Shown here piece by piece: positions 1 to 64,000 of a stretch of 64,000 bases of DNA (positions are counted from its first letter, which is position 1; each line of letters opens with the position of its first letter). The translations under genes and the position numbers were made by a program. Under the pieces are notes generated by a model. It ran no database searches. It saw only the letters and a list, made by a program, of their open reading frames with translations, and had not been told where the DNA came from. Source of the stretch: a bacterium (lineage in GTDB: Bacteria; Patescibacteriota; Dojkabacteria; GCA-016699595); contig CP064982.1 in NCBI GenBank assembly GCA_016699595.1, positions 203,647-267,646 on the forward strand. The letters run 5' to 3'.

Positions 1-334
1 AATTTATGTCGGCAACTAGTCCGTCTAAATCGTTTAAAATTTGCTCTTCACAATACATCAAAGTACTCATAGCTTGCGGAATGTCGATTTTTCCACTACT
101 CACACTTTCAACTTTACCACCACTTATATTGCAAAACTGCCAGTTTACTTGATTGTTTTCAAATTTCAAACTCCCACCCCTATAAGTTTCAGTAGCACGT
201 TCTAGCTTACTAACTTTCCAATTTCCTTGTATTTCATTTGTAGAGTTTATCAAGCTATATTCAATTCCATTTTTTGTTGTATAAATTTTGGATTGAGCTT
301 GCATATTATCTCTAACTACAAAATAAGCTAACAT
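1..334 (-). CDS. hypothetical protein; ATG at ~334, 3' end runs past the window start (not in the ORF track because it has no stop in the window)
   Basis: Manual translation of the minus strand gives an uninterrupted ORF: MLAYFVVRDNMQAQSKIYTTKNGIEYSLINSTNEIQGNWKVSKLERATETYRGG... No recognisable motif. Confidence 0.35.
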   Translation of the reverse strand, partial: MLAYFVVRDNMQAQSKIYTTKNGIEYSLINSTNEIQGNWKVSKLERATETYRGGSLKFENNQVNWQFCNISGGKVESVSSGKIDIPQAMSTLMYCEEQILNDLDGLVADIN

Positions 335-415
335 TAGTCCAAAAGAGTATTGTTATAAAAATTGAGATGATGATAAGAGTTTGTTTGGACATAGGTTTAA
401 TAACAAAAACAAATT

Positions 416-1687
416 TTATCTTCCCGTTTTTGCTTTTATCTCTTCTTTCATATTCAAAACTCCAGGTTTATTCAAAATCTCTTGTGCTGGTTGCAAAAGT
501 TCTACAAAGTAATCAGCTACTGCAATTTTCAAATCTACGGGATGTAGTTTCTTTGCTAGGAAGTCTTCTTTCAAAGTTGCAAAATCAGTATAGGTCAGAT
601 CACCCCCCCATTCTAATTTTCTTTTTATTTCCAATTTCTTATTTAATTTTGATTTTGGATTATCAAGTTTGAAAATAATCTTGTCACACCAGTCAAGTAT
701 AGGGTTGAGAGTATCATCACCTTCGGGACAATAAGCATTTCTTAGCTTGCTTCTGATTTCCTCTTCGTTCTCATCCATGAAAATTGCAGTACTTGCTTTG
801 CTTTTACTCATCTTAATTTCCGTTGCAGAGATTTCCTCGCCTTTCTTGACCTTCTGGAGCGTTTCAGTTGATGGTGCTTGCAATCCAAGTATCAATGCAT
901 GGTGTATAGCAACAGGTTTGAACCCCAATTCATTTCCTACATCTATTGCAATTACATGTATTTTTCTTTGATCCATACCTCCGTGGACAATTTTGTTGTC
1001 CATAAAGAAGATGTCTGCAGCTTGAAGTGGAGGGTAAATCAGACTTGCGAAGTTCACAACCTCCCCTTCAGTCCTACCCATGATATCTATACTTCGTTGA
1101 ATTCTTGCAAGTGTTGTGTTTTTACTGACTTTTATAAGAGTTTCCCAGTATGTAAGTGGAGATAGAACTTTATCTTGAGCAACTTTCCTGTTTTGTGACT
1201 CTGTCACTAAGACATCCTCCCTTGTGAGGGAGGCATTTAAATTATTAGGAATTTTGTCAGGATTATTTTTATAATATTCTCCACTATAAAGTTCAGATCC
1301 TGTTATAAATTCAAGTGGATTATCTCCATCAAGCTGAACGCCAACGCATTTTGCTCCAGCAATCATATATTCTTTGAAAAGTCCAACTCCGGTATTTTGA
1401 ATCAATTCCCAGTCTCCACCAAGTTTTCCGTTGATCCAAGCATGCCAATCTGCAATGAAAATTCTACAGTGAATGCCAAGTTTTTGAAGTTCTTTTATAA
1501 CCATCATACCTAGTATCCCATGCCCAATGTGTGGTCTACCTGAAACTTCGTAGCCTATATAATGATAAACTTTTTCACCGTTTGCAATTTGATTGAGAAG
1601 TTCGGCAAGTCTATCTTCTCCAAGTATTTCTTGAGTTAATGATTTTAGAGTTGTAAGATCTTTTGACATTATTATTGATTGTAGCAT
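416..1687 (-). CDS. tyrS: tyrosyl-tRNA synthetase, archaeal/eukaryotic type, with a ~100 aa internal insertion
   Basis: Class I motifs PHIGHG (HIGH) and KMSKS. The C-terminal block AYCPEG...EWGGDLTYTDFATLKEDFLAKKLHPVDLKIAVADYFVELL matches the euk/archaeal TyrRS anticodon-binding region (AFCEPG...KWGG...HPGDLKN). Stop is TAA. Confidence 0.8.
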   Translation of the reverse strand: MLQSIIMSKDLTTLKSLTQEILGEDRLAELLNQIANGEKVYHYIGYEVSGRPHIGHGILGMMVIKELQKLGIHCRIFIADWHAWINGKLGGDWELIQNTGVGLFKEYMIAGAKCVGVQLDGDNPLEFITGSELYSGEYYKNNPDKIPNNLNASLTREDVLVTESQNRKVAQDKVLSPLTYWETLIKVSKNTTLARIQRSIDIMGRTEGEVVNFASLIYPPLQAADIFFMDNKIVHGGMDQRKIHVIAIDVGNELGFKPVAIHHALILGLQAPSTETLQKVKKGEEISATEIKMSKSKASTAIFMDENEEEIRSKLRNAYCPEGDDTLNPILDWCDKIIFKLDNPKSKLNKKLEIKRKLEWGGDLTYTDFATLKEDFLAKKLHPVDLKIAVADYFVELLQPAQEILNKPGVLNMKEEIKAKTGR

Positions 1688-1950
1688 GTTTATATGCTTG
1701 ACAATTTATTTAGTGCTTACTGATTAGTGTTTAGTGATAGTTTCAAAGTGTATAAAAATGTAAACTAACTTTTGTTCAAATAGTGTAACTCTTGTAAATT
1801 ATTTTATACAAATTATTAAGTATCAACAAATCTTTTGCTAAATTCATAATTAATTTGTGTAAATTGTCTTAAAGGATCACTTTTGAACTTCTTGGTTTGT
1901 CCATAAACAGGAAAAATTTGCTTCGTTGAGACAAACTAGCAACAAGTTTT

Positions 1951-2397
1951 TTATACCTTTATTACTTTTGGTAACGGAATCCTCCCATCCAAAACCTCAT
2001 CAACTTTTATATTCTTTTCTTGTGGAATTTCGAGTTTATCTTTTTTCGCCAGTTCTTCAATTATAAACTCTATTTTTTCTATAAGTTTTTCGGCTTTCAA
2101 ATCAGCTATAAAGTCAGCATCATCACGAACTTGATTTCTTTTTTCCTGTCTGTTTTGAGAAATAAGTAATAGAGGCATGAAAGTCATTGATTCTACTGCC
2201 AGAATTAAATTCAAAATTTGGAAGGTTTGAGAATCAATTGTAATTTTGGCTTCGGATGCTATCAAAACCAAATTCAATATAATCCAAAAAGCGATAAATA
2301 TAGTATGTATTATCAAAAATTTCCAACTGCCAAGTATTTGACCAACCTTATCAGCTAAAATTTCAGATTTTTGACTTTGTTTTTCTTGGTTGAACAT
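1951..2397 (-). CDS. DUF1003 family membrane protein
   Basis: Two TM helices followed by ISQNRQ...DFIADLKAEKLIEKI, which matches the DUF1003 signature (SQNRQ, D..NLKAE). Confidence 0.65.
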   Translation of the reverse strand: MFNQEKQSQKSEILADKVGQILGSWKFLIIHTIFIAFWIILNLVLIASEAKITIDSQTFQILNLILAVESMTFMPLLLISQNRQEKRNQVRDDADFIADLKAEKLIEKIEFIIEELAKKDKLEIPQEKNIKVDEVLDGRIPLPKVIKV

Positions 2398-2485
2398 ATA
2401 TTGATTTTACGAAAATTCTACTTTTACTGCAAATTATTACTATTAGAAAGTTTGTATGTGCTAAAATATTTTGATTATAAATTAT

Positions 2486-3172
2486 ATGCATAAAAAAGAT
2501 ATGGATAAATTAAGAAAATACTTACCACAGATATTGGTACTTTTGACAGTGATCTTGTCAATACTTGGTATATATTATCTAATTTCTCGAAATGGAAATA
2601 AAGATTCAGAAGTTCTAACTGAATTGAACGCCACAAAGTCTGAGATAACAAAAGGGACGAATGATCCTAAAATAATTGTAGATATTTTTAGTGATTTTCG
2701 ATGCCCTGCATGTAGATATGCAAATATGACAATTGAACCTGCACTTTATGAAAAGTACAAAGATCAAGTGCAGTTTAGATTTAGACATTTTCCTTTGCCA
2801 TCTCATGGTCAACTTGCAGTTGATGCTTCCGAAGCTGCTGAGACAGTGTTTCGTTTATCAAACTCTGATACTTTTTGGAAGTATGCAAACAAACTTTTTG
2901 TCGAACAAGGTACAGATATGGGAGAAGTCACTTTCACGCTAGATAATTTTGGACTTTGGGCAGAAGAATTTGGTGTAAATAAGGAAGAATTTCTAAATAG
3001 CATGAACTCTGCAAAATATAGACAAAATGTTCAAAAAGATATAGATCTAGGAAATAAACTTGGTGTATCTTGGACTCCAAGTTGGTTTGTAAATGGGAAG
3101 CTTGTAAAAAGCTCTAGTCAAGATTTAGAAGGTATAAGCAAAGTTATAGATGAAGCTTTAAAGAATTTATAA
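2486..3172 (+). CDS. DsbA-like thiol:disulfide oxidoreductase (thioredoxin fold), N-terminal membrane anchor
   Basis: CxxC active site in DFRCPACRY within a thioredoxin-like context, after an N-terminal TM segment. The track ORF starts at a TTG at 2471; the first ATG is at 2486. Confidence 0.7.
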   Translation: MHKKDMDKLRKYLPQILVLLTVILSILGIYYLISRNGNKDSEVLTELNATKSEITKGTNDPKIIVDIFSDFRCPACRYANMTIEPALYEKYKDQVQFRFRHFPLPSHGQLAVDASEAAETVFRLSNSDTFWKYANKLFVEQGTDMGEVTFTLDNFGLWAEEFGVNKEEFLNSMNSAKYRQNVQKDIDLGNKLGVSWTPSWFVNGKLVKSSSQDLEGISKVIDEALKNL

Positions 3173-3244
3173 AGTGTGATTTATTCTTTCAAAATTTGCT
3201 GACAATATTGAAAAAATTTGTCGATATTATCAGCAAATGGTTTC

Positions 3245-5722
3245 TTATATCTTTTTAATTTTTAGCTTGCCTTTTCCAACTTTCACTTCAAAGTCATTTT
3301 CATCTTGCAAAATCCCTTCTGCGATTTTATCTTCTACTTCTCTTTGAATTACTCTTCTTATTTCCCTTGCTCCAAATTCCTCACTAAATCCATCTTCCAA
3401 TAGTTGTTCGATGACTTTTTCATCGTATTTCATATCAAAATGTTGAGATACTAAGTTTTTGACTACTTTGTCGAGTTCTAGCCTAACTATTTGTTGTACT
3501 TCATCTTTTGCAAGTGGCTTGAAAATAATTATCCCATCAAGTCTGTTTATAAATTCTGGTTTGAAAAATTTGTCTATGTCTTCTCTGACTTCTTGGACTA
3601 CAAAATCCCAAGTTGATTTAGGGTTATCATTTTTTGTAACTTTACTTTTTTTCGCTTCGATATTGTCCGTATCTTCATTAACTTTGAAACCCAATGCATT
3701 ACTTACTTTCCCAAATTTATAATAATCTTGAATAATTTCAGAACCTAAGTTGCTTGTTGCAATAATTATAGTATTTTTGAAACTAACTGTTCTACCTTTT
3801 CCGTCAGTCAATCTTCCATCTTCAAGAATCTGAAGTAAAGTATTGAAGATTTCATTATCTGCCTTTTCTATTTCGTCAAGTAAGATCAAACTATAAGGAT
3901 TTCTACGAACTTTTTCAGTTAATTGTCCACCTTCATCATAACCAACATAACCTGGAGGAGCTCCAATTAGTTTGCTTGAAGTGAATTTTTCACTAAATTC
4001 ACTCATGTCAATTCTGATTATATTTTCATCACTTCCAAATACTTCAGCAGCGACTGATTTTGCAAGTTCTGTTTTACCTACCCCAGTTGGGCCAAGAAAT
4101 AGAAAACTAGCAATTGGCCTACTTGGACTTTTCAAACCAGCTCTGGCTCTACGAATAGCACTTGCGACAGCTTGAACAGCTTCGTTTTGACCTATCAATC
4201 TTTTGTGAATATCTGATTCTAAATTAATTAGTTTCAACTTTTCGTCAAGTTTAAGTCTACTAACTGGAATTTTTGTGATCATTGAGCAAACTTCAGCTAT
4301 ATCATCTTCAGTTAATTTTGGAGTTCCAGTTCCTCGAACTTTCATCCATTCTTGTGTCAATTTTTCAATCTCTTTTTGCTTTTCATCTATTTCCAATTTC
4401 AAAGCGGCTGCTTCTTCAAACTTTTGGGAAACTGTAAGACTTTCTCTTTCTTGTTCCATTTTTCCTATCTCATGTTCAACCTTCTTCAAATCTTCAGGCT
4501 TTACCATTTTTTCTAACCTAACTTTACTTGCAGCTTCATCGATAAGATCAATTGCTTTATCCGGCATAAACCTGTCCTGAATATATTTCTCAGCAAATTC
4601 AGCAGCAGCAACTATAGCTTCATCAGTAATTTCAATTTTGTGATGGGATTCATACTTGTCTTTGATTCCTCGCAAAATCGCTATAGTTTCTTCAATTGTT
4701 GGTTCATCAACTTGAACTGGTTGAAATCTTCTTTCCAAGGCTCCGTCTTTTTCTATATATTTTCTATATTCATCAATCGTCGTTGCACCAATCATCTGAA
4801 GCTCACCCCTAGCTAATGGTGGTTTCATTATATTGCTTAGGTCAAGTCCACCTTCTTTGTCACCTGCCCCAACAACTGTATGAAGCTCGTCGATAAATAA
4901 AATAATTTTTCCCTTTGCTCTCTGAACTTCTTGAAGAATCTTCATCGCTCTTTCTTCAAATTCACCTCGAAACTTAGCACCAGCAACAAGCATCCCGAGA
5001 TCAAGCGCCATAACCCTTTTGTCAAGTAAGACTTCAGGAACATTTCCACTAGAAATCCTAAGTGCCAAACCTTCAGCAATTGCAGTTTTTCCCACACCAG
5101 GATCACCAATCAAAACCGGATTATTTTTTTTTCTTCTACTAAGAATTTGTATAACTCTAGTGACTTCCTTGCTTCTTCCTATAACTGGATCAATTTTCCC
5201 TGCCTTTGCAAGTGCTGTAAGATCACGGCTATACTTGTCAATTGTGGGCGTTTCACTAACTTCTTTTTTCTTTAGTTCTTCAGCTCCAACTATTTTTTCT
5301 ACTGCGTTTCGAACTTCAGGAAGGTTTAGTCCAAAAGACTTCAAGACTTGTGCAGCCAACCCCTCATTTTCTTCAAGCAATCCTATCAAAATATGTTCGG
5401 GTCCTACATACCTATGATTCAAGTTTCTTGCATTTTGTATAGCAAGTTCCAAAACCTGTTTTGCACGAGGTGAAATCTCAATTTGATTTGCATTCGTTGC
5501 ATTGCCAGGAGTCAGGCTTGGTTCTATTCGGTTTCTTATAGCTTCAGATGATGTTCCTAAATCATTCAATACTCTATCTACAACATCATCACTACAAATT
5601 CCCAACAACAGATGTTCTGTATCTATAAATGGCATTCTAAAGTCAAGTGCGTATTTGGCTGCGTTTTGAATTGCTTCTTTTGCCCTATCTGAGAAAAGGT
5701 CTAGTAAATTGAATTGAAACAT
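3245..5722 (-). CDS. clpC: ATP-dependent Clp protease ATP-binding subunit ClpC (double AAA+ ATPase)
   Basis: Two Clp_N repeats, then two Walker A P-loops (GDPGVGKT, GPTGVGKT). The middle domain is short (~60 aa, UVR-like), as in ClpC rather than ClpB. A candidate ClpP-docking loop LGF follows NBD2. 825 aa. Confidence 0.85.
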   Translation of the reverse strand: MFQFNLLDLFSDRAKEAIQNAAKYALDFRMPFIDTEHLLLGICSDDVVDRVLNDLGTSSEAIRNRIEPSLTPGNATNANQIEISPRAKQVLELAIQNARNLNHRYVGPEHILIGLLEENEGLAAQVLKSFGLNLPEVRNAVEKIVGAEELKKKEVSETPTIDKYSRDLTALAKAGKIDPVIGRSKEVTRVIQILSRRKKNNPVLIGDPGVGKTAIAEGLALRISSGNVPEVLLDKRVMALDLGMLVAGAKFRGEFEERAMKILQEVQRAKGKIILFIDELHTVVGAGDKEGGLDLSNIMKPPLARGELQMIGATTIDEYRKYIEKDGALERRFQPVQVDEPTIEETIAILRGIKDKYESHHKIEITDEAIVAAAEFAEKYIQDRFMPDKAIDLIDEAASKVRLEKMVKPEDLKKVEHEIGKMEQERESLTVSQKFEEAAALKLEIDEKQKEIEKLTQEWMKVRGTGTPKLTEDDIAEVCSMITKIPVSRLKLDEKLKLINLESDIHKRLIGQNEAVQAVASAIRRARAGLKSPSRPIASFLFLGPTGVGKTELAKSVAAEVFGSDENIIRIDMSEFSEKFTSSKLIGAPPGYVGYDEGGQLTEKVRRNPYSLILLDEIEKADNEIFNTLLQILEDGRLTDGKGRTVSFKNTIIIATSNLGSEIIQDYYKFGKVSNALGFKVNEDTDNIEAKKSKVTKNDNPKSTWDFVVQEVREDIDKFFKPEFINRLDGIIIFKPLAKDEVQQIVRLELDKVVKNLVSQHFDMKYDEKVIEQLLEDGFSEEFGAREIRRVIQREVEDKIAEGILQDENDFEVKVGKGKLKIKKI

Positions 5723-5972
5723 AGCTTGTTAAATAAAGTAAATTGTTTGATAAATTGAATGTAAAATTACATCTAATTTTAATTTTATCATTATTTTTGA
5801 AGAATGGAAGTAAAAAACTAGCAATCACAAAGAAGCAGTGCTAATGCAAATTGTTTCAAATAAAATAATGGATTTAGCAAGTTAGCTTTACTATACAGTA
5901 AGCAATTTTCTTCAAAATCAAACTTTATAATTAAAGGTAAAGTGAATTGACAATAAATAGTTGTTACTCATT

Positions 5973-8384
5973 TTATCCAACTTGTGCTCCCAATTTTTCT
6001 ACAACTTCTTTTGTTATCAAGTCTACTATATTCTTATCTTCAGAAGTTGCTCTAACTGTAACAGCATGTTTGGTATCTTTATCAAATCTACTTACTTGAG
6101 ATACTTCAATGTCAAAAAAGTTATCTTTTATGAAGTCTACTAGCTCCTTTATCTGAAACCTGTCTCCTACTTCGAATGTTATGTCTTGTGAGATAGCTTC
6201 GGTACTGACTGGTTTGAAATTCAGATTATTCCGCTCACTATATTTCAGCATCTTTTCCAAATCCAATTCTGCAAGTCCAACTTCATTCAGTTTGAAATTC
6301 TCGCTAACTTGGGGGTTCACCAAACCAAAGTAACCTAGAATATCTTCTCCAATTCTTACAATTCCAGCTTGTGATGGATTGAAGATAAGTTGTATATCAT
6401 CCGTGTCTCCTAGTTCAGTAAAACTTACAATTTCATAATTGTCAGATATATTACTAATGTCCAAAACTTCTTGAACATAATGACTCAATTGCTCTAGTTT
6501 ATTTGTAGTTAGCAATCCAAGTTTCCAAGGTTGAGAAGGTATTCTTATTACTCCATTTGACTCGATCATAGAGTTTGTCACAATTCTTGTAAGTTCAAAG
6601 TAATTTATTTCTTCAAATCCAAACCTTCTCCTGTTGATACTTGCTTTTTCCAATAATGATGGTAAAAGTGTATCTCGTAATTTGTTGAGTTCCGGTGATA
6701 AAGGATTTAGAACTTGTATAAGGCTGTTTGAGTTCAGGTTGCTATTTTCCCAAAGATTATCATTTACAAATGTATAACTTAACATTTCATCAAAACTTTG
6801 TCCAATTAAGAAAGTTTTCAACTTCCTTTCCAGTTTTGATACATCGCTTGTTTTAACTGGAGTAGCATTTCGCTTTGGTATTGTTGGCTCTATCAAATTA
6901 TAACCATACAACCTCCCAATTTCTTCAAGTATATCCTCTTCAATGTTTATATCTCTTCGCCAAGTAGGAATAAGAAGTGTCACAAAGTTGGTATTCAAAA
7001 CTGGGTTGACTCCATCGACATTAACATATGCTGCGTGATCTGTGTTGATACCTAGTGATTTTAGCTTATTTATTGCCTCAGTTTTGTCCATACTAATACC
7101 AAGAAATCTCGATACTCTATTGAAGTCAAATTCCACGTACTTGTCACTCATCGGCTCTGGATAAATATCTATAATTTCAGATGCAACCTCTCCCCCTGCG
7201 ATATCTACTATCAAACTAGCAACTTCATTTATTGCTTGCACTGTAAGTTCTGGGTCAAGGCCCTTCTCAAAACGAGTTGATGCCTCTGATCTCAGTCCTA
7301 GAGTTCTACTTGTTCTTCGGATATTGAACATTTCAAAATTCGCAGCCTCAATTAGTATAGTTCTTGTTTCATTACTAATTTCTGAATCCATGCCACCCAT
7401 TATGCCAGCAATGCCAACTGGAGTATTTTCACCATCGCAAATCAACATCATTGATTCATTCAAATCTCTTCTAACATTATCTAATGTAAGAATGCTCTCA
7501 TCAAGATTTGCATCTCTTGCAATCAATTTATTTCCTTTGATTTTACTGTAATCATAAGCATGAATCGGTTGTCCTAAATCCATCATTACAAAGTTCGTAG
7601 CATCTACTATATTATTCACCGGTCTCATACCAACTGAAGCAAGTCTATCCATCAACCAAATTGGTGATGGCCCAACTCTGACACCTTTTATCACTATTCC
7701 TGAAAATCTTTTGCAATTATCTGTTTGTATTTCGATTTCCAAATCAAGATTTGTAGTTTTTGTAGGAAGCTTGTATTCAATTTCTGCAAAATTATCTAAT
7801 TCTAATATTGCATTGACTTCTCTAGCTATACCTTTTATCCCAAAACAATCGCCTCTATGTGTCAAACTTTTATTCTCAATTTCATAAACTATATCAGGGT
7901 TGAATTCGCCCTTGATGTCTTCGTCGGTAACTAATTCAGTACCTACAATTTCATTATTATTCAGTTCAAGTATACCATTATGCTCCGAACTAAGTCCAAG
8001 TTCTCGTTCAGAACAAATCATTCCTTGACTCTTGATTCCTGCAATCTCAGCTTCATCTATATCAAACTTCTCTCCAAATTCATTCAAGCAACTACCGCCT
8101 ACTTTGCAAACGACGACTTTCAAATTGCTTCTTACATTTGTGGCTCCACAAACAATGTCCACAGCTTCATTTCCAATGTCAACTTTGCAGATATGAAGCT
8201 TCTTTGACTTTGGATGTTCGCTAACTTCAAGTACTTCTCCAACAACAAGTTTGTTCAATTTATCATTTCTGAATGTAAATCCCTCAACTTCTGCAAGTTT
8301 TTGTGTTATTTGTGTTCTAAATTCTTCTGTGTCGTTAGTAAGTTTCGGGATATAAGTTTTTAACCAGTTATTTGAAATAAGCAT
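5973..8384 (-). CDS. pheT: phenylalanyl-tRNA synthetase beta subunit
   Basis: 803 aa with typical PheT N-terminus (MLISNNWLKTYIP) and B3/4, B5 and catalytic-like domains. Lies directly downstream of pheS. Confidence 0.9.
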   Translation of the reverse strand: MLISNNWLKTYIPKLTNDTEEFRTQITQKLAEVEGFTFRNDKLNKLVVGEVLEVSEHPKSKKLHICKVDIGNEAVDIVCGATNVRSNLKVVVCKVGGSCLNEFGEKFDIDEAEIAGIKSQGMICSERELGLSSEHNGILELNNNEIVGTELVTDEDIKGEFNPDIVYEIENKSLTHRGDCFGIKGIAREVNAILELDNFAEIEYKLPTKTTNLDLEIEIQTDNCKRFSGIVIKGVRVGPSPIWLMDRLASVGMRPVNNIVDATNFVMMDLGQPIHAYDYSKIKGNKLIARDANLDESILTLDNVRRDLNESMMLICDGENTPVGIAGIMGGMDSEISNETRTILIEAANFEMFNIRRTSRTLGLRSEASTRFEKGLDPELTVQAINEVASLIVDIAGGEVASEIIDIYPEPMSDKYVEFDFNRVSRFLGISMDKTEAINKLKSLGINTDHAAYVNVDGVNPVLNTNFVTLLIPTWRRDINIEEDILEEIGRLYGYNLIEPTIPKRNATPVKTSDVSKLERKLKTFLIGQSFDEMLSYTFVNDNLWENSNLNSNSLIQVLNPLSPELNKLRDTLLPSLLEKASINRRRFGFEEINYFELTRIVTNSMIESNGVIRIPSQPWKLGLLTTNKLEQLSHYVQEVLDISNISDNYEIVSFTELGDTDDIQLIFNPSQAGIVRIGEDILGYFGLVNPQVSENFKLNEVGLAELDLEKMLKYSERNNLNFKPVSTEAISQDITFEVGDRFQIKELVDFIKDNFFDIEVSQVSRFDKDTKHAVTVRATSEDKNIVDLITKEVVEKLGAQVG

Positions 8385-8594
8385 TTTTATATAACAATTA
8401 AATATAAAATATTAGATAAAATCTATTTGATACTAAATATTATTTACTTTCCTTCTATTCTATAATTTACAATAATCATAATGCACTTAGCTAGGTCTGT
8501 GAAGTATTTGGAACTTGAATGCTGATTACATAAACTCTGACTTAGCTTACTTGATAAATATATGATATATCAAGCGTCTAGCACTTAATCATTT

Positions 8595-9623
8595 TCAAAA
8601 CTGATCCAAGAATCTTCGGTCTCCTGAATGAAAAAGTCTAATATCATCGACTGCATACTTTATCATTACCAATCTTTCAAGTCCAAAACCCCAAGCGAAG
8701 CCGGAATAAACCTCGTGGTCAATCTCGGCCATTTTCAAAACATTTGGATGAATCATTCCGCAACCAAGAACTTCCAACCAACCAGTACCTTTCGTTATTT
8801 TCAAAATATTTTCACTTGGATTATCCCATCTAATTTCAATGCCGTTTCCGGGCTCAACGAAAGGAAAGTAATCACAGCTAATTCTGATCTCAACTTCTTT
8901 CTCGAAATAGGCTTCAAAAAAAGTTTTCAAGATACCTATCATATCACTAAACCTAATTCCCTTCCCTACTACGACACCTTCACACTGGAAGAAAGTATGT
9001 TCATGTCGAGCATCAGTGGATTCATGTCGAAAACATTTTCCAATACCTGCAGTTCCAAGAAATCCGTTCTCAAGTGCATCGATTTTCGTAGCGAACTCTT
9101 TCAATATCCTATTTTGAAGTGAGCTAGTATGAGTTATCAAAACATTTTTGTCAACATTTGTAAAAAGTGTATCCCAACTATCTCTTGCTGGATGACCTTC
9201 AGGTATATTTACAGCTTCAAAATTGTTGTATTCACTATCTACCTCAAAAGCATAAGCAATTTCAAAACCCATTTTTTGGAAAATATCTTCAATCTTCCAT
9301 CTTTCTTGTGTGAGTGGATTTAGTTTGCCAATCTTATGTTGCGGAATTGCAAGACTTATATCCTTCCAAGTAGATAGCTGTATTGACAATTCTTTCTTCT
9401 TTAGCTCTTCTCGCTTTGTATCAAAGATATTTTGCAACAATTTTTTTTGATTGTTTAATTCATTTCCAAGCAGTTTTCTTTGCTCTACAGGTAACTGAGT
9501 AAGATCTTTGAACTTTTTCATTAGTTCGGATTGTGGACCGATTGTATCTTTTTCGAAGGTATCTAGTTCTGAAATAGTGTCTATGAGGCTTACTTTATTT
9601 TGTAGTTCAGTTGTTTCTGACAT
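8595..9623 (-). CDS. pheS: phenylalanyl-tRNA synthetase alpha subunit
   Basis: Class II motifs FRHESTDARHEHTFFQCEGVVVG and GFAWGFGLERL. Ends ...RRFLDQF followed by TGA, the canonical PheS C-terminus. The likely ATG start is at MSETTELQ (~9623); the track ORF extends to a TTG at 9653. Confidence 0.9.
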   Translation of the reverse strand: MSETTELQNKVSLIDTISELDTFEKDTIGPQSELMKKFKDLTQLPVEQRKLLGNELNNQKKLLQNIFDTKREELKKKELSIQLSTWKDISLAIPQHKIGKLNPLTQERWKIEDIFQKMGFEIAYAFEVDSEYNNFEAVNIPEGHPARDSWDTLFTNVDKNVLITHTSSLQNRILKEFATKIDALENGFLGTAGIGKCFRHESTDARHEHTFFQCEGVVVGKGIRFSDMIGILKTFFEAYFEKEVEIRISCDYFPFVEPGNGIEIRWDNPSENILKITKGTGWLEVLGCGMIHPNVLKMAEIDHEVYSGFAWGFGLERLVMIKYAVDDIRLFHSGDRRFLDQF

Positions 9624-9658
9624 GGCGGTGATTATAACAATAAAACCTTTCAATAGAC

Positions 9659-9682
9659 AAAAAAATCCCGCAGTTGCGGGAT
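9659..9682 (-). terminator. rho-independent terminator downstream of the 9732..10136 gene
   Basis: On the minus strand: GGATCCCGCAACTGCGGGAT hairpin (8-bp GC-rich stem) followed by TTTTTTT. Confidence 0.55.
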
Positions 9683-9731
9683 CCTTAGTCTCAACATAGT
9701 GTAGTCGAGCTACCGACTATATTCGATTATA

Positions 9732-10136
9732 TTATATCAAATTCAATTCCCTTAATTTTGCTCCCAAAGCTTTTAGTAGCATTAATTGAAATTTTGTTGT
9801 AGGTTTATGTTCTATTCCTTTAGGATCTGTGAGTTTATCTATACCCTCCCCCAATATTTCAAACGACTCAGGAGGTATTTGCAACAATTGTCTGTAAGTT
9901 ACTGAACTATTCAAAAGAATAAATTCTGCAGCTATTCTAGCTAAATTATTTATAGCTTCACTAAAAACTTTTCGAACTCCTTTTGTTCCAGGATTTATTA
10001 ATTCGCCTGTATTAAAGCTATGTGCTTCTAGTTCCAATAAATCTGGTTTACGCTGTACATTATTTGTAAACAAGCGAACTATTTCATCTACTTTTTCTTG
10101 TTTTTCGCGTTGTTTTTCTTCCTTTCTAGTAGTCAT
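9732..10136 (-). CDS. hypothetical protein (134 aa) between rplT and pheS
   Basis: Clean ATG-to-TAA ORF in operon context. No recognisable motif. Confidence 0.45.
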   Translation of the reverse strand: MTTRKEEKQREKQEKVDEIVRLFTNNVQRKPDLLELEAHSFNTGELINPGTKGVRKVFSEAINNLARIAAEFILLNSSVTYRQLLQIPPESFEILGEGIDKLTDPKGIEHKPTTKFQLMLLKALGAKLRELNLI

Positions 10137-10144
10137 CTTAGTAA

Positions 10145-10489
10145 TTATTTTACATTATTTACTATTTCACCAAAAACTTCAGGTTTATCAAGAGCTAGGG
10201 TAGCAAGAATTTTCCTGTTCAATCTCTTGAAATCAGATTTTCCAAGCTTATTTATAAATTCACTATATCTCATATCATACTTTGTTAATTCTGCAGAAAT
10301 CATTTTGATCCATCTTTCTCTATATACAGAAGTTCGTCTCCTTCTATGTCTGAAGCTATAATCTCCGGCATGCAATACTGCTTCTTTTGCTCTTTTGATC
10401 AACTTGTGATTTGATCCTAAGTAGCCTTTCGTCAATCCTAGTATTTTTTTGTGTTTTCTATGGGCTGAAATGCCTCTTTTTACTCTCAT
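10145..10489 (-). CDS. rplT: 50S ribosomal protein L20
   Basis: MRVKRGISAHRKHKKIL...FRHRRRR... is a typical L20. Part of the infC-rpmI-rplT arrangement. Confidence 0.92.
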   Translation of the reverse strand: MRVKRGISAHRKHKKILGLTKGYLGSNHKLIKRAKEAVLHAGDYSFRHRRRRTSVYRERWIKMISAELTKYDMRYSEFINKLGKSDFKRLNRKILATLALDKPEVFGEIVNNVK

Positions 10490-10493
10490 TTTT

Positions 10494-10694
10494 TTATATC
10501 CATTTAATTATAGTTTTTGTTTGTGCAGTCTTTGTTAGAGATTTATCGCCAGTCATTCGATTTTTTTTCAGTGCTGACTTCTTTCCTTTCAAATGATGAT
10601 TGTCGAATTGACCACTATGCATAAGTTTTTGTTCTGTTTTGGAGCCTGTAACTCGAAATCGCTTCGAAAGACCTTTGTGCGTTTTTTGTTTCAT
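10494..10694 (-). CDS. rpmI: 50S ribosomal protein L35
   Basis: 66 aa, MKQKTHKGLSKRFRVTGSK..., a typical L35. Confidence 0.9.
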   Translation of the reverse strand: MKQKTHKGLSKRFRVTGSKTEQKLMHSGQFDNHHLKGKKSALKKNRMTGDKSLTKTAQTKTIIKWI

Positions 10695-10712
10695 CTTGAT
10701 AATTTTGTAAAA

Positions 10713-11330
10713 CTATTTCTTTGAAAAAATAACTGTATATCTCCTATTACCTTCAAATTTTGGAGGTTGATCTATTTTAACATTATCTTTCAGTTTTTCA
10801 AGGATTTTATCCATTATCTCCTGAAATTTGCCTTGCGGTATTCTTCCTCCTTTAGCTCGAATTTCTACTTTCACAGGCATTCTTTTCTCTGTAAATTCAA
10901 TGGCTCTTTCAATCTTTTGGTCCAAATGACCTGATGATGAGTTAATCCCTATCCATAAAACTTTTGTTTCAGTTGTATGTTGTTTCTGTTCAGATTGTTT
11001 CTTTTTTACTTCATATCGAAATTTATCCCAACTCACAATCCTACAAACAGGTGGCTTTGCATTTGCAGAAATTTCAACTAAGTCAAGTTCTTGTTCAGTT
11101 GCAATTCTTCTTGCTTCATCTGTAGACAAAATCCCCAAATTCTCTCCATCACTATCAATTACTCTGACCTCTGTTGCCAAAATATATTCGTTTCTATTAA
11201 AACCATATGTATTTTCTCTAGCTTTAAATGGCTTGTTGAATCTTGGTTTATAGTTCGGATTATAATTGTTTCCTTTGTAATTCGAATTCTGTTTGAAATT
11301 ATTTGAGAATGAATTGTTACTCTTATACAT
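10713..11330 (-). CDS. infC: translation initiation factor IF-3 with an N/Y-rich N-terminal extension
   Basis: Core NEYILATEVRVIDSDGENLGILSTDEARRIATEQELDLVEISANAKPPVCRIV is characteristic of IF3. The first ~45 aa are a low-complexity N/Y-rich extension, so the true start may lie downstream. Confidence 0.85.
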   Translation of the reverse strand: MYKSNNSFSNNFKQNSNYKGNNYNPNYKPRFNKPFKARENTYGFNRNEYILATEVRVIDSDGENLGILSTDEARRIATEQELDLVEISANAKPPVCRIVSWDKFRYEVKKKQSEQKQHTTETKVLWIGINSSSGHLDQKIERAIEFTEKRMPVKVEIRAKGGRIPQGKFQEIMDKILEKLKDNVKIDQPPKFEGNRRYTVIFSKK

Positions 11331-11357
11331 TAATGTTAATTATATATTTACCTGTCA

Positions 11358-11915
11358 TTAATTTGAATAATTAAATTTACCAACGATAACTTTCGTAGGT
11401 CTCAGCGTTGTATTTGTACTCTTCATCATATAACCCTTTTGTACAATGAATCTCACAGTATCATCTTTTGATTCTTCATCTACATCAACCAAGCTTATAG
11501 CTTCCATTTTCTCTTCGTCAAATTTATCACCTTCACTTATATGCAGCTCTTCTATTCCTTGATTATGTAAAAATTGAAATATCTTTTCCCCCAAAATATC
11601 AAAATTTTGCACTACTTTTTGGACATCCTCTTCGTTTGCTGATTTCTCTCTTATTCTTTCTATATCATCTGACAATTCCAATAGTTTTGAAAAAATTAAG
11701 GTATTTCCCAAACTTCTTGCTTTTGCAATTTCTTCTTCAAATCTTTTTCTCAAATTATCACAATCAGCTAAAGCTTTCAACTTTTGATACTTTTCCTCTT
11801 CCAAATTTTTCTCTAAATCAGCAACCTTTTTCTCTAAGTATGTCTGGTCTAATGGAAGATTATTTGGTTCGGTTTGATCAAAGTCTAAGTTCGTATTACA
11901 ATTTATATCATCCAT
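11358..11915 (-). CDS. grpE: nucleotide exchange factor GrpE
   Basis: N-terminal coiled-coil with ALADCDNLRKRFEEE, and the C-terminal beta-domain motif TLRPTKVIVGK (GrpE ...LRPA.V.V). Confidence 0.8.
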   Translation of the reverse strand: MDDINCNTNLDFDQTEPNNLPLDQTYLEKKVADLEKNLEEEKYQKLKALADCDNLRKRFEEEIAKARSLGNTLIFSKLLELSDDIERIREKSANEEDVQKVVQNFDILGEKIFQFLHNQGIEELHISEGDKFDEEKMEAISLVDVDEESKDDTVRFIVQKGYMMKSTNTTLRPTKVIVGKFNYSN

Positions 11916-11932
11916 GAAAGTATTAATTATAA

Positions 11933-13501
11933 CTATTGTTTAAGTAAGGATTCAGCCTTAGCTGCAAATTCACCTGTATTGTCAAGATCTAGAACTTTTT
12001 CAAGTCTTGCTTTGTATGCTTTTGATATCTCATCAATTGAATCAGCAGTAGTTGAAAATTTTAACATATCTTTGTAAATTATGCCAATATAATAGTTCAG
12101 TATAGCCATGTCTGGATATTCTTTATCCAAATTTGACAAATCTTGAAAAACCTTGATATAAAAAGATGCATTGCTTTTATTTTCTTCTTTTAGAACATTT
12201 ATTTGATAGGAAGACCAAATATTATAGAATTTAATTAAATAATAATTTTCTGTATACCCATCAGCATTTTGCCAAAACCGAAGAATATCATCAGAGTTTC
12301 TATAAAGATTTTCATAATCATTCACTTTGTTGAATAATATATAATTTAGTCGCATATAGTTTGCAAAATCATCTTTTGATTTGCTCGCAAAATTCATCTT
12401 TTTGTAAACATTTGCAGATTGAGTGTAGAGATTTGCTCGGAATAGCATTTCAGCATAAATTTTCAAATTTGCATTGTTACTATCCATGAGTATAGCTTTA
12501 TCGTAAGTCGAAATTGCCTTTTGAGTCTCGCCTACTTTTTCCAAAGCTTGTGCAAGATAGATTTGAGATTCTGGTGTTGGATTTAAATCAAAACTTTTTG
12601 TTAGATCATTTATAGCATCTTGAAAATTATTAAGTTGATATTCAGCTATACCTTTTATCAAAAATCCACCATAATACTCCGGATTTTCAGCAGAAAATTT
12701 TTCAGTTATATCTTTTGCAAGGATAGATAACGAATGATTGGCCATATATCTTGCAATATTTATGAGTTTTTCATTTTGGCTAATTTCTTGATTTTCAAAT
12801 AACTTTCTTAGTTCAATAACTTCTTCATCTACATATCCTGCCTCAATTTTATCTAAATAACTTATTGCTGTAGTAGGGATAGTATAATTTGATAATGCTA
12901 AAACTATAAAAATTTCTCTTTCAAATTCTCCTTTGATATAAGAAGGATAGTCAATAACTATTTTGTTCAAATTTGTCTTTGCAGCATCAAAATCTGAATC
13001 CTTCATAGAGTAAAAGTAAAGATATGCGGATTTACTTAGATCAGTTGTTTTCACAAGATTTTCAACATTCTCAATGTTGACATTTGCCCAAAACTTCTTT
13101 GAATACAAATTCAAATTAGACATGTCATTTTCTAAATAATAGATGTCAAGAATCTCCATCATCAAGGTTAGACTTGAAGGATTTTTTTCTAATCCAAGTT
13201 TCAATACTTGCAATGCATCATCTGTTCTATTTTTAGTTAAGTAAATGTTAGCTAGATTATGATAAAGGTTCGTGTCGTTAGGATGTTTTTGGATGCCTTC
13301 TGCAAGAACCTTGGCAGCTGATGTGTAATCATACTTTTTCAATAATTCATTTGCTATATCATCATAATTCGTCTCTGTGATTACATTTTTGTCTCTCGTG
13401 AGAACAATAGCAGTGCCAATTATGAAGCCGAAAACTATTATTAAAATCAAAAATATAAAAAAAATGCTTTTGAAGTTTGATGCTTTGAATTTCATTTTCA
13501 T
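11933..13501 (-). CDS. TPR-repeat protein with N-terminal transmembrane anchor
   Basis: N-terminal TM helix followed by multiple 34-aa TPR-like repeats (AxxYxxAL..P.. patterns). Confidence 0.6.
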   Translation of the reverse strand: MKMKFKASNFKSIFFIFLILIIVFGFIIGTAIVLTRDKNVITETNYDDIANELLKKYDYTSAAKVLAEGIQKHPNDTNLYHNLANIYLTKNRTDDALQVLKLGLEKNPSSLTLMMEILDIYYLENDMSNLNLYSKKFWANVNIENVENLVKTTDLSKSAYLYFYSMKDSDFDAAKTNLNKIVIDYPSYIKGEFEREIFIVLALSNYTIPTTAISYLDKIEAGYVDEEVIELRKLFENQEISQNEKLINIARYMANHSLSILAKDITEKFSAENPEYYGGFLIKGIAEYQLNNFQDAINDLTKSFDLNPTPESQIYLAQALEKVGETQKAISTYDKAILMDSNNANLKIYAEMLFRANLYTQSANVYKKMNFASKSKDDFANYMRLNYILFNKVNDYENLYRNSDDILRFWQNADGYTENYYLIKFYNIWSSYQINVLKEENKSNASFYIKVFQDLSNLDKEYPDMAILNYYIGIIYKDMLKFSTTADSIDEISKAYKARLEKVLDLDNTGEFAAKAESLLKQ

Positions 13502-13557
13502 ATGATGAAATAATACTAAAAAGTTGGATACTTTTAAATCAAAATTTCTCTGAATGT

Positions 13558-14574
13558 TTAATTAACTAAAAGATATCCAAATCCAGCAATCATTGCAGCA
13601 TTGTCAGTGCAGAGTATTTGAGGTGGAAAACTTACTTTTATATCATATTGATTCATTACTCTAGTCATAGTTTCTCTAAGTTTAGTGTTTCCTGCAACTC
13701 CTCCTGCGAGATAAATTTGAGAGGCACCATACTTTTGCGCAGCTTGCAAAGTTTTTTGACAAAGTATATCAACTGTAGTTTTTTGAAAACTTGCTGCTAC
13801 ATTACTTTTTTCTTCTTCAAGTTTTTCAACTTCTTTCAATTCTTTCGCTAACTTTACTACATGAGTTTTCAAACCTGAAAAACTAAAGTTTAAATTTTCT
13901 TCAAATCCATTCCCGGTCATAGGATGTGGTAATTCAAATTTATTTTCATCTCCAAGTTTTGCCAATTTTTCTAAGTTTACTCCTCCAGGATATGAAAGAT
14001 CAAGGACTCTAGCAACTTTGTCAAAACATTCTCATGCTGCATCATCTACAGTTTCACTTATTATTTCCAGTTCAAATTTATTATCTACATTTTTGAGTAA
14101 TATCAACTGAGTGTGTCCACCAGAGACTAGAAGACAAAGAGCTTGATTTGGCAACTTCTTTGTAATGCTAGATCTATTATTTGCAACAACATTATCAGAT
14201 TCTTTGAATTCAAGAAAATTTGCCCAAACATGAGCTTTGAGGTGATCAACTTCGAGAAGTGGTTTATCTACTGACAATGCAAGTCCTGAAGCATAAGCAT
14301 AGCCAACTGAAAGTGCAGGTGGAAGTCCGGGATTTCGCGCAATTGCGATAGCATCAATATTATCAATAATTACTTTAGCTTGTTGTAAAGCCTCATCTAT
14401 AACTATTGGTAATCTTTCGAGGTGAAGTCGTGAAGCAATTTCAGGCACAACTCCACCATATTTTGCGTGCAAGTCAGCTTGGGAAGCAATTATATTTGAC
14501 CAAATTATTTGACCATTTTCAACAACTGATGCAGCAGTTTCGTCACATGTTGTTTCGATTCCTAAAATTAGCAT
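13558..14574 (-). CDS. tsaD: tRNA N6-adenosine threonylcarbamoyltransferase TsaD (Kae1/Gcp family), interrupted by one in-frame TGA at 14032-14034
   Basis: The track ORFs 14032..14574 and 13558..13965 are in the same frame. Read through, the sequence is ...TVDDAA[TGA]ECFDKVARVLDLSYPGG..., which matches the universal TsaD motif DDAAGEAFDK with TGA at the conserved Gly. N-terminal part: MLILGIETTCDETAASV...; C-terminal part: ...LAGGVAGNTKLRE... Confidence 0.75.
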
Positions 14575-14626
14575 AAAAAATCTTATGAAAAATTCAAACT
14601 ATTTAGTTAATATTATTTTTGTAAAA

Positions 14627-15274
14627 TCATTTGCCAATAAGTAACTTTAGTGAATTTATTACTTTTGGCATATTCATCATTCCCATTCCAACAGGATAAT
14701 ACATTGGAAAACATTTTATTTCTTTTTCTCCAATATTTAACATTTCAAATTCTAAATTTTGATACTTACTTACTGAAATTCTTTTATTCAAAACAATCGA
14801 ACTTACTTGATTACCAAATAACATTGTATTACTTGGGTTAAGTTCTGATAATTCTTGATACATCAAATCTAAATAATTTCTAAACACTTTATCTTTCAAC
14901 GGCTTGGCATCAATTTGTGTACATTTTGCCAAATTTGTCACATAAACTTTGTTTTCAGCTAAATAATTATACAATGACTTTGCAAATTCTGCTGTCCAAG
15001 CATCATTATTTTGAGTATTCTTAAAATATTATTCATTTAACATCCCAACTCTTTGAAATAATTTCCAAACATTTTTAGTTCCAATCCAAGGTGCCTGAAT
15101 TCCTGTCCAGCTTTTGTGTGAACTAATATTTTTCGCAGTTGGATTCATGAAGACAAAAACATATTTTGGATTTTCTGTGCAACCAGCTCCATATATTGAA
15201 TTGAAGTTTGTATCACCATGCAGTTCGTGTAACTTATCAAACTCGGAATGTAGGTGTGTTAGTTGAAGATTCAT
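14627..15274 (-). pseudogene. uracil-DNA glycosylase superfamily-like protein (divergent) interrupted by an in-frame TAA at 15029-15031
   Basis: Track ORFs 15029..15379 and 14627..14974 share one frame. The N-terminal part has an FVFMNPTAKN motif (compare G[IM]NPG / GEAPG) and the C-terminal part has VYVTNLAKC (compare [VI]YITNVVKC). The family call is low confidence. Confidence 0.4.
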
Positions 15275-16056
15275 AAAATATTGATAAACATAAATATTAT
15301 AACCGCAGCAATTCCCCAAACAGGCAACATTAATATTGATGTATATCTTCTCATTATTGGATAATCGAAATATTCCCAATGTTTATACCTTTTACTAACT
15401 ATTAAATTAATTGTATTACCAAGAGCACCTTCTCCTATTGATCCGGTAACGCTACCTATAAGAAATATAAATAAAAAATTGGTTGAGATATTTGTTAAAA
15501 ATACCCCCAAAAATATAATTGGTAAAATTATACTTAGAAAATATCTGCTAAATCTAAACTGTAAGTTCAATTTTTCATTGTCTAAATTATAAAACTTACT
15601 TAGTAGAAAAATTGTTGCAATCATTATTGAAAATAGCAAAAGAAGAAGTTTGAGAATTATTAGTTGATTTGGATTTATATTTAATTTAATTGCAGATGGT
15701 ATAAAATTATTAGTTGTTGCAATAATTAATAAAACGCCTCCAGCATAATATCCAATATTCACTAAGCTTGCATATTTAATCAAATCAAATGAATTATCGG
15801 CATAACTATATAATCTGTGTTTTTGAAATAAGTGATAAATATAACTAAACGAGTATTCTGCAATAACAAAAACTACTGACATTGAGATTGCTATAGCTGC
15901 ATTTTTACCGAAAAACATTAAACCTATCGAGATAAATAAAATATAATTCAAGATTGTAATAATAAAGTAGCTCACATTGAAGTCTAAATGTTTAATAAGA
16001 TTGCGATGTATTACGCTAGTTAATAGGTAAGTTAGGAGAAAAGTTAATGTGAACAT
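15259..16056 (-). CDS. polytopic integral membrane protein (about 7 TM helices), unknown function
   Basis: 261 aa, highly hydrophobic. The track ORF ends at a TGA (15271) that overlaps the ATG of the downstream UDG-like ORF in an ATGA arrangement. Confidence 0.5.
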
Positions 16057-16086
16057 GATGAAGATTTTATATATATTTGCAAAATT

Positions 16087-17241
16087 CTAACAAAATTTTT
16101 CAACCAACTCATTATAAAACTCTAAATTCTGCAAACTTGCAATTCTAAATGCATTACTATCTTTGATTTTGAATAATTGTCTTAGATATTTGAAACTAGT
16201 TGTTCTAAGTTCTTCACTTTTTGAGTTAGGATTTATCATTCTGTCATCATGTTCATATTTGGCTGAATTTATCCTGATTGTTTCAAAACTAGAACGAGAT
16301 GAATTATTACTACAATGATCACAGAGCGAGTCATTCCAAGTATAAATAGTCCCGTGCCTTGCGTTTCTAGTTGGCAATACGCAATCAAAAAGATCATAAC
16401 CATACTTCAAGCATTTTATAATGTCATGAGGCGCACCTACTCCCATTGCATAGTTATAAACTTTCTTCATTGGAGACACATTCAAAACATAATTCAAGCT
16501 ATTTACAAGTTCTGCATTAAACTCAGCAAGTTCATCCAAAAAACTTCCATCTTTATCAAGTGGCCAACCTCCCCAACCATAACCACCAAATCCGATTGCA
16601 GCAAGTTTATCAAAACAATATTTCCTTAGTTCAAAATTTCCTCCACCTTGAATTACACAAAAAATAAGAGGTTTGTAATTATTATCAAATTCATTTATTT
16701 CTTTTAGTCTTTTTTCAAAATAATCTTTACAAATCTTCGCCCAACGAACAGTTCTTTCAACTGATGATTTTATCCTACCTATTTCAGAATCTGGTTCAAG
16801 AGGATCATCAAGTACAACTATGACATCAGAATAAAGTGCAAACTGAATTTCAATTGATTTTTCTGGTGTTAGTTTATGGATACTTTTGTCAATCGGTGAG
16901 CTAAATTTGAAAAACTCGTCAGTTACTCTTCCTAAACCTCTTTTTGCGAAACTATATGCTTGAAAACCTCCAGAATCAGTTAAAATTCCACCTTGCCAAT
17001 TTGTCAAATTCCTAAAGTTATATTTTTGAGAATTCGTTAAATTTTTCAATTCTTCTAAACTCATATCTCTACCAGTTCTATTCAAATAGTTTAGATAATT
17101 ATGCAAAGTATTTGTCACAATTGCAGAAGTTCCAATTTGTTTTAGATCTGACCAAGAAACTGAATTTACAACTCCATAAGTTGCATCAGGCATGAAAAAT
17201 GGTGGATTTTGGGTTGAGAAATTATTTTTCAATTGATACAT
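16087..17241 (-). CDS. tgt: queuine tRNA-ribosyltransferase (tRNA-guanine transglycosylase)
   Basis: ILTDSGGFQ catalytic motif, MGVGAPHDII, and C-terminal QNLEFYNEL (compare HNLHFY). The Zn-site region is CDHC. Confidence 0.8.
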   Translation of the reverse strand: MYQLKNNFSTQNPPFFMPDATYGVVNSVSWSDLKQIGTSAIVTNTLHNYLNYLNRTGRDMSLEELKNLTNSQKYNFRNLTNWQGGILTDSGGFQAYSFAKRGLGRVTDEFFKFSSPIDKSIHKLTPEKSIEIQFALYSDVIVVLDDPLEPDSEIGRIKSSVERTVRWAKICKDYFEKRLKEINEFDNNYKPLIFCVIQGGGNFELRKYCFDKLAAIGFGGYGWGGWPLDKDGSFLDELAEFNAELVNSLNYVLNVSPMKKVYNYAMGVGAPHDIIKCLKYGYDLFDCVLPTRNARHGTIYTWNDSLCDHCSNNSSRSSFETIRINSAKYEHDDRMINPNSKSEELRTTSFKYLRQLFKIKDSNAFRIASLQNLEFYNELVEKFC

Positions 17242-17885
17242 ATGACTGTATAAAGTCGTAGATTTTTTCGGATGTATTTCAAAAAATCACCTTCTCCAAT
17301 TCTTGCTTTGCCTATTTCTCTAACTAACTTTTCAAATTTGATAAGTTCCATATTACCACAAATCAACGGATTTTTTATCCTTGAGATTCTGATAACCTGA
17401 GTTTCAACACTTGGCTTTGGTTTGAAATCATTTTTTGATAAATCCATCAGAATATCAAAGCCAAAATAATTTTGATATACAATTGATTTTAGATTATTGC
17501 GAAAAACTCCCATAAACATTTCAGCAACTTCTTTTTGAACTATAAAAACCCCATATTGAAAATGACTATTTTTCATCAATTTAGTCAAAATTTCTGAAGT
17601 AAATGCAAAAGGCAAGTTAGAAAGTACTTGATAATCAAAATCTGGCAATTCAAAATCAAAGAAATCAACATTATAAATATTCAGCTTTGGATAATATTTT
17701 TTGAGGTTTGTAGCAAGTTCGATATCTTTTTCTAGAATAATTGAGTGAGGTTTCAAAAATTTGCTGAATTCTCCGTGTCCACCACCTATTTCTAAAGTTG
17801 GCAAGGAAGAATCTTGATTTGCAAGAATTAGTTTGACTTTACCTGAATTTGTGAAAAAGTTTTGAGTATACTTCAGTGAAAACAT
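17229..17885 (-). CDS. rsmA: 16S rRNA (adenine1518/1519-N6)-dimethyltransferase RsmA/KsgA
   Basis: TQNFF (GQNFL), EIGGGHGEFS SAM motif, and VLSNLPFAFTSEIL (SNLPYnISTpil). The TGA stop overlaps the tgt start by 13 nt. Confidence 0.8.
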   Translation of the reverse strand: MFSLKYTQNFFTNSGKVKLILANQDSSLPTLEIGGGHGEFSKFLKPHSIILEKDIELATNLKKYYPKLNIYNVDFFDFELPDFDYQVLSNLPFAFTSEILTKLMKNSHFQYGVFIVQKEVAEMFMGVFRNNLKSIVYQNYFGFDILMDLSKNDFKPKPSVETQVIRISRIKNPLICGNMELIKFEKLVREIGKARIGEGDFLKYIRKNLRLYTVICIN

Positions 17886-18445
17886 TATTCAATAATTGTA
17901 GCATTTCCTAACCTTACAATTTCAAAATGGTTATCAAAAAGTTTGACTATTGTTGAAGGTTTTTGCAAAGATTTGTAGTGAAATTCATAAATAAAATCTA
18001 TTTGGCTTCTTATATCTTGTGGTATGTCATGAGAATTCATAATCGGATCTTCTCCAGAATGATTCAATGATGTTTGAGCAATCAAGCCAATTTCGTTGAT
18101 GAGTTCTGACAACCATTTAACATGTGTGACTCTAAAACCAGAATATCTTTTCAAACCATCTACCATAAATAAATGACTATCAACTTCTACGAGACTTTTC
18201 AATGGCACAACAAATGTCATGTCGCTGACATTATTTTTGTGTATGAAGTCCAATTGATAATTATTCAGCTGATATAGTTCAATTACTTTATCAAGTGAAT
18301 TGCTAAGTATAAGTAATGGTTTTGAATAATCTCTTTTTTTGATTTCAAAGATTGTTTGAATTGAATTATGATCACTATACCTGCAAAATAATCCAGGCAC
18401 AGTTTCAGTTGGACCGGCAAATACTTTATACTTACTAAAAATCAT
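17885..18445 (-). CDS. tsaC: L-threonylcarbamoyladenylate synthase TsaC/YrdC family
   Basis: FAGPTETVPGLFC...KKRDYSKPLLIL and PSTIV, the YrdC/Sua5 signature. Adjacent to ksgA and tgt, forming an RNA-modification gene string. Confidence 0.7.
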   Translation of the reverse strand: MIFSKYKVFAGPTETVPGLFCRYSDHNSIQTIFEIKKRDYSKPLLILSNSLDKVIELYQLNNYQLDFIHKNNVSDMTFVVPLKSLVEVDSHLFMVDGLKRYSGFRVTHVKWLSELINEIGLIAQTSLNHSGEDPIMNSHDIPQDIRSQIDFIYEFHYKSLQKPSTIVKLFDNHFEIVRLGNATIIE

Positions 18446-18471
18446 AATATTAGATTACCAGTAAAAATCAT

Positions 18472-21400
18472 TTAAATAACTATACTAACAATTCTACCTT
18501 TGACATAGATAAACTTTTTGATTTCTACCCCTTGCAACCATTTAGCTATATTCATATCTTGCATAACTTTTTCCTTCAAACTTAATTCGTCATCATCTAC
18601 ACTCAACTCAAGCTCTCCCCTTAGCTTTCCATTAACTTGTACACCTATTACCATCTTCTCTTCAGATATAAGTTTCTCATCCCAAGTTGGCCAATTTGTT
18701 TGATGAATACTAACCTCTTCAGTCTCGCTTAGATCAACAGATTCCACAGAAGAAGCAATATTAATTGTTAAATTATTGTATATTTCATCAGTTATGAATG
18801 GTGCAAACGGTGCAAGTAATTTCATGTAAGTCAAAAAGTCATCAATTGAAATAGTCATACCTTCTTGTTCAATCAAGTTTTGGAACTTCATAAACTCAGC
18901 AACACAAGTATTGAATTTCAATTCCGGAATGTTTGTAGTTACATACTTGATCAATTTCTGTAATTCTGCTTTGACTTTTGGAGTTGAGACATAGCGTACC
19001 ATTTTAATGACTGGCAAATAATGAACATTATCTTTCAACATATACTTGTCTTCTCCACATTCTACAAACCCGAATTTTCGGTAAAGGTTAATCGCATTGT
19101 TTCCACTAACTACCTCAAGATACAAATCATGAATTGCAAATTTAGTTATTATAACTTCCATAGCAACACCTCCAATTCCTTTAGCTCTAAAATCTCTATC
19201 TATGTATAGAACTAGTTTCCTATGTTGATTTTTATCTTGAGATAGAAAGCTACTTAACCAACCTATAACTTTTCCTTCTGATTTAATTGTTAAACTGATT
19301 TTTCTGTTGGAATTTGCAAACCTTGGAATAATGTTTGTTAAATCGGTACTTTCATCAGGAACTATCATTCCTTGAATATTTTTTAGAATTTCTATATCAA
19401 TTCCAGTTTCAGGACTTATATTATTATCATACCAACCTTCAACTTGAATTCTTCTGGCATCTCTAATTTCAGATTCTTTTATTGATTCAAAAGTTAAATT
19501 ATATTTTTGAATTACTTCTTGAGCCTTTTCTGAATAACTATCTTTGACATTAGTATTTCCCAATTGTTCAGCAAAATTCCAAACTCTATCAATATATCTT
19601 CTCACTCCAACTACGGTTTCTTCGCTCCAATTCTTGCTTTGCTCAAGCGGACCCATAAACATTTCATAAACACGCAATGTATCAGCACCATACTTCTCAC
19701 AAACTGTGCTAGGATTCACGATATTTCCCCATCGCTTGCTCATCTTTCTACCATCAGGACCTTGAATCATGCCTTGATGTCTCATTTTATAAAAAGGTTC
19801 GGAATAATTTATCAATCCTTTGTCAAAAAAGTATTTCGTAAAAAACCTAGAATACATCAAGTGCAAAACTATATGCTCTGGACCAATCATATATAGATCT
19901 GTTGGTAACCAAGCATTACAAAGTTCACTATCAAAAGCCTTTGTATCGTCATTTACTGACATATATCTCATATAATACCAGCTTGAATCTATAAATGTAT
20001 CGAGAGTGTCAAATTCAAATCGAGAGCCTACTCCGTAAAGTTCTTCAGCTAATTTTTTGTAACTTTCTGAATATGCAATTGGAGATTCTCCAGTTGGTTT
20101 AAATTCAACATCAGTTGGAAGTTTGAGTGGTAAATATTTTTCATCAACTGGTTTTACAAAGTATTTTTTACCATCAAATGTTACTTCTTTGAGTTCATTA
20201 TAATCTTTGTTTTGGGAATTATCCTCAGTGACAGGAATGTAAACTATTGGAATTGGACAACCCCAATATCTTTGTCTTGAGATCAACCAATCACGAAGTC
20301 GATAAGTTATTTTTGTGCTACCTATTCCAAGTTTTTCAAATTCTTTTATAATCCTTTTTTTAGCTTCAGGAACAGTTAGTCCATTCAATATATCTGAATG
20401 GATCAATCTTGAATTTTCATCATCTGTCAAAAATGGAAGTTTCTCACACCTATCAACTTCACACTCACAATTATCCTTGCAGTTATTACAATTAGGATTA
20501 TTACAGCCGAGATTTCCTTTTGCATCTATTCGTTTTATGACCTGAACTATATCACATCCGTATTTTGTTGCAAACTCAAAATCTCTTTCATCATGAGCAG
20601 GCACTGCCATTATGGCTCCGGTTCCATAAGTATTTAGTACATAATCTGCAACAAATATGGGAATTTCAGCTTTTGTCATTGGATTTATAGCCTTTATACC
20701 TTTCACTTCAACTCCTGTTTTTTTTATTTGAGATTCTCTTTCCAGTTGAGATTTCAACTTTGCTTGATTTTTATAATCTATAATGTCTTGATTATTAGTT
20801 ATAAAATCTTGCATTTCAACGAGCATAGCATGCTCAGGAGCAATTACCATAAAAGTTGCTCCATAAATTGTATCTGGGCGAGTCGTGAAAACTTTGAGAG
20901 TATTTCCATCGTTAGAACCTTCCGCTTCCGTCACCTTCCTAGAAGGAAAGATTTGAAACTCAACTTCTGCACCTTCAGATCTGCCTATCCAGTTCTTTTG
21001 TGCAGCTTTTGTGCTCTCTGGCCAGTCAACTTCATCCAAATCTTGGTAAAGTCTTTCAGAATAATTCGTTATCTTCATAAACCATTGTTCCATATCTTTT
21101 TGAAGAACTAAACTTTCACATCTTTCACACTTTCCATTTATAACTTGTTCGTTTGCGAGGACTGTTTGACAGCTAGGACACCAGTTTACAGGAGCATTTG
21201 CTCTATATGCTAAACCATCTTTGTACATTTGCAAGAAAATCCATTGAGTCCATTTATAGTAGTTTTCCCAATGAGCAGCAAGTTCATGAGTTTCCCAGTC
21301 TGTAGAGAATCCGACCAAATCTAGTTGCCGTTTGAAATTACTTATGGCTTCTTGTGTTGTTGTATTTGGATGAATACCAGTTTTTATAGCATAATTCTCG

Positions 21401-21660
21401 GCAGGTAGCCCAAAACTATCCCAACCAATGGGCAATATTACTTCTTTGCCACGCATTCGTTCAAACCTAGCTAAAATATCAACCGGATTGAAGCAATACA
21501 TATGACCTACATGTAGTCCATAACCAGAAGGATAAGGCAAGGCAACAAGTGCATAATATTTATCTTTTTCTGACTTTAGGTTTGGCTTATAAAGTCTTTG
21601 TTCTTTCCAAACTTCTCTCCATTTGGAGTCAATTTGTTGGTGTGGGAATTTGTTTGTCAT
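18472..21660 (-). CDS. leuS: leucyl-tRNA synthetase carrying an in-frame GNAT acetyltransferase domain insertion (about aa 701-898) and a Cys-rich insertion in the editing region
   Basis: HIGH-type PYPSGYGLHVGH and KMSKRWGN. A complete GNAT motif A/B (LYIDRDFRAKGIGGVAMEVI...VVSGNNAINLYRKFGF) sits between the catalytic core and the anticodon-binding ELKFNTCVAEFMKFQN...LAPFAPFITDE. 1062 aa. Confidence 0.9.
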   Translation of the reverse strand: MTNKFPHQQIDSKWREVWKEQRLYKPNLKSEKDKYYALVALPYPSGYGLHVGHMYCFNPVDILARFERMRGKEVILPIGWDSFGLPAENYAIKTGIHPNTTTQEAISNFKRQLDLVGFSTDWETHELAAHWENYYKWTQWIFLQMYKDGLAYRANAPVNWCPSCQTVLANEQVINGKCERCESLVLQKDMEQWFMKITNYSERLYQDLDEVDWPESTKAAQKNWIGRSEGAEVEFQIFPSRKVTEAEGSNDGNTLKVFTTRPDTIYGATFMVIAPEHAMLVEMQDFITNNQDIIDYKNQAKLKSQLERESQIKKTGVEVKGIKAINPMTKAEIPIFVADYVLNTYGTGAIMAVPAHDERDFEFATKYGCDIVQVIKRIDAKGNLGCNNPNCNNCKDNCECEVDRCEKLPFLTDDENSRLIHSDILNGLTVPEAKKRIIKEFEKLGIGSTKITYRLRDWLISRQRYWGCPIPIVYIPVTEDNSQNKDYNELKEVTFDGKKYFVKPVDEKYLPLKLPTDVEFKPTGESPIAYSESYKKLAEELYGVGSRFEFDTLDTFIDSSWYYMRYMSVNDDTKAFDSELCNAWLPTDLYMIGPEHIVLHLMYSRFFTKYFFDKGLINYSEPFYKMRHQGMIQGPDGRKMSKRWGNIVNPSTVCEKYGADTLRVYEMFMGPLEQSKNWSEETVVGVRRYIDRVWNFAEQLGNTNVKDSYSEKAQEVIQKYNLTFESIKESEIRDARRIQVEGWYDNNISPETGIDIEILKNIQGMIVPDESTDLTNIIPRFANSNRKISLTIKSEGKVIGWLSSFLSQDKNQHRKLVLYIDRDFRAKGIGGVAMEVIITKFAIHDLYLEVVSGNNAINLYRKFGFVECGEDKYMLKDNVHYLPVIKMVRYVSTPKVKAELQKLIKYVTTNIPELKFNTCVAEFMKFQNLIEQEGMTISIDDFLTYMKLLAPFAPFITDEIYNNLTINIASSVESVDLSETEEVSIHQTNWPTWDEKLISEEKMVIGVQVNGKLRGELELSVDDDELSLKEKVMQDMNIAKWLQGVEIKKFIYVKGRIVSIVI

Positions 21661-22031
21661 GTTGATTTAATTGTTGTTTCAAAGGATTGAGTGATTTTTT
21701 GCCAAAATTTTTCAATAGTAGTTGTTTGATCTGATATTTCGAAATAAAAACCTACTTCATCGTTATGAAGCTTTATAAACTTTGCATCAGAGGCAAAAAC
21801 TTCCCTGTTTAGCTTGTCAAAATCTTCTATAGTAGTAATTTGTTTAAAAGTATCTTTTACTATACCAAGGTCGTCAAAGTTATTGTTCAAAGTTTGTTGC
21901 ATAATACTTACTATTTCTTTTGATGTGCAGCCAATTATTGATTTCATCTTTTGCTTTTGGCCCATAGTTGTTCGTATATAAAAAGATGGTTTTGGAGTAA
22001 TGATTTTTTGAATTTTTTCTAATATACTCAT
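21657..22031 (-). CDS. hypothetical protein (124 aa)
   Basis: ATG-to-TGA ORF whose TGA overlaps the leuS ATG (ATGA). Confidence 0.4.
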   Translation of the reverse strand: MSILEKIQKIITPKPSFYIRTTMGQKQKMKSIIGCTSKEIVSIMQQTLNNNFDDLGIVKDTFKQITTIEDFDKLNREVFASDAKFIKLHNDEVGFYFEISDQTTTIEKFWQKITQSFETTIKST

Positions 22032-22053
22032 ATTGGTAATGTAAAAACTTAAT

Positions 22054-22590
22054 TTATAAATATTGCAAAATCTCAGCTAAATTCTCTGGAGCATTAAAAC
22101 CCTTGCACATGTAAGCATCGGATGGAGGTGGTATCCAATCTGAGGATGTTACTTCAAGCTTTTGCATTTTACCTTCAAAGTATAAAACTGCACAATCAGT
22201 ATTCCACATCTTTTCTCCAAGAGTGAAGACTACATAAGAATTATCATCTTGCTTTTCACTACTATTATTCTTAGCAAGATATTTACTCTCTTTTATCAGT
22301 TTAAGTTCAGAAATTTTCATATCGTTGTTTAGATTAGACTTAAGAAATACTCTTATACTGTCAAAATAATCTTGATAATAACTGCTTGGATCTCCAGTGC
22401 CTTTCGCATACAGAGAAACTTTCTCTACTTCATTTGCCAACACAAAATTACTTTTGTCAAAGTTTGGTATGCCAATTTTGTTTTCAGTATCAAACAGACT
22501 AGAAGTTAATATTCGTATAATTATATATATGATGATGATAATTAGTATGAAAATTATTACTATCAAAGTTGCTATTCGTGATTTGCTCAT
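22054..22590 (-). CDS. membrane-anchored hypothetical protein (N-terminal TM helix)
   Basis: N-terminus MSKSRIATLIVIIFILIIIIIYIIIRIL is followed by a soluble domain with two Cys. Confidence 0.45.
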   Translation of the reverse strand: MSKSRIATLIVIIFILIIIIIYIIIRILTSSLFDTENKIGIPNFDKSNFVLANEVEKVSLYAKGTGDPSSYYQDYFDSIRVFLKSNLNNDMKISELKLIKESKYLAKNNSSEKQDDNSYVVFTLGEKMWNTDCAVLYFEGKMQKLEVTSSDWIPPPSDAYMCKGFNAPENLAEILQYL

Positions 22591-22601
22591 GTGTTAAAGA
22601 G

Positions 22602-22943
22602 TCACTTAGTTAATATTTGGACTAAAGATACTAGTGTAATAATGATCCAACAAATATTTATAACTATCGGTTGTGGATTCTTGTCTTTCAATGTATCAAT
22701 TATTATTCCTGTACTTGCAGTAACATTCAAGAAAATAGCTAGTAGTACAAGTGGAATTTGTTCAAATTTGTTCGTGATAAGCCAGCTGTTGATAGTGTAA
22801 GCTGTCAAAGTTGCAATTACTCCATACCAGCCAGCTATTTCAGTTAGTTTGTTGTTCAATATATAAAAAATACCCTGAAATACATATCCTAAACTAAATT
22901 TAGAACATATACTCCAGGGTTGAAAATTTAATAATATTTCCAA
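22602..22943 (-). CDS. small integral membrane protein, unknown
   Basis: About 3 TM helices. The TTG start is uncertain. Confidence 0.35.
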   Translation of the reverse strand: MEILLNFQPWSICSKFSLGYVFQGIFYILNNKLTEIAGWYGVIATLTAYTINSWLITNKFEQIPLVLLAIFLNVTASTGIIIDTLKDKNPQPIVINICWIIITLVSLVQILTK

Positions 22944-23245
22944 GGTACCACCCTTAGTTTGAGATCAGTATTTAAAATTAACAATCAAATTCACCTTTCC
23001 AAATTGAAAGTAACTTGTCTCACTTGAAACTCATTTTTGTATTCTGAGTTTGTATATTTGTTTTACAAGTAATTTACTTAAAGCTTGTCAGAGTCTAATA
23101 AGTTATGTCTAACCTTTCTTTCTGAACTAAAATTCGGCGAGTTTCCCATTTATTCTATCTTGTAAAAACTACAACATAATTATTCATGGCCTCCGAAAGT
23201 GTGCTTATTATAACAACGATATAAAATATATGTCAAACTTTTTTT

Positions 23246-26200
23246 CTATAATTTAAACAAAGGGTTTAGATAAAGGAAAATAACATTTCTCTTTCCAGTA
23301 TCAGCTAGTTTTATCTCAAATTGAACTGGAGTAGGATCATTCAATCTGTTAGGTAAAATATTACCTGAATTGGTTCTATTATTCAGGTCATCTGGTTGAT
23401 CCGTTCCCACATTATTGTTATTTCCATTGTAACCACTTTGATTTTCTGTATTATCATCTGAAATATCAATTACGGTCTCACTCAGATCAGAAGTGCCTTT
23501 TATTGTTGCAGAATTCCAAAATACACTTCTACTAGTACCCACAATCTTGAGATCAAGAGTAATGATTATAACTCCCTCTTCTAATATCCCTAAACTATCT
23601 GTACCAATCAAAACATTGTCATCTGTTACTCCGTCGTAAAGAGAATTTATTTGAAAATTATTATCAGTCGTTGCGACAACATTACTTATTTCTATTGGTA
23701 CTGGGAAAGCTAATCTCAAGTTATCTTTAACTTGTAAGTTATGCAACTTCATATTTCCCACATTTTTGAATCTTAATTCATATTTAATTTTGAATTGATT
23801 CGAACCTAAATCAGTCGAGGATATCAGTTTCTTAAGCAAACCTATCTTAGGACTTGAAACCATTGCATTCGCAGGATCATCTGAAGATATACTATCAGGA
23901 ACCGTACCATCAGTAAGTGGGGATGGTGTTGCTGTAACAACTCCTGTATTTGTATGCTGACCATTTTCTGGAGCTATTAGTGTAGCTGTACAAATCATGC
24001 TCTCCATAGGTAGTAATATAGTTTTGGGGCAGTTGATCTCACTAGTATTTATATGAGTGTCAGAAACTACAATATCATTCAATGTTATATTACCAATGTT
24101 AGTTACTTCAAATGTAATTTCCATCAAGGTTCCGGCACTGATATATATTCCAGGTTCTACATTAGCGTCTTCACCATTTATTCTTTTGATAATGTTTATA
24201 GCTGGATTGATAGATAATGCATTCGCAGGATCGCTGTCACTAATAGGTGACGGATGTAAGTTGTTAGGTGTAGGTGATGGAGTTCCCATTACAGTCCCAC
24301 TATTGGTATGCTGAATACCACTTGCTGGAGATGTGAAGCTCGCAGTACATGTCATGGTTCCACCCACAGCAAGTACATTGCTAGGACAATTGATTTGAGA
24401 AGTAGCAATCATGTCATCTGCTATGACTATATGGTTTAGTTGAACATTGCCAGTATTTGCAACTTGATACTCGATAGTTAAAGGAGTGTTCGGTAACACG
24501 TAAATTCCCGGAGTAATATTTGCGTCATTACCATTTATCAACTTGATTAAACTTATTCCAGGTAATGCTGGTACAAATGCATTTGCTGGGTCAGAATCAG
24601 TAACATTTGCAGGCTGATTCCCATTTGGCAATGTAGGGGGTGTGCCGGTGACATTTGCAATATTTGTATGTTGCCCTGCATTATTAGGTAAAGTAAATAC
24701 ACTAGTACATGTTATAGATTCTCGAGGAATCAATGTAGTTTTGGGGCAGCTAATATCTGATTCGCTTAATACATTATCTTCAAGAAGAATATTATTTAAA
24801 ATTGTATTTCCTGTATTTGTAATTTCAAATGTAATGTTTAGCTGAGAACCACCTTCGTAAGATAGTCCTGGAGTAGAATTTGCATCATCGCCATTTATCC
24901 TTTTGACGACTGAAATGCTAGGACTGCTACCTACAAATCCAGCATCAATAGTTATATCTGACTCACCGATATCCAAAGTAATAACTTGGCTTATACCATT
25001 TGCAAGTGAAGCATCTGAATCTTCAGTGTCATTACCAGTATTTGGATAAGTATAAGTATAACCAGCTGGTGGCGTGAATCTTATTTTATAATCTCCATGT
25101 ACTAAATTTTCAAATAAATATAATCCATCATTCCCAGTGACAACAGAATCAATAACTGTATTATTTATATCTATCAGCTCTACAAGTACTCCAGCTAATG
25201 GTAATTCCCCGCTATCGATTATCCCATTAAAGTTACTATCAACCCAAACATAATCTCCAATTTCTCCAAGAAGCACTTGAACAGAAACATTATTTGATAC
25301 CGCAGGTAAAGCAAGTCCGCTTGCCCTAAGTATAAATTGATTTGTGAAAATATCACCATTCATATTTGGAGAATTAGTCTGAGGCTTCATAACTAATTTG
25401 TATATAGAACTATCACCTCCATTTAGTAAACCAGTTTGAATTCTTAACCCGGTTACTTCATTTAATGTAGCTGGACATCCTATATTTCCAAATTGCAATT
25501 GAGTACACCAAACAATGGCTGGGTTGATAGAGATCGGATCAAGGTCATTAGGTAGTGACAGGGTGCTTCTGTCATGTTTCGTGAAGAGTATGTTTGTAGG
25601 AACAACTCCTGACTCGTAAGATATACTTTGTAGTATAGTTGTTCCATGATAATTTGTAGCAGGTGTTCTCTGATCTCCGTTCCAAGGAAGCCAATCTATA
25701 AGATCAGTACTAGGTACAGGATTTTGACCCGGATTCGTCATGCCCAACGAAAACTCAATTGTATCTAATGGCTCAACAATTGGCTTGATTGTTGACTTTT
25801 CAACTGCAAATGCAGATGTGTTTATAACTTGTAATGTAGCCGTTGATGTTCGCCAAGATTCCATAGAAGGATCATTCTCGGCAGATATTAGGGCACTATT
25901 TGTTTTCATAGTTCCACTAGGAATCAAATTGCTGATGTCAGTCCTGAAAGCAATAAATTTGAATAGTTTACCAACTTCTACATCCCCATAGTTCCAAGTG
26001 AGAGTACTAGTACCATCAACATTGTAAGTAATGCTAGGTTCGCAATTTATAGGTGCTATTTGAAAAACCATTGATATAGGTAAGTTGCATAAAGCTGTTC
26101 CGGGTATATAAGCTATCCCTTGTGGTAAGGTATCTGTCAGTACCACATTTTGTGCAAATCCAGGTGGAGTAGCACCCATAGATTCAGTGTTTGGCCATAA

Positions 26201-28282
26201 CATCCAGAATGCCTCTTGGTCTGTTGTCAATGTATCATCTTTCTTAGCACTATCTGTTATAGTCTTATTCACACGAACTTTTGCACCTACTACAGTAATT
26301 CTGTCACCAAGACCATTTCCAAGTGCGGTATCAACATTATAGTTGCTGTCAATCCAACCTCCATTTACAGGTTGCCATTGTAATGCAGCGTCTTTAAACC
26401 CAAAGTGATTGGCAACTTTTTGATTTAAGGGGGCAGTAGACTTCACGATATAAGGGACTTCTAAAACGAATGAAGCATTGCTGACTTGTTCTTGATAATT
26501 TAATTGTTCAGCAATGGTATAATCTTCGGTAAATAGAACTCTAATTTTTGTAATTGCAGCACTACCACCGGGTACAGAACCTAAATCCGAGTACCATAAT
26601 CCATCAGTTGACTGATTATTTTCGCAATTTGCTGACATTATAGCACTGTCATTAGCCCAATTTATACCTACTCCATTTACTCCTCCTGTGCCATATTGAA
26701 CTATGACATCAGTGAAGCTATCTAGTAGGGACGGATTGTCTACATGTACTATTGCTCCTTCAGCAGTATGGCCTGATATTGGGTAGACCTCTACATATCT
26801 ATTATCGATTTTGGTACATAACATACTACCGGCAATATAAGTCATTTTTCCATTTGGATAAAAAATATTTTTGCTAGAATACAATCCACCTCTTGGAACA
26901 ACACCATCTCCAGATGCATCTGTCGAACCAACGGGCACAATACTCGATAGATAACCAGCGGTTAAGTTACCATCACTGATCAAATTTGCAGTGCTAATAT
27001 TATCAACATATTTATAATCTCTTTTGGCAACTATACCACCTGGAGGTAATGTAATTACATTTACATATCCATTTTCTGAACCATACAAAGAAGTATTAAG
27101 TGTATCTTCATTTGTTAGACCTGTTCCTGGATCACCAGCTCCACCAAAGTTAGCATTGCCTGAGTTTAAGCCAACCGGACTAAAGTTTTCAAACATATTC
27201 AATACATTTGCAAGTTCATAGTTACCAGTTGATGGATTGATATTTAGATCAGTAAATGGTATAAATATTGCTATATAGTCAGAAACAATCCACATGTCAT
27301 TGCTTGAAAGAGTATTCCCGTTTTTTGCAACAGTTGGAAATGTAGAAGGATTTGTATGAGTACTAGAAATTGATATGTTGATAATTTGTGCATCTCCAAG
27401 ACTAGGAGTACAAGTAATTGTACCTGAATCTTCGACAGCATTTGTCGCAGTTGATCCTGAGTAATTGCCAATCTTGCCAAATGGAAAATATTGGACTTGA
27501 AAAGTACTTACGCCACATGCATCAAGTTCTGCATTGGGGCTAATTCCTGAAATATCATCTGTAAATGTCATTGGTAATTGAGGTATTTCTGACCCAGGTT
27601 TCAATTTGACACCTATTCCATAGTACCAAAGTGTTCCAGCTACGCCATCTTTCAACTTTGTACCTCTATATTCTATACTTCCTTTTTGTAAATCAATTTT
27701 AGGTGTAGCAGTTCCTGTTACTGTAGGTGCTGATGCAGTTGTGACATGCGTTGCTCCTGTAGCTGATGCAGTACCAGTTAAAGTAATAGTTGTCCCCTCA
27801 ACTATACTAGGTAAAGCGCGCACATTACCGTATACAGAAGTAATTTCACCGGTGTTTCTAATCCCAGTATTGCATATCAATATTGACTGAGTGTTTATGC
27901 CATCTCCAGTTAATGAGCCTCCTGAACCAAGATTACACCCTACAGGTATTTCCGTCCAAATATATCCTAGTGGTAGTGGATTTAATGTAGCAGTTAGATT
28001 TGCATAAGGTTCTTGAGTACTACCCGTCGAATCAACTAAGTTTAAATCAATTTTATATACTATAAGTTGTCCAGCACGTACTCTGTAATTGTTTGCTGAA
28101 CTATCGTTTCCAATTAAATCATCTATGTCAAAAGGAGAATTGCCATCATACTCAACAGATATAGCAATACCAGCCGTTGTCGTTGAACCATCAGCAGTAA
28201 TCTTTTCGTTTAGTTTACTTGATGCAGTGAAAAAGACGGTTACAATAATCAAAATTAGTGCTGTGATTTTAATTAGTTTCAT
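23246..28282 (-). CDS. giant secreted/cell-surface protein (1678 aa) with a signal peptide, at least three tandem DUF11-type conserved repeat domains and an SdrD-B/Cna-B-like domain; putative adhesin
   Basis: N-terminal signal peptide MKLIKITALILIIVTVFFTASS. Repeats RINGDDANSTPG...ITFEITNTGNT...ISCPKT...GQHTNIANVTGTP occur three times, typical of DUF11. GDYVWVDSNFNGIIDSGELPLAGVLVELID...TGNDGLYLFENLVHGDYKIRF resembles an SdrD B-like domain. Composition is Thr/Ser/Asn/Gly-rich. Confidence 0.8.
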   Translation of the reverse strand: MKLIKITALILIIVTVFFTASSKLNEKITADGSTTTAGIAISVEYDGNSPFDIDDLIGNDSSANNYRVRAGQLIVYKIDLNLVDSTGSTQEPYANLTATLNPLPLGYIWTEIPVGCNLGSGGSLTGDGINTQSILICNTGIRNTGEITSVYGNVRALPSIVEGTTITLTGTASATGATHVTTASAPTVTGTATPKIDLQKGSIEYRGTKLKDGVAGTLWYYGIGVKLKPGSEIPQLPMTFTDDISGISPNAELDACGVSTFQVQYFPFGKIGNYSGSTATNAVEDSGTITCTPSLGDAQIINISISSTHTNPSTFPTVAKNGNTLSSNDMWIVSDYIAIFIPFTDLNINPSTGNYELANVLNMFENFSPVGLNSGNANFGGAGDPGTGLTNEDTLNTSLYGSENGYVNVITLPPGGIVAKRDYKYVDNISTANLISDGNLTAGYLSSIVPVGSTDASGDGVVPRGGLYSSKNIFYPNGKMTYIAGSMLCTKIDNRYVEVYPISGHTAEGAIVHVDNPSLLDSFTDVIVQYGTGGVNGVGINWANDSAIMSANCENNQSTDGLWYSDLGSVPGGSAAITKIRVLFTEDYTIAEQLNYQEQVSNASFVLEVPYIVKSTAPLNQKVANHFGFKDAALQWQPVNGGWIDSNYNVDTALGNGLGDRITVVGAKVRVNKTITDSAKKDDTLTTDQEAFWMLWPNTESMGATPPGFAQNVVLTDTLPQGIAYIPGTALCNLPISMVFQIAPINCEPSITYNVDGTSTLTWNYGDVEVGKLFKFIAFRTDISNLIPSGTMKTNSALISAENDPSMESWRTSTATLQVINTSAFAVEKSTIKPIVEPLDTIEFSLGMTNPGQNPVPSTDLIDWLPWNGDQRTPATNYHGTTILQSISYESGVVPTNILFTKHDRSTLSLPNDLDPISINPAIVWCTQLQFGNIGCPATLNEVTGLRIQTGLLNGGDSSIYKLVMKPQTNSPNMNGDIFTNQFILRASGLALPAVSNNVSVQVLLGEIGDYVWVDSNFNGIIDSGELPLAGVLVELIDINNTVIDSVVTGNDGLYLFENLVHGDYKIRFTPPAGYTYTYPNTGNDTEDSDASLANGISQVITLDIGESDITIDAGFVGSSPSISVVKRINGDDANSTPGLSYEGGSQLNITFEITNTGNTILNNILLEDNVLSESDISCPKTTLIPRESITCTSVFTLPNNAGQHTNIANVTGTPPTLPNGNQPANVTDSDPANAFVPALPGISLIKLINGNDANITPGIYVLPNTPLTIEYQVANTGNVQLNHIVIADDMIATSQINCPSNVLAVGGTMTCTASFTSPASGIQHTNSGTVMGTPSPTPNNLHPSPISDSDPANALSINPAINIIKRINGEDANVEPGIYISAGTLMEITFEVTNIGNITLNDIVVSDTHINTSEINCPKTILLPMESMICTATLIAPENGQHTNTGVVTATPSPLTDGTVPDSISSDDPANAMVSSPKIGLLKKLISSTDLGSNQFKIKYELRFKNVGNMKLHNLQVKDNLRLAFPVPIEISNVVATTDNNFQINSLYDGVTDDNVLIGTDSLGILEEGVIIITLDLKIVGTSRSVFWNSATIKGTSDLSETVIDISDDNTENQSGYNGNNNNVGTDQPDDLNNRTNSGNILPNRLNDPTPVQFEIKLADTGKRNVIFLYLNPLFKL

Positions 28283-28801
28283 ATAGGCAATTGTTGAGGT
28301 GTGGCTAAAAGTATTTGCTTTATTTTAAAAGATATTTGATGCAATATCAAGTAATGAACTTTCTGTATAAGTTCATTGTTAAATTTGATAAGCTAAAATT
28401 GACAAGAGGTTGATTAGGGTTCCTTGATAATTTAACAATGTAATACTAAGTGTATTGCAGTTGTCGTTAAAACTTATATTATGGTTTTTTGAATAATTCA
28501 ACTCATGTCAGAACTCTTGCTTTCAAATATTATCAAATCAAAAGTTTGATAACAATGCGCAATTCAATTGTTTTGATGACCATAGAATGATTTCTCTGTT
28601 ACAAATGATCTATCAAGTTATCACAAGACAGTAAATAATTTTTGGTCTACACTTTTTAATATTAAATTATTATTTGTCCTATTTTCATTTTTAACTGAAA
28701 GTTTTTTGTCCGAAAATAATCGAACTATCAATACATTTTTTACCTTCAAAAGCAGGTTTTTGCAATTTGAATTATCAAGCTTTTGAATATATAATGTTGC
28801 T

Positions 28802-29644
28802 ATGAAACAAGAATTCAGTTTTTTTAAGGATTTTTTTGTCAATATATTTAGACCGAAGAATTTAATGCATAATGTAGAATTCAGTTCTATGTCTGAAAAG
28901 TTATTGAAATTTTCAGGCACATTTTTCTTGGGGCAGTTTATTACGTTTTTTGTTGCAGTGTTTCAACTAACAGCCTTGGCAATTATAGCTTTTATAGCGA
29001 ACTTTGAATTTCAAAATCAGTTATCTATTCGAAATGATATTTTTGGTGATCCTAGCCGACTTTTAAACGACATAATAATTCTTTTGTTAGGATTATTGTT
29101 TATTGTAATTATTGCTCCAATTTTTGAGGAATTAATCTTTAGGCTACATCTGAAAAATGATAAAACTCAACAAGCAATTTCATTTGCATTATTTGTTAGT
29201 TACTTTTTAATACCTATTACAGGTGGGTTTCTCTTCAAAAGATATACTTCATTAAGTCAAACAAACATAAGTATAATAATCTTATTAGTAGGCATATTAA
29301 CATTTTTGTTTTTATTTGTTTTTTTAAAGTACATTTTTTTTGATCTTAAATTTGTAAATTCATTTATTACAAATTTGTATACAAAGTATTTCTTTGTGCC
29401 TTTTTATTTGTCGGTGATAATATTTGGGCTTATACATATTTTGAATTATAAGCCAATGCCATGGTATTTATATTTGTTTATACCGATAATTACTTTGACG
29501 CAGCTGTGGTTAGGATATTTATTTGGATACATCAGAATGAGATATGGAATGATTTATTCAATCGTAGCTCATGTGCTACACAATTTTGCAATTGTAATTG
29601 TAATTGGCACATTGGTGGCATTTTTGGAGCTACTAATTACTTGA
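28802..29644 (+). CDS. CPBP family intramembrane metalloprotease (CAAX protease / Abi family)
   Basis: Motif 1 FEELIFR (EExxxR), motif 2 FGLIHILNY (FxxxH), motif 3 VAHVLHNF (HxxxN). Polytopic. Confidence 0.7.
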   Translation: MKQEFSFFKDFFVNIFRPKNLMHNVEFSSMSEKLLKFSGTFFLGQFITFFVAVFQLTALAIIAFIANFEFQNQLSIRNDIFGDPSRLLNDIIILLLGLLFIVIIAPIFEELIFRLHLKNDKTQQAISFALFVSYFLIPITGGFLFKRYTSLSQTNISIIILLVGILTFLFLFVFLKYIFFDLKFVNSFITNLYTKYFFVPFYLSVIIFGLIHILNYKPMPWYLYLFIPIITLTQLWLGYLFGYIRMRYGMIYSIVAHVLHNFAIVIVIGTLVAFLELLIT

Positions 29645-29670
29645 GTAGTTAGCTAAATATATGAAATGAT

Positions 29671-30123
29671 ATGAAGAAAATTGAAGTAATTCTTGATAAC
29701 ATAAGATCTCTTTATAATGTTGGGTCAGTATTTCGAACCAGCGATGGGCTGGGAATTTCAAAGCTTTATCTTTGTGGAATTACTGCAACTCCAGAACATC
29801 CAAAGTTAGCAAAAACTTCACTTGGTGCAGAAAAATCTGTAAGTTGGGAATATCATAAAGATGTGCTTGAATTAGTTAATAATTTAAAGTCAGCAGAAAA
29901 AAGAATTATTAGTATAGAAACTGGAGAAAGTGCAGTTGAACTTAATAAGTTTCAGTTTAGGGATGATGATGTTTTGGTCTTTGGTCACGAAGTAGATGGT
30001 GTGAATAAAGAAGTTTTAAAGTTATCCAATTATATAGTGAAAATTTCAATGCAAGGTATGAAAGAAAGTTTCAATGTAGGAAGTAGCTTTGCAATTGTTG
30101 CGTATGTTGCGATGAAAAATTAG
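29671..30123 (+). CDS. trmL: SpoU/TrmH-family RNA 2'-O-methyltransferase, TrmL-like (tRNA wobble C/U34)
   Basis: 150 aa. Has NVGSVFRTSDGLG and GHEVDGV...ISMQG..ESFNVGSSFAIVAY, typical of minimal SPOUT TrmL. Confidence 0.7.
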   Translation: MKKIEVILDNIRSLYNVGSVFRTSDGLGISKLYLCGITATPEHPKLAKTSLGAEKSVSWEYHKDVLELVNNLKSAEKRIISIETGESAVELNKFQFRDDDVLVFGHEVDGVNKEVLKLSNYIVKISMQGMKESFNVGSSFAIVAYVAMKN

Positions 30124-30149
30124 ATCTTCCTTAAAAATATCAATTAAAT

Positions 30150-30860
30150 TCAAGAAGTAATACTACTTAAAATAAAGTATCTATTCCAATCCATTTCAAA
30201 CTCTTTCTCAATTTGAAAATTATTTACTACAAAGTATTTCTCGATATCTTCCTCTTCCCACTTGTAACAAATCCTTTCAGCTTCATTATTTCCAAAAGCC
30301 AGTTTATATAGATTTGGACTTATTTCAATTGCTTTTTTCATAAGTCTAGGTATTTTCCAAAACTCCCAAAAACTAAGTATAAGTAATGTGCCATTTTTTG
30401 AATGATTTTTGATATTTTTGAAGAAATTGTCCCTCGCTGTTTCACTTTCTAAATGATGTGTAACTCCAAAACCAACTTTGATATCAAACTTCTGATCTTG
30501 CAATATTTCCCAACTTTCCGAAGTGAAATCTTGTTTAAGAAATTTAACATTTGGTAAATTAAATTTTTCTTTTGAAATCTCAAGCAAAGTGTCAGAATAA
30601 TCAATTCCTGTATAATTCTCAAAACTAATATTATTATCAATCAAAAAGTTCAGAAATCTACCGTTTCCAGATCCAATGTCTAGTATATTTTTATTCATTC
30701 CTTGTGGAAGGTGGCTGAAAGTCGGAAGGGGTTTTGAAGTATCATCTGCTTGAATTATGTTAAAATAAGGCATCAATTCATACCAACCTTGCCATGGTGC
30801 ATAACGGCTATCTGAAAATTCTTTTGCTGATTTTGGATTTAAATACAAATTATTTTTCAT
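30150..30860 (-). CDS. class I SAM-dependent methyltransferase (possible Trm9-like partner of Elp3; inference)
   Basis: ILDIGSGNGRF (motif I, Rossmann SAM-binding). Lies divergently adjacent to elp3. Confidence 0.65.
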   Translation of the reverse strand: MKNNLYLNPKSAKEFSDSRYAPWQGWYELMPYFNIIQADDTSKPLPTFSHLPQGMNKNILDIGSGNGRFLNFLIDNNISFENYTGIDYSDTLLEISKEKFNLPNVKFLKQDFTSESWEILQDQKFDIKVGFGVTHHLESETARDNFFKNIKNHSKNGTLLILSFWEFWKIPRLMKKAIEISPNLYKLAFGNNEAERICYKWEEEDIEKYFVVNNFQIEKEFEMDWNRYFILSSITS

Positions 30861-30905
30861 TCTGACTTAAACAAAACCCAACTTCATGAAATTATATCAG
30901 AACTT

Positions 30906-32765
30906 TTGAGCCTACTTGAGAAAAACGAACTAGATACTGCGAGTTATATCAAAATAGTTAGAAAATATAGTCGAGATGGAAATTCAACATTCAGCAAAGA
31001 TGACATATTGAAAGAAATTGATGTATTGCTAAGGGTAAAAGGTGAATATTGCTTCCTTGGGGAAGCTGGCGAGCGAAGCGAACCTGAAGGGGTTTTGAAA
31101 AACGAATTAGAATCTCTCAAATCTGCAATCAAACTCAAACCAATGCGAACTGAATCAGGAGTTACTACAGTTACGGTTCTGACTAAACCTTATGCTTGCC
31201 CTGGACAATGTATATTTTGTCCAAATGATGTTCGGATGCCAAAAAGTTATATCGCAACTGAACCTGGAGCTCAAAGAGCTCTGATGTTCAGGTTTTCTCC
31301 ATACGCTCAAGTTTGGAATAGACTTAAAGCTTTGCAAAATATAGGTCATCCAACCGACAAAGTCGAAATGCTTGTACTTGGTGGAACTTGGACGAGTTAT
31401 AAAGAAGATTATAAACTATGGTTTACTTACAATCTTTTCAAGGCTATGAATGATTTTGGAGATGGAATTTGTGATGAGAGGTTAATGACAAAGCAAGATA
31501 TAAGTGAGATATTTGAAAATGATTTTAATGATGATATTAGGAAAAATTACTCCTTCACATGGGAAGGTGTCCAGCAAAGCAGGACAGAAGGGGTTAACTC
31601 TTTAATTGATAAAAGTAAAACTAATTTTATTGAATACAACAAACTTCTCCAAACTCAAGAATTTAAGGCGTGGGAAAAAGAAAATGTTGTTGCAGGAGAT
31701 TTTATGAATTCTCCTACATGGGAAATTTTGTTTGAAGAACAAAATCGAAATTCGAAAGGTAAATGTAGATGCGTGGGTTTAGTTTTTGAAACTAGACCAG
31801 ATAGAATTACACAAAAAGAAGTTTTGACTTTACGAAAACTTGGTGCTACAAAAGTTCAACTAGGAATTCAGATCCTAAATGATGAAATTTCAAGTTTGAA
31901 TAAACGAGGTGAGAATATTGAAGATGCTATGAAAGCTTTTGAATTACTTCGACTTTGGGGCTTTAAAATTCATGTTCATATGATGCCAAATTTACTTGGT
32001 GCAACTCCAAAGCTAGACTTGGAAAGTTATAAGTTACTCGTTAATGATCCTCACTTTCTTCCAGATGAAATAAAAATTTACCCAACAAGTTTGATTGCAA
32101 ATACTGAACTTGAGAATGAGTATAAAGCCGGAAACTGGAGACCTTATGAAACTCAAGAATTGGTTGAATTAATCGCTCAAATGATTGCAGAAACTCCAGA
32201 ATATGTAAGGTTAACTCGTATTATTCGAGATATACCAAGTCAAGAAATTGAAGCTGGAAATAAACTTACTAACTTAAGACAAGTCGTTGAGAAGTATATG
32301 CAAGATAATGATATGCAAGATCAAAATATCAGAGCAAGAGAAATTAAACAGGAAAAAGTAACTTTTGTCGATTTGGAATTGAAAATAGTTGAATATCAAA
32401 CTACAATTTCAAAAGAATTGTTTTTGGAATATGTAAAGCCCCCATTGAAAAAGGGGGGCAAGGGGGATTTTATTGCTGGGTTTTTAAGATTGAGTTTGCC
32501 TATTGATAATATTTCTGCCATGATTCGAGAAATTCATGTTTATGGTCCAAGTTTGGAAATTAGCAAAGATAGTTCTGGCGATGCTCAGCATCTTGGACTT
32601 GGGACTAAGTTGATTGAAAAAGCAAAAAAAATTGCGAAAGATTTGGGTTATAATAGCTTGAAAGTAATTTCAGCGATTGGAACTAGAGAATATTATGCCA
32701 AAAGAGGTTTTGAAATGACGGAAGATGGACTTTATCAATTGACAAAACTAAAAGTTAATTTCTAA
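30906..32765 (+). CDS. elp3: Elp3 family tRNA uridine(34) carboxymethyl-modification enzyme (radical-SAM domain plus C-terminal GNAT/KAT domain)
   Basis: Radical-SAM CxxxCxxC in ACPGQCIFCP, the Elp3 core (LVLGGTWTSY, FETRPDRIT), and a C-terminal GNAT fold (HLGLGTKLIEKAKKIA...YYAKRGFE). The TTG start is uncertain. Confidence 0.8.
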   Translation: MSLLEKNELDTASYIKIVRKYSRDGNSTFSKDDILKEIDVLLRVKGEYCFLGEAGERSEPEGVLKNELESLKSAIKLKPMRTESGVTTVTVLTKPYACPGQCIFCPNDVRMPKSYIATEPGAQRALMFRFSPYAQVWNRLKALQNIGHPTDKVEMLVLGGTWTSYKEDYKLWFTYNLFKAMNDFGDGICDERLMTKQDISEIFENDFNDDIRKNYSFTWEGVQQSRTEGVNSLIDKSKTNFIEYNKLLQTQEFKAWEKENVVAGDFMNSPTWEILFEEQNRNSKGKCRCVGLVFETRPDRITQKEVLTLRKLGATKVQLGIQILNDEISSLNKRGENIEDAMKAFELLRLWGFKIHVHMMPNLLGATPKLDLESYKLLVNDPHFLPDEIKIYPTSLIANTELENEYKAGNWRPYETQELVELIAQMIAETPEYVRLTRIIRDIPSQEIEAGNKLTNLRQVVEKYMQDNDMQDQNIRAREIKQEKVTFVDLELKIVEYQTTISKELFLEYVKPPLKKGGKGDFIAGFLRLSLPIDNISAMIREIHVYGPSLEISKDSSGDAQHLGLGTKLIEKAKKIAKDLGYNSLKVISAIGTREYYAKRGFEMTEDGLYQLTKLKVNF

Positions 32766-33599
32766 CCTATCAATTGGACTTTGAATTTTCCTTTTATGAG
32801 CATCAGTAATATGTGTATATATTTGTGTAGTTTTTATATTTTTATGACCCAATAACTCCTGAACCACCCGGATATCTATACCATTTTCTATCAAATGCGT
32901 TGCAAAGCAGTGCCTAAGAGTATGAACGCTCGCAGGCTTATTTACTTCGGAACTCAATAATGCATTTTTAAAAACTTCTTGTACACTTCTTACATTATAC
33001 ATTTCACCACTTCTTCCCTCAAAAATATATTTCTTAGGTTGATATTTTACATAATACTTTCGAAGCAATAATAAGATGTTCGAAGATAACATAACTTCTC
33101 TATCTCTATTACCTTTCCCTCCACGAATCAATATTGTCATCCTTTTGGAATCAATATCCGCTATTTCCATCTTCACTAGTTCTGATACTCGTAATCCTGC
33201 ACTATAAATCAGGGAAACTATTGCCCGATGTTTTATATTTTTGATGCTTTGTATGATCTTCTTGATATCTTCCTCTGATAAAACAAATGGCAATTTATAA
33301 ACTCGTCTATCTGGATAAATATAATCAATTTGAATTTCCAGTTTAAGTACATATTTATAAAATAATTTTATTGAGCTAATGATACCCTTCTGTGCAGACT
33401 GAGAAATATTCTGTTCATTAATTTTGTAGCAAATATATTGTAATACGTCACTTTCGGAAATGCTATTAATTTCTTTGTTTGCAAAATATTTGAGGAAGTC
33501 TTTGATATAGGAAGAATAAGCACGAATAGTATTTGGCGAGTATCTCTTTACCTTCAATATTTCGATGAACTTCGTGATTAGTGACTCTGGCGGATTCAT
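32748..33599 (-). CDS. tyrosine-type site-specific recombinase / phage integrase family
   Basis: Catalytic tail HTLRHCFATHL...LLGHKNIKTTQIYTH (R..H..R...Y). Its 3' end overlaps the elp3 stop by 18 nt. Confidence 0.85.
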   Translation of the reverse strand: MNPPESLITKFIEILKVKRYSPNTIRAYSSYIKDFLKYFANKEINSISESDVLQYICYKINEQNISQSAQKGIISSIKLFYKYVLKLEIQIDYIYPDRRVYKLPFVLSEEDIKKIIQSIKNIKHRAIVSLIYSAGLRVSELVKMEIADIDSKRMTILIRGGKGNRDREVMLSSNILLLLRKYYVKYQPKKYIFEGRSGEMYNVRSVQEVFKNALLSSEVNKPASVHTLRHCFATHLIENGIDIRVVQELLGHKNIKTTQIYTHITDAHKRKIQSPIDRLEINF

Positions 33600-33729
33600 A
33601 ATACACTATTATAGCAAAAATATTAGTGTATAATCTAGTAAAGTTCGTATAACCTAGTGTTATATGACATATTTTGATGGCAATAAAAAACGAAGGTTTT
33701 AAAAACTTTTATTAAGATACAATATTATT

Positions 33730-34419
33730 ATGAAAACAGTAGGAATAATTGGAGGTCTTGGACCAGAAACAACATCGGAATTTTACCTAGATGTAGTTTT
33801 TTCGTGCCAGAAAAAAGACAAAACTCATAGGCCTTCAATCATAATCGCCAGCGTCCCTTTGCCATACAAAATTGAAGAAGAAGCTATTGCTAAAAACATT
33901 GGATTTGAAAGAATACCTCCTTTTTTAATTGAAGAGGCAAAAAGACTAGAAAAAGCTGGTGCTGATTTTATTGTTATGCCGTGTAATTCTTTGCATGTTT
34001 TTATCAAAGAGATCAGGGACGCTGTCGATACTCCTGTTTTAAGTATCGTGGAAGAAACGGTAAAATTCCTCAAGAGAAATAATTTGAATAAAGTAGGCAT
34101 TGTTTCTACTTCTGCGACGATTAAGAATAAATTATACGAGAATGCCTTCGCTGAGAATAAAATTGGTTACGAAACTCCAGACGATTTTCAACAAGCGAAA
34201 ATGGGTAAATTTATTCTTAATCTTGTTACTGGAATGCAGAATAACAGAGATAGAGATGAACTTATTCAAATTATTTCTGATTTTGAAAAGAAAAATGTTG
34301 ATTGTGTCGTGTTGGCATGCACAGACCTCCAATTATTAATCCCTCAACATCCATCCTTAAAGATATTCGACACAATGAAAATATTTGCCGATGCAACTGT
34401 TGAGGAATTATTAAAATAA
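33730..34419 (+). CDS. aspartate/glutamate racemase family protein
   Basis: GIIGGLGPETT (GG[LM]GP), PCNSLH and VLACTDL (the two catalytic Cys regions). Confidence 0.7.
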   Translation: MKTVGIIGGLGPETTSEFYLDVVFSCQKKDKTHRPSIIIASVPLPYKIEEEAIAKNIGFERIPPFLIEEAKRLEKAGADFIVMPCNSLHVFIKEIRDAVDTPVLSIVEETVKFLKRNNLNKVGIVSTSATIKNKLYENAFAENKIGYETPDDFQQAKMGKFILNLVTGMQNNRDRDELIQIISDFEKKNVDCVVLACTDLQLLIPQHPSLKIFDTMKIFADATVEELLK

Positions 34420-34449
34420 AAGTTTTTAAAATTATTATAAAATTGCCAT

Positions 34450-34625
34450 CAAAATACGCTAAAGCCCCACTGCGCTCTCGCTTCACTGCGTTACGCTCGG
34501 GTCATATAACACAGTATATGCGGTGAGAGCCTTGCAGGCTCTCACCCATATTCCGCTACAATTTTTAAAATGATAAAATAATGGTGTAGCGGAACATCGC
34601 ATATACTGGAACGTTAGGCGAAATA
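34450..34625 (+). repeat. GC-rich structured repeat R1, copy a (contains a perfect 10-bp hairpin GGTGAGAGCC/GGCTCTCACC)
   Basis: Shares ordered blocks with copy b at ~36860-37015: GCCCCRCTGCGCTCTC, then RTATAACACAGTRTATGCGGT, then a GC hairpin, then ACCCATATT, then ...AACGTTA. Local GC is about 50% against a ~30% background. Confidence 0.6.
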
Positions 34626-34653
34626 ATTCAAAATTAATTTAAAACTTTTTACT

Positions 34654-35166
34654 ATGAAACATACTTTATTATTCTTAATCACTATAACAATTATGAGTAT
34701 CTTTTTATCAGGCTGTAATAACAATTCGACGCAGAAAAATGAAGTTGATATTGTTTATCAAGCAATTAACATGATATCTTCCAATAATAATCTAGTTAAT
34801 AAAACTCCTTCTGAACTGTATGAATTATTAAATTTAAGTAAAGATATTTACAAAATTACCACACACTCGCATTCAGAAAATTATCAAAATTTACAAATAT
34901 CAGTAATTGATAAAAAGATTGGTGCATATGATTTAGCGAAAAAGATGAATATATCTAACGCTAATGCATATGAAGTGAATGCAGAACATTCGATATGGGT
35001 TATTGGAAGTAAAAATGAACCATTTGAATCATATAATGGATTAAATATCGATATTCATATTACCTATCCAAGTAAAAATTCAATTAAGGGTAGTTCATAT
35101 TCTGGAAATACAGGAAGCCTCAAAAATACATATATTGATTACATATACATAAATATACCAGAATAA
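34654..35166 (+). CDS. lipoprotein (lipobox LSGC), unknown function
   Basis: N-terminus MKHTLLFLITITIMSIFLSGCNNNS is a SPase II signal with Cys+1. Confidence 0.6.
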   Translation: MKHTLLFLITITIMSIFLSGCNNNSTQKNEVDIVYQAINMISSNNNLVNKTPSELYELLNLSKDIYKITTHSHSENYQNLQISVIDKKIGAYDLAKKMNISNANAYEVNAEHSIWVIGSKNEPFESYNGLNIDIHITYPSKNSIKGSSYSGNTGSLKNTYIDYIYINIPE

Positions 35167-35534
35167 AAATTAATTTTGAATTACATCGCCTAACACTGAG
35201 TATCCGGTTCCACAAAATGGACTCAATAATAAAGATAAAGACTGTCCATTTTGTTCCACCCAAGTTTTTTGCCAACAAATATGCTGAAACTGAATGTCTT
35301 CCAGTAAATAAACAAAAGTGCTAGGATACACGTAAATACTGAGAAATCCGGCAAAAAACTTCCGATACTCAGAAACGTTATACGCAATTCAAAAAATATT
35401 TTTCTTATAGTAAGGAATTTTGACAGACTTTTAAAAAGAGGAATAAATTTGTTTTTTTATTTATGCTGATGGGGATAGCGGTATTTTCTCCGCTATCGCT
35501 CCGAAAATGGTTTATAATTTAACTAAACATAATT

Positions 35535-36737
35535 ATGGGATTTGAAGATTACACTCCACCAATAGATGATATTAAAACTGGCATACAACCAGAAGTAACA
35601 GAAAGTGGTCCTAAACCACCAGTTTTGTCATTCAAAAGGAATAGTGATATTCACTTTGAAAGGTTTGGACAAACTTTTACATACGACAGTATTGCCCTTT
35701 ATCAAGAGGAAGGAAATCTGGTTACTCTTGATAGTTTGGAAAAGCTACCTCCTTCCGTTTTGCTTCAAACTGTTCTGAATATTTCTCAAATGATTGAATT
35801 ACAACAAGATATTAAGGCTTTTTCTGAAGGTGGGCTTGATATTGATGCGGCAGTAGAAAATGGCGAAGAAGTTTTAGCAATGCAATTTCAAGATATTAGA
35901 AAAGTTTTAGATGATTTGGCTTTTACCCAACAATTTTCAAAAGATGATCTTACCAAAATGCTTGACTATGTTTATGGAACCGGAAAGCCCAAGCCTTTCA
36001 CTGAAGGATTATCGTCAGTACTTTTCGCCTCTGCTTTAGCATTTCAGAGAGAACTACTTTATTCAGCCATGGAATCTCGAAAAATGAGTTTAGAAGAAGC
36101 ATCGGGAATCATTAGGAAACTTCCTTACGGAGGAACATTTTTGCTTGAGGGTGAACCAACGCTTAATGAGCTCTCGCAATTTTTTACTCAAACTGAAGAC
36201 GAAGCTGAAAAGAACTTAGTCGTAGATCAGCAAGGAAGGTATTTTTTAGTCCAAGGAATGAGCAAAGATACTGGTGTTATAACATATAGAAGTTTCCCTG
36301 ATTTGGTTGCAGATTATCATACGCACAGAATTGATTACCCTTTTTCCGCAGGAGATATTGGCGCTTATAAAGCTTTAGGTGACTCCAGAGATATTTATTC
36401 AATTACTTCTGACGAAGTAAGATTTTTCGTATGTAGTCCCAGTGGAATTTTTGAATTTGAAGGAAATTTGGAAGAAAATGTCTTTGATAAGCAGGACAGA
36501 AAAAATGATAGTGTAATGATTCCTTGCACTGTCATAAATGAAGATACAGGAGAACAAGCAAGTTTTGATGTTTATACTAATCATGCAATAGGAGAATCCG
36601 GTAGATTTATACAAGAACAAATGGAGAAAAAACCTAGACGACTAAGAATTGAACTTGAGAATGGTGATATTATTCGTTTTACTTCATGGGAGGAATTAAA
36701 GAGAGGTGATAAATTAAATTCAGATAATCATGAATAA
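35535..36737 (+). CDS. hypothetical protein (400 aa) with a possible JAMM-like HxH...SxxD motif
   Basis: Clean ATG ORF with acidic composition. YHTHRIDYPFSAGD resembles the JAMM metal site, but the spacing is one residue short. A GC hairpin (GATAGCGG...CCGCTATC) lies just upstream at ~35470-35495. Confidence 0.5.
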   Translation: MGFEDYTPPIDDIKTGIQPEVTESGPKPPVLSFKRNSDIHFERFGQTFTYDSIALYQEEGNLVTLDSLEKLPPSVLLQTVLNISQMIELQQDIKAFSEGGLDIDAAVENGEEVLAMQFQDIRKVLDDLAFTQQFSKDDLTKMLDYVYGTGKPKPFTEGLSSVLFASALAFQRELLYSAMESRKMSLEEASGIIRKLPYGGTFLLEGEPTLNELSQFFTQTEDEAEKNLVVDQQGRYFLVQGMSKDTGVITYRSFPDLVADYHTHRIDYPFSAGDIGAYKALGDSRDIYSITSDEVRFFVCSPSGIFEFEGNLEENVFDKQDRKNDSVMIPCTVINEDTGEQASFDVYTNHAIGESGRFIQEQMEKKPRRLRIELENGDIIRFTSWEELKRGDKLNSDNHE

Positions 36738-36859
36738 ATAAGGAGTTTTGGTTTTTTGGCATTCACCCCTAACCCCTCCGCCCAAAATCCAAAACAAAAA
36801 ACAAATTTATGATTATTGAATAAAAAGCCTGTCAAAATGAAATTGAATGAAAAATATTT

Positions 36860-37015
36860 TTTGAACTCGCTCCTTTCAGTCGCGCCCCGCTGCGCTCTCC
36901 TCCCTTCGGTCGTCGGGGCGTATAACACAGTGTATGCGGTTCGGGGTTCGGCTCGCCCCTTACCCATATTTTTGCTCCCGTTGGTCGCAACTTCTCATAT
37001 CCGCAAACGTTATAT
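36860..37015 (+). repeat. GC-rich structured repeat R1, copy b
   Basis: See copy a; same orientation, about 2.4 kb downstream. Partial related fragments are at ~35178-35200 and ~35355-35385. Confidence 0.6.
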
Positions 37016-37089
37016 ATAATTTGAATCAGGAATAAAAAGAAAATAATGTGAAGGTAAAAATTTATATAGATTGCTAATTCATCAATATT

Positions 37090-37987
37090 ATGGACAAAAA
37101 AATCATAAATCATTACTTACAATTCGGCACATTTACTAACCCGGGCTGTTACAAAGAATTTCTTCAAAATCTTCCAGATGATGTCAAAGAACTGGGCAAT
37201 TTAATCAGTCATCAAGTTATTCATCGCGTTACACTCAAAGAAGGCAACACAAAATCTAACAGGGATTTACGATATGGGGATATGAAAAGATATCCTTGGC
37301 ATAGATTGAGATGTGAAGATGATATTTTGCCTACTACCGTTTCAATGATTGCAGAATTATTAAGATTTGATGACCGAGGGTTTTTGCCCGACAGAAAAGT
37401 TGAAAATAAAATTGTTGTCACCTGTCGTTTTGTGGCAATACTTATGGCTTCAATTTTAAAGTCAAAAGGTGTCCCTTGCAGAGTCCGTTCGGGATTTGCC
37501 CCCTATTTTTCAAAGGCAGTTGGGATCATTGGATAAATCAATACTGGGATAAAGATAAACAAAAATGGATTACTTTTGACGCTGATGGATTTTTTGACAG
37601 TACTATTGGTTTTGACCAGTATGATATGCCTGCGAAAAAGTTGATTGGGCAGCAGATACATGGCTCGGAATAAGAGGGGGCAAACTAGATGCCAACAACT
37701 TTAGAAATGCAGATGGTTCTGTTGGACTTATGCCAGTTCTTTGGGCAATATTTTATGATTTTCATAGTTTAATGAATAACGAAATTCTTTATAATCAAAT
37801 GCCTAGTTATATCTATTTCAAATTTGATAAATTGACTGAAAAAGATTTTGAAGAAATTGATGAATTAGCCAAATTGATGTTAGAACCAGATAAAAACTTT
37901 CATGAATTAGTCAAAATTTGGAATACAAAAAAGAAATTCAGAACTTTGAATGGTCCACTTATTAGTGATAGTGATCATTTTAAATAG
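37090..37987 (+). pseudogene. transglutaminase-like cysteine protease domain protein disrupted by two frameshifts at homopolymer runs
   Basis: The core Cys (VTCRFVAIL), His (GSWDHW) and Asp (FDADG) are split across three frames. Breaks are at the T5 run (~37506) and the A5 run (~37634), and the reading frame continues into ORF 37730..37987. Confidence 0.6.
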
Positions 37988-38172
37988 AAATAAATTTTAA
38001 GTACCTACTTACTACTTATGAAAAATTACAAAACATTGATGCTATATTATTTGACATGATGGGTGTTCTGCTTTTTCAAAGAAAAGATTATATCCCGAAC
38101 AAACTTGTTGATGAAATAGATTCTAAGATTGGAGATGTAACAAATGACGATATTTTCAAGCAAGAAACTGTG

Positions 38173-38270
38173 CAAGAATTTGGGTTATAATAGCTTGAAA
38201 GTAATCTCAGCAATCGGAACTTGAGAATACTAGGTTTTGAAATGACGGAAGATGGGATGTATCAGATTGT
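38173..38270 (+). repeat. degenerate duplicate (~85% identity, 12-bp deletion) of the elp3 3' end (32634-32745); attR-like island boundary
   Basis: TTTGGGTTATAATAGCTTGAAAGTAAT[C/T]TCAGC...GTTTTGAAATGACGGAAGATGG is shared with the elp3 C-terminal coding sequence. Confidence 0.75.
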
Positions 38271-38322
38271 AAATATTCAAACATGTTTTGTAATTACTAA
38301 CATAAATTGGTATAATATCATT

Positions 38323-38670
38323 ATGAAAAAGACATTTATTACATTTTTAAGTGCATTACTAATATTTCTTCTAATTACAATTGTTTATCTTTTTGTCCAA
38401 AATTACTTTCAAGGTGATTTGAGAATTTCTGGATTGGTTCAATATCATAAGGCTGATCTCACGATATCTGCAGACGCACCAGAAGGATACTTTATTGAAT
38501 CTTCTGCAATAGGTAGAATTTATCTCCGTTATGGAAAGAACGAAAATCTAGCAGAGCTATTGGATAAAAACATTGTTGCTAAAGGATTGATGAGCAATCG
38601 ACTTTTGTGTGGTAATGATGGAGGATTATGTTATCCGGTTGTCAAGATAGAAATGGTTGAAGTGAAGTAG
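38323..38670 (+). CDS. small secreted/membrane-anchored protein, unknown
   Basis: Starts MKKTFITFLSALLIFLLITIVYLFV (signal anchor). The upstream part of track ORF 38221.. is translated elp3-duplicate sequence and is unlikely to be coding. Confidence 0.4.
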   Translation: MKKTFITFLSALLIFLLITIVYLFVQNYFQGDLRISGLVQYHKADLTISADAPEGYFIESSAIGRIYLRYGKNENLAELLDKNIVAKGLMSNRLLCGNDGGLCYPVVKIEMVEVK

Positions 38671-38785
38671 AGTCTATAAATAATGATTGTTTGGCAGGAT
38701 TTGTATGGTTTGGATTTACTTTCTACAAGTACTTTGTTTCTTATTGTATTGAACTAGGGTTGTAATGATCTCTCATATCAGTAAT

Positions 38786-38860
38786 TCTGACGTAGGTCCT
38801 TTCAATTTTATAAAACGCAATGGCTAAACCTAACAAAAACTTTAAGGAAGTCAATCTGGA
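38786..38860 (+). repeat. R2 repeat copy a
   Basis: CTGACGTAGGTCnTTTCAATTTTA(T)AAAACGCAATGGCTAAACCnAAnAAAAACTTTAAGGAAGTC recurs at 40465-40540. Confidence 0.6.
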
Positions 38861-39000
38861 AGAGTATGAAAGAAGACATTCCTACAATAAATCATATATA
38901 CACACATATGAAAAATACGCAACTTACCTATCTTTGTATTTTGCAGTATCTTTAGGTGTCATAGGTTACATCTTTTTTTGATAAAGATATAGGAGCATTC

Positions 39001-40110
39001 TTGAAAAATCTCAATCAATTTACACTTGATACACAATGGTTATACTTTACAATTTTTCTTTTTTTTGCAATTCTTATGTATTATTTATTGTCATGCTTAC
39101 TTAGTAAATTAGAATCAATATATATAAATGCAACAAGAATAAACATTTTAGAAAAAAGTTGTAACAAAATGTTTGGTCCGGATTTCATAGCTTATGAAGT
39201 GATGAAACCACGATACTTTATTTCAATTTTGGTTATTTTCATGGGTTCTATTTACTCACTTTTACTTAGTTTTTTATGTTTCATATTAGCAAACGACTTA
39301 GTATATTTTTTTGTGCTATTTACATTTTTGTTCTCAGTTTTAATACCTTATCGGTTTTATATAGTTAATACAGCTCTTATAAAAACAAATATTCGTAATG
39401 AATACGAGTTGTCTTTATCTAATAATGTGCAAGACATCTTTAAAGTAAACAAGCTAATTTTTGCACCTATTCTAACCTTGATGTTTGGAATAGTTAGTTT
39501 CTTTGTTTTGTCTTTAAAAGACGGTTCATTTTTAACGAATTCAAAAGTAGACTATCCACTGCTAGCTGTGCCAACAATATATATAGGCGATTTAATCCTG
39601 TTACCGTTAATAAACTATAGCACAGCTAAACTAGTGTTTGAATATAAAGAGTTTATTAAGAAATTCTTTAAGCAGTGGCGTTTTAAGGCTGTCTTGTTTT
39701 TATCACTTTGCATAGCAACTTTCTTTAATATTAAAACGCATAAAGTATGGGAAGGTGATAATTTCAATGGATTTATAGATATGAATCAAAAGTTAACAAC
39801 TGCAGGTCAAATTCACCTGGTTTTCAGTATAATAAATATGTTTGTAATTCTTTTTATTATTCTAATATCGATTTATGCATATTTGAACAAGTACAAAGTA
39901 ATATTTAATAAAACGATTGATATTTGGAAATACCTAATTGCTTTCTCAAGTTTATCAATTTTGGATTTCTTATATAGATATTATTTTATGAATTTCAACA
40001 ATGAGGCCTTTGGTCTGTTTTTGAAAAGTAACTCAATATCATTTTTACTATTGTATTTTAGTTTGGCAGTATTTTTAACTTTGAAAATACTTCAAAAAAG
40101 AATACGGTAA
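39001..40110 (+). CDS. polytopic membrane protein (369 aa), unknown
   Basis: About 9-10 hydrophobic helices, TTG start, bracketed by the two R2 copies. Confidence 0.5.
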   Translation: MKNLNQFTLDTQWLYFTIFLFFAILMYYLLSCLLSKLESIYINATRINILEKSCNKMFGPDFIAYEVMKPRYFISILVIFMGSIYSLLLSFLCFILANDLVYFFVLFTFLFSVLIPYRFYIVNTALIKTNIRNEYELSLSNNVQDIFKVNKLIFAPILTLMFGIVSFFVLSLKDGSFLTNSKVDYPLLAVPTIYIGDLILLPLINYSTAKLVFEYKEFIKKFFKQWRFKAVLFLSLCIATFFNIKTHKVWEGDNFNGFIDMNQKLTTAGQIHLVFSIINMFVILFIILISIYAYLNKYKVIFNKTIDIWKYLIAFSSLSILDFLYRYYFMNFNNEAFGLFLKSNSISFLLLYFSLAVFLTLKILQKRIR

Positions 40111-40464
40111 GAAGATGTTTTTAAAGTACGCCTAAAAACTTCTATTGAACTTTACTGCTAAAAGCATATTGGATTGTCAAGTCAATGTTGCGTTATTTTA
40201 AATTTGGCTAATGCACAAATTGTTATAAGTTTGAAATAAAGATTAGCAGTTTAGTATAGGATATATAAACAATATCCCTACTCCATTCTAACTTTCAAAC
40301 CCTCAATCTCACCTACTATTCTTCGCGATTCGAGGTTGTATACAACTAACTTTGAGTTATTCGGTCTTCCTTGAAAGCCATCTATTCTAGCATTCTCAAA
40401 ATCATGTATGTCTTTGAGTTCATACTTTTCTAGAAAAAGAAACAAACCATCTTCTCCTGACGTA

Positions 40465-40540
40465 GGTCATTTCAATTTTAAAAACGCAATGGCTAAACCC
40501 AATAAAAACTTTAAGGAAGTCTTTGATACACGAGAAATAA
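40465..40540 (+). repeat. R2 repeat copy b
   Basis: See copy a. It runs directly into the integrase remnant. Confidence 0.6.
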
Positions 40541-40700
40541 GCACGAATAGTATTTGGCGAGTATCTCTTTACCTTCAATATTTCGATGAACTTCGTGATT
40601 AGTGATTCTGACAGATTTATAATTAATACACTATAAATAGCAAAAATATTAGTGTATAATGTAGCAAAGTTCGTATAACCTAGTGTTGTCCGAAATTCTC
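40528..40700 (-). pseudogene. remnant of a tyrosine integrase gene: 5' ~90 bp of coding sequence plus upstream region, about 90% identical to 33494-33690, with the start codon mutated
   Basis: AAGCACGAATAGTATTTGGCGAGTATCTCTTTACCTTCAATATTTCGATGAACTTCGTGATTAGTGA and the promoter-region block TAGCAAAAATATTAGTGTATAAT...AGTTCGTATAACCTAGTGTT are duplicated. The CAT (ATG) at the start position is now TAT. Confidence 0.7.
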
Positions 40701-40779
40701 TTTTGTGAAATAGTTTTAATAAGGAAAATTTTTTGGAACTTTTTATTTTTAATTTAATAATTTTTTAACAAATACTACT

Positions 40780-41388
40780 ATGGAAAACTCCAACGAACAG
40801 TCGCAAGGACAGACCATAAAGTGTCCTTCGTGCAAAGAAGCTATTCAGCTTGGCGCAAAGAAATGCAAACATTGTGGCGCAGATTTGAGAAATTGGTTTG
40901 TTAGGCACAAAGTCATAACTGGTATACTGATTATTATTGGAATTGGAATTATTGGAAGCGCTATGGGTGGCAATGAAACAAAAAATACTTCTGACAGCTC
41001 GTCCACCACTAACAATGTACAAGAGGCTAAGTCTACTGCAGATGTAAAAGCTGAAGCAGACACTAAAGTAGCAGAAAGCGTGCCAGCTGAATATAAATCT
41101 GCTTTGAGCCAAGCAGAAACTTATGCCAACACAATGCACTTGTCAAAGCAGGGCGTCTACGATCAGCTTGTTTCAGAGTATGGTGGAAAGTTTCCAAAAG
41201 AAGCCGCACAATATGCAATTGATAATGTAAAAGCTGATTGGAACGCAAATGCGCTTTCTCAAGCAAAAACTTACCGAGATACTATGCACTTATCGACAGC
41301 AGCAGTTCGTGACCAGCTCATTTCAGAATATGGAGCAAAGTTTACAAAAGTAGAGGCAGACTATGCCATTCAGCATCTCAATGATTAG
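40780..41388 (+). CDS. Ltp-like protein: N-terminal zinc ribbon (CPSC...CKHC), TM helix, and two tandem host-cell-surface-exposed-lipoprotein (HcsEL) type repeats
   Basis: The repeats ALSQAETYANTMHLSKQGVYDQLVSEYGGKFPKEAAQYAIDN and ALSQAKTYRDTMHLSTAAVRDQLISEYGAKFTKVEADYAIQH resemble the phage TP-J34 Ltp superinfection-exclusion repeat family. GC is about 40%. Confidence 0.55.
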   Translation: MENSNEQSQGQTIKCPSCKEAIQLGAKKCKHCGADLRNWFVRHKVITGILIIIGIGIIGSAMGGNETKNTSDSSSTTNNVQEAKSTADVKAEADTKVAESVPAEYKSALSQAETYANTMHLSKQGVYDQLVSEYGGKFPKEAAQYAIDNVKADWNANALSQAKTYRDTMHLSTAAVRDQLISEYGAKFTKVEADYAIQHLND

Positions 41389-41529
41389 TGTGTCTATTGT
41401 TTTTCCATGGAGTTAAAAAATGCGAATTGAGATAAAAAGTGCCAAAAAATTATCTTTTATAATTTCACAAAAGAGAACTCAAGGGGACGTTGCGCTTTTG
41501 ATTTCTCTTTTTAGATTTTAAAGCTAAGG

Positions 41530-41680
41530 AAAGAAATCAAACCCTCGGACAACACCGAATAAACGGAAAATGCCTCGGCTCGGCATTTTCGCAAATTCGT
41601 TTTCACTAAGTTTCAAACGAACTTCGTTTATTCGGAAACGTTGTCCGACATATTTTTCTGAAAATTTTTACAAGAAAGTT
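41530..41680. other. structured inverted-repeat region between convergent genes (nested hairpins; possible bidirectional terminator or small RNA)
   Basis: Outer arms CGGACAAC..GAATAAACG / CGTTTATTCGGAAACGTTGTCCG. Inner 9-bp hairpin GAAAATGCC/GGCATTTTC and a second hairpin TTCGTTT/AAACGAA. Confidence 0.4.
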
Positions 41681-41718
41681 GTTGAAGAATTAAAATAACG
41701 AAACAAATTTTTATTATT

Positions 41719-43296
41719 TTACAACGGCAACATTTTAAACTGCTTGACCCTTTCCTTACACTTCTCCTCCCCAATCAACCACATAGTCTCAGGAAAAGGT
41801 GGTGAAAATTGTTTTCCCCAAAGAATTACTCGAAGTAACATAAATATATCTTGCGCTTTGTCTCCATTTTCTTCTGCGACTTTTTTTACTTTCGCAACCC
41901 AATCTTCTTTACTCAAACTAAAATCCAAAATATCTTTTTCTATAATTTGCAAATATTTCTCAAACCAAGCTTTATCTTTATTTTCTAAACCTTTTATTTC
42001 TTTCAAATTTAGCTTAGTATAATCTGGATTAGTTTCAAATAGTTTTAACTCTTCTACAAAATCTTGAAGTAAAGTAGTTCTTTCTTGTAATAATTTAAGC
42101 TTTTCATCAAAAATTTTAATGTCTCGATTTTGCGAGACTGAAGGGGTGAAAAGATCTATATTCTCAGGTTCAAATTTTGTGACGTAATTTTTGATCTCAC
42201 TTTTAAGTTCTTCAATTGTCAATTTTCGAATATAAACTCCTTGAAACCAATCAATTTTCTTTTGATCAAATGTAGGATTTGCTTTTTGAATTCCATCTAC
42301 ATCAAATTGCTTGACAAACTCTTCTAAATTAAATATTTCAGGATAAACATCAACTCCAGCTTCATTCTTTATAGCTTTAGGTGCCCAACCTAGCAACATT
42401 AGATAATTTAACAATGCTTCTTTCAAATAACCACTTTTCAACCATGGCATAACTCCAAACATTCCTTCTAAATCACGTTTGCTAAATTTCTTGCCAGTTC
42501 TTGGATCCATTATAACTGGAAAATGCCAAAAGTTTGGTCTTGTTAGGTTTAAGCTGTCATAAAGAAACAAATGAATAGGAGTAGTTGAGAGCCATTCAAA
42601 ACCACGCATCACATCAGTAACTTGCATATCACTATCATCAACCACAACAGCAAGATGATAAGTCGGAAACCCATCTGACTTGAGTAAAACTAAATCTTGA
42701 ATTTCTTTGAAATCAAATTCAACTTTCTTTTTCAAAATCACATCTTCCCAACTAACTTTTCCAGAGTAGGGAATCATTGGACGAATTACAAAAGATTCAC
42801 CATTTTTAATTTTCTCATCACAAAGTTTGAGATATTCCTGCCAATTATTTTCAGATTTAAATTTATCTGCAAATTTTCTTGCTTGAGGTTTTTCTTTTAG
42901 TTTCATAAATTCCTCAGCAACTTCTTCATTATCTTCTTTTTTAATCGCATGAGAATAGCTAGATTTTATTTCTTCTTTAGTTCTTTTCTCAGAATCAAAG
43001 TCATAGTATGCAGCTCCAATTTCAGCTAACTTTCTTGCAACTTCCTGATACCTTGCAATTCTATCTGACTGACGAAACAATTCATCATACTTAATTCCGA
43101 AATCACTCAAAATATCTATAATTGCAGTTTCTGTATCTTTTCTTGAACGAACCTGATCAGTATCTTCAATTCTCAATATAAATTTACCATTGTTTTTCTT
43201 TGCCCAAGCATAACTCCATAAAGCTCGGATGACAAATCCTAAGTGGACTGATTCAGGAGTTCCAGTAGGTGATGGTGCGAAACGAGTGATTGTCAT
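41719..43296 (-). CDS. gltX: glutamyl-tRNA synthetase
   Basis: RFAPSPTG...LHLG, ILRIEDTDQVRS, KFSKRDL (KMSKS). 525 aa. Confidence 0.85.
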   Translation of the reverse strand: MTITRFAPSPTGTPESVHLGFVIRALWSYAWAKKNNGKFILRIEDTDQVRSRKDTETAIIDILSDFGIKYDELFRQSDRIARYQEVARKLAEIGAAYYDFDSEKRTKEEIKSSYSHAIKKEDNEEVAEEFMKLKEKPQARKFADKFKSENNWQEYLKLCDEKIKNGESFVIRPMIPYSGKVSWEDVILKKKVEFDFKEIQDLVLLKSDGFPTYHLAVVVDDSDMQVTDVMRGFEWLSTTPIHLFLYDSLNLTRPNFWHFPVIMDPRTGKKFSKRDLEGMFGVMPWLKSGYLKEALLNYLMLLGWAPKAIKNEAGVDVYPEIFNLEEFVKQFDVDGIQKANPTFDQKKIDWFQGVYIRKLTIEELKSEIKNYVTKFEPENIDLFTPSVSQNRDIKIFDEKLKLLQERTTLLQDFVEELKLFETNPDYTKLNLKEIKGLENKDKAWFEKYLQIIEKDILDFSLSKEDWVAKVKKVAEENGDKAQDIFMLLRVILWGKQFSPPFPETMWLIGEEKCKERVKQFKMLPL

Positions 43297-43351
43297 AAAA
43301 GTTAGAATAATAGTTGTAACATAAATGATTTAAACGATTATAACATCAAAT

Positions 43352-43381
43352 AAAAAAGCTCACCATATTTAGATGAGCTTC
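43352..43381 (-). terminator. rho-independent terminator after clpP
   Basis: Minus strand AGCTCATCTAAATATGGTGAGCT hairpin followed by TTTTTT. Confidence 0.55.
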
Positions 43382-43410
43382 TAAGTGTTTTATATTAAAC
43401 AAATTGCTTG

Positions 43411-43998
43411 TTATTTAATTTCCACTATCTTATCAACAATTCCATACTTCACAGCTTCTTCTGCATTCATCCAAAAATCACGATCAATATCTTGAGAAAT
43501 TTTTTCCGCCTTTTGACCGGTTTGTTTTACATAAAAATCAACTAACTTTTTCTTGGTTTGAATTATATGCTTAGCTGCGATTTCTATGTCGCTTGCTTGT
43601 CCTTCTGCACCACCAATGGGTTGATGTATCATAACTTCTGCATTTGGTAACATGTGTCTTTTGCCTTTTTTCCCAGCAGTTAGTATAACTGAACCCATGC
43701 TTGCACACATTCCCATTCCTACTGTAGCAACATCACATTTGACCAAATTCATAGCATCAATAATTGCAAGGCCAGAATGTATATGACCACCTGGTGAATT
43801 TACATACATAAAAATATCTTTGTTTGGTGCTTCTTTTTCTAGAAAAAGTAATTGAGCTATTATAGAATTCGCCATAGTATCTTCAATTTCGCCACCTACA
43901 AACACGATTCTATCTTTGAGAAGTCTTGAATAAATATCATAAACTCGCTCGCCTTCTCGTGATTTTTCAATTACATTTGGTATGAGTACTGTTGACAT
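43411..43998 (-). CDS. clpP: ATP-dependent Clp protease proteolytic subunit
   Basis: Ser-His-Asp context [19 protein letters not shown]. 195 aa. Preceded by a ~470-nt upstream non-coding region. Confidence 0.92.
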
Positions 43999-44471
43999 AT
44001 TTTAGAATTTAATATAAATTATTGAATATTTGATGCTATAAAAAGCTTTGAACAAAGCATCGTTCAAAATTATAACCGACGCTTTAGCAAAATGCAAGGT
44101 TGATTGCTAAAAAACTTTCGTTAAGTTTGAGCTTTATATAATTAGATGGTCCTTTGGGATCATTAAATATATAAATAAGGTCATAATGTCCTATAAGTTT
44201 GGTAATGAGCAATATAGCATATCATTTTGAAGAAATCGCTTGTAGCATCTCTAATATGTTCAGAAAGGAATAATTACAAAGAAAAATGAAAAGAAAATAT
44301 CATAGTTATAATAAATATCCGTATAGTGGTATGATAGCAGTACATTTGCTAACAAAACTGCAATAACAATACTATCTTACTTATCTGCTATTTAAGAAGT
44401 CACAAAAACCGAAATCACTGTGCTTGTCAATATGACATTCTGATACTCCCAAACCTTAATGAAAAATGTCG

Positions 44472-44792
44472 TTAAGCTATTGTTTCAGTTGATGACGGAT
44501 TTATGATAACTGGATGATCTTTTCTAATTATTAAGTAAACTATGAATCCAAAAATATTTCCTACCAAAACAGCTATTAGCCAAAGTGTAGCATTTTCTGG
44601 CATACGCTTTTTCGCGTCTCTATATACCCACAAGCAAACTACAATTTGAAAAATTAGCATAGCGATTATAAATATACAATAAGCAGCAAAAAAGAGTATC
44701 CCAACAGTATCTTCAGTATTTAAAGTTCGTGCTGAGACAACCGGAATGAAAAGTGTAAGTATTATTGTTGAAAGAGTAAGTATTTTTTTCAT
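44472..44792 (-). CDS. small membrane protein (3 TM helices), unknown
   Basis: ATG at MKKILTL. The tandem 33-bp repeats lie in its upstream region. Confidence 0.45.
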   Translation of the reverse strand: MKKILTLSTIILTLFIPVVSARTLNTEDTVGILFFAAYCIFIIAMLIFQIVVCLWVYRDAKKRMPENATLWLIAVLVGNIFGFIVYLIIRKDHPVIINPSSTETIA

Positions 44793-44983
44793 ATTATTAT
44801 TTCTCCACACTTAAAAAAACATGGAGTAATTTTTATAAAAGTTCATAAAATATTGTCTACAAGTCGAAAATTTCTTAGAAAATGACTTTGGTTTAGCTAA
44901 AAGCAGACGGAACAATAAAACCTATGTTTCTTAGAAAATGGAAAAATTTATCTGTTGATTGAATAGTTTCAGATAGGTGTTTA

Positions 44984-45080
44984 GTTGCCACCTGTTATTC
45001 CTGCAAATAACCTGTAATTACCACCTGTTATTCCTGCAAATAACCTGTAGCCACCACCAACTATTCCTGCGAAAATATTA
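44984..45080. repeat. tandem direct repeats, period 33 bp, about 2.7 copies; each unit contains the palindrome TTATT-CCTGCA-AATAA
   Basis: CCACCTGTTATTCCTGCAAATAACCTGTA(ATTA/GCCA) appears twice, followed by a diverged third copy CCACCAACTATTCCTGCGAAAATATTA. Confidence 0.65.
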
Positions 45081-45177
45081 TACATATTTGTATAGTCTCT
45101 AAAGATATCTCTACCTTTAGACAAGTTATGAGTTTAATTACTTATACTACAATTTTTGTAAAATATCAAGAGAAATT

Positions 45178-45843
45178 TTAACCAATTTTATAACCAAATC
45201 CTCTACTAGATGTAATGATTTCGATTTTGTCTTTTTTTCTTTCAACCTTCCTTTTTAAGTTCTTTATATGTACAGCAACAGAATTACTTGCAATATCTGC
45301 ACTGATATCCCAAATATTATCTATCAGTTCTTGCTGATTGAAGTACTTGCCTTTGTGTCTGAGAAGTAATTCTAAGATTTTGTACTCTTTGCTGGTTAGT
45401 TCAATTTCATCATTATCAAGTTTTACAATTTTATTGACCGGATCAAGAGTCAAGCCTTGATGAGACAAAATAGTCTCACCACTTGTACTTCTTCTAAGTA
45501 AAGCACGAATACGAGATTTTAGTTCCTCAATTTTGAATGGTTTCACTAAATAATCATCAAAGCCACTGTCAAGATTTTCTGTTACTGTCTCAAGATCACT
45601 CAATGCAGTTAAAGCCAATATAGGAACCTTTTTGTTCTTTTCTCTTATTTTCCTCATAACTTCACTGCCTGTAAGCCCTGGCATCATTAAGTCTAAAATC
45701 ACCAAGTTATAATCATTTTGCCAAAATAACTTGTATGCCTTTTCTCCATCCATACAAGCATCGACTGTATAACCTTCTTTTTGAAGTGCTTCTTCAACCA
45801 ACATATTTATTTTGACTTCATCTTCTGCATAAAGTATTTTCAT
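45178..45843 (-). CDS. OmpR/PhoB-family two-component response regulator with no adjacent sensor kinase
   Basis: Receiver domain (ILYAEDE, phospho-acceptor D in LVILDLMMPG, K in YLVKPF) and a winged-helix output (ELTSKEYKILELLLRHKGKYF...RGFGYKI). Confidence 0.85.
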   Translation of the reverse strand: MKILYAEDEVKINMLVEEALQKEGYTVDACMDGEKAYKLFWQNDYNLVILDLMMPGLTGSEVMRKIREKNKKVPILALTALSDLETVTENLDSGFDDYLVKPFKIEELKSRIRALLRRSTSGETILSHQGLTLDPVNKIVKLDNDEIELTSKEYKILELLLRHKGKYFNQQELIDNIWDISADIASNSVAVHIKNLKRKVERKKDKIEIITSSRGFGYKIG

Positions 45844-45976
45844 AGTTTTGAAATAATTAATACTGTCATAATTTTGCAAATTAAATAGACAGAGTTAAAA
45901 AGATTTTATTAAATATCAGTGAAATTTTAGAAACTATTTATGAAGATTCAATGAAGAAAGTGTATTTGAAGCATGA

Positions 45977-46057
45977 ATACCGAGGACAGGACTTGAACCT
46001 GCATGCCTTTCGGCGCTTGCTCCTAAGGCAAGTGCGTCTACCATTTCGCCACCTCGG
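45977..46057 (-). tRNA. tRNA-Leu (anticodon UAG) with a long variable arm
   Basis: Minus strand: GCCGAGG-TG-GCGAAATGGTAGACGC-A-CTTGC CTTAGGA GCAAG-C-GCCGAAAGGCATGC-AGGTTCAAGTCCTGTCCTCGGTA. Cloverleaf with a 7-nt anticodon loop CU-UAG-GA. Local GC is elevated. Confidence 0.8.
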
Positions 46058-46107
46058 CAATATATACAATAATATACACTACTTAACATTTGATCGTGTA
46101 GATGAAT

Positions 46108-46860
46108 TCAATTTGAAAATATCTTCAATCTTCTAAAACCAGAATCTTCCTTGTTTGTCTCGTACTCTTCTTTTATCCAGTTTTTTCCATTTTTATCTAC
46201 ATCAACCCACTCCTGATCTGACAAATCTTCTGAACCTAGATTTGTTATTCGTATTTTACTATATCTAACACCATTTTCATCAAGATAAAATTTTGATGAA
46301 TGAATGTAAGTGATTTCATTGTTTTCAACTTTGGTAACTAGTGCTATATGAAATCCACCAGGAATAATTGAATGCAATCTTATCATATCAAGCGGTTGGA
46401 CTTCATCTAGTCTAATTTTTACGCTGTTTGATTCATTTGTCAAAGTATTGGCTGAGATAAATTCAACTTCCTTTAGAAGTCTTGAGAATTTGGCTCGAAC
46501 ATCATTATTTTGAAATTTCAAAATGTGTTTCAAACTCTTCATGCCTCTGCTCTTAAGTTCGGTGTTCAATATATGTGCGACAAATCCAGAACAATCAACA
46601 CCAATTCCAAACTTTTGCATAAATTCTCGAATTTGTGATTCACTAGAATTATTTAGATCAAACTTCATAATTTGAGCCCATATTTTTACTTCATCTTCGA
46701 TTTCGTTTGGATTTCCCTTTCCAACTAAAGTTCGCAAATCCATTTTTGTGTGTTTTGAATTAATGTAGTATGGACATCTAACTTTTTTATTCCCTAAATT
46801 AAGATTGATATAACCATCTATTACCTTTTCTGTGTTTTTTGACAATGATGAAATTTTCAT
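46108..46860 (-). CDS. NlpC/P60-CHAP-like papain-fold cysteine hydrolase domain protein
   Basis: GVDCSGFVAHIL (catalytic Cys context) and a downstream His in GGFHIALV. Confidence 0.5.
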   Translation of the reverse strand: MKISSLSKNTEKVIDGYINLNLGNKKVRCPYYINSKHTKMDLRTLVGKGNPNEIEDEVKIWAQIMKFDLNNSSESQIREFMQKFGIGVDCSGFVAHILNTELKSRGMKSLKHILKFQNNDVRAKFSRLLKEVEFISANTLTNESNSVKIRLDEVQPLDMIRLHSIIPGGFHIALVTKVENNEITYIHSSKFYLDENGVRYSKIRITNLGSEDLSDQEWVDVDKNGKNWIKEEYETNKEDSGFRRLKIFSN

Positions 46861-46862
46861 TT

Positions 46863-48200
46863 TTAGTTTATTAGCTCCAATTTATTTGCAATATAATCAA
46901 ACAAATTATTTCGAATGTCCCCGTTTTCATTTAGTGGATTTTCAGAAAAACTTTGCATTCGAAATATCTCCTGTTCTTCTTTTATAATGTGATTATCGTT
47001 TCTTTTGTGAATTTTGAATTTATCAAATTCTTTGTCTAACTTCAAATCAGAATAATTTATACTTCTACCTAAATAATTTCTGATTATAATTTGTCCAGCT
47101 TCAAAATTTGAAAAGTTTATATTGTTATAATTATCAACATCTCCAGAAGTATTGATATTGAAAAAACTAGCAAGATTTAGTTCCGACAAAGTTGGACTTA
47201 TATTATTTCTAAATTGCAACTCATTGAAAAATCCAACATTTGCTGTTTGTCTTGCATTTATTTCAATAATTTTAATTAAACCTGCCCCTTCATTATCATT
47301 CAGTATATTCATAGGAGGAAGGATCATGAGGTCAATTCCAAAAAATCCTTTGTAACCTTTCGTAGACATGAAATCTCCTAATTTCTGAATTAAACTTATT
47401 ATATTACTTTTAGTTTCACTATTTAAAAAACTTAAATCATAACTATTTCCTAAAGTAACTCCGGGATGCGGTGCGATTTTATTGGTATTATCTTGAATTT
47501 GACGATTTAAACCTCCAACATATGTTCCATTCCGAGTCACAATGCCATTCGCATTAACTGGGATGCCTTCTAAAAATTCAGTAACCTTCACCTCGGCATG
47601 AAATAGTTTCTCCTTAATTTCTTCCAAATCATGATTTGACTTTATTATCCAAGTGCCATCACCAGTATGGCCACGATTTAGTTGAACAACGATATGTTTA
47701 GAATTTTCATAACTAACTTGAGAAATGTCAGTCAAGTAAGTATTCGGAATGAAATCATCTAAGTTTGCATTTGTCAAAACATCTGTCAAATTAAACTTAT
47801 CCTCAAAGTATTGGCTAAGTTTTGCAGAATTATTCAATAATCTCAAATTTAGATCTTTGCATCTGTTTTCAATTTGAGGTGAAACTTTGAAGACTTGAAT
47901 GTATTTTTCTCCGTCAAAACTATCTATAAAGTCCATTGAATCAGAATTGTTCAAAAGTTCATTTGTGCTTCTGTAAATTGAATTATAATTCTTTGTAAAC
48001 TTTTCTAAGCAAAAATGTTGACCTGGATATTCTAAATCAAGTTTCTCAAAAACATCTGTATGATCGATACAAACAATATGAAAATTATCACTAATGAAGT
48101 TCAAACCCAAACCTCGTTCAGGGTCATTGCAAAGATAAAAAACATGATAATTATTTTGTTTTATGAAAGTGTCAATATTCAAAACTAAAGTTTTATTCAA
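46863..48200 (-). CDS. ATP-grasp fold ligase
   Basis: HIVVQLNRGHTGDGTWII and the C-terminal GFFGIDLMI...IIEINARQT (ATP-grasp E-x-N motif). TTG start two codons after the upstream stop. Confidence 0.55.
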   Translation of the reverse strand: MNKTLVLNIDTFIKQNNYHVFYLCNDPERGLGLNFISDNFHIVCIDHTDVFEKLDLEYPGQHFCLEKFTKNYNSIYRSTNELLNNSDSMDFIDSFDGEKYIQVFKVSPQIENRCKDLNLRLLNNSAKLSQYFEDKFNLTDVLTNANLDDFIPNTYLTDISQVSYENSKHIVVQLNRGHTGDGTWIIKSNHDLEEIKEKLFHAEVKVTEFLEGIPVNANGIVTRNGTYVGGLNRQIQDNTNKIAPHPGVTLGNSYDLSFLNSETKSNIISLIQKLGDFMSTKGYKGFFGIDLMILPPMNILNDNEGAGLIKIIEINARQTANVGFFNELQFRNNISPTLSELNLASFFNINTSGDVDNYNNINFSNFEAGQIIIRNYLGRSINYSDLKLDKEFDKFKIHKRNDNHIIKEEQEIFRMQSFSENPLNENGDIRNNLFDYIANKLELIN

Positions 48201-48206
48201 TCCAAT

Positions 48207-49223
48207 TTATATGCCTGAAATTATAATCAAAGGGTTTTTGAAATCCCATCCCTTTTCTTTTGCTCTCATAGTACCAGCAAAACTAGAAAGTGCATTCCAA
48301 GTGAGATCATTCAAAATATTGGCCTTATCTTCCAAGATCAAGTGCTGTGACAGTCTATCTAATGAAGCTTTGGATTTCTCAAGGTCTTCATTATCAACAA
48401 TCCAGGCAGTTCCAGAGGTTTCTAATACAAGTTTCGTGACAATATCTTTTCTCTTGGCTACTTTGTCAACAACACAAGTTACAAGACTTCCTTCTTCATC
48501 TATACCCAATTCTTTGTTTGTGAGATCGATTATATTTGACGCAATAGGTCTGCAAACAGGAGTTTGGATAATGTGAAATTGAGGCAATAAATGCCCCTCA
48601 AGATCAAGCTTTTCCTTCATTCCTTCATATATTCCCAATGTAGCAGTACCTGAACTGCAGGTAATAAAAATGCTGTCAAAATCTAAATTTTGTTCAAATA
48701 TATCATAAGCCAAACTTTTGTAACCTTCAATTGCAATGTCATCTTCTGAAGCTCGAAGATTCAAAACTTGATTTTCATTGCAAAACTTTACACAATCAGA
48801 TTTCGCTTTCGAACTTTGATGAATTTGTATAAACTCAGATTTGAAATTATTTAACTTTTCAAGTTTCCCAATATTCAACTTATCTGAAACAAAAATATCT
48901 AACTTAATATTATACTTTTTGCAGATATTTGCAGCAGCAATTGCAGCATTTCCAGAACTTGAAATTGCAAAGTGCAAATTATCTTTACTTCCAAATTGCT
49001 GAAAATAATATGAAATTTGATAAAGTAGAGATCGATCTTTAAAAGAATTTGTAGGATTTATAGTTTCGTTCCAAAATACCAAATTATCCAATTCAAAATC
49101 AATTTCTTTCAAAGTTTCAGCATTAAGATTAGTTACAAAATTAGTATTTGTTTCATCAAGCTCTAATTGAAACTCTTTCTCAATTTGGTATTTATAATTA
49201 TTTTGATATTTCCAAATGTTCAT
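48207..49223 (-). CDS. fold-type II PLP-dependent enzyme, threonine synthase-like
   Basis: INPTNSFKDRS (PLP-lysine motif NPTxSFKDR) and SSGNAAIAAA (SxGN[AH]). Confidence 0.6.
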   Translation of the reverse strand: MNIWKYQNNYKYQIEKEFQLELDETNTNFVTNLNAETLKEIDFELDNLVFWNETINPTNSFKDRSLLYQISYYFQQFGSKDNLHFAISSSGNAAIAAANICKKYNIKLDIFVSDKLNIGKLEKLNNFKSEFIQIHQSSKAKSDCVKFCNENQVLNLRASEDDIAIEGYKSLAYDIFEQNLDFDSIFITCSSGTATLGIYEGMKEKLDLEGHLLPQFHIIQTPVCRPIASNIIDLTNKELGIDEEGSLVTCVVDKVAKRKDIVTKLVLETSGTAWIVDNEDLEKSKASLDRLSQHLILEDKANILNDLTWNALSSFAGTMRAKEKGWDFKNPLIIISGI

Positions 49224-49330
49224 AACTTTTTTTGAGAGGTTGAATTATATTTGCAATATTTCCATGTTCAATTACAAAATGACTAACACCTTTAACTGTG
49301 TTTTTAATGTTTATACTTTTTTCATAACCT

Positions 49331-49372
49331 TCCGTCTCGCTCATAGCTCGACACCTTCCTAAGAGGAAGGAT
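49331..49372. repeat. member of a dispersed family of short GC-rich hairpin elements (CCGTCYCGC... + CCTTCCTAAGAGGAAGG)
   Basis: Related copies are at 53291-53325, 53723-53762, 54172-54196 (CCCTCCCGTGAGGGAG), 57361-57410 (inside mnmA) and 9659-9682. Confidence 0.5.
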
Positions 49373-49380
49373 TGTAATTG

Positions 49381-50331
49381 CTATTTCGTACTTTCTACCC
49401 TAACCCAAGTTTTGGCAAATGATTTTTTGATGATTTTTCTCTCCCAAAATATTTTTATCCAAAGCCAAAGTCTAGTTGGATATAGTAGCAAACTCCAAAT
49501 AAATTCCTTCACATTTTTTGCATATTTGATTGGATAAGTTGCAAGCGCAATTTCTCCCCAAAAACTTCGAGACTTATTCGCACTGTTTATTATACCAAGT
49601 TCGTGAAGTTGGACATAACCTCCAAGCGATCTAACTTTTTGTTTATACCAATCTTTCATATTTTGAGGATACTTTATTTTGCAAAGTGCTTTTTCTTCAT
49701 ATCCTATTTCAAATCCAAGTTCCTTTATTTTATAACTCATCCAAGCGTCATCTGAAAGTACTTCTGAAGGTAATTCTAATTTGAAATTTCTCATCATGAA
49801 ATTGTAGCCTGAAACTGGGAAAAACTTATTACTTTCGCTTTTTCGAACTCTAACTTCATTTGCAGTGTCGGCAAGCAAATTTCCCCAATATCCAAATAAT
49901 GTATTTTTTTCATCAGCTGATATTGGATGACCTGTAACTGCACCAAGTTTATCATTAGATTTCAATTTATTGTGAAGATCAACTATAGCATTTTCGGATA
50001 AGTAAGTCAGATCACCATCAGTCAAAAATAAAAACTCACCTTTTGCGATTTTGAAGCATTGATTTAGTGCAGCAGGTTTTCCTTTTTTTTCGTCTTTGAT
50101 ATGGATGAAGTTATTTTCTAAACCTCCAGTCCTCCACTTTGTGGAATCTACTCTACTTGACAGCATTTTAATTTCATACATTGCTGCATTATATGTTTCA
50201 TCATCTGGACAAGCTAAGATTAGTTCAAAGTTATCTTGGAAATAGTTTAGAAAAGTAGGATTTAGTATGCAAGAGATCAAGTTTCCTATAGTTTTTTCTT
50301 CGCGCCAAGCAGTGATAATAATTGAAAGCAT
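49381..50331 (-). CDS. family 2 glycosyltransferase
   Basis: N-terminal GT-A fold with GKPAALNQ and DxD in LTDGDL. Confidence 0.7.
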   Translation of the reverse strand: MLSIIITAWREEKTIGNLISCILNPTFLNYFQDNFELILACPDDETYNAAMYEIKMLSSRVDSTKWRTGGLENNFIHIKDEKKGKPAALNQCFKIAKGEFLFLTDGDLTYLSENAIVDLHNKLKSNDKLGAVTGHPISADEKNTLFGYWGNLLADTANEVRVRKSESNKFFPVSGYNFMMRNFKLELPSEVLSDDAWMSYKIKELGFEIGYEEKALCKIKYPQNMKDWYKQKVRSLGGYVQLHELGIINSANKSRSFWGEIALATYPIKYAKNVKEFIWSLLLYPTRLWLWIKIFWERKIIKKSFAKTWVRVESTK

Positions 50332-50358
50332 ATCGAAATTATAGCAGAAAAGGAAAAT

Positions 50359-50661
50359 TTATTTTTCCTTGCAACGTTGTGTTCCCAACCGCACACCTAA
50401 CCCATCAACTTGTGCGGAATCTACTTCATTAGCTGCTAGTCCATAACTTCCAGGTTTACTGTCTGCCCAGGTTGTAATACCTAAAGCACCGTTGCCTTGC
50501 CTATAGAAAGCAACATTATCACCCCATGGAATACAATTCTCACCTGAAGTAATCTTGCGAGCTTCATTAAAGTACCTTACTTCTCGGATTACAGCTAAAC
50601 CTAATTCTGCACACATAACTATCACAATAACAGAGTTAAATATATTCTTGAACTTTCCCAT
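50359..50661 (-). CDS. small secreted protein (100 aa), GC-rich relative to its neighbours
   Basis: Hydrophobic N-terminus MGKFKNIFNSVIVIVMCAELGLAVI, Gly/Ala-rich mature part, 3 Cys. GC about 45%. Confidence 0.45.
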   Translation of the reverse strand: MGKFKNIFNSVIVIVMCAELGLAVIREVRYFNEARKITSGENCIPWGDNVAFYRQGNGALGITTWADSKPGSYGLAANEVDSAQVDGLGVRLGTQRCKEK

Positions 50662-50724
50662 ATCCTATTATATCACTTCTCTATCATTTGTCAAACATTT
50701 TTTGTTTGTGCTAAAATTTGGCAA

Positions 50725-53277
50725 ATGTCTACACCAAAACTTACAGCAGAACAGCAATATTTAGATCTGAAATCAAAATACCCTGATTGTATCTTATTTT
50801 TTCGTATGGGAGATTTTTACGAAGTTTTTGATAATGATGCTCGTGAAATGAGTAAAGTTTTAGGTTTAACTTTGACAAGTCGAGATAAAGGTGAGAAAAA
50901 ACGACCAATGGCTGGAATTCCACATCACGCGCTGAACCAATATTTAGGAAAAATTGTAAATTTAGGTTACAAAGTTGCAATTGCTGAGCAAATGGAAGAT
51001 GCCAAGTTTGCCAAGGGAATCGTGAAAAGGGAAGTTACAAAAGTTGTAACAGCAGGAACTTTGATTGACGAGAAAAATTTACAAGAACAAGAATCAAACT
51101 TTATTCTAGCTTTGAATTATTCTAAGTATAAAAACAGTATTGTTTGGGGTTTGAGTTATCTTGAACTTTCAACTGGAGAATTCAAACTTATAGAACTTGA
51201 AACTAGTCAAAATTATTTAGCTCAAAATAAACTACCAAGTAAAATAATTGACAAAATTTCAACTTTGCAACCAAGAGAAATATTACTTCCAGAAAAACTG
51301 AAGTACTTCCTTACTCCGATCATCCAAACAAGACTTACTTTGATCGAAGAATTCCAGTTTGACTTTGATATAAGCTATAAAAATATAATCCAACATTTCA
51401 AACTTGCAAATTTAGTTGGATTTGGTATTGAAAATTATAAAATTGCAATTGGTGCAGCTGGAGTTATATTGAATTATGTCAAAACTAGTGAAAAAACTGA
51501 ACTTAGCCATATCACAAAACTAGTTTTTGATAACTTTTCAGAAAATATGAATTTTGACTTTGCAACTATACGAAGTCTGGAACTTATTGAACCTATAAAT
51601 TTATCAAACTTAAATTCAGATAAACCTACTACTTTGCTTGGAGTTTTGGATAAAACTAAAACTCCGATGGGAAAAAGACTGATTCGAAGTTGGGTTTTGA
51701 AACCTTTGACAAATTTAGCTCAAATCCAAAATAGACTTGATAATGTCGAAAACTTTTTGAAACTAGATAATGATAATAAATTAGTTATTTCAAATTCGCT
51801 GGATAATATTTATGATATAGAGCGAATTTGCGGAAGAATTGGACTTCAAACAATTTCACCGAAAGATTTTGTAGCACTAGATGGTTCTATATCTGAAATA
51901 TTAAATTTAATTCAAACTTAAACTAAATTAAATTCTGAAAATAAGCAAGGCGAATTAAAAGAAGGTTTAATATTAAATAAATTAATTAAGTACTTTGATG
52001 AATTAAATATAATTAAAAACAAAATTAGCTCATCCCTACTTTCAAATCCAAGTTTTGAGATAAATCAAGGAAATATTTTTCAAGATAATTATAATTCTGA
52101 AATTGCAGAACTTCGAAATATTTCAACAAATTCAAAAGATTGGATATTAAATTATCAAGCAGAACAAATTACTCAAACACAAATATCAAACTTGAAAGTG
52201 AAGTTTAATTCTGTTTTTGGATATTTCATAGAAGTATCAAATTCGCAAACTTCAAAAGTTCCAGAAAATTATATCCGCAAACAAACTATTGCTGGGGGTG
52301 AAAGATATATAACTTCTGAATTGAAAGACATGGAGCAGAAAATCTTAACTGCAGATGAAAAGTTGATTGGTTTAGAAAAAGAATTATTTCTAAAGTTTAG
52401 AGAAGAATTTATACAACATATTCAAACTTTGCAAAAAGTATCACAAATTATAGCAGAAGTTGATACTTTATTTTCTTTTTCAGAAGTTGCAAAGGAAAAT
52501 AATTACACAAGACCTATATTTACTGAAAAATCGCAAGTACTAGCTATTACTTCAAATCGTCATCCAGTAGTTGAAAAACTAGTTGAAAACTTTACTTCGA
52601 ATGATTTAAATCTGAATAGTCAAAACTCAATGATGATTTTGACAGGTCCAAATATGTCTGGAAAATCCACATATATTCGGCAAGTTGCACTTTTAGCTAT
52701 AATGGCTCAAATTGGAAGTCTTGTTCCTGCTGAAAGTTGTGAGCTAAGTCTAGTTGATAGAGTTTTTACTCGAGTTGGAGCAAGTGATAATTTGTCAAAA
52801 GGTGAATCAACTTTCATGGTTGAAATGAATGAAACTGCAAATATTTTGAATAATGCGACTTCAAATTCACTTTTGATTTTAGATGAAATTGGACGAGGAA
52901 CTTCGACTTTTGATGGAGTTGCTATAGCTTGGTCAGTCATGAAGTATATTTACGAAAATCTGAAGTGCAGAACTTTGTTTGCAACGCACTATCTAGAACT
53001 TACTGAACTTGAGAAAAAGTATGATGGTATTTCAAATTATTCCGTTCAAATTGCTGAAAAAAATGATCAAGTGATTTTTATGCATAAAATAATTCCTGGT
53101 AAAGCGCAGAAATCTTTCGGGGTTCATGTTGCAGAAATTGCAGGAATGCCAAATGAAGTTATAAATAATGCTAAGGAAATTTTGAAATCTTTTGAAGATA
53201 GTCAAAATAAAGTCAAAAAGGTAGTAAATAAAAAAATAAATTCAGAAAAAATTCCTCAAATGGGATTGTTTGAGTAA
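50725..53277 (+). pseudogene. mutS: DNA mismatch repair protein MutS interrupted by one in-frame TAA at 51919-51921
   Basis: Track ORFs 50725..51921 (domain I, GDFYEVFDNDA) and 52192..53277 (ABC ATPase GPNMSGKST...DEIGRGTSTFDG) are in the same frame. The 270-nt gap between them translates without further stops into MutS-like clamp/lever sequence. Confidence 0.8.
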
Positions 53278-53342
53278 AATGATTTCTTTGAAAGTTGCTT
53301 TCCTGTTAGGAAAGCTCCCCGCAGGGGTGATAGGTTAAAAAC

Positions 53343-53762
53343 ATGATTGCAAAAAACAAACATATAATTTATAAACCAAGCATTAAGTTTGCAAGGCAGA
53401 ATAGAAAAATTATGAATAAGTATGAAGTTTTTGTTTGGGTAGCTCTGAAGATTCTGAATAAAAAGTATAGATACGGTTTTAGTAGACAAATTTGTTTTGG
53501 ACCATATATATTAGATTTTTATTCCAAAAAGTTAAAAACAAATATTGAAGTAGATGGTGAAACTCACGAATTTAGGGGTAATGAAGATATAATAAGGGAT
53601 GAATATGTAAAAAGATATGGAATAAAGATAATTAGAATAACAAATTCTGATGTTCTCAAATCATATAGCTTTCTTGATGAATATCTAAATCAAATTATAG
53701 TAAATTCTACTAACCTATCCGTCCCGCAAAGCGAGACACCTTTCCTAAAAGGAAAGGAATAA
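53343..53762 (+). CDS. DUF559 family (Vsr-like PD-(D/E)xK) endonuclease-domain protein, free-standing copy
   Basis: FSRQICFGPYILDFYSKKLKTNIEVDGETHEF...DEYVKRYGIKIIRITNSDV matches the DUF559 core (RQ.pIg.yIvDFy...l.IEvDG..H...D..R...L...G..viRf.n.dv). Bracketed by GC-rich hairpins at 53291-53325 and 53723-53762. Confidence 0.7.
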   Translation: MIAKNKHIIYKPSIKFARQNRKIMNKYEVFVWVALKILNKKYRYGFSRQICFGPYILDFYSKKLKTNIEVDGETHEFRGNEDIIRDEYVKRYGIKIIRITNSDVLKSYSFLDEYLNQIIVNSTNLSVPQSETPFLKGKE

Positions 53763-53767
53763 TTCAC

Positions 53768-54139
53768 CTATTGTCCCAATGCAACATTATTTACACTATC
53801 AACTTTGATACTTACAATTTTCTTGGAGACTTCTAGCTTCATATCACTTGCGAAATTTTGTAGATTTTCAATTGAAGATAAATTATATATCTTTGACTCT
53901 AATTCCTTGTTTTCGAGATTAAGTTTCACTTGCTGAGCTTGTAATTTTGTAATTTCCTCTCCTTTGGTTGCAAAAACAGCAAAAACAGACATTTGCATCA
54001 CTATCATCAAACTAAAAATTGCTATAGCAAGGCGTACGAGTTTGTGTTGGGCAAGTTGCTTTCTCTCGGTTTCTTTCCTTGTTTGTTCCTGAACTTTTCT
54101 TGGAATGAATGTTGTGTTGTGTTGAAAATAAAGTGACAT
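53768..54139 (-). CDS. ftsL: FtsL-like cell-division protein (single TM plus coiled coil)
   Basis: Sits downstream of mraZ-rsmH, has a TM helix LVRLAIAIFSLMIVMQMSVFAVF followed by a coiled coil. ATG at MSLYFQ. Confidence 0.55.
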   Translation of the reverse strand: MSLYFQHNTTFIPRKVQEQTRKETERKQLAQHKLVRLAIAIFSLMIVMQMSVFAVFATKGEEITKLQAQQVKLNLENKELESKIYNLSSIENLQNFASDMKLEVSKKIVSIKVDSVNNVALGQ

Positions 54140-54203
54140 TTTAAACTTTTTTCTTACCAATACTGACTTTTGTCGATCCCTCCCGTGAGGGAGATTATGA
54201 AAC

Positions 54204-55220
54204 TTACTTTTTTATTACGAATCTAAATTTTGCTGATCTTGATCTGTTGTTACTCTCAACTTCAATTTCATTTGGGATTATAGGTTGATCTTTCAGATCG
54301 TTGCCGATCAAACCTTGTTCCTCAAAGGATTTAAAAAAATGCTTTACAATTCTATCTTCACCAGAATGAAAAGTTACTACTTCAAATACTCCAAATTTAC
54401 CTAATACTTCAAATCCAGAACTCAACAATCCTTCTAAATTATCATATTCGCTATTTACAACTATTCTCAACGCTTGAAAAACTTTGCTATGCAAATTAAA
54501 CTTAACTGCATTATTTTTGCCAAAAGCAATATTTATTATTTCAACTAAGCCCCCTACTTTCAGATCCCGGTTGTCTTTAATTCTATCTTTTACCAGCTTA
54601 CAAAATTTGTAACTTCCTTTTAGATCTGCATACTTTTCAAACAGTCTCACTAACTCATCCACACTAGCCATTTTCAAAATATCCAAAGCCTTGACATTGC
54701 TGTTTCTATCTAATCTCATATCAAGTTCTTGATCTAAGTTTTGAAAACTAAATCCTGATTCATTATCAAGTTGATCAGAATTCAAACCTAAATCTGCAAC
54801 CATTCCTCTAATTTTTAAATTATTCAAAATATTATCTAGTTTCAAAAATTCAATAACTTCCTTTATTTTCGCAAAGTTCTCATTAACTAAGATTACTTCT
54901 AAGCCATTATTTAAAACCTTATAAATCAATATTTCAGATCTATTTATTCCGAAATACAATTTATCGACTAACTTAAATCCTTGCTTTTCTAATTCATTTG
55001 CAAAGTTTGAAATCGCACTTTGATCAAGATCAAATGAAATAAGAATATTCCCTAACCCACCCCGAGCTTCACTTACCCTTCCAAGGAGCGGCATTTTTTG
55101 CAATTTGCTAATTATACTTTGTGAATAACCACCTCCACCAAGCGTACAATCAATCCAAATCCCATTTTTTGAAAAATCAAGATTGTCAATTGCTTCTTTG
55201 AGCATTACAGGTATATGCAT
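54204..55220 (-). CDS. rsmH: 16S rRNA (cytosine1402-N4)-methyltransferase RsmH/MraW
   Basis: HIPVMLKEAIDNL...IWIDCTLGGGGYS (compare H.PVLL.E....L....IYVDGTFGRGGHS). Its start overlaps the mraZ TGA in a TGATG junction. Confidence 0.85.
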   Translation of the reverse strand: MHIPVMLKEAIDNLDFSKNGIWIDCTLGGGGYSQSIISKLQKMPLLGRVSEARGGLGNILISFDLDQSAISNFANELEKQGFKLVDKLYFGINRSEILIYKVLNNGLEVILVNENFAKIKEVIEFLKLDNILNNLKIRGMVADLGLNSDQLDNESGFSFQNLDQELDMRLDRNSNVKALDILKMASVDELVRLFEKYADLKGSYKFCKLVKDRIKDNRDLKVGGLVEIINIAFGKNNAVKFNLHSKVFQALRIVVNSEYDNLEGLLSSGFEVLGKFGVFEVVTFHSGEDRIVKHFFKSFEEQGLIGNDLKDQPIIPNEIEVESNNRSRSAKFRFVIKK

Positions 55221-55648
55221 CAGGATTTTATAACTTCAAAAACTTTGTTTGCTATTTCAGTTGAATTCATTTCATTCATTCTTTTACTCCATATTGTTTT
55301 GTCCCAAACTTCGACCCAATCTCCAAGTCCTACGAAATAAACTTCTTTTGTCAGATTTGCATAAGTTTTCAAATTTTCACTAAGCACAAATCTTCTTTGA
55401 CTATCAAGCTCAACTTCTATTGCAGAACCTATCAAAAATCTCCTTACATCTCTTACATCACTATTCAAAAATGGAACCGCTTCAAATTGTGAGATAAGTT
55501 TATTCCAGTTTTTGTCGTTCACTACGATCAAGCAATTATCATAGCCACGGGTCAAGATAAGTTTATTTCCAAGCTCATCGGAAAACTTTTTGGGCATAGC
55601 TATTCTGTTTTTGTCGCCAAGAATAGAATCTTGAGTTCCGATGAGCAT
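55220..55648 (-). CDS. mraZ: transcriptional regulator MraZ
   Basis: Two-repeat MraZ fold: RIAMPKKF...LILTRGYDNCL and RRFVLSENL...VYFVGLGD. Confidence 0.85.
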   Translation of the reverse strand: MLIGTQDSILGDKNRIAMPKKFSDELGNKLILTRGYDNCLIVVNDKNWNKLISQFEAVPFLNSDVRDVRRFLIGSAIEVELDSQRRFVLSENLKTYANLTKEVYFVGLGDWVEVWDKTIWSKRMNEMNSTEIANKVFEVIKS

Positions 55649-55821
55649 CACCACTTATCACCACTGGTAACCATTTTAGTAGTTTCTGAAAATGATGTCA
55701 AGAGAAATAATAGTTTTTTTGAAATTTTATTTTATTTGCAAAATGCAGTTCATTATAGTATAATTACTAAAATATTTTCTTTTTGCTATATGAAATTTAA
55801 TTCATATAGGATTTTTTAAAT

Positions 55822-56202
55822 ATGCTATATAAACGAAATAAAACCAAAAAATATTTTATGCCTGTAAGTGAAATATTTACGGATGGAGTTGATCAGCGAG
55901 AAAAAGAGGCGTTAAATCTCGCTTATACACATTCTGAGTTATTACGTAAGATATCTCAACCAGGAAAGGCATCTGGAAGTTCAATCAGAAATGCTGGGGT
56001 TACGTTAGATTCCTCTTTGATGTATTTACCTGAACACATGCATACTCTGATTAAACATTATTTGAAAGAGAATATTAATGATTTTGAGAAGAACTCGAAT
56101 CTTTCAGACTACCAAAAGCTTGTGACGAATTTGTTTGCGTTAGGTGCACATCTCGAAAAGGGAGACCCAAAAAAGATATACCAATTACCAGAAGGTTTTT
56201 GA
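55822..56202 (+). CDS. hypothetical protein (126 aa)
   Basis: Clean ATG-to-TGA ORF in a strand-switch region with slightly elevated GC. No motif recognised. Confidence 0.35.
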   Translation: MLYKRNKTKKYFMPVSEIFTDGVDQREKEALNLAYTHSELLRKISQPGKASGSSIRNAGVTLDSSLMYLPEHMHTLIKHYLKENINDFEKNSNLSDYQKLVTNLFALGAHLEKGDPKKIYQLPEGF

Positions 56203-56234
56203 TATGCAACAAGGGAGGATAATTTGAGATTTTG

Positions 56235-57848
56235 CTATTGAATTATCCCTCTTCCGAAGCAAACTTCGCCATTGTAGAAAACTGCACTTTGACCTGAAGA
56301 GATTCCACGAACTGGTTCTGCGAAGTTTAGCTCATTATTTTCTAAGTTTAATGTTGCTCGAACAGGTTTTGCTCTATAGCGAACTTCAACTTCAAGATCA
56401 ACCAACCCACCTCGTCCTTCGGACACTCCTCCAATGGAGGAGAATAATTTTGAATTTATGAAATGAAGGTTTTCAAGTTGGCAACTATTTTTATATAACT
56501 TCGGATTATCAGTTCCTTGAACTACATACAAAATATTTTTTTCTAAATTCTTGCTACTTACAAAATATGGTTTTTGATGTGGCGAAATTACTTTGATTTT
56601 ATTCAGACCTTCTCGTTGACCTATAGTATAAAATGCAATCCCATCATGCTCACCTACTTTAAGCCCACTGTCTTCATCTACTATAATTCCAGGTTTATAA
56701 GCGATATTATTCCTCAAAAACTGAGCAACATCAATATCTCCTATAAAACAAATTCCTTGAGAATCTTTCTTTGTTGCAATTGGAAGTTCAAACTCTTCTG
56801 CTAATTTTCGAACTTCACTTTTTTGTAAATGACCAATTGGAAATAGTGTTTTGCTAAGCTGAAATTGATTTAGATCAGACAGAAAATAAGACTGATCTTT
56901 GTTTTGATCCAAACCTTTTAGTAAAAAATATTCAACAGATTTAGATTGATTATTTACATTAGCAAATTCTACAGTTGGGCCTTCCTGATAAGGAGGGTAA
57001 ATTTCGCTTTGCGAAATTTGGGAGGTTAAATAATTTTTAATTTTAGTGCAAACAATTTCAAAATTATACTCTACATCATTACTTTCAAATCTTAAAACAT
57101 TTATTCCTAGACTATTTAAATAATTCGTTCTTACTTTATCATATTCTAAACCTTCAGTAGTAAAGTGTTCTGCACCATCAAGTTCTATTGCAAGATTATA
57201 TTTTGAACAATAAAAATCTACTATGAAATTTCCTATTGGTTTTTGTCTTGTAAATTTATAATTTTCTAGTTTTGATAAGAAGTCATACCAAAGATGATTT
57301 TCAGACCTAGTTGCTCGTTTGTGATGTCTATTTAATTTTGTCAAGTTTGTATTGTAATTAACCCACCGTCCCGCTTCGCTGTCCACCTCCCTTGACAGGG
57401 AGGCCACCAAATTTGGAGTGATATTGTCAGTACTTGACTTTACTCTTGCATAATGTCCTGTTGCGATCATATCAGCGTCTTCCTCTAATGCTCTATTTAG
57501 AAAAGTTCCAAACTTGATTTTACTATTGCAAAGTATATCTGGGTTTGGAGTTCTACCTGCTCTATATTCATCAAAAAAATAATTTACAACTTGTTCTCTA
57601 TATTCTTTTTCAAAGTTATATATCTTCATCTCAATTCCAAGTTTGTCGCAAACTAACTTCACATCTTCTACATCCTTTTCCCATGGACAATCAGTTTGAA
57701 TTCCAAAATCTTCACCTGACCAATTTTTCATGTAAACTCCAACTACATTATCTCCATTTGATTTCAAAAGTGCTGCAACTACTGAAGAATCAACTCCTCC
57801 GGACATTGCAACGAATATTGTTTTTTTGCCGCTGTCTATAACATTCAT
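56235..57848 (-). CDS. mnmA: tRNA-specific 2-thiouridylase MnmA carrying an in-frame ~170-aa insertion that contains a complete DUF559/Vsr-like endonuclease domain
   Basis: PP-loop SGGVDSSV, ATGHYAR, then the insert, then EYFLLKGLDQNKDQSYFL (canonical LRGLD.NKDQSYFL) and GICFIGD. The insert contains FTRQKPIGNFIVDFYCSKYNLAIELDGAEH...GINVLRFESNDV. Confidence 0.85.
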   Translation of the reverse strand: MNVIDSGKKTIFVAMSGGVDSSVVAALLKSNGDNVVGVYMKNWSGEDFGIQTDCPWEKDVEDVKLVCDKLGIEMKIYNFEKEYREQVVNYFFDEYRAGRTPNPDILCNSKIKFGTFLNRALEEDADMIATGHYARVKSSTDNITPNLVASLSREVDSEAGRWVNYNTNLTKLNRHHKRATRSENHLWYDFLSKLENYKFTRQKPIGNFIVDFYCSKYNLAIELDGAEHFTTEGLEYDKVRTNYLNSLGINVLRFESNDVEYNFEIVCTKIKNYLTSQISQSEIYPPYQEGPTVEFANVNNQSKSVEYFLLKGLDQNKDQSYFLSDLNQFQLSKTLFPIGHLQKSEVRKLAEEFELPIATKKDSQGICFIGDIDVAQFLRNNIAYKPGIIVDEDSGLKVGEHDGIAFYTIGQREGLNKIKVISPHQKPYFVSSKNLEKNILYVVQGTDNPKLYKNSCQLENLHFINSKLFSSIGGVSEGRGGLVDLEVEVRYRAKPVRATLNLENNELNFAEPVRGISSGQSAVFYNGEVCFGRGIIQ

Positions 57849-58039
57849 AAGTTTCAATAATTTACACAAAAATTATACCACTTCCATAGGGGTTTAACTT
57901 ATTTTAGATAAAGTTACAATATTTCTCAAAAAATGCTTGACTTATACCTCTTTTTTGGTACAATGACTTTGTCAACCAACAATATTGTCTTTGACTATGT
58001 CATTCGATGATATTGTAGTTGGAAAATCTTTGGTTTTTC

Positions 58040-58225
58040 AACTAGGTTGACATAATTTTTATGATCTAAGTTAGTGACAACTTAGGGAGAAAGTACAAAT
58101 TAAATAATTGAGAAAGATTAGATTATTTATAATCCAAAAGTAAAGTGGCACCGCGAATTACATTTTTAATCTCGCCTTTACAAAGTATTGAAAGTTTCAG
58201 TATTTTGTAAAGGCCTTTTTTTGTT
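58040..58225 (+). promoter_or_regulatory. putative T-box riboswitch-like leader with intrinsic terminator upstream of aspS
   Basis: AAAGTGGCACCGCG at ~58142-58157 matches the T-box consensus GGUGGNACCGCG. It is followed by an 11-bp terminator hairpin GCCTTTACAAA...TTTGTAAAGGC plus a T8 run. Upstream are TTGACA (~58048), a small hairpin whose loop AGUGACA contains a GAC (Asp) triplet, and an AGGGAGAAAG GA-motif-like element. Confidence 0.5.
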
Positions 58226-58267
58226 ATAAAAAATATCACTATAACTTAATTCCAAGTATTCAAAATT

Positions 58268-59647
58268 ATGCAAAGAACACTCACATCACAACTTAAAGAA
58301 AATACAGGTCAAGAAGTCATGCTGCAAGGTTGGCTGCACAATGTACGAGATCTTGGCAAATTTGGTTTTATCATTATTCGAGATAGAGGAGGTCTGGCAC
58401 AATGTGTAGTTGAAGATGCTGAAGAACTGCGTAAACTTGATAACTTATATACAGGCACAATAATTCAAATTGAAGGTAAAGCTATAGAGAATGAGAAATC
58501 AAAGTATGGATATGAAGTTTCAAATTCAAAAGTTACTGTCTTGAATCCAGTTACCTACCCTAGTCCAGTCGATATTTCAAAAGAAGACTTGAATGTAGAA
58601 CTAGATACTGCATTGAATCTTAGATCTATTGTACTTCGACATCCTAAACAGCAAGCTATCTTTCGAGTTCAAGCATCATGTATGAAAGCATTTAGGGAAT
58701 CTATGGAGAGGCAAGGATTTACAGAGTTTGTTTCACCGGTTTTGATAGGAGTGCCATCCGAATCAGGAGCATCAGTCTTTGAAGTTAATTATTTTGGCGA
58801 AAAGGCATACTTAGCACAATCTCCTCAGATCTACAAACAAATTATGACTGGAGTTTTTGAAAGAGTGTTTACTATAGCAAGAGTATTTCGTGCTGAGAAA
58901 CACAATACTAGCAGACATCTTATGGAAATTGTTCAAATGGATGGAGAAATGGGTTTCGTCAATAATTATGATGAAGTCTTGCAAGTCATAGAACAAGTAG
59001 TTCGAGACATCGTCAACTATATTGCAGAGCATAATGTTGCAGATTTGAAAATCCATGGTGTGAATTTACCAAAACTACCTTCTGGCAGATTTCCAAAAGT
59101 GAAAGTTAAAGAAGCGTTGCAAATAATTGAAGAAAGAACTGGCAAATCTGCCAATCGTGAAGAACTTGATTTGGAACCTGAAGATGAAAGGGAAATTGCA
59201 AAGTATATTCTAGAAAAGTTTGACAGTGATTTTGTTTGGCTATTGAACTTCAAAAGGGATAAGAATTTTTATACTTGGAACAATGAAGTTGGAACGGTAG
59301 ATTCAGTTACTGATAAAACAGCTGATCCTGATGAATCACTTTCATTTGATCTCGAATGCAGAGGTTTAGAGTGGTTGTCTGGTACGCATAGAATTCACAA
59401 CTTTGAAAAACTTTATACAAACTTAATTGCACAAGGATTGAAACCTGAACATTATGTTCACTACCTTCAAGCATTCAAATACGGTATGCCTGCGGAAGCT
59501 GGATTTAGTTTTGGTTTAGAACGACTGACCAAGCAAATATTTGAACTTGATAATATCAGAGAAGCTACAAATTTCCCTTGTGATCTAAATCGGGTAGCGG
59601 GATATCCAATGAAGTCAGAAAAGAGTTGGGGAATTGATACAAACTAG
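58268..59647 (+). CDS. aspS: aspartyl-tRNA synthetase, archaeal/eukaryotic-like short form (possibly non-discriminating); AsnRS not excluded
   Basis: Class II motif 2 FRAEKHNTSRHLMEIVQMDGEMGF, motif 3 GFSFGLERL, and an N-terminal OB fold. 459 aa. Confidence 0.75.
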   Translation: MQRTLTSQLKENTGQEVMLQGWLHNVRDLGKFGFIIIRDRGGLAQCVVEDAEELRKLDNLYTGTIIQIEGKAIENEKSKYGYEVSNSKVTVLNPVTYPSPVDISKEDLNVELDTALNLRSIVLRHPKQQAIFRVQASCMKAFRESMERQGFTEFVSPVLIGVPSESGASVFEVNYFGEKAYLAQSPQIYKQIMTGVFERVFTIARVFRAEKHNTSRHLMEIVQMDGEMGFVNNYDEVLQVIEQVVRDIVNYIAEHNVADLKIHGVNLPKLPSGRFPKVKVKEALQIIEERTGKSANREELDLEPEDEREIAKYILEKFDSDFVWLLNFKRDKNFYTWNNEVGTVDSVTDKTADPDESLSFDLECRGLEWLSGTHRIHNFEKLYTNLIAQGLKPEHYVHYLQAFKYGMPAEAGFSFGLERLTKQIFELDNIREATNFPCDLNRVAGYPMKSEKSWGIDTN

Positions 59648-59722
59648 AAGATTTTGAATGAAACTTACATATGTGGTATATAAATACTTGCATATCTAGA
59701 TACGTGTGTTATAATCAAAATT

Positions 59723-60154
59723 ATGAATGACACAAATACAAAAAAACAAATCACTGATGAATTGAAAAAATTCAAAACTTCTTACAAAGATTTACAGGAA
59801 AAAGCGAGGGTAATATTTCCTGACATGAATGCGAAAGAAAGACAATGGTTTGAAAGTTTTCTATACAACCTAAATGTTGAATTTGATAATTTTGCAGATA
59901 ATCTAAACGAAATTTTGGATAGTATCAAAGAAGAAGATAAAAAATTGCCAAATGTCTTCAAAACTCTAAATTCGAGACAATACAAAATCTTGACTTATCT
60001 CAAAAAGTATCCAAATATTGTGAGAAGAGAATATTGTACAATGTTCAACATATCAGCTATGACCGCGTTCCGCGACTTGAAAGATCTAGAACAAAAAGGT
60101 TTGATATTTGGAATGGGTGCTGGAAAAGGAAGAAAGTTTGGTTTGAAGGATTGA
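59723..60154 (+). CDS. putative winged-HTH DNA-binding protein
   Basis: C-terminal LNSRQYKILTYLKKYPNIVRREYCTMFNISAMTAFRDLKDLEQKGLI resembles HTH_24/DeoR-type recognition modules. Confidence 0.45.
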   Translation: MNDTNTKKQITDELKKFKTSYKDLQEKARVIFPDMNAKERQWFESFLYNLNVEFDNFADNLNEILDSIKEEDKKLPNVFKTLNSRQYKILTYLKKYPNIVRREYCTMFNISAMTAFRDLKDLEQKGLIFGMGAGKGRKFGLKD

Positions 60155-60220
60155 TGAAACTTGATAATTTATCAACTTGTTTTGAGCTTTTGATTCTAAT
60201 TCTAGAATCAAAAGCTCTTT

Positions 60221-60772
60221 TTATATCAAAATTGGTAGGTCATTCAAATAAGGACTAAGACCAAGCAGTTCTCTCATAAAAAATGGGATACCTGCTAGAC
60301 CGAATACTAGCATAGTTATTACAAGCATTCCAGTAAGAATTGCATCTTGTATTTCTTTGAAAGTTTCACTCTTGTTATCCTTTGTTTTTGCATTCATAGC
60401 AGCTAAAACTATTTTTACAAAGACCATAAGAAGTATAATTGGTATAAAGATTCTAAGTATAGAGGTTGTAATATTGTTTTTCGCATTATCTGCATTTACT
60501 AAATTTGAATATATACATCCAGCTGAAGTCCATTGAGTATTGCCTGTTGGTGAAGTAGTACTTGTATTTCCTGGTGCTGAATTTTCAGATAAACATATAC
60601 GACAGTATTGAAGATCTCTTGACTTGTCTAATGCTCTTTTTGGATCATTTCCATAAGTAGCATCAACATATCCGTTGCAAATACTATCAATAGTCAACAC
60701 TGGTGGAACTGCATATATTTGACCAAAAAAAATAGCATTTATGACAAGGTAAAGGCTAAAAATTTTAAACAT
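60221..60772 (-). CDS. secreted/membrane protein with N-terminal signal peptide and C-terminal TM helices, unknown
   Basis: Start MFKIFSLYLVINAIFFGQIYA (signal). Ser/Thr/Asn-rich middle, two C-terminal hydrophobic helices. Confidence 0.45.
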   Translation of the reverse strand: MFKIFSLYLVINAIFFGQIYAVPPVLTIDSICNGYVDATYGNDPKRALDKSRDLQYCRICLSENSAPGNTSTTSPTGNTQWTSAGCIYSNLVNADNAKNNITTSILRIFIPIILLMVFVKIVLAAMNAKTKDNKSETFKEIQDAILTGMLVITMLVFGLAGIPFFMRELLGLSPYLNDLPILI

Positions 60773-60922
60773 GTTTTTGCTAGTGAAAAAAGTAAATGTC
60801 ATTGTTGTAAAGTTTGTAGAAAAGATGGCATACAATTCATGTTTGATTTTATATTTATTGTTGGTAAATATCAACTCTTTTTGTTATAATCTATACGCTA
60901 TTATTTACATATACTTGTTTGA

Positions 60923-63900
60923 ATGCCGTTTATTAAAGGACCTGAAAATACATATGGATCGCATGAGGTGGTTAAATATTTGCCAGGCTCTTCCGGTGAT
61001 CCAGAAAAAATTCTTGCTGAAGTAAAGTCCTTTCTTGGAGACTCAATGGATGCAAATCTACCTGTCCCTCGATGGGCACCAGAAAGTATTTCGACAATTA
61101 TGAGAGCAGCCGAAAGAGCGAAAGACAAGAATATTCGGAAGCAATTAGAGGCAGTTCTGTATTTTATTGATATAATACCTTTGGTATCTGATGCTTTGAC
61201 TCATAGTGCCGTCGGATTGGATGGCAGGATAAATGAAATAGCTAAGAAAGTTGGAGAATCTACGACATATGGAGATCATGCTAAATATCTTATATCCTTA
61301 TTTGAGGGTGATTCTAGTAAACAAAAGAAGTTAGAAGAAGCACTTTTTTTTGATTTTGGGGAATTAGATCTCACCATACCTCATAAAGCATATAAATCCT
61401 ACAAGTCGAAGCCTGGCTATACTGCAATTTTTTGGCACATTCCTGAAAAAGTTGCTTTTGATTTGACTAATCTAAGTGTTTTATTTTCAAATGCTGACCG
61501 AAATAGATCTGAGCTTTTAACTAGGCTTGGCAAAGATTGCCAATCTTCTTTGGGAGTAGACCCCGAAAATGATCCAAGACTTTCTGTTACTACTATTGAA
61601 TCGACTTGCAATATCCGAGATATAATATATGGCCTGCATGAGATAGGTCGTTTAAATGGATTGTTGAGAGCACATGTAAACGATGCATTAATTGTCAATA
61701 TGCAGACTCTTATGTCTGCTGGAGATAGCTTAGTTCATGACGAGAGATCAGCTCAACCAGTACCTTTAACTCTTTTAGTCATTGTTCAGGAAGTATTAAA
61801 CAAAATATTTCCCAGTTATGGGGGTGGAGTTGGATATACTTCAGCCTTAAAAAAGATTGAAGAATCTCATAGATTGCATGATTTGTTTACTCGATCTATC
61901 TCTGAAGGTGCAATAAGAGGTCTAAACCGTAGACTCAGACCAACCCTTGATGGAAAAGCTTTGAATCTTCCTGATCTTGTGGACTACTTAGTTAATTCAC
62001 CTGAAAACCGGAGCGATCGGTATGGTGTTTTGGTTGACGTTGCCTTTGATGGAGATGAAGAGGGGAAAAACAACTTTGTTTTGTCTCTTCATGGAAGAGA
62101 GCCAGTAATTGAGCATCTTGTTAATGAAAACTTTAATGTTTATACAGGGGTAGGCTATCAAGGGTTTGTCAAAGCTATAAGGGAACCTAAACTGGAAAAG
62201 ACAGCTACTATCTTGGGTCGACAGGGGACAATGAGACCAACTGAAATTGCAAGTGCTATTGCATCAGATATCGTTAAAAATTATGGAGGAAAAACATCAG
62301 AACTAATGGCTGCTTATGAGAAAGTTTTTGATGCATTTCGTATAATTAATTATGGACCAAATTCGCCGTTGAAACATTTTCTTGAGTCATGTGGAATATT
62401 TGTTGCCCCCGGCTTCAAAGCAACAGGATCGTCAAATACATTTTATGATGAAATTCTGAGTCTTCTTGAGTTACTTAAAGAAAATAATATTCCATTTTTG
62501 GTAACAGAAGGGCAACAAGGTTACACCTTACAGATTGGTTTAGGCGATATTACAGATAGCGCTGATAACATAAGTAGAATTAGAAAAAGTGAAAAGGATA
62601 TTTATATTTCTGGACGAAATTTTCTTGAACTCGTTTCTGTAAGGTCGAAGTTTTCAGATTCAGATTTAGAAAAAGTCTCACCATATCTGTTCGGTTTGAT
62701 GTTAGGATCTAGAAATGAATATGGTTATTTGCCTTATGGTATTCTAAATATGGTTGATTTGAATCCTGATAAGTTGATATGGCGATATACTGCAGCTATA
62801 CAACATATTTTGACATCTGGTTACTTAGATTCAATAGTAGATGCAAGAGCGCAAGGCAAAAGAGTTGCTTTTGATCCTTCTTTTGGATTGGTTTCTGCAG
62901 TTAGGCAATGGCAGGAAAATGCATTTGCATACTTGACAAAGCAGCAACTTACCGTAAGATTAACCCGGTATGTAGTTAATTATGGAGCTAAAAAGGATGT
63001 GATGCATGATGCTATAAAAAAGTTTATCGAGGACAGGCAGAAACTAAAGTTAGGTGATATTAAATATCACTCTATAGAAGATTTCATTATAGCTTTGAAA
63101 TCTGATCCATCTTTAATAGAAATATTTTATGACGATGAAATTGGAGCATATATATTTCCTGATGCAGGAGATTCTATCCCTGGAATTATTTTTAGAATTA
63201 GTGATATAGTAAATTCAACAAATAGAACAGATTTTTATAAAAAAATGCTACCAGTTATTGCCACATTTTTTGAAAGATTGACTGGTGCAGATCCATCATA
63301 TAAGATATCTAACATTGTAGAATCAATCAATGCTAATGTTATGGGTTTTTTTGATGCAGCAGTAAATAAGCTTACATCATTGATAGTCGTTCTATCTGTA
63401 CTAGATTTTGCTACAGTAGGTGGAGATAAACACTATGAATATAGTTATCTAGGAATATCCAAAGAAACCGCAGCCACAATTTTGTTTGCTCAGTTAGACT
63501 ATACATGGAAGAACTTTTCAAAATCACTAGAAGCTTATGCAGTTTATGGTAACTCCTATTTAAGGAATAAGGGTGAGTTTGCTGCTGAAGCTGCAAAAGG
63601 ATTCTTTGATAAGGCCAAATTAAAGAATGCATTGGGACAAGGGTTTGTACAAGTATTTTCAAAAGAAAACTTTGCATCTCTTTTTAGAGATATATTACCA
63701 GATCCAAAAGATCCTCAACAACTCATAGTAGCTATAGCTTCACCATTTCTATCTGTTTTCTTATATACCAATGTAGTAAAAACTATTTTGTCTGGTATTG
63801 AAAGTTTTTTTGGTATAGCTGATCCGATCATGTCTGCTAATATATCATTATTTCCTTTAGGTACAATCTTTACATATATGACTTTGATATCTTTGTTTAT

Positions 63901-64000
63901 GGGGCCATTTGTAAGGTTGAAGGAATCAGCAGTAGTAGATAGAGTTAAAGACATAAAAAGTAGTAACAATTTTGAAAAAATAGGGTTAACTTTAGGTAGA
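60923..64000 (+). CDS. large hypothetical protein (>1025 aa, continues past the window end), GC-elevated, C-terminal hydrophobic segments; not in the ORF track because no stop lies in the window
   Basis: Manual translation from the ATG at ~60923 runs uninterrupted to position 64000 (MPFIKGPENTYGSHEVVKYLPGSSGDPEKILAEVKSF...). GC is about 38-42% against a ~30% background. The C-terminal region has hydrophobic stretches (LIVAIASPFLSVFLYTNVV..., LFPLGTIFTYMTLISLFMGPFV). Confidence 0.6.
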   Translation, partial: MPFIKGPENTYGSHEVVKYLPGSSGDPEKILAEVKSFLGDSMDANLPVPRWAPESISTIMRAAERAKDKNIRKQLEAVLYFIDIIPLVSDALTHSAVGLDGRINEIAKKVGESTTYGDHAKYLISLFEGDSSKQKKLEEALFFDFGELDLTIPHKAYKSYKSKPGYTAIFWHIPEKVAFDLTNLSVLFSNADRNRSELLTRLGKDCQSSLGVDPENDPRLSVTTIESTCNIRDIIYGLHEIGRLNGLLRAHVNDALIVNMQTLMSAGDSLVHDERSAQPVPLTLLVIVQEVLNKIFPSYGGGVGYTSALKKIEESHRLHDLFTRSISEGAIRGLNRRLRPTLDGKALNLPDLVDYLVNSPENRSDRYGVLVDVAFDGDEEGKNNFVLSLHGREPVIEHLVNENFNVYTGVGYQGFVKAIREPKLEKTATILGRQGTMRPTEIASAIASDIVKNYGGKTSELMAAYEKVFDAFRIINYGPNSPLKHFLESCGIFVAPGFKATGSSNTFYDEILSLLELLKENNIPFLVTEGQQGYTLQIGLGDITDSADNISRIRKSEKDIYISGRNFLELVSVRSKFSDSDLEKVSPYLFGLMLGSRNEYGYLPYGILNMVDLNPDKLIWRYTAAIQHILTSGYLDSIVDARAQGKRVAFDPSFGLVSAVRQWQENAFAYLTKQQLTVRLTRYVVNYGAKKDVMHDAIKKFIEDRQKLKLGDIKYHSIEDFIIALKSDPSLIEIFYDDEIGAYIFPDAGDSIPGIIFRISDIVNSTNRTDFYKKMLPVIATFFERLTGADPSYKISNIVESINANVMGFFDAAVNKLTSLIVVLSVLDFATVGGDKHYEYSYLGISKETAATILFAQLDYTWKNFSKSLEAYAVYGNSYLRNKGEFAAEAAKGFFDKAKLKNALGQGFVQVFSKENFASLFRDILPDPKDPQQLIVAIASPFLSVFLYTNVVKTILSGIESFFGIADPIMSANISLFPLGTIFTYMTLISLFMGPFVRLKESAVVDRVKDIKSSNNFEKIGLTLGR

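Follow-up and report, generated by a model that had tools for sequence, protein, structure and literature searches.

The tsaD gene in the window (we use this term for the whole stretch of DNA analysed, 64,000 nt in length) is interrupted by an in-frame TGA that stands at the position of an invariant glycine, and we regard it as most probable that this stop is a real, recent, strain-specific nonsense mutation, GGA to TGA, and not a change of the genetic code. The tsaD lesion is one of four fresh lesions found in the window, two of which affect DNA-repair genes. The window strain is represented in NCBI by a metagenome-assembled genome (MAG), a single contig of 761,814 bp with locus tags IPJ91_; an orphan ORF of the window is 100% identical to the protein QQR93754.1 (IPJ91_01185) of this MAG. 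To judge from its accessions, the MAG may belong to a set obtained from activated sludge with nanopore and Illumina reads. The features of the tsaD locus are:

13558-14574, minus strand: tsaD (tRNA t6A37 threonylcarbamoyltransferase), 338 codons with one internal stop
14032-14034, minus strand: in-frame TGA in tsaD, standing in place of Gly181

The ORFs 14032-14574 and 13558-14031 share one reading frame and the TGA (tca on the plus strand at 14032-14034) sits between them. The read-through product matches the Pfam profile PF00814 (E-value 2.7e-82) in a single stretch, with residues 24-330 aligned to profile positions 2-263 of 264, and it retrieves the Thermotoga maritima TsaD structure 6nak_B (4.9e-77) as well as other PDB TsaD chains (~1e-77). 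As regards membership of the TsaD family (PF00814/Kae1/Qri7), we thus found a full-length profile match with the invariant columns kept. These results (frame check, PF00814 and PDB matches) bear out the reading of the two ORFs as a single tsaD frame, proposed in the initial annotation, which had also placed the stop exactly at the conserved Gly of the DDAAGEAFDK motif. Our alignment agrees: the stop is aligned with the Gly of the DD(A/S)AGEAFDK motif, which is present in 10 out of 10 aligned homologues, and the window sequence around it reads DDAA-stop-ECFDK, compared to the family form DDAAGE(A/C)FDK. Besides the stop, the TsaD of the window departs from these 10 homologues at just one of their invariant columns, by a private N-to-D change.

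A Gly position occupied by a UGA codon, in an organism from the same radiation as the code 25 lineages, raises the question of a genome-wide alternative code, either table 25 (UGA=Gly) or table 4 (UGA=Trp). We consider this reading almost certainly wrong, and both codes are ruled out within the window by the codon tally and the use of terminators. In the tally, which covered 54 delimited genes with 18,929 codons of the 64-kb window, the tsaD TGA is the sole in-frame TGA (against 1,064 Gly codons, including 473 GGA), while the two off-frames contain 1,612 TGAs. The 53 complete genes end with TAA (28), TAG (13) or TGA (12). Among the genes ending naturally at TGA is PheS, in which the Pfam tRNA-synt_2d profile is matched to its very end (246/246) at the last residue, and TGA also takes part in stop/start overlaps (ATGA/TGATG) at positions 15271 (membrane protein gene/UDG gene), 21657 (orf139/leuS) and 55220 (mraZ/rsmH). 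In orf257 (a 257-codon gene at 46108), read-through of the terminal TGA would run into tRNA-Leu. The long genes of 1,692, 1,064, 827 and 812 codons, with leuS, clpC and pheT included, contain no TGA inside, and the sole tRNA in the window is tRNA-Leu(TAG). The arguments against a genome-wide code 25 put forward in the initial annotation (the canonical TGA end of PheS, the TGA/ATG overlaps at the three junctions, and the long genes free of internal TGA) therefore all hold within the window, where they are joined by the 12 TGA terminators among 53 genes and by the finding that no other gene of the window contains an internal TGA either.

Several of the long reading frames exhibit features of their own. 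In LeuS (18472-21666, minus strand; 1,064 aa), the catalytic core is separated from the anticodon-binding domain by an inserted GNAT acetyltransferase domain (residues ~783-875). A radical-SAM domain is found together with a GNAT domain in a 640-aa protein of Elp3-like architecture (30843-32765, plus strand). The gene at 23246-28324 (minus strand) encodes a 1,692-aa predicted surface protein with SdrD_B and four DUF7507 repeats. The ORF at 60923-64000 (plus strand) comprises more than 1,025 codons, has no match in Pfam or NCBIfam, and extends beyond the window; the strand antisense to it displays many short TGA-flanked ORFs, which can mislead a reader. We considered the region 60.9-64.0 kb as a possible stop-riddled pseudogene and rejected this idea, as it is occupied by a single plus-strand ORF of more than 1,000 codons that leaves the window.

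The tsaD stop is accompanied in the window by damage to three further genes, which the initial annotation had overlooked:

14627-15274, minus strand: gene of a UDG-superfamily glycosylase, 215 codons, interrupted by an in-frame TAA
15029-15031, minus strand: in-frame TAA in the UDG-family gene; the conspecifics have GAA (Glu), which corresponds to a G-to-T change
50725-53277, plus strand: mutS, 850 codons, interrupted by an in-frame TAA
51919-51921, plus strand: in-frame TAA within a variable linker of mutS, where Gln stands in the conspecific protein; the change was probably CAA to TAA
17229-17885, minus strand: ksgA/rsmA, with a 74-nt deletion between direct repeats of ~22 nt, junction at ~17275-17297

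The UDG gene is located immediately upstream of tsaD and is transcribed in the same direction. Its homologues (more than 100) are single proteins of 212-220 aa that cover 93-100% of the read-through query; the Pfam UDG match spans the TAA and all invariant motifs are kept on both sides of it. An 81-aa UDG fragment is deposited in NCBI as QQR93747.1. The mutS gene of the window retains the five MutS domains with all Walker/ATPase motifs intact, all its homologues are single proteins (~810-970 aa), and the next in-frame start is found 90 codons past the TAA. Directly 3' of mutS there is a free-standing DUF559 gene (53334-53762, plus strand), and a DUF559/Vsr-like endonuclease domain is also inserted in MnmA (56235-57872, minus strand; 545 aa) at residues 184-282. 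In ksgA/rsmA, the comparison of DNA and protein with the sister contig L020 indicates that the deletion led to a frameshifted, shortened C-terminus that ends at a TGA: the L020 KsgA has 245 aa, and in the window the Pfam RrnaAD profile is matched only to position 210 of 263. As the damage extends to two in-frame TAA codons and a deletion, there is no reason to invoke a mechanism specific to tsaD or to UGA.

The comparison with sister strains was based on conspecific contigs from two other sequencing runs: L020 (SRR30164240, 6,168 bp), and L021 and L019 (both SRR30164251). Their DNA is 95.6-98.8% identical to that of the window and we treated them as the same species. Both L020 and L021 have GGA at the position of the tsaD TGA and GAA at the position of the TAA in the UDG gene, and their two genes encode intact products of 338 and 228 aa. 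Each of these stops differs from the sister sequence by one G-to-T change, while at the mutS stop the sister strain (for which only the protein is available) has Gln. Thus, the proposal that a single G-to-T change in a GGA codon would explain the tsaD stop is confirmed, with exactly this codon carried by the conspecific strains. Intact Logan proteins from the same 90% clusters were identified for TsaD (338 aa, P0364), UDG (228 aa, P0367) and MutS (850 aa, P0369); the read-through products of the window are 96.7% identical to P0364 and 97.1% identical to P0369. The closest strains therefore contain an intact tsaD orthologue that differs from the window by a single base at the stop, as is to be found for a recent strain-specific nonsense allele. 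The best TsaD match outside the conspecifics, the 78%-identical relative L001, has GGT at this site. Searches of the GTDB representative genomes and JGI metagenomes revealed no close relative, with identities of 44% at most.

The sister contigs also differ from the window in gene content next to the UDG gene, where block boundaries in blastn and the junction sequences delimit the following segment:

15272-16094, minus strand: 823-nt segment with the gene of a 261-aa membrane protein

In the window this segment separates tgt from the UDG gene; it is absent from L020 and L021, in which the UDG gene has a longer N-terminus and overlaps tgt. The 261-aa product is a multi-pass membrane protein with a weak match to PF06541. 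Another candidate lesion, orf179/orf139 (21657-22593) as a frameshifted gene, was rejected, since the same two genes are found in the sister contig L019.

The age of the lesions was estimated from the pattern of substitutions. The dN/dS of tsaD against L001 is 0.14 before the stop and 0.13 after it, hence there is no relaxed constraint downstream. We used more distant homologues to polarise the amino-acid changes between the window and the sister strains, and the derived changes turned out to be symmetric (window/sister: 5/4 for tsaD, 9/8 for mutS, 8/7 for the UDG gene), and in these three genes private changes are not in excess at columns that are invariant elsewhere. From the equal dN/dS and the symmetric derived changes it follows that the lesion is recent, and the lesions are young relative to the strain divergence of ~3%. 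The unrelaxed constraint downstream of the stop is a sign of a young lesion and not of a functional gene. The comparisons described above demonstrate the sequence changes, their absence from the sister strains and their recency, and, of the three options listed in the initial annotation (a sequencing or assembly error, a very recent nonsense mutation, or UGA=Gly decoding), it is the very recent nonsense mutation that the evidence favours.

An error of the consensus or of base calling, with a true GGA in tsaD and with all three stops (tsaD, UDG gene, mutS) as artefacts of MAG assembly or polishing, deserves to be considered, because the source is a metagenome-assembled genome, three nonsense codons per 64 kb are unusually dense, and none of the three truncated products was placed on a retrievable contig. 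We nonetheless regard it as unlikely. A Logan assembly contains the exact 180-aa N-terminal and 120-aa C-terminal products of tsaD, both of them recorded from a single contig of 2,978 bp (the sample may be the same as that of the MAG), and the 398-aa MutS fragment is recorded both from NCBI (QQR93781.1) and from Logan, which is a separate pipeline; the occurrence of the truncated tsaD products in the Logan assembly makes a base-call error unlikely. Moreover, only 5.1% of random coding substitutions create stops (16.8% in the case of G to T), so that, for three nonsense errors to occur, one would have to assume ~60 erroneous substitutions in the window, i.e. ~1e-3 per base. In the ~8.2 kb that could be aligned with the sister contigs, the 74-nt deletion is the only frameshifting coding indel, and the other indels comprise one in-frame 3-nt indel (leuS) and two intergenic single-base ones, which is unlike a poorly polished assembly. 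We also looked for a sequence motif common to the three stops that could indicate a systematic error or a hypermutable site, and found none. Altogether, a real allele is much more likely than an artefact.

If the stops are real, read-through could still be frequent enough for the genes to remain functional, by leaky termination, near-cognate decoding or a suppressor tRNA, including an incipient UGA=Gly decoding of the kind that has become fixed in the code 25 lineages. Conservation is equal on the 5' and 3' sides of each stop, tsaC is intact (see below), and in tsaD the UGA is positioned exactly where Gly is required, with UGA=Gly known from other Patescibacteria (PMC4032931). However, the equal conservation on both sides is predicted also by a very young lesion, the sister strains have sense codons and none of the stops of this set is conserved, and a mechanism specific to UGA would leave unexplained two of the three stops, both of them UAA. 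The bases at position +4 (G, T and A) do not form known leaky contexts, the only tRNA of the window is the above-mentioned tRNA-Leu(TAG), the 76 nt 3' of the tsaD stop fold no better than shuffled sequences (z=0.60), and the Rfam search of the window reported nothing besides the tRNA. In view of these data we find read-through at a functional level quite improbable. The more specific variant, in which TsaD, MutS and the glycosylase would be partly functional owing to low-level suppression of the stops, with UGA occasionally read as Gly in tsaD, seems to us very improbable; if true, it would represent a living "ambiguous intermediate" on the road to the code 25 of Patescibacteria.

Two forms of dedicated recoding were rejected. 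In the case of selenocysteine, there is neither a downstream fold signal nor an Rfam match, and the position is that of an invariant Gly (not of Cys or Sec); in the case of programmed read-through of the tsaD stop, the stop is not conserved (GGA in the conspecifics, GGT in the 78%-identical relative) and is followed by no RNA structure. A naturally split tsaD, in which two polypeptides form an active enzyme, could be suspected, as each half forms an intact ORF and an in-frame TTG at 13965 is preceded by an SD-like GGAGGA, but the first in-frame start is located 22 codons past the stop, and the C-terminal piece would therefore miss the invariant E182, D185, K186, R189 and YPGG. Furthermore, TsaD is a single protein in the sister strains and in all 120 listed homologues, and we judge that a functional split has hardly any chance of being correct. 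More generally, we dismissed split functional genes: the nearest in-frame start past the stop is 22 codons away in tsaD and 90 codons away in mutS, and a product begun there would lack invariant residues.

We therefore return to the nonsense mutation as the preferred explanation, and propose the following course of events. The GGA codon of the invariant Gly181 was converted to TGA by one G-to-T transversion; with UGA acting as an ordinary stop, translation of TsaD would end after ...VDDAA and yield a product of 180 residues without the C-terminal half of the fold, so that tsaD has most likely lost its function. Without mutS and the glycosylase, the mutation rate may have risen, and further knockouts such as that of tsaD may have arisen under this condition or hitch-hiked; the lineage was possibly repair-deficient at the time when the tsaD allele arose. 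GGA to TGA is, however, a transversion, which is atypical of mismatch-repair loss, and the link to a mutator state is one that we can only infer.

This course of events also supposes that the cell tolerates the loss of t6A, and here the neighbourhood of tsaD is informative:

17885-18454, minus strand: tsaC (Sua5/YrdC family), first enzyme of the t6A pathway, intact (Pfam PF01300, E-value 3.1e-29)

The match of tsaC to NCBIfam TIGR00057 (E-value 1.4e-23) has a score of 83 bits, under the cut-off of 123.2 bits. The intact tsaC indicates that the t6A pathway was lost only recently or that the tsaD allele is not fixed. Both E. coli and S. pneumoniae require tsaD and t6A synthesis for viability (PMC9654439, PMC12632869). 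In view of this, and with the adjacent tsaC intact, a complete loss of TsaD comes as a surprise, unless the lesion is of very recent origin, still segregates in the population or is made up for in some way. On the other hand, t6A synthesis is dispensable in Streptococcus mutans (PMC12632869), so a viable tsaD knockout has a precedent. If the allele is fixed, t6A would be dispensable in the organism studied here, which would be of note for the field of tRNA modification.

With the failure of the recoding candidate, the tsaD stop has nothing new to say about the genetic code, and it reminds us, as regards annotation pipelines, that UGA in place of a Gly codon in a Patescibacteria genome does not by itself constitute evidence of code 25. 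It is of modest interest for genome evolution: in the 0.76-Mb closed genome of an ultra-small bacterium, the fresh knockouts of mutS, the UDG-family gene, ksgA and tsaD represent gene loss in progress, possibly a snapshot of a mutator lineage, with all four genes kept in the sister strains. A literature search for in-frame stops in CPR/Patescibacteria returned nothing relevant.

Among known systems, the code 25 of Gracilibacteria and Absconditabacteria (PMC4032931, PMC6851277) resembles the present case in that UGA is found where Gly is required, in a Patescibacteria-like, low G+C (32%) context. The code 25 lineages, however, contain hundreds of UGA=Gly codons compared to one occurrence here, and in our case UGA terminates genes, the sister strains have GGA, and the 64-kb window contains no tRNA-Gly(UCA). 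The likeness is limited to the UGA at Gly, and both defining features that can be tested in the window fail. Streptococcus mutans (PMC12632869) provides a parallel of another kind, as a bacterium that can survive although its t6A pathway is not functional, so that in principle a tsaD knockout could be viable; in contrast, the present organism is uncultured, it has retained an intact tsaC, and tsaD is preserved in its sister strains. The nonsense pseudogenes of mutator or genome-reducing bacteria share with our case the single-base premature stops in genes that are otherwise intact, the presence of repair genes (mutS, the uracil-DNA glycosylase family) among the first to be hit, and the intact copies in sister strains. 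The differences are that the mutator phenotype is here a presumed one, that the analysis covered 64 kb of the genome, and that G-to-T transversions account for two of the three nonsense changes, whereas transitions are typical of MutS loss. The tsaD stop is thus an event of an ordinary, already known kind, a strain-specific nonsense pseudogene.

Follow-up and report, generated by a model that had tools for sequence, protein, structure and literature searches.

A complete GNAT acetyltransferase domain nested in the leucyl-tRNA synthetase of a CPR/Patescibacteria-like bacterium

Bacterial aminoacyl-tRNA synthetases (aaRSs) are commonly regarded as conservative enzymes, in which any additional domain serves tRNA binding or error editing. 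The leucyl-tRNA synthetase (LeuRS) of an uncultured, ultra-small bacterium that resembles CPR/Patescibacteria is normal in all but one respect: a whole small GNAT acetyltransferase gene is nested in frame in one of its surface loops. This raises the questions of whether the composite gene is genuine, where the inserted part came from and what it might do there. We addressed them in a stretch of 64,000 nucleotides that contains the gene (hereafter the window, to which all coordinates refer; aa numbers are those of the LeuRS).

The leuS gene and its nested domain

The features on which the analysis rests are as follows, in the order of the protein and with their basis in brackets.

18472..21660, minus strand: leuS, encoding a bacterial-type LeuRS with the nested GNAT (one continuous ORF, 1062 aa)
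19558..21660, minus strand: N-terminal part of LeuRS, aa 1-701 (Pfam tRNA-synt_1 and tRNA-synt_1_2; modelled helix)
21502..21513, minus strand: HIGH signature, HVGH, aa 50-53 (motif in sequence)
20869..20886, minus strand: CP1 threonine-rich motif, TTRPDT, aa 259-264 (motif in sequence)
19735..19746, minus strand: KMSKS signature, KMSK, aa 639-642 (motif in sequence)
19501..19557, minus strand: N-side linker, aa 702-720, a loop with a short helix spanning aa 711-719 (structure model)
18991..19500, minus strand: complete GNAT N-acetyltransferase domain, aa 721-890 (Pfam, structure model)
19420..19437, minus strand: family-specific motif GWYDNN at the end of alpha1, aa 742-747, followed by ISPETG (family alignment)
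19168..19188, minus strand: motif A, RAKGIGG (R-x-x-G-x-G), acetyl-CoA pyrophosphate loop, aa 825-831 (sequence, model)
19066..19098, minus strand: motif B, NAINLYRKFGF, alpha4 with the conserved Tyr, aa 855-865 (sequence)
18475..18990, minus strand: C-terminal part of LeuRS, aa 891-1062 (Anticodon_1, alignment to 1h3n, structure model)

The protein scored 849.6 bits against TIGR00396 (leuS_bact, cut-off 548.4) in two stretches, the first of which spans aa 7-729 (profile positions 3-701 of 843), and its top PDB match was Thermus thermophilus LeuRS (1h3n, E 1e-175). Pfam recognised tRNA-synt_1, tRNA-synt_1_2, the editing domain PF13603 (177.8 bits) and Anticodon_1 (aa 898-1024). Residues 1-701 comprise the Rossmann catalytic core, the CP1 editing domain, the KMSKS loop and the stem-contact helix (aa 680-701), and the AHDERD motif is kept in the alignment to 1h3n. 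Residues 891-1062 comprise the helical anticodon-binding bundle (its helix starting at aa 894) and the C-terminal tRNA-binding domain; aa 898-1062 align to residues 723-876 of the T. thermophilus enzyme, with the C-terminal helices and strands predicted to be intact. Alignments and the structure model thus show LeuRS keeping all catalytic and editing signatures, the anticodon-binding bundle and the C-terminal domain despite the insert. An earlier note on this DNA, made from the sequence, had already described the anticodon-binding region as intact, and the KFNT motif (aa 915) and the Anticodon_1 match agree with that description.

The same note had proposed a complete GNAT domain nested in frame in LeuRS, and this reading is borne out by three Pfam models and a fully modelled fold. 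The profile search that it had recommended gave matches above the curated cut-offs in the whole LeuRS for Acetyltransf_1 (PF00583, 38.5 bits, cut-off 20.7, aa 781-865), Acetyltransf_7 (PF13508, 30.9 bits, cut-off 27) and Acetyltransf_10 (PF13673, 27.2 bits, cut-off 23.6), and the excised GNAT segment outscored the whole protein in Pfam GNAT models. A chance resemblance is excluded by tblastn searches of the window with free-standing proteins of the same family (described below), which hit only the GNAT segment (E 1e-26 to 1e-29, 170-175 aa). In the AlphaFold model, the domain (pLDDT 87-97) has all seven strands and four helices in the canonical GNAT order beta1-alpha1-alpha2-beta2-beta3-beta4-alpha3-beta5-alpha4-beta6-beta7. 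The LeuRS helix at aa 680-701 is followed by the linker (aa 702-720), by strands beta1 to beta7 of GNAT (aa 722-889) and by a LeuRS helix from aa 894, so that the modelled limits of helices and strands place the domain proper at aa ~721-890 (18991..19500). It is attached by an N-side linker of ~19 aa and a C-side linker of ~4 aa. The N-side linker was modelled with lower confidence (pLDDT in blocks of 71-83), its short helix being residues 36-44 of model m910db458af87, and comparison with close relatives revealed no counterpart of it in sister LeuRSs. The interval first assigned to the domain, 18967..19560, corresponds exactly to aa 701-898 but is too wide, taking in ~20 aa on the N-side and ~8 aa on the C-side. 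Likewise, its placement between the KMSKS core and the anticodon-binding domain stands, except that it does not follow the core directly: it lies ~60 aa past KMSKS, after the stem-contact helix.

Motifs A and B, both named in the earlier note, are present. Motif A lies between beta4 and alpha3 in the model, and both of its glycines are invariant in a family alignment of 18 sequences, as are Y, G and F of motif B. The GWYDNN motif is specific to the family: its G, its W and its first N occur without exception in 18/18 sequences, and D-N-N is conserved in the core family. The alpha1-alpha2 region, in which it is located, forms the acceptor-substrate wall in GNATs. Every family-invariant residue is retained in the nested domain, which has a net charge of 0 and a pI of 7.0 (5.5-8.7 across the family), implying that any tRNA binding must come from the host enzyme.

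It is scarcely credible that the composite gene is artefactual or decaying, whether as a chimera created in assembly, as a pseudogene with a frameshift, or as an intein or intron that the mature protein would lack. An independent assembly (Logan contig L001 from SRR11673978) covers window positions 17961..20140 with both GNAT junctions; the gene is called there as two ORFs with a break inside GNAT, which would fit a pseudogene. However, this contig differs from the window by 0 substitutions and four single-base homopolymer deletions over 2.2 kb, located in leuS and the next gene, and considering that these deletions are scattered in homopolymers and that the neighbouring gene is broken too, they are read errors. 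As the ORF is continuous in the window, a frameshifted pseudogene was rejected. So was an intein, because LeuRS has no Pfam match to a Hint/intein or homing-endonuclease domain and the insert is GNAT from end to end. The GC content of the insert equals that of its flanks, no direct or inverted repeats flank it, and the complete set of family-invariant residues also argues against decay.

Insertion sites and relatives of the GNAT domain

The insert emerges from a surface loop that joins the stem-contact helix to the anticodon-binding bundle (residues 693/723 of T. thermophilus LeuRS). Comparison with related LeuRSs, another check proposed earlier, found this site occupied in no other sequence among the 120 closest LeuRSs, 1.84 billion representatives and JGI metagenome contigs; scans of the JGI contigs with the junction region and with a family alignment yielded no relatives, and GTDB species genomes scanned with the whole LeuRS yielded only distant LeuRSs (37-44% identity). 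A mixed MAFFT alignment of LeuRSs and short GNATs was sound only with four LeuRS C-terminal pieces.

A GNAT of the same family is present at a different place, the hairpin of the CP1 editing domain, in 7/120 of the nearest LeuRSs; CPR LeuRSs with this arrangement are P0007, P0008, P0015, P0016, P0018, P0039, P0056 and P0249. They resemble the query in host enzyme, in GNAT family and in having a whole domain in frame in a surface loop, and their GNATs share with it GW-D-N-N...T-G, Y-L-P and the R-x-x-G-x-G loop, but they carry the domain ~480 residues upstream of the query's site, just before TTRPDT. In the query, the CP1 hairpin (aa ~235-258, just upstream of TTRPDT) has a 17-aa loop and no domain. 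Its nearest LeuRS relatives, P0007 and P0008, have ~72% core identity to it, and among P0007, P0008 and P0009 (each ~72%) GNAT and NUDIX domains are cleanly present or absent. More generally, inserts of at least 40 aa occur in ~50/120 of the nearest LeuRSs at five hot spots and belong to unrelated families (GNAT, NUDIX, PF06821 serine hydrolase, Ham1, nucleotidyltransferase, methyltransferase and HAD).

Related fusions are not confined to LeuRS. Two valyl-tRNA synthetases (ValRSs), P0250 and P0338, carry a nested related GNAT; these hosts are also class Ia editing aaRSs, and their GNATs have related motifs (GWHDNF and GWMQNF), but the host enzyme is a different one and the insertion lies after CP1. 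NCBIfam entry NF040702, [quoted passage not shown], likewise unites a class Ia editing aaRS with a GNAT, in this case in an isoleucyl-tRNA synthetase (IleRS); the query scored 57.8 bits against it, far below the cut-off of 1999. The earlier statement that no aaRS was fused to an acetyltransferase in this way therefore does not hold, considering NF040702, the 7/120 closest LeuRS relatives and the two ValRSs. Although a literature search found no paper on aaRS-GNAT nesting or on insertions in CPR LeuRSs, the fusion as such is, judging from sequence, already in the databases, and what was not found elsewhere is the position in LeuRS.

Profile searches show that the GNAT family is small, rare and restricted to CPR. 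With the insert alone as query, a word-indexed search returned only fragments from its own organism and distant 165-aa GNATs, and the family came to light only by a profile built from the CP1-site copies. An exhaustive search of 1.84 billion representatives with the family profile gave only 6 clusters at E<=1e-30, and the query fragment P0001 was matched with an E value of 1.6e-46. The query belongs to the family by full-length similarity and by the motifs GW-D-N-N...T-G and Y-L-P-x-x-x-M, whereas the usual positions of the family are the gatA-gatB spacer and the LeuRS CP1 hairpin, in place of which the query's copy occupies the loop before the anticodon-binding domain. In sequence, the insert is most similar to the free-standing members (P0127, P0128-P0130, P0246 and P0247/P0392 (Candidatus Woesebacteria)), with 33-36% identity over the full length. 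They are separate genes encoding 171-184-aa proteins, not nested in an aaRS, which match the insert in length, align with it from the first strand to the C terminus (33-35% identity in this alignment, 40 invariant columns), and share EGW(Y/L)DNNISP-TG, IYVDR and YLPV. Four divergent free-standing members all closely follow gatA or occupy the gatA-gatB spacer, and at the Woesebacteria locus the GNAT gene overlaps the gatB start by 8 nt. The GNAT genes of gat operons often adjoin a DUF1653 gene, a cupin-like gene and a PF06821 or S51 serine hydrolase gene.

Sequence comparison thus shows that an entire gene of this small CPR family became inserted in frame into leuS. In a neighbor-joining tree, the CP1-site copies formed one clade with the query outside it; the sister group of the query lay wholly in the free-standing clade in 92/200 bootstraps and wholly in the CP1-site clade in 2/200. 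The query also shares EGWYDNNISP, IYVDR and YLPV with the free-standing genes. As the query's GNAT falls outside the CP1-site group, it was probably captured separately. Because of this grouping, a simple transfer of GNAT out of the CP1 hairpin into the loop that it now occupies was rejected.

Possible roles of the nested acetyltransferase

A complete and, by prediction, functional acetyl-CoA-dependent enzyme is thus nested inside LeuRS, and one rare GNAT family has been joined to aminoacyl-tRNA-forming enzymes in at least four ways (at two sites in LeuRS, in ValRS and in the gatCAB operon). Such repeated joining would, by the logic of gene fusion, mark a functional partner of aminoacyl-tRNA synthesis without a described counterpart, and the recurrent association with aaRSs and gatCAB suggests an undescribed accessory activity of aminoacyl-tRNA-making enzymes. 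Our tentative explanation, which may well be wrong, is that the captured GNAT works as a tethered N-alpha-acetyltransferase whose substrates are amino acids or aminoacyl compounds. The nested domain would be an active acetyl-CoA-dependent N-acetyltransferase, presumably with the same acceptor in every context, as the acceptor-side GW-D-N-N...T-G and Y-L-P motifs are conserved in the query loop, the CP1 hairpin, the gatA-gatB gene and, in a related form, ValRS. Since the attachment point varies, the fusion does not appear to build a fixed channel between active sites; it may more likely tether GNAT to, and co-express it one-to-one with, enzymes that make or repair aminoacyl-tRNA. Conceivable substrates are non-protein amino acids that are near-cognate or toxic, mimics of aminoacyl-adenylates, and mischarged aminoacyl-tRNAs; the reaction would then supplement CP1 editing by an accessory step of detoxification or quality control. 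Should amino-acid analogues or mischarged tRNA prove to be what GNAT acetylates, organisms with minimal genomes would have a further, new layer of fidelity or detoxification.

Known acetyltransferases provide partial parallels. The solved folds nearest to the GNAT domain are enzymes of the phosphinothricin/arsinothricin type. The N-alpha-acetyltransferases of amino-acid analogues (phosphinothricin acetyltransferase/BAR, the PA4866/MddA type, which acetylates methionine sulfoximine, ArsN and the tabtoxin resistance protein) have 12-21% identity to the family, lack the GW-D-N-N motif and are in no case nested in an aaRS; scores against ArsN1a were 24.2-27.8 bits for the query and 24-43 bits overall, below the cut-off of 170. 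Yeast Mpr1 is comparable by function, and MccE/RimL acetylate aminoacyl-nucleotide antibiotics. RimI and archaeal Ard1 are the best named sequence match and have a translation-related target, but they lack the extended alpha1-alpha2 segment of the family, which scores below the rimI cut-off. As described in two papers, the toxins TacT, AtaT and ItaT are GNATs that acetylate the alpha-amine of aminoacyl-tRNA (PMC7367177, PMC7595197). By analogy, this would be one candidate reaction for the query GNAT. Nevertheless, those toxins are paired with antitoxins, whereas the query GNAT is nested without a partner gene; it has neither an adjacent antitoxin nor a basic tRNA-binding surface (net charge 0, pI 7.0), PADLOC gave no defence-system match, and TacT/AtaT/ItaT were not among the top 50-60 structural neighbours of the domain.

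A rather unlikely alternative is protein acetylation: the tethered GNAT would modify lysines or N termini, either in its own LeuRS or in further proteins of translation such as ribosomal proteins and GatCAB. This would couple the acetyl-CoA level to translation capacity and would require no more than a flexible tether at any surface loop. RimI and archaeal Ard1-type N-terminal acetyltransferases are the best named sequence relatives, structures of RimI, Ard1 and Naa enzymes are strong fold matches, and the variable attachment point is compatible with a tethered modifier acting in cis; moreover, lysine acetylation of Escherichia coli LeuRS, including that of the KMSKS lysine, lowers its activity. 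On the other hand, scores against rimI TIGR01575 (24.8 bits for the whole query, 28.5 for the segment and 48-56 for free-standing members) stay far below the cut-off of 86.4, and the acceptor motif is conserved in settings as dissimilar as LeuRS, ValRS and a stand-alone gene, which speaks for a single shared substrate and against host-specific self-modification. It is far less probable that LeuRS serves as a tRNA-binding platform on which GNAT acetylates a base of tRNALeu (ac4C-type), as the earlier note had allowed. In its favour, the anticodon-binding domain, where the insertion is located, runs along the bound tRNA, and the GNAT domains of TmcA and Nat10/Kre33 make ac4C in tRNA. However, no TmcA-type GNAT match was obtained, the best matches being small-molecule or protein N-acetylases, and the domain has no net charge. 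The positions of the family are also too varied for one target, as no single tRNA nucleotide could be reached from the query's loop, from the CP1 hairpin of sister enzymes and from stand-alone proteins of gat operons.

GNAT might also be a mere passenger with no functional relation to leucylation, one of the small genes that lodge in permissive loops or spacers of essential genes and operons and that, in streamlined genomes, would thereby gain expression and become hard to lose. We consider this doubtful, although several observations fit it: unrelated insert families at the five hot spots in ~50/120 LeuRSs, the clean presence or absence of GNAT and NUDIX among P0007, P0008 and P0009, the varied extra genes in the gatA-gatB spacer and, in the same window, an MnmA with a nested DUF559 endonuclease-fold domain. 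The nested NUDIX, Ham1, nucleotidyltransferase, methyltransferase and HAD domains, for which a link to amino-acid chemistry is not obvious, and the gain and loss of GNAT in very close relatives indeed fit a non-specific "permissive loop" model. Chance lodging, however, would be expected to strike many other essential genes, whereas one rare family is found in at least four separate arrangements, all with aminoacyl-tRNA enzymes, retains all invariant residues and has a PF06821 hydrolase as its partner in a gat operon as well as within a LeuRS. Even if GNAT were no more than a passenger, the many enzyme domains found within CPR LeuRSs would show, as a natural catalogue, which sites of a class I synthetase tolerate insertions, and this would be useful for protein engineering and for understanding gene packaging in reduced genomes.

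The tethered N-alpha-acetyltransferase could also be part of something larger, namely an undescribed CPR module for aminoacyl-tRNA quality control or detoxification with GNAT as its core, often accompanied by the PF06821 hydrolase, and encoded interchangeably as genes of the gatCAB operon or as domains of class Ia aaRSs (LeuRS, ValRS and perhaps IleRS), but we regard this extension as improbable. In its boldest version, the target of N-acetylation by GNAT would be either a mischarged aminoacyl-tRNA or an amino acid that is misactivated or toxic, and the product would be cleared by the hydrolase, amounting to an "acetylate-and-hydrolyse" form of trans-editing captured at least twice independently by LeuRS. 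The PF06821 serine hydrolase is the neighbour of GNAT in a gat operon, and in LeuRS P0249 the two domains stand in tandem inside the enzyme.

The host LeuRS and its nested GNAT domain

The LeuRS part of the query, the 1062-aa leuS product of the Dojkabacteria window, is intact: it scores 849.6 bits against TIGR00396 (cut-off 548.4), Pfam recognizes the catalytic domain of class I synthetases, the editing domain of LeuRS (CP1; 177.8 bits) and the anticodon-binding domain (aa 898-1024), and its closest match of known structure is T. thermophilus LeuRS (1h3n; E 1e-175). The earlier note had proposed a GNAT domain at aa 701-898, where three Pfam GNAT models indeed exceed their gathering scores, namely PF00583 (38.5 bits, cut-off 20.7), PF13508 (30.9 bits, cut-off 27) and PF13673 (27.2 bits, cut-off 23.6); the motifs it pointed out are present as RAKGIGG (aa 825-831) and NAINLYRKFGF (aa 855-865). 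The domain lies inside the proposed range, but this range includes linker on both sides and the domain proper is narrower, as delimited in an AlphaFold2 model of aa 676-1062 (mean pLDDT 81.5, pTM 0.68) based on an alignment (A8) with GNAT relatives and LeuRS C-terminal pieces in the right columns.

Features of the query (window coordinates or residues; domain limits from the AlphaFold2 model)
18472..21660, minus: leuS, bacterial-type LeuRS, 1062 aa, single continuous ORF
aa 50, minus: HVGH motif present
aa 259, minus: TTRPDT motif present
aa 639, minus: KMSK motif present
aa 680-701, minus: LeuRS helix
aa 702-720, minus: linker containing a short helix
18991..19500, minus: GNAT domain proper
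aa 722-889, minus: complete GNAT, beta1-alpha1-alpha2-beta2-beta3-beta4-alpha3-beta5-alpha4-beta6-beta7 (pLDDT 87-97)
between GNAT and anticodon-binding helices, minus: four-residue link
from aa 894, minus: anticodon-binding helices, then C-terminal domain

In a phmmer comparison with the PDB, query residues 639-695 and 898-1062 matched residues 637-693 and 723-876 of T. thermophilus LeuRS, so that about 200 residues stand in for a segment of about 30. The GNAT is intact, with the acetyl-CoA loop and every family-invariant residue kept.

The fusion is present in two independent data sets. Logan contig L001 (run SRR11673978) spans window positions 17961..20140, both junctions included, with 0 substitutions; it carries four single-base deletions, each in an A or T homopolymer, which disrupt the downstream gene as well, implying that the split ORFs P0001 and P0002 called on it are read errors. 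We observed no GC shift across the insert and found no repeats flanking it. That the fusion is an artefact is scarcely credible.

The query LeuRS lacks the leucine-specific domain (window ~19747..19765, minus; aa 633-639), with aa 633 and 639 aligning to T. thermophilus residues 578 and 637. At the end of CP1, a 7-Cys mini-insert, CNNPNCNNCKDNCECEVDRC (aa 386-405; window 20446..20505, minus), occupies a hot spot that holds NUDIX in relatives; the mini-insert may form a metal-binding knuckle or be a remnant.

Nested domains in related LeuRSs and origin of the insert

The 120 top LeuRS matches to the query come from CPR/Patescibacteria metagenomes, with Dojkabacteria and Magasanikbacteria among the named ones. 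After alignment and definition of core columns, inserts of at least 40 aa were found in about 50 of them, at five hot spots.

Insertion hot spots in the aligned LeuRSs
core ~244, CP1 hairpin directly preceding TTRPDT: GNAT; Ham1
core ~368, end of CP1: NUDIX
core 435-440: PF06821/PF00561 alpha/beta hydrolase
core 517: PF14907/PF10706 nucleotidyltransferase
core 647, anticodon-binding-domain loop: GNAT, query only among the aligned LeuRSs

GNATs are present in seven of the 120 relatives (P0007, P0008, P0015, P0016, P0018, P0039 and P0056), each at core 244. In the nearest relatives (~72% core identity), domains are cleanly present or absent: P0007 has GNAT and NUDIX, P0008 only GNAT and P0009 only NUDIX. 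At the query's GNAT site, each of these three has an ordinary loop of 50 residues, and the CP1 hairpin of the query is only a 17-residue loop. Other nested domains among the 120 (P0007-P0126) are NUDIX (13), PF06821/PF00561 alpha/beta hydrolase (20), Ham1 (2), PF14907/PF10706 nucleotidyltransferase (2; P0068, P0123), methyltransferase (1) and HAD (1), and some CPR LeuRSs hold two or three (e.g. P0081, P0105, P0112). Directly downstream of leuS in the closest relatives' loci lies a gene for a 213-214-aa protein (L016 10951-11595; L017 6259-6900) with a weak or faint match to ATE_C (aminoacyl-tRNA-protein transferase) and no homologue in the window. L016 also carries a class I aaRS (14095-17098, minus; tRNA-synt_1 ... 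Anticodon_1, DUF5915) called as two overlapping genes (527 and 476 aa), which reflects a split synthetase or else a frameshift.

The query and CP1-site GNATs share the distinctive segment GW-(Y/L/R)-D-N-N-x-x-x-x-T-G after alpha1 and Y-L-P-x-x-x-M in beta7, and a profile derived from these retrieved free-standing proteins of 174-184 aa with the same motifs (P0127-P0130; E 1e-43 to 5e-39). Since the insert aligns with these from first strand to last residue (33-35% identity, 40 invariant columns), the inserted piece corresponds to a whole gene. This GW-D-N-N family is tiny: when 1.84 billion representatives were searched exhaustively with the family profile (HMMER), there were 6 clusters at E<=1e-30, against a generic GNAT background of 28,636 at E<=1e-3. 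Its members include stand-alone genes (one annotated as Candidatus Woesebacteria), LeuRSs in which the domain spans residues ~246-444, a DUF1653-GNAT fusion (P0248, 239 aa) and a fusion to an ANT(2'')-like nucleotidyltransferase (PF10706; P0251, 328 aa); LeuRS P0249 has GNAT (aa 246-413) and PF06821 (aa 437-603) domains in tandem at the CP1 hairpin. More distant matches were ValRSs P0250 (1252 aa) and P0338/P0391 (959 aa); each contains, beyond CP1, a nested related GNAT (aa 632-796 and 488-630, respectively), with the motifs GWHDNF and GWMQNF. No protein besides the query had GNAT followed by the LeuRS anticodon-binding domain among these representatives, which are clustered at 50% identity and could hide further cases beneath insert-free ones.

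In a neighbor-joining tree, the CP1-site copies group as a single clade with the query outside, and in 200 bootstraps the query's sister group was confined to the free-standing clade 92 times and to the CP1-site clade twice. Together with EGWYDNNISP, IYVDR and YLPV, common to the query and stand-alone genes, these results moderately support a second, independent capture by the query over relocation of a CP1-site copy. Neither a second family copy nor gatCAB was found within the window.

The earlier note was unaware of any such aaRS-acetyltransferase fusion, but NCBIfam NF040702 describes IleRS carrying an N-acetyltransferase domain and the CP1-site LeuRS and ValRS fusions are in databases, so this kind of fusion is not new in sequence space; our literature search found no paper on aaRS-GNAT fusions or nested enzyme domains in CPR LeuRSs. 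The query falls below the curated cut-offs of RimI, ArsN1 and NF040702; its sequence, though not its position, places it in the GW-D-N-N family. What is new is the insertion site, probably the outcome of an independent acquisition, the family and host being as in existing database proteins.

Operon context and possible function

All four divergent stand-alone members that could be placed are located in a gatCAB operon.

Gene orders at loci with stand-alone members
L002-L005: gatC-gatA-GNAT-115 aa-gatB
L006-L010: gatC-gatA-cupin-like-DUF1653-GNAT-gatB
L011: gatA-Peptidase_S51-GNAT
L018, L019 (Woesebacteria locus): gatC-gatA-cupin-like-PF06821 serine hydrolase-DUF1653-GNAT-gatB

At the Woesebacteria locus, GNAT overlaps the gatB start by 8 nt. 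The PF06821 hydrolase is found both in the gat operon and nested in LeuRSs (20 of 120), the gat copy being 23-29% identical to the nested ones. Small genes recur in the CPR gatA-gatB spacer (L018 4776-6001; L006 3365-4151), encoding cupin-like (134-139 aa), DUF1653 and PF06821 or S51 hydrolase proteins.

This rare GNAT family is repeatedly and independently tied to enzymes making or correcting aminoacyl-tRNA. Because the acceptor-side motif is kept across hosts and attachment points, the acceptor is probably one and the same throughout, and fusion would probably tether and co-express the GNAT rather than channel substrate. The query domain is charge-neutral, unlike what is expected of an autonomous tRNA binder, and matches no defence or toxin model. 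On the basis of context and fold similarity, and considering the kept motif, the neutral charge and the lack of such matches, we tentatively favor a tethered N-alpha-acetyltransferase with an amino-acid-type substrate, which might be an amino acid that is non-cognate or toxic, a mimic of an aminoacyl-adenylate, or mischarged tRNA. Protein acetylation is a less likely role, and pure hitch-hiking in a permissive loop, for which the diversity of the other nested domains and the speed of their gain and loss argue most strongly, is about equally doubtful. Acetylation of a tRNA base appears very improbable.

Other observations in the window

From leuS onward, a same-strand run with small gaps or overlaps extends over 16087..21660 (minus), comprising, after leuS:

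17885..18445, minus: tsaC/Sua5
17229..17885, minus: KsgA-type rRNA dimethylase
16087..17241, minus: tgt

Another tRNA enzyme of the window, MnmA (tRNA 2-thiouridylase, 544 aa; 56235..57869, minus), provides a second enzyme-in-enzyme insertion: here DUF559 with a Vsr-like endonuclease fold (PF04480, 87 bits) is nested in-frame at aa 183-281, between ATGHYARV and LLKGLDQNKDQSYFL. The window also codes for PheRS alpha and beta, GluRS, a class II Asp/Asn/Lys-type aaRS, a Tyr/Trp-type aaRS and RsmH. Lastly, mutS appears as two ORFs (50725..51921 and 52192..53277, plus), the first with domains I-III and the second with the tail of III, some of IV, and V; the ~270 nt between them should encode the missing piece, and the split could mean that there is a frameshift or an intervening element, or that mutS is a pseudogene.

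What the first reader, a model, noticed from the sequence alone, without database searches (positions are those of the whole stretch)
32634..38275. Integrated mobile island at the 3' end of elp3: integrase, duplicated elp3 3' end (attL/attR-like) and cargo
A tyrosine integrase (32748..33599) overlaps the elp3 stop. About 100 bp of the elp3 3' coding end (32634-32745) recurs as a degraded copy at 38173-38270 (~85% identity, 12-bp deletion). That is the classic footprint of an element that integrates into the 3' end of a gene and regenerates it. The ~5.6 kb between the two copies carries an Asp/Glu racemase, a lipoprotein, a 400-aa unknown protein, structured GC-rich repeats and a frameshifted transglutaminase-like gene. 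Integration into a tRNA-modification gene (elp3) rather than a tRNA gene is unusual.
Basis: partly seen in the sequence, partly recalled or inferred. Interest (0 to 1): 0.75.

Follow-up and report, generated by a model that had tools for sequence, protein, structure and literature searches.

The report
Integron-like cassette platform beside elp3
Next to the elp3 gene of an uncultured, tiny-genome (CPR-type) bacterium sits a gene-capture platform built like an integron but run by a short Xer-like recombinase that lacks the domain used to define integron integrases. The duplicated elp3 end is debris from a second, decayed copy of that platform, not the scar of an island insertion.

Summary
The repeat is real: 32620-32777 recurs at 38158-38310 (blastn E 3e-23). 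The gap is 10 nt, not 12. The island reading does not hold.

The integrase (32748-33599, minus) faces an attI site (TTCGTATAAC-CTAGT-G|TT, 33644-33661). Three one-gene cassettes follow. Each ends in a 100-200 nt imperfect palindrome (R''-L''...L'-R') and each begins with the reverse complement of its own R''.

Relatives carrying identical integrases differ by exact whole-cassette insertions at G|TT. Cassette 3 of the window recurs in another metagenome behind a different attC, with homology starting at G|TT.

The integrase is Xer/IntI-like and lacks about 43 residues, the IntI-specific I2 domain.

The elp3 fragment also carries about 30 nt of the integrase 3' end. Downstream lie a truncated integrase 5' end, a second attI (40504-40687) and one more cassette. 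So a decayed second copy of the elp3'-int-attI module sits here. How the module came to be present twice is unresolved.

No description of such I2-less platforms in CPR bacteria was found in the library searched.

The parts
30906..32765 (+). elp3 (radical SAM/GNAT tRNA U34 modification enzyme). The last 4 codons (KVNF) extend beyond the family's usual C-terminus and overlap the integrase 3' end.
   Evidence: NCBIfam TIGR01211 443 bits, cutoff 350. Relatives end at YQ(I/V)xxL*.
32620..32777 (+). Copy A of the duplicated segment: elp3 3' end plus the last ~10 codons of int on the opposite strand.
32748..33599 (-). int_A, a 283-aa Xer/IntI-like tyrosine recombinase. The catalytic R-K-H-R-H-Y set is intact and the IntI I2/additional domain is absent.
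   Evidence: Pfam PF00589 1.9e-43 with no insertion, plus SAM_4. NF040815 233 bits (cutoff 220). TIGR02249 219.7 (<265) in two stretches. Against VchIntIA 2a3v, query 181-204 spans IntI4 179-245. AF2 model pLDDT 88.6 shows only a beta-hairpin between helices 173-186 and 203-217. Foldseek top hits are XerA 5hxy and IntI 2a3v.
33627..33634 (+). TGTATAAT, an extended -10-like motif pointing into the array (candidate Pc). It is conserved in copy B at 40653-40660.
   Evidence: Read directly from the sequence. The generic promoter scan is not enriched in this AT-rich DNA, so this is an inference.
33644..33661 (+). attI_A: TTCGTATAAC-CTAGT-G|TT, with the crossover at G33659|T33660.
   Evidence: Copies A and B are 49/51 identical up to GTT and 18/50 after it. 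The same architecture and break point occur in relatives.
33660..34613 (+). Cassette 1: amino-acid racemase (33730-34419) plus attC1 (R'' 34501-34510, L'' 34512-34523, L' 34597-34608, GAAC, G34613).
   Evidence: TIGR00035 160 bits. Cassette start GTTATATGAC is the reverse complement of R'', 10/10, unique in the window. Fold z -7.5 top, -8.7 bottom.
34614..35377 (+). Cassette 2: 170-aa lipoprotein-like ORF (34654-35166) plus attC2 (R'' 35185-35194, L'' 35196-35204, L' 35364-35372, AAAC, G35377).
   Evidence: Fold z -5.1.
35378..37009 (+). Cassette 3: 400-aa ORF of unknown function (35535-36737) plus attC3 (R'' 36917-36926 ... G37009). attC3 is homologous to attC1 but its L' has mutated and no longer pairs.
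   Evidence: Fold z +0.2 to +0.3. The same cassette, 88% identical, lies in JGI contig L023 behind a different attC, with homology starting at 35375, two bases before the crossover G (35377).
37010..38149 (+). Decayed DNA distal to the array: a transglutaminase-like gene broken into 3 ORFs (37090-37987) and a short fragment with a HAD-like DxD motif (38020-38149).
   Evidence: ORFs. Transglut_core E 0.037. The HAD-like reading is by eye only, with no Pfam support.
38150..38310 (+). Copy B of the duplicated segment: an elp3 3' pseudogene fragment (in-frame TGA, 10-nt deletion) running into a ~30-nt remnant of an integrase 3' end.
38311..40503 (+). A 2.2-kb block occupying the place of the interior of int_B: membrane ORF M1 (38323-38670), a 53-aa ORF (38820-38981), and a 369-aa multi-pass membrane ORF M2 (39001-40110). 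The 66-nt stretch 38787-38852 is repeated at 40457-40521.
   Evidence: No Pfam, NCBIfam or PADLOC hits.
40457..40620 (-). Truncated int_B: its first 39 codons (40504-40620, 106/117 nt identical to int_A) are fused to the 66-nt patch at an 8-nt microhomology (AGGAAGTC).
   Evidence: tblastn 84.6% over 39 aa, E 1e-14..
40670..40687 (+). attI_B: TTCGTATAAC-CTAGT-G|TT, with the crossover at G40685.
40686..41640 (+). Cassette 5: zinc-ribbon plus 2x Ltp surface-lipoprotein-domain protein (40780-41388) plus attC4 (R'' 41544-41553, L'' 41555-41566, L' 41624-41635, AAAC, G41640).
   Evidence: PF07553 8.7e-44. Cassette start is the reverse complement of R'', 9/9. Fold z -6.7 top, -8.3 bottom.

Best explanation
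The region is a chromosomal, integron-like gene-cassette platform. It is not a phage-like island integrated into elp3.

Anatomy. A 283-aa Xer/IntI-type tyrosine recombinase (int_A) is transcribed away from an adjacent attI site (TTCGTATAAC-CTAGT-G|TT). Downstream of attI lie three single-gene cassettes, all in the same orientation. Each ends in a 100-200 nt imperfect palindrome with this layout: R''(..YAAC) - 1 nt - L''(9-12 nt) ... L' - 4 nt - G|TT.

Proposed mechanism. A cassette is excised as a circle by recombination between the G|TT of two neighbouring sites. This reconstitutes its R' box, because the first 9-10 nt of every cassette are the reverse complement of its own R''. The palindrome folds as a hairpin that presents R and L boxes separated by an asymmetric internal loop. 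The recombinase then exchanges strands between this site and attI at G|TT, so new cassettes enter next to the promoter-proximal end. By analogy with integrons and with CTX-phage/XerC, a single-strand exchange resolved by replication is the likeliest chemistry.

Shown: the site architecture, covariation of the stems, the G|TT break point, exact whole-cassette gain and loss in relatives, reuse of the window's cassette 3 elsewhere, and the absence of the IntI I2 domain.

Inferred: that int_A is the catalyst, that the substrate is single-stranded, and which strand is used.

The elp3 repeat. A second, decayed copy of the module [elp3 3' end - int - attI] lies downstream. It comprises the elp3 fragment plus an int 3' remnant (38150-38310), a 2.2-kb replacement, the int 5' 39 codons, and attI_B with one further cassette (40457-41640). 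The elp3 repeat is therefore the left edge of that copy, not an attR. How the module came to be present twice is not resolved. The candidates are a tandem duplication, or homology-anchored illegitimate recombination with DNA from a ~9% diverged relative.
For: Window:
- Every cassette start is the reverse complement of its own R'' (10/10, 9/9, 9/9, 9/9), and these matches are unique in 64 kb.
- AACGTT occurs 5 times in the window and 4 of them are these site ends.
- attC1, attC2 and attC4 fold with z from -5.1 to -8.7.
- attI_A and attI_B are 49/51 identical up to GTT and 18/50 after it.

Family:
- Seven well-formed sites from the window and relatives share one architecture.
- L box: 63/63 cells paired, with compensatory changes at 8 of 9 positions. 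R box: 67/70 paired, 6 of 10 positions covarying. With arms swapped between sites the means are 30.5 and 44.5.

Mobility:
- Contigs with the identical integrase P0004 differ by exact cassettes, with flanks 100% identical. L004 = L003 plus 1147 bp at attI. L005 = L003 minus its first cassette.
- L009 = L011 plus 547 bp.
- Three different first cassettes occur at the P0002-type attI.
- The window's cassette 3 is 88% identical to JGI contig L023, with homology starting at 35375, just 5' of the crossover G (35377), behind a different attC.

Enzyme.

Second copy.
Against: - There is no direct evidence of recombination in this genome. No close relative of this lineage exists in the collections (best integrase 65%, best Elp3 55%), so cassette polymorphism at this particular attI could not be shown.
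- The arrays are short (3 + 1 cassettes) and attC3 is decayed.
- The integrase lacks the domain held to be essential for attC recognition (PMC4889954, PMC7790495).
- The R/L spacing differs from canonical attC sites.
- A canonical IntI elsewhere in the 762-kb genome cannot be excluded. Only 64 kb were visible, and tblastn finds none there.
- Double-strand recombination at the L'-R' half-site is not excluded.
- The event that produced two module copies is unresolved. The expected second copy of the distal flank for a simple tandem duplication was not found.
Confidence: 0.75

Rival explanations
1. A 5.6-kb island integrated by its own integrase into the 3' end of elp3 and regenerated the gene. 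The two elp3 copies are attL and attR.
For: A significant direct repeat brackets the integrase and foreign-looking genes. The integrase abuts the left copy. There are 28-nt and 24-nt identical blocks inside the repeat. Distant Elp3 relatives have no integrase downstream of elp3.
Against: The right copy includes a remnant of the integrase 3' end, so the duplicated unit contained the integrase itself. A truncated integrase 5' end plus attI at the same divergence lies outside the proposed island. The enzyme's crossover site in relatives is attI on its 5' side. The enzyme is a simple recombinase with no arm-binding domain. The 'cargo' resolves into independent cassettes, one of which is found elsewhere on its own.
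Confidence: 0.07
2. The recombinase is the cell's chromosome-dimer resolvase, a single-Xer system like archaeal XerA, XerS/difSL or XerH/difH. 'attI' is then dif, and the cassettes are small IMEX-type elements that hijack it, as CTX phage does with XerC.
For: The best curated family match is XerA (NF040815, 233 bits, above the cutoff of 220). The best structural match is XerA. The I2 domain is absent. The gene sits next to its site, as in XerS/difSL (my own knowledge). CPR 'Cand' recombinases have been suggested to stand in for Xer (PMC8138268). Relatives at ~45% identity on Flavobacteriia plasmids sit in typical plasmid-maintenance contexts.
Against: The right arm of the site differs with every first cassette, which is unlike a dif site with two conserved arms. 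There are two attI copies in direct orientation 7 kb apart. There is no GC-skew or gene-orientation switch at the locus: both flanks have negative skew and minus-strand genes. The platform sits next to different core genes in different lineages: tsaD/tRNA in some, elp3 here.
Confidence: 0.12
3. The palindromes are ordinary intergenic repeats (REP- or MITE-like elements, or terminators), and the recombinase is unrelated to them. The region is just a variable, decaying chromosomal segment.
For: AT-rich genomes carry many hairpins. attC3 is degenerate. In the window's cassettes the stems extend 30-95 nt and bracket each ORF like terminal inverted repeats.
Against: The sites occur only downstream of attI and only in one orientation. 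Cassette indels in relatives are exact at G|TT, immediately next to the recombinase gene. The stems covary across unrelated sequences. The same organisation follows the same recombinase family across CPR lineages and a Flavobacterium.
Confidence: 0.03

Closest known systems
Integrons (IntI / attI / attC cassette arrays; e.g. class 1 integrons, Vibrio and Xanthomonas chromosomal integrons)
   Same: The recombinase gene is divergent from an adjacent attI. One-gene cassettes all lie in one orientation. The crossover is at G|TT. Cassette-end sites are built as R''(..AAC)-L''...L'-R'(GTT..), with structure conserved but not sequence. The first bases of a cassette complement its own R''. Strains differ by whole cassettes, with new ones next to attI. 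The platform is sedentary and lies beside a housekeeping gene.
   Different: The integrase lacks the ~35-43-residue additional (I2) domain and fails the curated IntI thresholds (TIGR02249 219.7 < 265; NF011946 150 < 435). The R box is 9-10 bp. The R and L boxes are separated by an asymmetric 1-2 nt / 4-5 nt loop rather than the canonical unpaired spacer plus single extrahelical bases (canonical geometry from my own knowledge and PMC4889954). In this window the stems extend to bracket each ORF. The host is a CPR bacterium.
Xer-type chromosome-dimer resolvases: archaeal XerA/dif, and the single-recombinase systems XerS/difSL and XerH/difH
   Same: Size, two-domain fold, catalytic residues, the best HMM and structure matches, absence of I2, and a site adjacent to the gene.
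   Different: The site has one conserved arm and a variable second arm, is followed by cassettes, is present twice, and does not lie at a skew switch.
IMEX elements such as CTX phage, whose folded single-stranded attP hairpin is recombined with dif by XerC with one strand exchange (my own knowledge: Val et al. 2005)
   Same: It shows that an I2-less Xer recombinase can join a folded ssDNA hairpin to a double-stranded chromosomal site. This is the step the present system would need.
   Different: Those are whole phage genomes using the host's housekeeping Xer at dif. Here, single genes stack up in an array at a dedicated site next to a dedicated recombinase gene.
Gene-3'-end-targeting genomic islands and the rulB 'integron-like elements' of Pseudomonas (PMC4542609)
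   Same: A tyrosine recombinase and cargo lie next to a housekeeping gene whose reading frame is kept open.
   Different: Those elements carry three recombinases, make a 3-bp direct repeat and move as one unit. Here the repeat is a 160-nt piece of a duplicated module, and the cargo consists of separate cassettes.

Membership tests
Integron (as defined by IntegronFinder, Cury et al. 2016, PMC4889954) | The integrase carries the IntI-specific additional domain (~35 residues, I2 helix) near patch III. | tested here: not met
   Query 181-204 spans IntI4 179-245 in the 2a3v alignment. TIGR02249 is matched in two stretches at 219.7 bits, below the 265 cutoff. NF011946 scores 150, below 435. The AF2 model has no helix between 186 and 203. 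The whole family is 264-299 aa.
Integron | An attI site lies next to the integrase gene and is where cassettes are inserted. | tested here: met
   A conserved sequence runs up to G|TT and is then followed by different cassettes, both in the window's two copies and in public contigs with identical integrases.
Integron | attC sites are imperfect palindromes R''-L''/L'-R' with conserved AAC...GTT, with structure conserved more than sequence. | tested here: met
Integron | Canonical attC geometry: a 7-bp R box, a ~5-nt unpaired central spacer on both arms, and single extrahelical G and T bases. | tested here: not met
   The R box is 9-10 bp. The internal loop is 1-2 nt on one arm and 4-5 nt on the other. 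The L box is perfectly paired. No attC covariance model was available to score the sites.
Integron | Cassettes are discrete mobile units: the same cassette occurs in different arrays, and arrays show whole-cassette gain and loss. | tested here: met
   Relatives. Window cassette 3 vs L023.
Integron | A Pc promoter in the platform reads into the array. | tested here: inconclusive
   TGTATAAT lies at 33627-33634 and is conserved in copy B, but the promoter scan is not above background in this AT-rich DNA.
Integron | The integrase recombines the folded bottom strand of attC with attI, with replicative resolution. | not testable with these tools
   This needs recombination assays. Only the fold propensity of both strands was computed.
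Xer/dif dimer-resolution system | The recombinase passes a curated Xer model. | tested here: met
   NF040815 recomb_XerA_Arch scores 233 bits against a cutoff of 220. XerC and XerD models are not passed (202 < 335; 199.5 < 330).
Xer/dif dimer-resolution system | A single site with two conserved arms lies at the replication terminus. | tested here: not met
   The right arm is variable. There are two copies. There is no skew or orientation switch within the 64 kb. The whole genome was not visible.
Site-specific integrative island (attL/attR in a gene's 3' end) | Direct repeats of the target flank the element, and the repeat is target sequence only. | tested here: not met
   The repeat is present, but it continues into the integrase's own 3' end. 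A matching integrase 5' end plus attI lies beyond the right repeat.
Site-specific integrative island (attL/attR in a gene's 3' end) | An empty site exists in close relatives, or an excised circle can be detected. | tested here: inconclusive
   Only distant relatives exist (Elp3 <= 55%). They lack an integrase after elp3. A 24-mer scan of metagenomes found nothing. No reads were available.

The most novel reading that the evidence does not exclude
This may be one member of a distinct, widespread lineage of integron-type gene-capture platforms, found in several CPR/Patescibacteria lineages and at least one Flavobacterium. In this lineage, hairpin-bounded cassettes are recombined at an attI by a XerA/IntI-like recombinase that never had, or has lost, the I2 domain. 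If so, folded-site cassette capture does not require the domain that currently defines integron integrases. Such platforms would also be invisible to searches that require intI_Cterm. The lineage could be a surviving intermediate between Xer and IntI, or an independent invention.
Probability: 0.45. Interest if true: 0.85.

Novelty: new variant of a known kind. Interest (0 to 1): 0.75.

Why it matters
1. It would extend integron-style gene capture to CPR bacteria. These are reduced-genome episymbionts whose routes of gene acquisition are poorly known. It also shows population-level cassette turnover in them.

2. The field identifies integrons by the IntI-specific domain. [quoted passage not shown] The I2 helix is presented as the innovation that enabled single-strand recombination (PMC7790495). 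A working cassette platform without it would challenge both views. It would also give an experimentally tractable system for asking how Xer-type enzymes came to use folded substrates.

3. Practically, such platforms would not be called integrons by detection pipelines that require the IntI-specific domain, so the cassette reservoir may be underestimated.

4. For this scan, it replaces an attractive but wrong island story with a testable anatomy.

Tried and rejected
- Empty-site test through elp3. The genome-contig scan gave one locus at 43% identity. The 5.8-billion-protein search gave nothing closer than 55%. Contexts L001 and L017 keep the methyltransferase-elp3 pair but share nothing downstream. 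They are too distant to be decisive.
- Exact-protein look-ups. Look-ups of the integrase, racemase, M2 and the Ltp protein found no contigs. The elp3 look-up gave only a 9.4-kb Logan contig that breaks inside the int 5' repeat.
- Metagenome scan for the 24-mer shared by both elp3 copies: no hit.
- dif hypothesis. It was considered because of the XerA match. It was set aside because of the variable right arm, the two copies and the absence of a skew switch.
- Simple tandem duplication of the module plus array. No second copy of the distal flank was found after attC4, so the origin of the two copies stays open.
- attC3 as a hybrid of two attCs. Rejected, because attC3 aligns along its whole length with attC1 and differs by point changes in L' and a shorter loop.
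- Other checks. The promoter/terminator scan was not informative in AT-rich DNA. PADLOC found no defence-system hit apart from a marginal LmuB match. Rfam found only tRNA-Leu at 45978-46058. Plasmid relatives at ~45% identity look like ordinary plasmid recombinases and say little about this subfamily.
- Literature. Eight searches found no description of integrons or integron-like arrays in CPR/Patescibacteria, nor of I2-less integron integrases with arrays. The library is incomplete, so prior description cannot be excluded.

Full report
OBSERVATION

The elp3 3' end is duplicated, and the duplication is far beyond chance.
- Ungapped blocks: 32641-32695 = 38178-38232 (50/55) and 32705-32737 = 38232-38264 (30/33).
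- Best gapped alignment: 32620-32777 vs 38158-38310, 74.7% over 166 columns, blastn E 2.7e-23.
- Local score 70 against 13.1 +/- 1.9 for shuffles.
- The internal gap is 10 nt, not 12.
- The distal copy has an in-frame stop.

WHAT THE REGION IS

The repeat search turned up a second, unreported duplication. The first 117 nt of the integrase gene plus 60 nt upstream of it (33483-33670) recur at 40504-40696 at ~91% identity. This lies outside the proposed island.

Reading the intergenic DNA showed a regular pattern.
- Just upstream of the integrase start lies TTCGTATAAC-CTAGT-GTT (33644-33661).
- The two copies of this region are 49/51 identical up to GTT and 18/50 after it.
- From that point on, every ORF is followed by a long imperfect palindrome. 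Its layout is R''(..YAAC) - A - L''(9-12 nt) ... L' - (G/A)AAC - GTT.
- The hexamer AACGTT occurs five times in the 64 kb, and four of them are the ends of these sites.
- The first 9-10 nt after each GTT boundary are the reverse complement of the R'' box that follows the next ORF: GTTATATGAC/GTCATATAAC, GTTAGGCGA/TCGCCTAAC, GTTATACGC/GCGTATAAC, GTTGTCCGA/TCGGACAAC. Each of these 9-10-nt matches occurs only once in the window.

That is the signature of integron cassettes. A cassette cut out at G|TT and circularised rebuilds its own R'/R'' box.
- attC1, attC2 and attC4 fold far better than shuffles (z -5.1 to -8.7).
- attC3 is homologous to attC1 along its length, but its L' has mutated and it no longer folds.

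The "structured GC-rich repeats" of the finding are therefore attC-like sites. The "cargo" consists of three cassettes: racemase, lipoprotein-like ORF, and 400-aa unknown. A fourth cassette (zinc ribbon + 2x Ltp domain, PF07553 8.7e-44) sits behind the second attI.

EVIDENCE FROM ELSEWHERE

Family and hosts. The integrase is identical to a protein on a 761,814-bp MAG contig labelled only "bacterium". Its nearest relatives (58-65% identity, ~277 aa) are from Nomurabacteria, Pacebacteria and Dojkabacteria. Bacteroidota homologues follow at ~50-53%.

Cassette turnover in relatives. Contigs that encode the very same integrase protein differ in the genes next to it.
- The sequence upstream of the gene is conserved up to ...GTG|TT and then switches.
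- Walking from each start to its R'', L'', L' and next GTT reproduces the window's architecture.
- The differences are exact cassette indels with 100% identical flanks. L004 = L003 plus 1147 bp at attI. L005 = L003 minus its first cassette. L009 = L011 plus 547 bp.
- A pattern scan of JGI metagenomes added a third first-cassette at the Nomurabacteria-type attI, and another lineage.

Covariation. Across seven well-formed sites:
- L box: paired in 63/63 cells, with compensatory changes at 8 of 9 positions.
- R box: paired in 67/70 cells, with covariation at 6 of 10 positions.
- Swapping arms between sites gives means of 30.5 and 44.5.
- One caveat applies: L' was located by searching for a complement. 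However, its distance from GTT is fixed at 4-5 nt.

The window's own cassette 3. Its 400-aa protein has only ten homologues among 5.8 billion proteins, all on short contigs. The 88%-identical copy in JGI contig L023 aligns from window position 35375, two bases before the crossover G (35377). In L023 it is preceded by a different attC, with L box GTCCGCGTTT/AAACGCGGAC. So this cassette is a discrete unit that has sat in different arrays.

Bacteroidota. A Flavobacterium homologue (Avrilella, L016) also faces a run of small divergent ORFs. It has an attI-like site and at least one R''/L''/L' site.

THE ENZYME

- Pfam sees an N-terminal SAM-like domain and a catalytic domain with no insertion.
- The only curated model passed is XerA ("site-specific tyrosine recombinase/integron integrase", 233 bits against a cutoff of 220).
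- The integron-integrase model TIGR02249 is matched in two pieces and falls short (219.7 < 265).
- Against the VchIntIA structure 2a3v, residues 12-181 align to 10-179 and residues 204-279 align to 245-320. About 43 residues of IntI are therefore missing, which is the I2/additional domain. The C-terminal SP-x-D-x-L tail aligns to the very end of IntI.
- A confident model (pLDDT 88.6) has only a beta-hairpin where I2 would be.
- XerA and VchIntIA are the top structural matches, at similar E-values.
- The catalytic R, K, H-x-x-R, H and Y residues are invariant or nearly so (H226 >=90%) in the family.

THE elp3 REPEAT EXPLAINED

The distal copy does not stop at the elp3 stop codon. It continues for about 30 nt that match the antisense of the integrase's last codons. 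At that fixed position, only 0.4% of random window segments score as well.
- Elp3 relatives end at YQ(I/V)xxL*.
- Both window copies lack a stop there.
- The live gene ends four codons later, inside the integrase overlap.
- So the common ancestor of both copies already had elp3 abutting the integrase.

Further on comes a 2.2-kb block with three ORFs. It is followed by the first 39 codons of an integrase (106/117 nt identical), fused at an 8-nt microhomology to a 66-nt patch copied from 38787-38852. Then come attI_B, cassette 5 and attC4.

Copy B is thus a gutted duplicate of the whole [elp3 3' end - int - attI] module, about 9% diverged in all of its parts. The elp3 fragment is its left edge.

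I could not determine how the module came to be present twice.
- A tandem duplication predicts a second copy of the distal flank, which I did not find.
- Homology-anchored illegitimate recombination with DNA from a ~9% diverged relative fits the equal divergence and the pseudogene debris at 37010-38149.
- Both remain inference.

MECHANISM, WITH STATUS

Shown:
- the platform anatomy;
- G|TT as the switch point;
- stem covariation;
- whole-cassette gain and loss next to attI;
- reuse of cassette 3 in another array.

Inferred:
- int_A is the catalyst, since it is the only tyrosine recombinase detectable in the window;
- cassettes leave as circles and enter at attI;
- the palindrome acts as a folded single strand with one strand exchange and replicative resolution, as in integrons (PMC3458562) and as XerC does with the CTX phage hairpin (my own knowledge);
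- the constant 1-2 nt versus 4-5 nt internal loop between the R and L boxes plays the strand-marking role of the canonical extrahelical bases.

The strand used cannot be told from the sequence.

RIVALS

- The island model is contradicted by the integrase remnant in the right repeat, the second int-attI outside the island, the type of enzyme and the modular cargo (confidence 0.07).
- A housekeeping Xer/dif with IMEX-like hitch-hikers fits the XerA match and the lack of I2. It does not fit the variable right arm, the two copies, the absence of a skew or orientation switch or the different chromosomal neighbours in different lineages (0.12). A dual role is not excluded.
- Ordinary intergenic palindromes are excluded by orientation, position, exact indels and covariation (0.03).

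COMPARISON AND NOVELTY

It works like an integron and meets the attI, attC-palindrome and cassette-mobility criteria. It fails the criterion that defines IntI, and it fails the canonical attC geometry. I therefore do not file it as an integron in the strict sense.
- Escudero and colleagues present I2 as the innovation for single-strand recombination (PMC7790495).
- Smyshlyaev et al. note a Xer-related "Cand" group in candidate phyla, and note that the IntI insertion is "not fully conserved" in their integron-like subgroup (PMC8138268).
- Eight literature searches found no description of cassette arrays run by such enzymes, nor of integrons in CPR. The library is incomplete.

I rate it a new variant of a known kind.

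DEAD ENDS

No close relative of this lineage exists in any collection, so there is no true empty-site test. Exact-protein look-ups mostly failed. The promoter scan, PADLOC and Rfam added nothing.

Noticed in passing
L025 2055-2170 and 3646-3761 (5S rRNA), 3854-4153 (23S 3' end); also L024: A 56%-identical homologue (P0249) of the window's cassette-3 protein is not in a cassette array there. It sits between two copies of the 5S rRNA gene next to the 3' end of 23S, with about 330 nt of 5S plus spacer plus 23S tail duplicated on both sides. This protein family may belong to a self-mobile element in other CPR genomes.
   Followed up: partly
window 33670-33713/34415-34456; 34613-34640/35167-35194; 35388-35482/36765-36865; 40696-40769/41412-41477: In all four window cassettes the R-box stem continues as long inverted repeats that bracket the ORF, with scores of 27-37 against ~11 +/- 2 for shuffles in three of them. 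This also occurs in L009 cassette 1, but not in the Pacebacteria-type arrays. The function is unknown.
   Followed up: partly
window 34457-34500 and 36873-36917; L011 array end: A GC-rich ~45-nt block lies immediately 5' of R'' in attC1 and attC3 (~75% alike) in a 30% GC genome. The attC3 loop motif TCGGCTCGCCCCTTACCCATATTT recurs in an attC of a Nomurabacteria contig, so attC families are shared across lineages.
   Followed up: no
L016, array direction (reverse complement of 1-8000), positions 129-255 and 1412-1538: In the Avrilella (Flavobacteriia) locus a 127-nt GC-rich, hairpin-rich block is present twice. Each copy lies directly after a G| crossover and directly before a G|TT cassette start. 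It may be an ORF-less mini-cassette.
   Followed up: partly
L003 ~11040 onward, L004 ~9000 onward, L005 ~3250 onward: Contigs with the identical integrase share ~200 nt downstream of it and then diverge at the 3' end of a tRNA gene. L004 and L005 carry different inserts with large serine recombinases. These are separate tRNA-targeting islands next to the cassette platform.
   Followed up: no
window 38787-38852 vs 40457-40521; junction at ~40513-40521: A 66-nt stretch (upstream region plus the first 11 codons of a 53-aa ORF) is copied 1670 nt downstream and fused to the truncated integrase at the 8-nt microhomology AGGAAGTC. This is the signature of illegitimate recombination.
   Followed up: partly
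L003, L004, L005 attC sites (L box, pair 5): Three different attC sites of the Pacebacteria-type array keep a T.G wobble at the same L-box position on the top strand, which is an A.C mismatch on the bottom strand. It may be a recognition feature.
   Followed up: no
window 35535-36737 (protein residues ~270-285): The cassette-3 protein contains HTHRIDYPFSAGD, which by eye resembles a JAMM/MPN metalloprotease motif (H-x-H-x6-S-x2-D). No Pfam, NCBIfam or PADLOC hit supports it.
   Followed up: no
L030 (Flagellimonas marinaquae plasmid NZ_CP092416.1) 4032-6804: A 45%-identical 'xerA / integron integrase' on a mobilizable plasmid lies directly after erm(F) and near a dihydrofolate-reductase-family gene and a Tn3 transposase. 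I did not check for att sites.
   Followed up: no
L002 (Logan SRR11674035 contig), end = window ~33544: The only other public contig with the identical elp3 stops inside the duplicated integrase 5' segment. This is as expected if the repeat or array heterogeneity breaks short-read assembly.
   Followed up: no

Follow-up and report, generated by a model that had tools for sequence, protein, structure and literature searches.

What are the two GC-rich repeats of the same orientation, R1a and R1b, that stand in an AT-rich region of a probable CPR (Patescibacteria) genome? A sequence-only reading had proposed that they bracket a common cargo and might be transposable repeats, structured RNA genes or the recombination sites of a nested cassette. 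Our analysis covered a 64-kb window, by which we mean the whole stretch of DNA analysed, together with related loci on other contigs and in other genomes. Judging from sequence comparisons, R1a and R1b are very probably attC-type sites that end mobile gene cassettes in an integron-like array.

R1a occupies positions 34442-34619 and R1b positions 36849-37015 of the same strand. Their alignment shows ordered blocks with a mean column identity of 74%, and a BLASTN search of the window with R1a as query recovered R1b at E = 1.2e-7, bearing out the claim of two homologous, co-oriented copies. The 16-mer GCCCCRCTGCGCTCTC, with up to three mismatches allowed, matched the window three times (exactly in R1a and R1b, and with three mismatches at 57368) against 0.03 matches expected from shuffles. 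The claimed GC enrichment also held for both copies, with a GC content of 0.53 at 34450-34549 and 0.55-0.56 at 36850-36999 compared to 0.22-0.36 in the neighbouring DNA. The strong internal hairpin assigned to each copy was found in R1a, which contains a perfect 10-bp stem (34523-34532/34536-34545) and folds far better than its shuffles (z = -7.9 on the top strand and -8.7 on the bottom strand). It was not found in R1b, where the fold did not differ significantly from shuffles (z = +0.6/+0.25), only an imperfect GGGG/CCCC hairpin is left, and the covariance model (CM) places four non-standard pairs in the inner helix.

A detection profile built solely from sequences outside the window returned four sites and no more in the 64 kb, namely R1b (E = 1.2e-16), R1a (1.6e-15), a middle site (3e-9) and a site at 41548-41645 (4.6e-9). 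The search for further copies thus added two sites within the window. The four attC-type sites (34502-34619, 35188-35383, 36918-37015 and 41545-41646) all lie on the plus strand, are each preceded by one ORF, and share the layout NNNTAAC-a-L''(9-11)...L'(9-11)-[ga]aac-GTTNNNN. The shorter related fragments noticed at ~35178-35200 and 35355-35385 are real, being the two ends of the third family site at 35188-35383 (E = 7.8e-10). The array runs from a divergent recombinase through an attI-like core to cassette 1 with R1a, cassette 2 with a block-less attC, cassette 3 with R1b, and a truncated cassette. Since the third attC lies between R1a and R1b, these two sites close cassettes 1 and 3 and bracket no single cargo; the lipoprotein ORF (34654-35166) and the 400-aa ORF (35535-36737) do lie between them, but in separate cassettes. 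The suggestion of cassette recombination sites was accordingly supported in a serial arrangement (attI, cassette, attC, cassette, attC and so on), whereas nesting was rejected.

The attI-like core, TTCGTATAAC-CTAGT-G|TT, was read from the sequence at 33644-33661 on the plus strand, and the first cassette begins after G33659. Cassette 1 (33660-34613, plus strand), reached by chain-walking from attI, carries an Asp/Glu-type racemase ORF at 33730-34419 (TIGR00035, 160 bits; PF01177 match) and is closed by R1a; a racemase cassette also occurs in the array of another contig (L123). The outer, or extended, arm of R1a (34442-34456, plus strand, 15 nt) is a 100% reverse complement of the beginning of cassette 1, at 33670-33684. 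It is followed by a GC-rich optional module, or block, with the motif CACTGCGCTCTC (34457-34501, plus strand); but for this block, the complementarity of the cassette start with the 5' flank of attC would be unbroken. The core attC (34502-34619, plus strand; located by the geometry scan, CM 71.8 bits) consists of R'' ATATAAC (34504-34510), L'' (34512-34522), hairpin 1 (34523-34545), hairpin 2 (~34551-34594), L' (34598-34608), a GAAC spacer (34609-34612) and G|TT at 34613|34614. In the folded circular junction of this cassette, 36-37 pairs span the junction (z about -12).

Cassette 2 (34614-35377, plus strand) contains, according to the ORF list, a 170-aa lipoprotein ORF with the lipobox LSGC, for which no match was obtained in Pfam, NCBIfam or PADLOC. 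A 28-nt inverted repeat pairs 34613-34640 with 35167-35194 at 93% complementarity. The middle attC (35167-35383, plus strand), identified by the geometry scan, has no GC block, a fold z of -4.8 and a score of 48.8 bits with a covariance model whose training set did not include it. Its parts are an outer arm (35167-35187), R'' GCCTAAC (35188-35194), L'' (35196-35204), L' (35364-35372), an AAAC spacer and G|TT at 35377|35378.

In cassette 3 (35378-37009, plus strand), the 400-aa protein had no match in Pfam, NCBIfam, PADLOC or PDB. The leader (35378-35534) and trailer (36738-36865) are mutually complementary and recur on many contigs without the ORF, and 55-57 pairs form across the circular junction. 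The trailer contains a hairpin at 36745-36795 (plus strand) with the loop ATTCACCCCTAACCCCTCC and a 14-bp stem; it was present in 30 copies among the loci examined, with compensatory double changes at 10 of the 14 pairs, and had no Rfam match. R1b then follows with an outer arm of 17 nt (36849-36865, plus strand) that is 100% complementary to the cassette start at 35388-35404, a GC-rich optional module with the motif CGCTGCGCTCTC (36866-36917, plus strand), and a core attC (36918-37015, plus strand; CM 61.2 bits) with R'' GTATAAC at 36920-36926 and G|TT at 37009|37010. R1b is chimeric, its 5' half being of the L127 type and its 3' half of the L099 type, and its L helix is broken in comparison to intact relatives; the site is probably no longer recombinogenic. 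Beyond it, the remnant of a fourth cassette (37010-38161, plus strand; ORFs 37090-37536 and 37730-37987) has no matching attC downstream and was cut off by a rearrangement, with an Elp3 3' remnant starting at 38162. Chain-walking by complementarity between cassette starts and attC flanks connects attI to R1a and R1a to the middle attC, and the reconstituted circular junctions in the window have 25-65 pairs across them (z = -5 to -14). The best promoter-like site (35420-35449, 10/12 matches) lies in a cassette leader, while promoter-like matches overall were at chance level.

About 7 kb further on stands a second, decayed platform (40504-40687, minus strand), comprising a diverged copy of the recombinase 5' end (39 codons, 40504-40620) and a second attI (arm 40670-40679, G at 40685). 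Its 184 nt are 89.7% identical to 33483-33661, and the recombinase fragment showed 85% identity over 39 aa by tblastn. A single cassette occupies this attI (40686-41646, plus strand), with a zinc-ribbon/Ltp-like ORF at 40780-41388 (PF07553, 8.7e-44) and a site made up of an outer arm (41462-41477), a 67-nt GC block (41478-41544) and a core attC (41545-41646), all on the plus strand, with G|TT at 41640|41641. This attC has a fold z of -7.8/-8.3 and a CM score of 64.6 bits, and its junction fold comprises 65 pairs (z = -12 to -14). The R' of the site corresponds to the start of its own cassette, as expected with one cassette inserted at attI.

The attC pattern was found on at least 120 metagenome contigs, well beyond the two copies originally described. 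The profile search gave 204 matches, with a maximum of five per contig, and canonical geometry was present in 131 sites; these were chosen to have no more than two L-box mismatches, so that the percentage of paired positions is partly built in, whereas the variety of pair types is unaffected. In the L helix (11-12 bp), double compensatory changes occurred at 8 of 12 pairs, each in 22-50 of 83 sequences. The bottom strand was the more stable one in 95 of 102 sites (p = 8e-18), and the L-box mismatches comprised 20 A.C on the top strand, equivalent to G.T on the bottom strand, versus 8 G.T on the top strand. The outer boxes always keep AAC and GTT, as in integron attC palindromes, but their flanking bases adhere to RYYY/RRRY only loosely. 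The classical RYYYAAC and the single extrahelical L-box bases are absent from the family sites, which have a 3-nt bulge in their place. The spacer between the R and L boxes shows a conserved asymmetry (1 nt vs 4 nt).

Cassette boundaries could be read from neighbouring sites. In 30 adjacent site pairs, the four variable bases after GTT matched the next R'' in 87, 87, 70 and 73% of cases, compared to 67, 40, 33 and 47% for the site's own R''. In the window, in these 30 pairs and in the chain of Avrilella, the next cassette supplies the bases that come after G|TT, and these comparisons establish G|TT as the boundary at the sequence level. Between contigs, 41 site pairs had at least 93% identity over the last 60 nt of attC and unrelated downstream DNA, with the break directly after GTT, a count that chimerism of metagenome contigs at repeats could inflate. 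Contig chimerism cannot produce the complementarity between R' and the next R''. Alignments across contigs demonstrate that one attC is joined to differing neighbours and that its L helix is maintained by compensatory changes. The longest ORF was co-oriented with attC in 27 of 32 cassettes, cassette size ranged from 0.4 to 4 kb, and ORF-less mini-cassettes occurred. The same platform with homologous GC blocks was present in a Nomurabacteria MAG (L006), and homologues 52-53% identical to the window's enzyme adjoin chained attC arrays in the cultured Avrilella dinanensis and Bernardetia sp. OM2101.

The GC-rich module is optional, measures 37-96 nt and contains a conserved 12-mer. In independent sites, the insertion point is exactly 11 nt 5' of the end of AAC. 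Of 127 unique family sites, 35 carry a homologous block, as does L006; the strand and the position 5' of R'' never vary, and the motif never occurred away from attC. The R1b-type cassette tail carries R1b's block on three contigs (L148, L127 and L188), a 37-nt block in L099 and no block in L140. Because the module lies just outside the 11-bp R arm, it should leave the recombination core undisturbed; it may serve in binding or architecture, or be a selfish insert that is tolerated.

The gene next to attI (32748-33599, minus strand), divergent from the array, encodes an Xer/IntI-like tyrosine recombinase of 283 aa. It scored 233 bits with NCBIfam NF040815 (cut-off 220), as expected of an Xer-type enzyme without accessory insertions, and 219.7 with the integron integrase model TIGR02249, under the cut-off of 265 and with the match split into two stretches; its best PDB sequence matches were XerA of Pyrococcus and Thermoplasma. 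Compared to canonical IntI it is about 42 residues short and lacks the additional domain that characterises IntI, namely the I2 helix region close to patch III, having 22 residues where VchIntIA (2a3v) has 65. Alignment with canonical IntI shows that R137, K162, H226, R229, H252 and Y261 are retained. No second tyrosine recombinase and no IntI-type protein was found in the window's 64 kb. By inspection, attI reads TTCGTATAAC-CTAGT-GTTNNNNGAC; cuts at AA|C and G|TT would give an overlap region of 7 bp. An arm TTCG[TC]ATA lies 5-8 nt before GTT| beside more than 20 homologous recombinases. Two loci, L003 and L004, are identical through the GTT of attI and divergent directly after it. Among the metagenome contigs found by the attC DNA pattern alone, those with a full-length recombinase encode a short one (270-283 aa), likewise without the IntI-specific insertion, that is upstream of the array and divergent from it in 12 of 12 cases, and an attI adjoining the recombinase gene with a divergent array, the arrangement of integrons, was present in the window and in the same 12 of 12. 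The IntI-specific (I2) segment was found in just one of about 200 loci examined. In one family member (L163), a canonical 322-aa IntI (TIGR02249, 468.9 bits) is encoded 36 nt beyond the attC, on its downstream side.

The additional domain has been reported as necessary for attC recombination in IntI1 and VchIntIA (Messier & Roy 2001; MacDonald 2006), as cited in PMC9668308 and PMC8138268, and an enzyme without it is therefore no obvious attC recombinase. The 283-aa protein is nevertheless likely to be the cassette recombinase. By analogy, it plausibly acts on the folded bottom strand, whose 11-bp R arm and L arm would imitate the two arms of a double-stranded attI. A single strand would be exchanged and the product resolved by replication, as in integrons and CTXphi/XerCD. 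Whether a natural Xer-like recombinase without the I2 domain runs a true cassette system on folded attC hairpins, widespread in CPR and present in culturable Bacteroidota, is a proposal that we advance tentatively and rate at slightly under an even chance.

Several other explanations were weighed against this one. Structured RNA elements (3'-UTR stabilisers, terminators or small RNAs), with recombination incidental, would fit sites immediately downstream of ORFs of the same orientation, with a high GC content against an AT-rich genome and with covarying helices, and the separate trailer hairpin at 36745-36795 could act as RNA. However, no Rfam family overlaps any attC site even at E<=5, and the single match of Rfam 15 at the gathering threshold in the whole window is a tRNA (45978-46058). 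The better-folding strand in the family is the antisense, non-coding one, with mismatches favouring bottom-strand G.T; terminator-like matches are no more frequent than chance, no U-tract follows the sites, and an RNA role leaves both the R'/next-R'' complementarity and the swapping of neighbours at G|TT unexplained. The RNA gene of the sequence-only reading is thus very improbable. Its MITE-like element fares no better: selfish MITE- or REP-like repeats built up in intergenic regions would indeed be repeated, palindromic and GC-rich, the cassette leaders and trailers act like long inverted repeats, and the GC block is polymorphic in presence, but the borders have no target-site duplications, the junctions are precise at G|TT, the four copies in 64 kb all stand in one co-oriented array beside a recombinase with none dispersed, and the block motif is never off attC or on the opposite strand, which makes such an origin extremely hard to credit.

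The remaining explanations concern the enzyme. The sites could be ordinary integron attCs in a CALIN, served in trans by a canonical IntI elsewhere in the genome or community and unrelated to the short recombinase, which lacks a domain held essential. A canonical IntI could have its gene outside the window, since the latter represents 64 kb (8%) of a contig of 761,814 nt; most archaeal attC arrays likewise have no detectable IntI, and L163 places a canonical IntI beside a family attC. Yet a classical intI-attI arrangement would require that IntI on the other side of the cassette, and the I2 segment occurs in just one of about 200 loci. The upstream, divergent short recombinase in 12/12 contigs, the start of the first cassette, which coincides with the GTT of a conserved neighbouring site, the divergence of L003 and L004 exactly at the attI GTT, the same arrangement in four genome-derived loci (L006, L007, L201 and L202), and the lack of a second tyrosine recombinase in the window render service in trans quite improbable. 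Alternatively, the recombinase may serve the cell primarily as a single 'Cand'-type Xer that resolves chromosome dimers, with attI as its dif and the cassettes as IMEX-like hitchhikers that integrate there as folded hairpins, as with CTXphi and XerCD. Two related arms flank a 7-bp overlap region in attI, and such arms (TTTCGCATAA / TTATGTAAAAT are examples) presumably resemble those of dif. In single-Xer systems such as XerS/difSL, the gene adjoins its site. The protein passes the XerA-type model, and Smyshlyaev et al. 2021 (PMC8138268) assign Xer-related recombinases of candidate phyla to a 'Cand' subgroup, a possible replacement for Xer. The window, however, holds two attI copies, one of them beside a decayed recombinase, which would be unusual if attI were an essential dif present once per genome. 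Neither the GC skew of the region nor its gene orientation resembles a terminus, although 64 kb is too little to judge, and Bacteroidota, whose usual enzymes are XerC/D, encode close homologues. We consider dimer resolution unlikely. It is a variant of the cassette explanation that differs in the purpose of the enzyme.

If the I2-less cassette system is real, it may be a living 'proto-integron', reflecting a pre-I2 state of IntI, or an independent solution to the same problem. The gain of the I2 helix is held to have converted an Xer-like double-strand recombinase into a user of folded single-stranded attC (PMC7790495; PMC9668308), and arrays with an attC footprint paired with an I2-less enzyme would provide a test of that step. 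The system would also offer a candidate recombinase for many 'orphan' attC arrays (CALINs) of uncultured bacteria and perhaps Archaea, and a further gene-exchange platform for CPR bacteria, whose means of gene acquisition are poorly known. Its attCs would have features undescribed for integrons, namely 11-bp dif-like arms, complementarity of whole leaders and trailers, ORF-less mini-cassettes and a GC-rich module with a conserved 12-mer; the long complementarity and the mini-cassettes bear on the old question of cassette origin. Homologous platforms in the cultured Avrilella and Bernardetia make the question directly testable at the bench.

Among known systems, IMEX such as CTXphi use an I2-less Xer enzyme that recombines a folded single-stranded DNA hairpin mimicking a double-stranded site; one strand is exchanged, replication resolves the product, and tandem arrays form. 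Unlike IMEX at dif, the units described here are single-gene cassettes of 0.4-4 kb with AAC/GTT boxes rather than phage genomes, and attI is a possible dif. The enzyme shares its protein architecture with XerA, XerS, XerH and the 'Cand' subgroup, as presented by Smyshlyaev et al. 2021 (PMC8138268), in line with the 233 bits obtained with NF040815. Those enzymes are described as dimer resolvases, whereas attC cassette arrays adjoin the recombinase here; in the literature searched, we found no association of XerA, XerS, XerH or 'Cand' enzymes with such arrays. With at least two attC sites (four here) and no IntI-profile protein nearby, the locus would formally be labelled CALIN in the IntegronFinder nomenclature. 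In contrast to CALINs, which are viewed as degraded integrons, a conserved and catalytically intact recombinase and an attI-like site recur in many independent contigs. Like the archaeal integrons of Ghaly et al. 2022 (PMC9668308), these are cassette arrays in small-genome uncultured lineages; in that source, the archaeal IntIs found carry the additional domain and IntI-less arrays are given no alternative recombinase.

The closest resemblance in organization is with sedentary chromosomal integrons such as the Vibrio cholerae superintegron with its VCR attC sites and IntIA: a divergent recombinase, an attI, mostly single-ORF co-oriented cassettes and imperfect-palindrome ends. Boxes ending in AAC and beginning with GTT, the G|TT boundary, R' bases drawn from the next cassette, attCs related within and between arrays, a better-folding bottom strand and cargo mostly of unknown function are likewise shared. 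The differences lie in the recombinase, which lacks the IntI-specific insertion of ~42 residues and falls under the TIGR02249 cut-off, and in the sites. Where integrons have a 7-bp R box, complementarity here extends from an 11-bp arm up to the whole leader and trailer; an asymmetric R/L spacer of 1 nt versus 4 nt replaces the unpaired central spacer and extrahelical bases; and an optional GC-rich module stands 5' of R'', with conserved leader and trailer modules common to unrelated ORFs.

The two GC-rich repeats picked out by the sequence-only reading, R1a (34442-34619) and R1b (36849-37015), exist in the same orientation, with 74% mean column identity in their ordered blocks. In a BLASTN search of the window R1b was recovered by R1a (E = 1.2e-7), and a 16-mer common to both gave 3 matches at ≤3 mismatches (both copies exact) versus 0.03 expected by chance. 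The reported GC enrichment was borne out, the repeats reaching 53-56% GC versus 22-36% around them. A strong hairpin had been proposed for each copy; this holds for R1a, with its perfect 10-bp stem (z = -7.9 top strand, -8.7 bottom strand), but not for R1b (z = +0.6). The related fragments noticed near 35180 and 35370 are real; together they are the termini of a third site.

The sites, all of attC type, have a common layout: NNNTAAC and a single base, then an L'' box of 9-11 nt, a variable centre, a complementary L' box, [G/A]AAC and GTTNNNN. A covariance model of 83 family members, run on the 64-kb window with filters off, detected exactly four sites, all on the + strand: R1a (34504-34619), the middle site (35188-35383), which was left out of the training set, R1b (36920-37015) and a fourth site (41547-41646). 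The next best match had E = 0.26. A profile free of window sequences returned the identical four sites (1.2e-16 to 4.6e-9), and an ORF precedes every one of them. The suggestion of a small structured RNA gene found no echo in Rfam, which gave no match at the sites at the gathering threshold or at E ≤ 5; the sole gathering-threshold match in the window was a tRNA gene whose variable arm is long (45978-46058, - strand). A plain motif search with AAACGTTA gave matches at chance level and was uninformative alone, and scans for sigma-70 promoters and terminators showed no excess over shuffles.

Each cassette begins, after the boundary G^TT (caret), with the reverse complement of the sequence flanking its own downstream site. 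Around the lipoprotein ORF GTTAGGCGAAATAATTCAAAATTAATTT pairs with AAATTAATTTTGAATTACATCGCCTAAC (28 nt, 93%), and the racemase and 400-aa ORFs are bounded by arm pairs of 15 and 17 nt, respectively, each with a 100% match. This complementarity is the signature of circular units whose site is split upon insertion. Walking the array by the same rule leads from attI to R1a and on to the middle site, and joining cassette ends to their own starts in silico produced long hairpins with 25-65 bp across the junction (z = -5 to -14). PADLOC, Pfam, NCBIfam and PDB sequence searches assigned no function to the 170-aa and 400-aa cargo proteins.

The non-coding leader (35378-35534) and trailer (36738-36865) of cassette 3, the one carrying the 400-aa ORF, recur at 75-97% identity in many contigs around unrelated ORFs and are complementary to each other, which suggests that cassettes have in common a palindromic frame that accommodates different genes. 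Within the trailer lies a conserved hairpin (36745-36795) with a GTTTTGG.../...CCAAAAC stem and the loop ATTCACCCCT..AACCCCTCY, usually preceded by ATAAGGAG immediately after the stop codon. Its 30 copies among the collected loci show compensatory double changes in 10 of the 14 stem pairs, and Rfam contains no match to it. The hairpin is a structured motif with no earlier description, working at the level of RNA or of single-stranded DNA.

Several kinds of evidence argue that the sites recombine. Across the 83 sequences, preselected for ≤2 mismatches in the L helix, compensatory double changes occurred in 8 of 12 L-helix pairs, each in 22-50 sequences, while positions G11-C, T14-A and G19-C were invariant. 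In 30 adjacent site pairs, the four variable bases after GTT matched the next R'' at 87/87/70/73%, versus 67/40/33/47% for the site's own R'' and 66/48/17/34% for a random site. In 41 site pairs from different contigs, the final 60 nt of attC showed ≥93% identity and yet led into unrelated downstream sequence; in 21 of them the first difference fell at position 3 after G, the earliest possible since TT is invariant. The start of cassette 3, TTATACGCAATTCAAA, was found after at least five different attCs. Most cassettes measured 0.4-1.3 kb, and in 27 of 32 the longest ORF was co-oriented with attC.

A paired element downstream of an ORF could also be an mRNA structure. The bottom strand, however, was the more stable in 95 of 102 sites (-22.5 vs -19.6 kcal/mol, p = 8e-18), and top-strand L-box mismatches were A.C 20 times versus G.T 8 times, a bias that favours the bottom-strand fold because A.C on top becomes a G.T wobble below. 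Both features fit the classical bottom-strand substrate and argue against mRNA structure. The idea that the GC-rich block is a dispersed mini-element was dropped: away from attCs the block motif gave chance-like matches in coding DNA alone, and the block itself was never found apart from an attC or on the opposite strand.

The GC-rich portion is an optional, discrete module. At independent sites 37-96 nt break into the complementarity between start and flank, at a point precisely 11 nt to the 5' side of the AAC end. As the Xer binding arm (dif) spans 11 bp, this places the block just outside the presumed recombinase footprint. It was present in 35 of 127 unique sites among the matches listed, and one cassette tail occurs in three states: with a 52-nt block (the window and the comparison loci L148, L127 and L188), with a 37-nt block (L099) and with none (L140). 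The block contains the conserved 12-mer CGYTGCRCTYTC and has flanking G/C runs that alternate as GGGG..CCCY or CCCC..GGGG; in its long variants there is also an internal hairpin whose loop is G-rich. Folded alone, it gave a mean z of -0.6, with z < -2 in 4 of 35 cases, and is thus not strongly self-structured, its closing G/C stem being at most suggestive. On one contig (L183, near 1822) the block is fused straight to an L'-AAC-GTT end (..GCGCTTTCGCTCGGATATCCCTAACGTTGTCCG), a deletion variant without most of the attC core.

The 5' half of R1b is nearly identical to intact sites in L127, L188 and L148 (L box CAGCGTATGCG/CGCATACGCTG), and its 3' half (CTCATATCCGC-AAAC) is of the type seen in L099, L110 and L128. 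R1b is thus a chimera with four broken pairs and probably inactive. The array is truncated after it; no matching attC lies downstream, and from 38162 onward an Elp3 3'-end remnant is present. ORFs 37090-37536 and 37730-37987, both within the truncated fourth cassette, may represent a single gene broken by frameshifts; neither matched any family.

Directly upstream of the array and divergent from it lies a 283-aa tyrosine recombinase (32748-33599) with all catalytic residues kept (R137, K162, H226, R229, H252, Y261). No second tyrosine recombinase was found in the 64-kb window. The enzyme passes the XerA-type NCBIfam model (233 bits, cut-off 220) and fails the integron-integrase model (219.7 vs cut-off 265). 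The break in the latter match coincides exactly with the position of the IntI additional domain, where the enzyme has 22 residues and VchIntIA 65; about 42 residues are absent relative to a canonical 322-aa IntI. An attI-like core, TTCGTATAAC-CTAGT-G^TT (33644-33661), lies between the recombinase gene and the first cassette. On the other side, the last codons of a bacterial Elp3 homologue (30906-32765; radical-SAM/GNAT; TIGR01211, 443 bits) overlap the recombinase 3' end.

A diverged second copy of the recombinase 5' end and attI occupies 40504-40687 (89.7% identical to 33483-33661). It is followed by one cassette; the R' of its attC equals the sequence with which that cassette begins, the pattern that one insertion at attI should leave. 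The platform is a diverged tandem duplication, as the Elp3 3' ends at 32626-32741 and 38162-38269 also indicate (79.7% identical), and in the second copy 2.2 kb of other DNA replaces 742 nt of recombinase body. Either duplication of the whole platform or arrival by homologous exchange would account for it. A 66-nt direct repeat (38787-38852 vs 40457-40521, 94% identical), one copy of which adjoins the truncated recombinase fragment, is probably the scar of a rearrangement in which the second recombinase was destroyed.

The recombinases nearest to the window's in sequence (58-64% identical) came from CPR MAGs of Nomurabacteria, Paceibacteria, Saccharibacteria and Campbellbacteria, and the window itself probably derives from a CPR genome. 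The Nomurabacteria locus (L006) has the same platform with four attCs, in three of which the GC block is a homologue of the R1a block; its array end adjoins an apparent tRNA gene, judged by eye. A DNA pattern of the site core matched at least 120 metagenome contigs, and a profile search gave at least 204 matches, up to five per contig; canonical geometry was seen in 131 sites among the matches listed. Twelve attC-pattern contigs among these, retrieved solely via the attC pattern, encode full-length short recombinases (270-283 aa; identity with the window's enzyme 36-39%), in 12/12 cases upstream of the array and divergent from it. Beside each short recombinase lies a conserved arm, TTCG[TC]ATA[AT], 5-8 nt before GTT^, and two of the collected loci (L003 and L004) are identical through the attI GTT and different immediately after. 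In several loci a second arm copy lies ~45 nt upstream, an arrangement recalling the accessory direct repeats of attI1. In the attI regions (L128 and L108), some arms read ATAACTTCGTATA, the very sequence of the 13-bp loxP arm bound by Cre, and others, reading TTTCGCATAA ... TTATGTAAAAT, resemble the arm pair of E. coli dif.

Cultured Bacteroidota carry the same arrangement. In Avrilella dinanensis at least five chained attCs adjoin a 276-aa recombinase homologue, the links being GTTATGCAT then ATGCATAAC, GTTATGTGT then ACACATAAC, GTTAGCGTT then AACGCTAAC, and GTTAGCAGA then TCTGCTAAC; a comparable chain is present in Bernardetia sp. OM2101. The A. dinanensis locus also contains three identical copies of a 131-nt GC-rich two-hairpin unit (9711-10000, 8418-8785 and 1435-1816); one sits at attI and the others at two attCs, each abutting G^TT on its 5' side. 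With its cassette-like start GTAGCGAGGAAAT and inner box CCTCGCTAC, the unit looks like a mini-cassette lacking an ORF, and a similar unit is carried by the attI of L027 near 7200. Terminal direct repeats of 76-125 nt on L089, L175 and L189 could reflect circular cassette-bearing molecules or, equally, assembly through repeated attCs, and were given no weight as evidence.

In the mechanism we propose, the folded bottom strand would imitate double-stranded attI, its R arm (NNNNTAAC/GTTANNNN, lengthened to 11 bp) standing in for one attI arm and its L arm for the second; TC-NN-ATA is common to the L arm and the attI arm. Asymmetry would arise from the 3-nt spacer bulge and the R-arm mismatch of two bases at +7/+8, which is conserved. 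Exchange of a single strand at G^TT would be followed by replication, which would resolve the product. IntI is known to recombine attC, and XerCD the CTXphi hairpin, by this route of single-strand exchange and replication.

The IntI-specific segment was absent from every collected locus except L163, and of the attC-pattern contigs among the matches listed, L163 alone (contig interval 1-2121) encodes a canonical IntI (322 aa with the additional domain, TIGR02249 468.9 bits), located 36 nt downstream of a lone cassette (HIT family) whose attC belongs to the family described here. Both kinds of enzyme, canonical and short, thus coexist in these communities. As proof that canonical IntI serves this attC family the contig was set aside, the gene order being other than intI-attI and the contig 2.1 kb long. 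A literature search of incomplete coverage returned no paper tying recombinases without the I2 insertion to attC arrays and no account of CPR/Patescibacteria integrons or of Bacteroidota short-integrase integrons or attC; prior publication is possible. Smyshlyaev et al. describe a Xer-related subgroup, 'Cand', and call the IntI insertion 'not fully conserved' in an integron-like subgroup (PMC8138268), and among archaeal integrons arrays were reported in 75 genomes with only 6 IntIs (PMC9668308). By IntegronFinder's rules the present locus would be labelled a CALIN, an attC cluster lacking an integron integrase; it resembles an integron in how it works, but its enzyme fails the integrase test by which integrons are defined.
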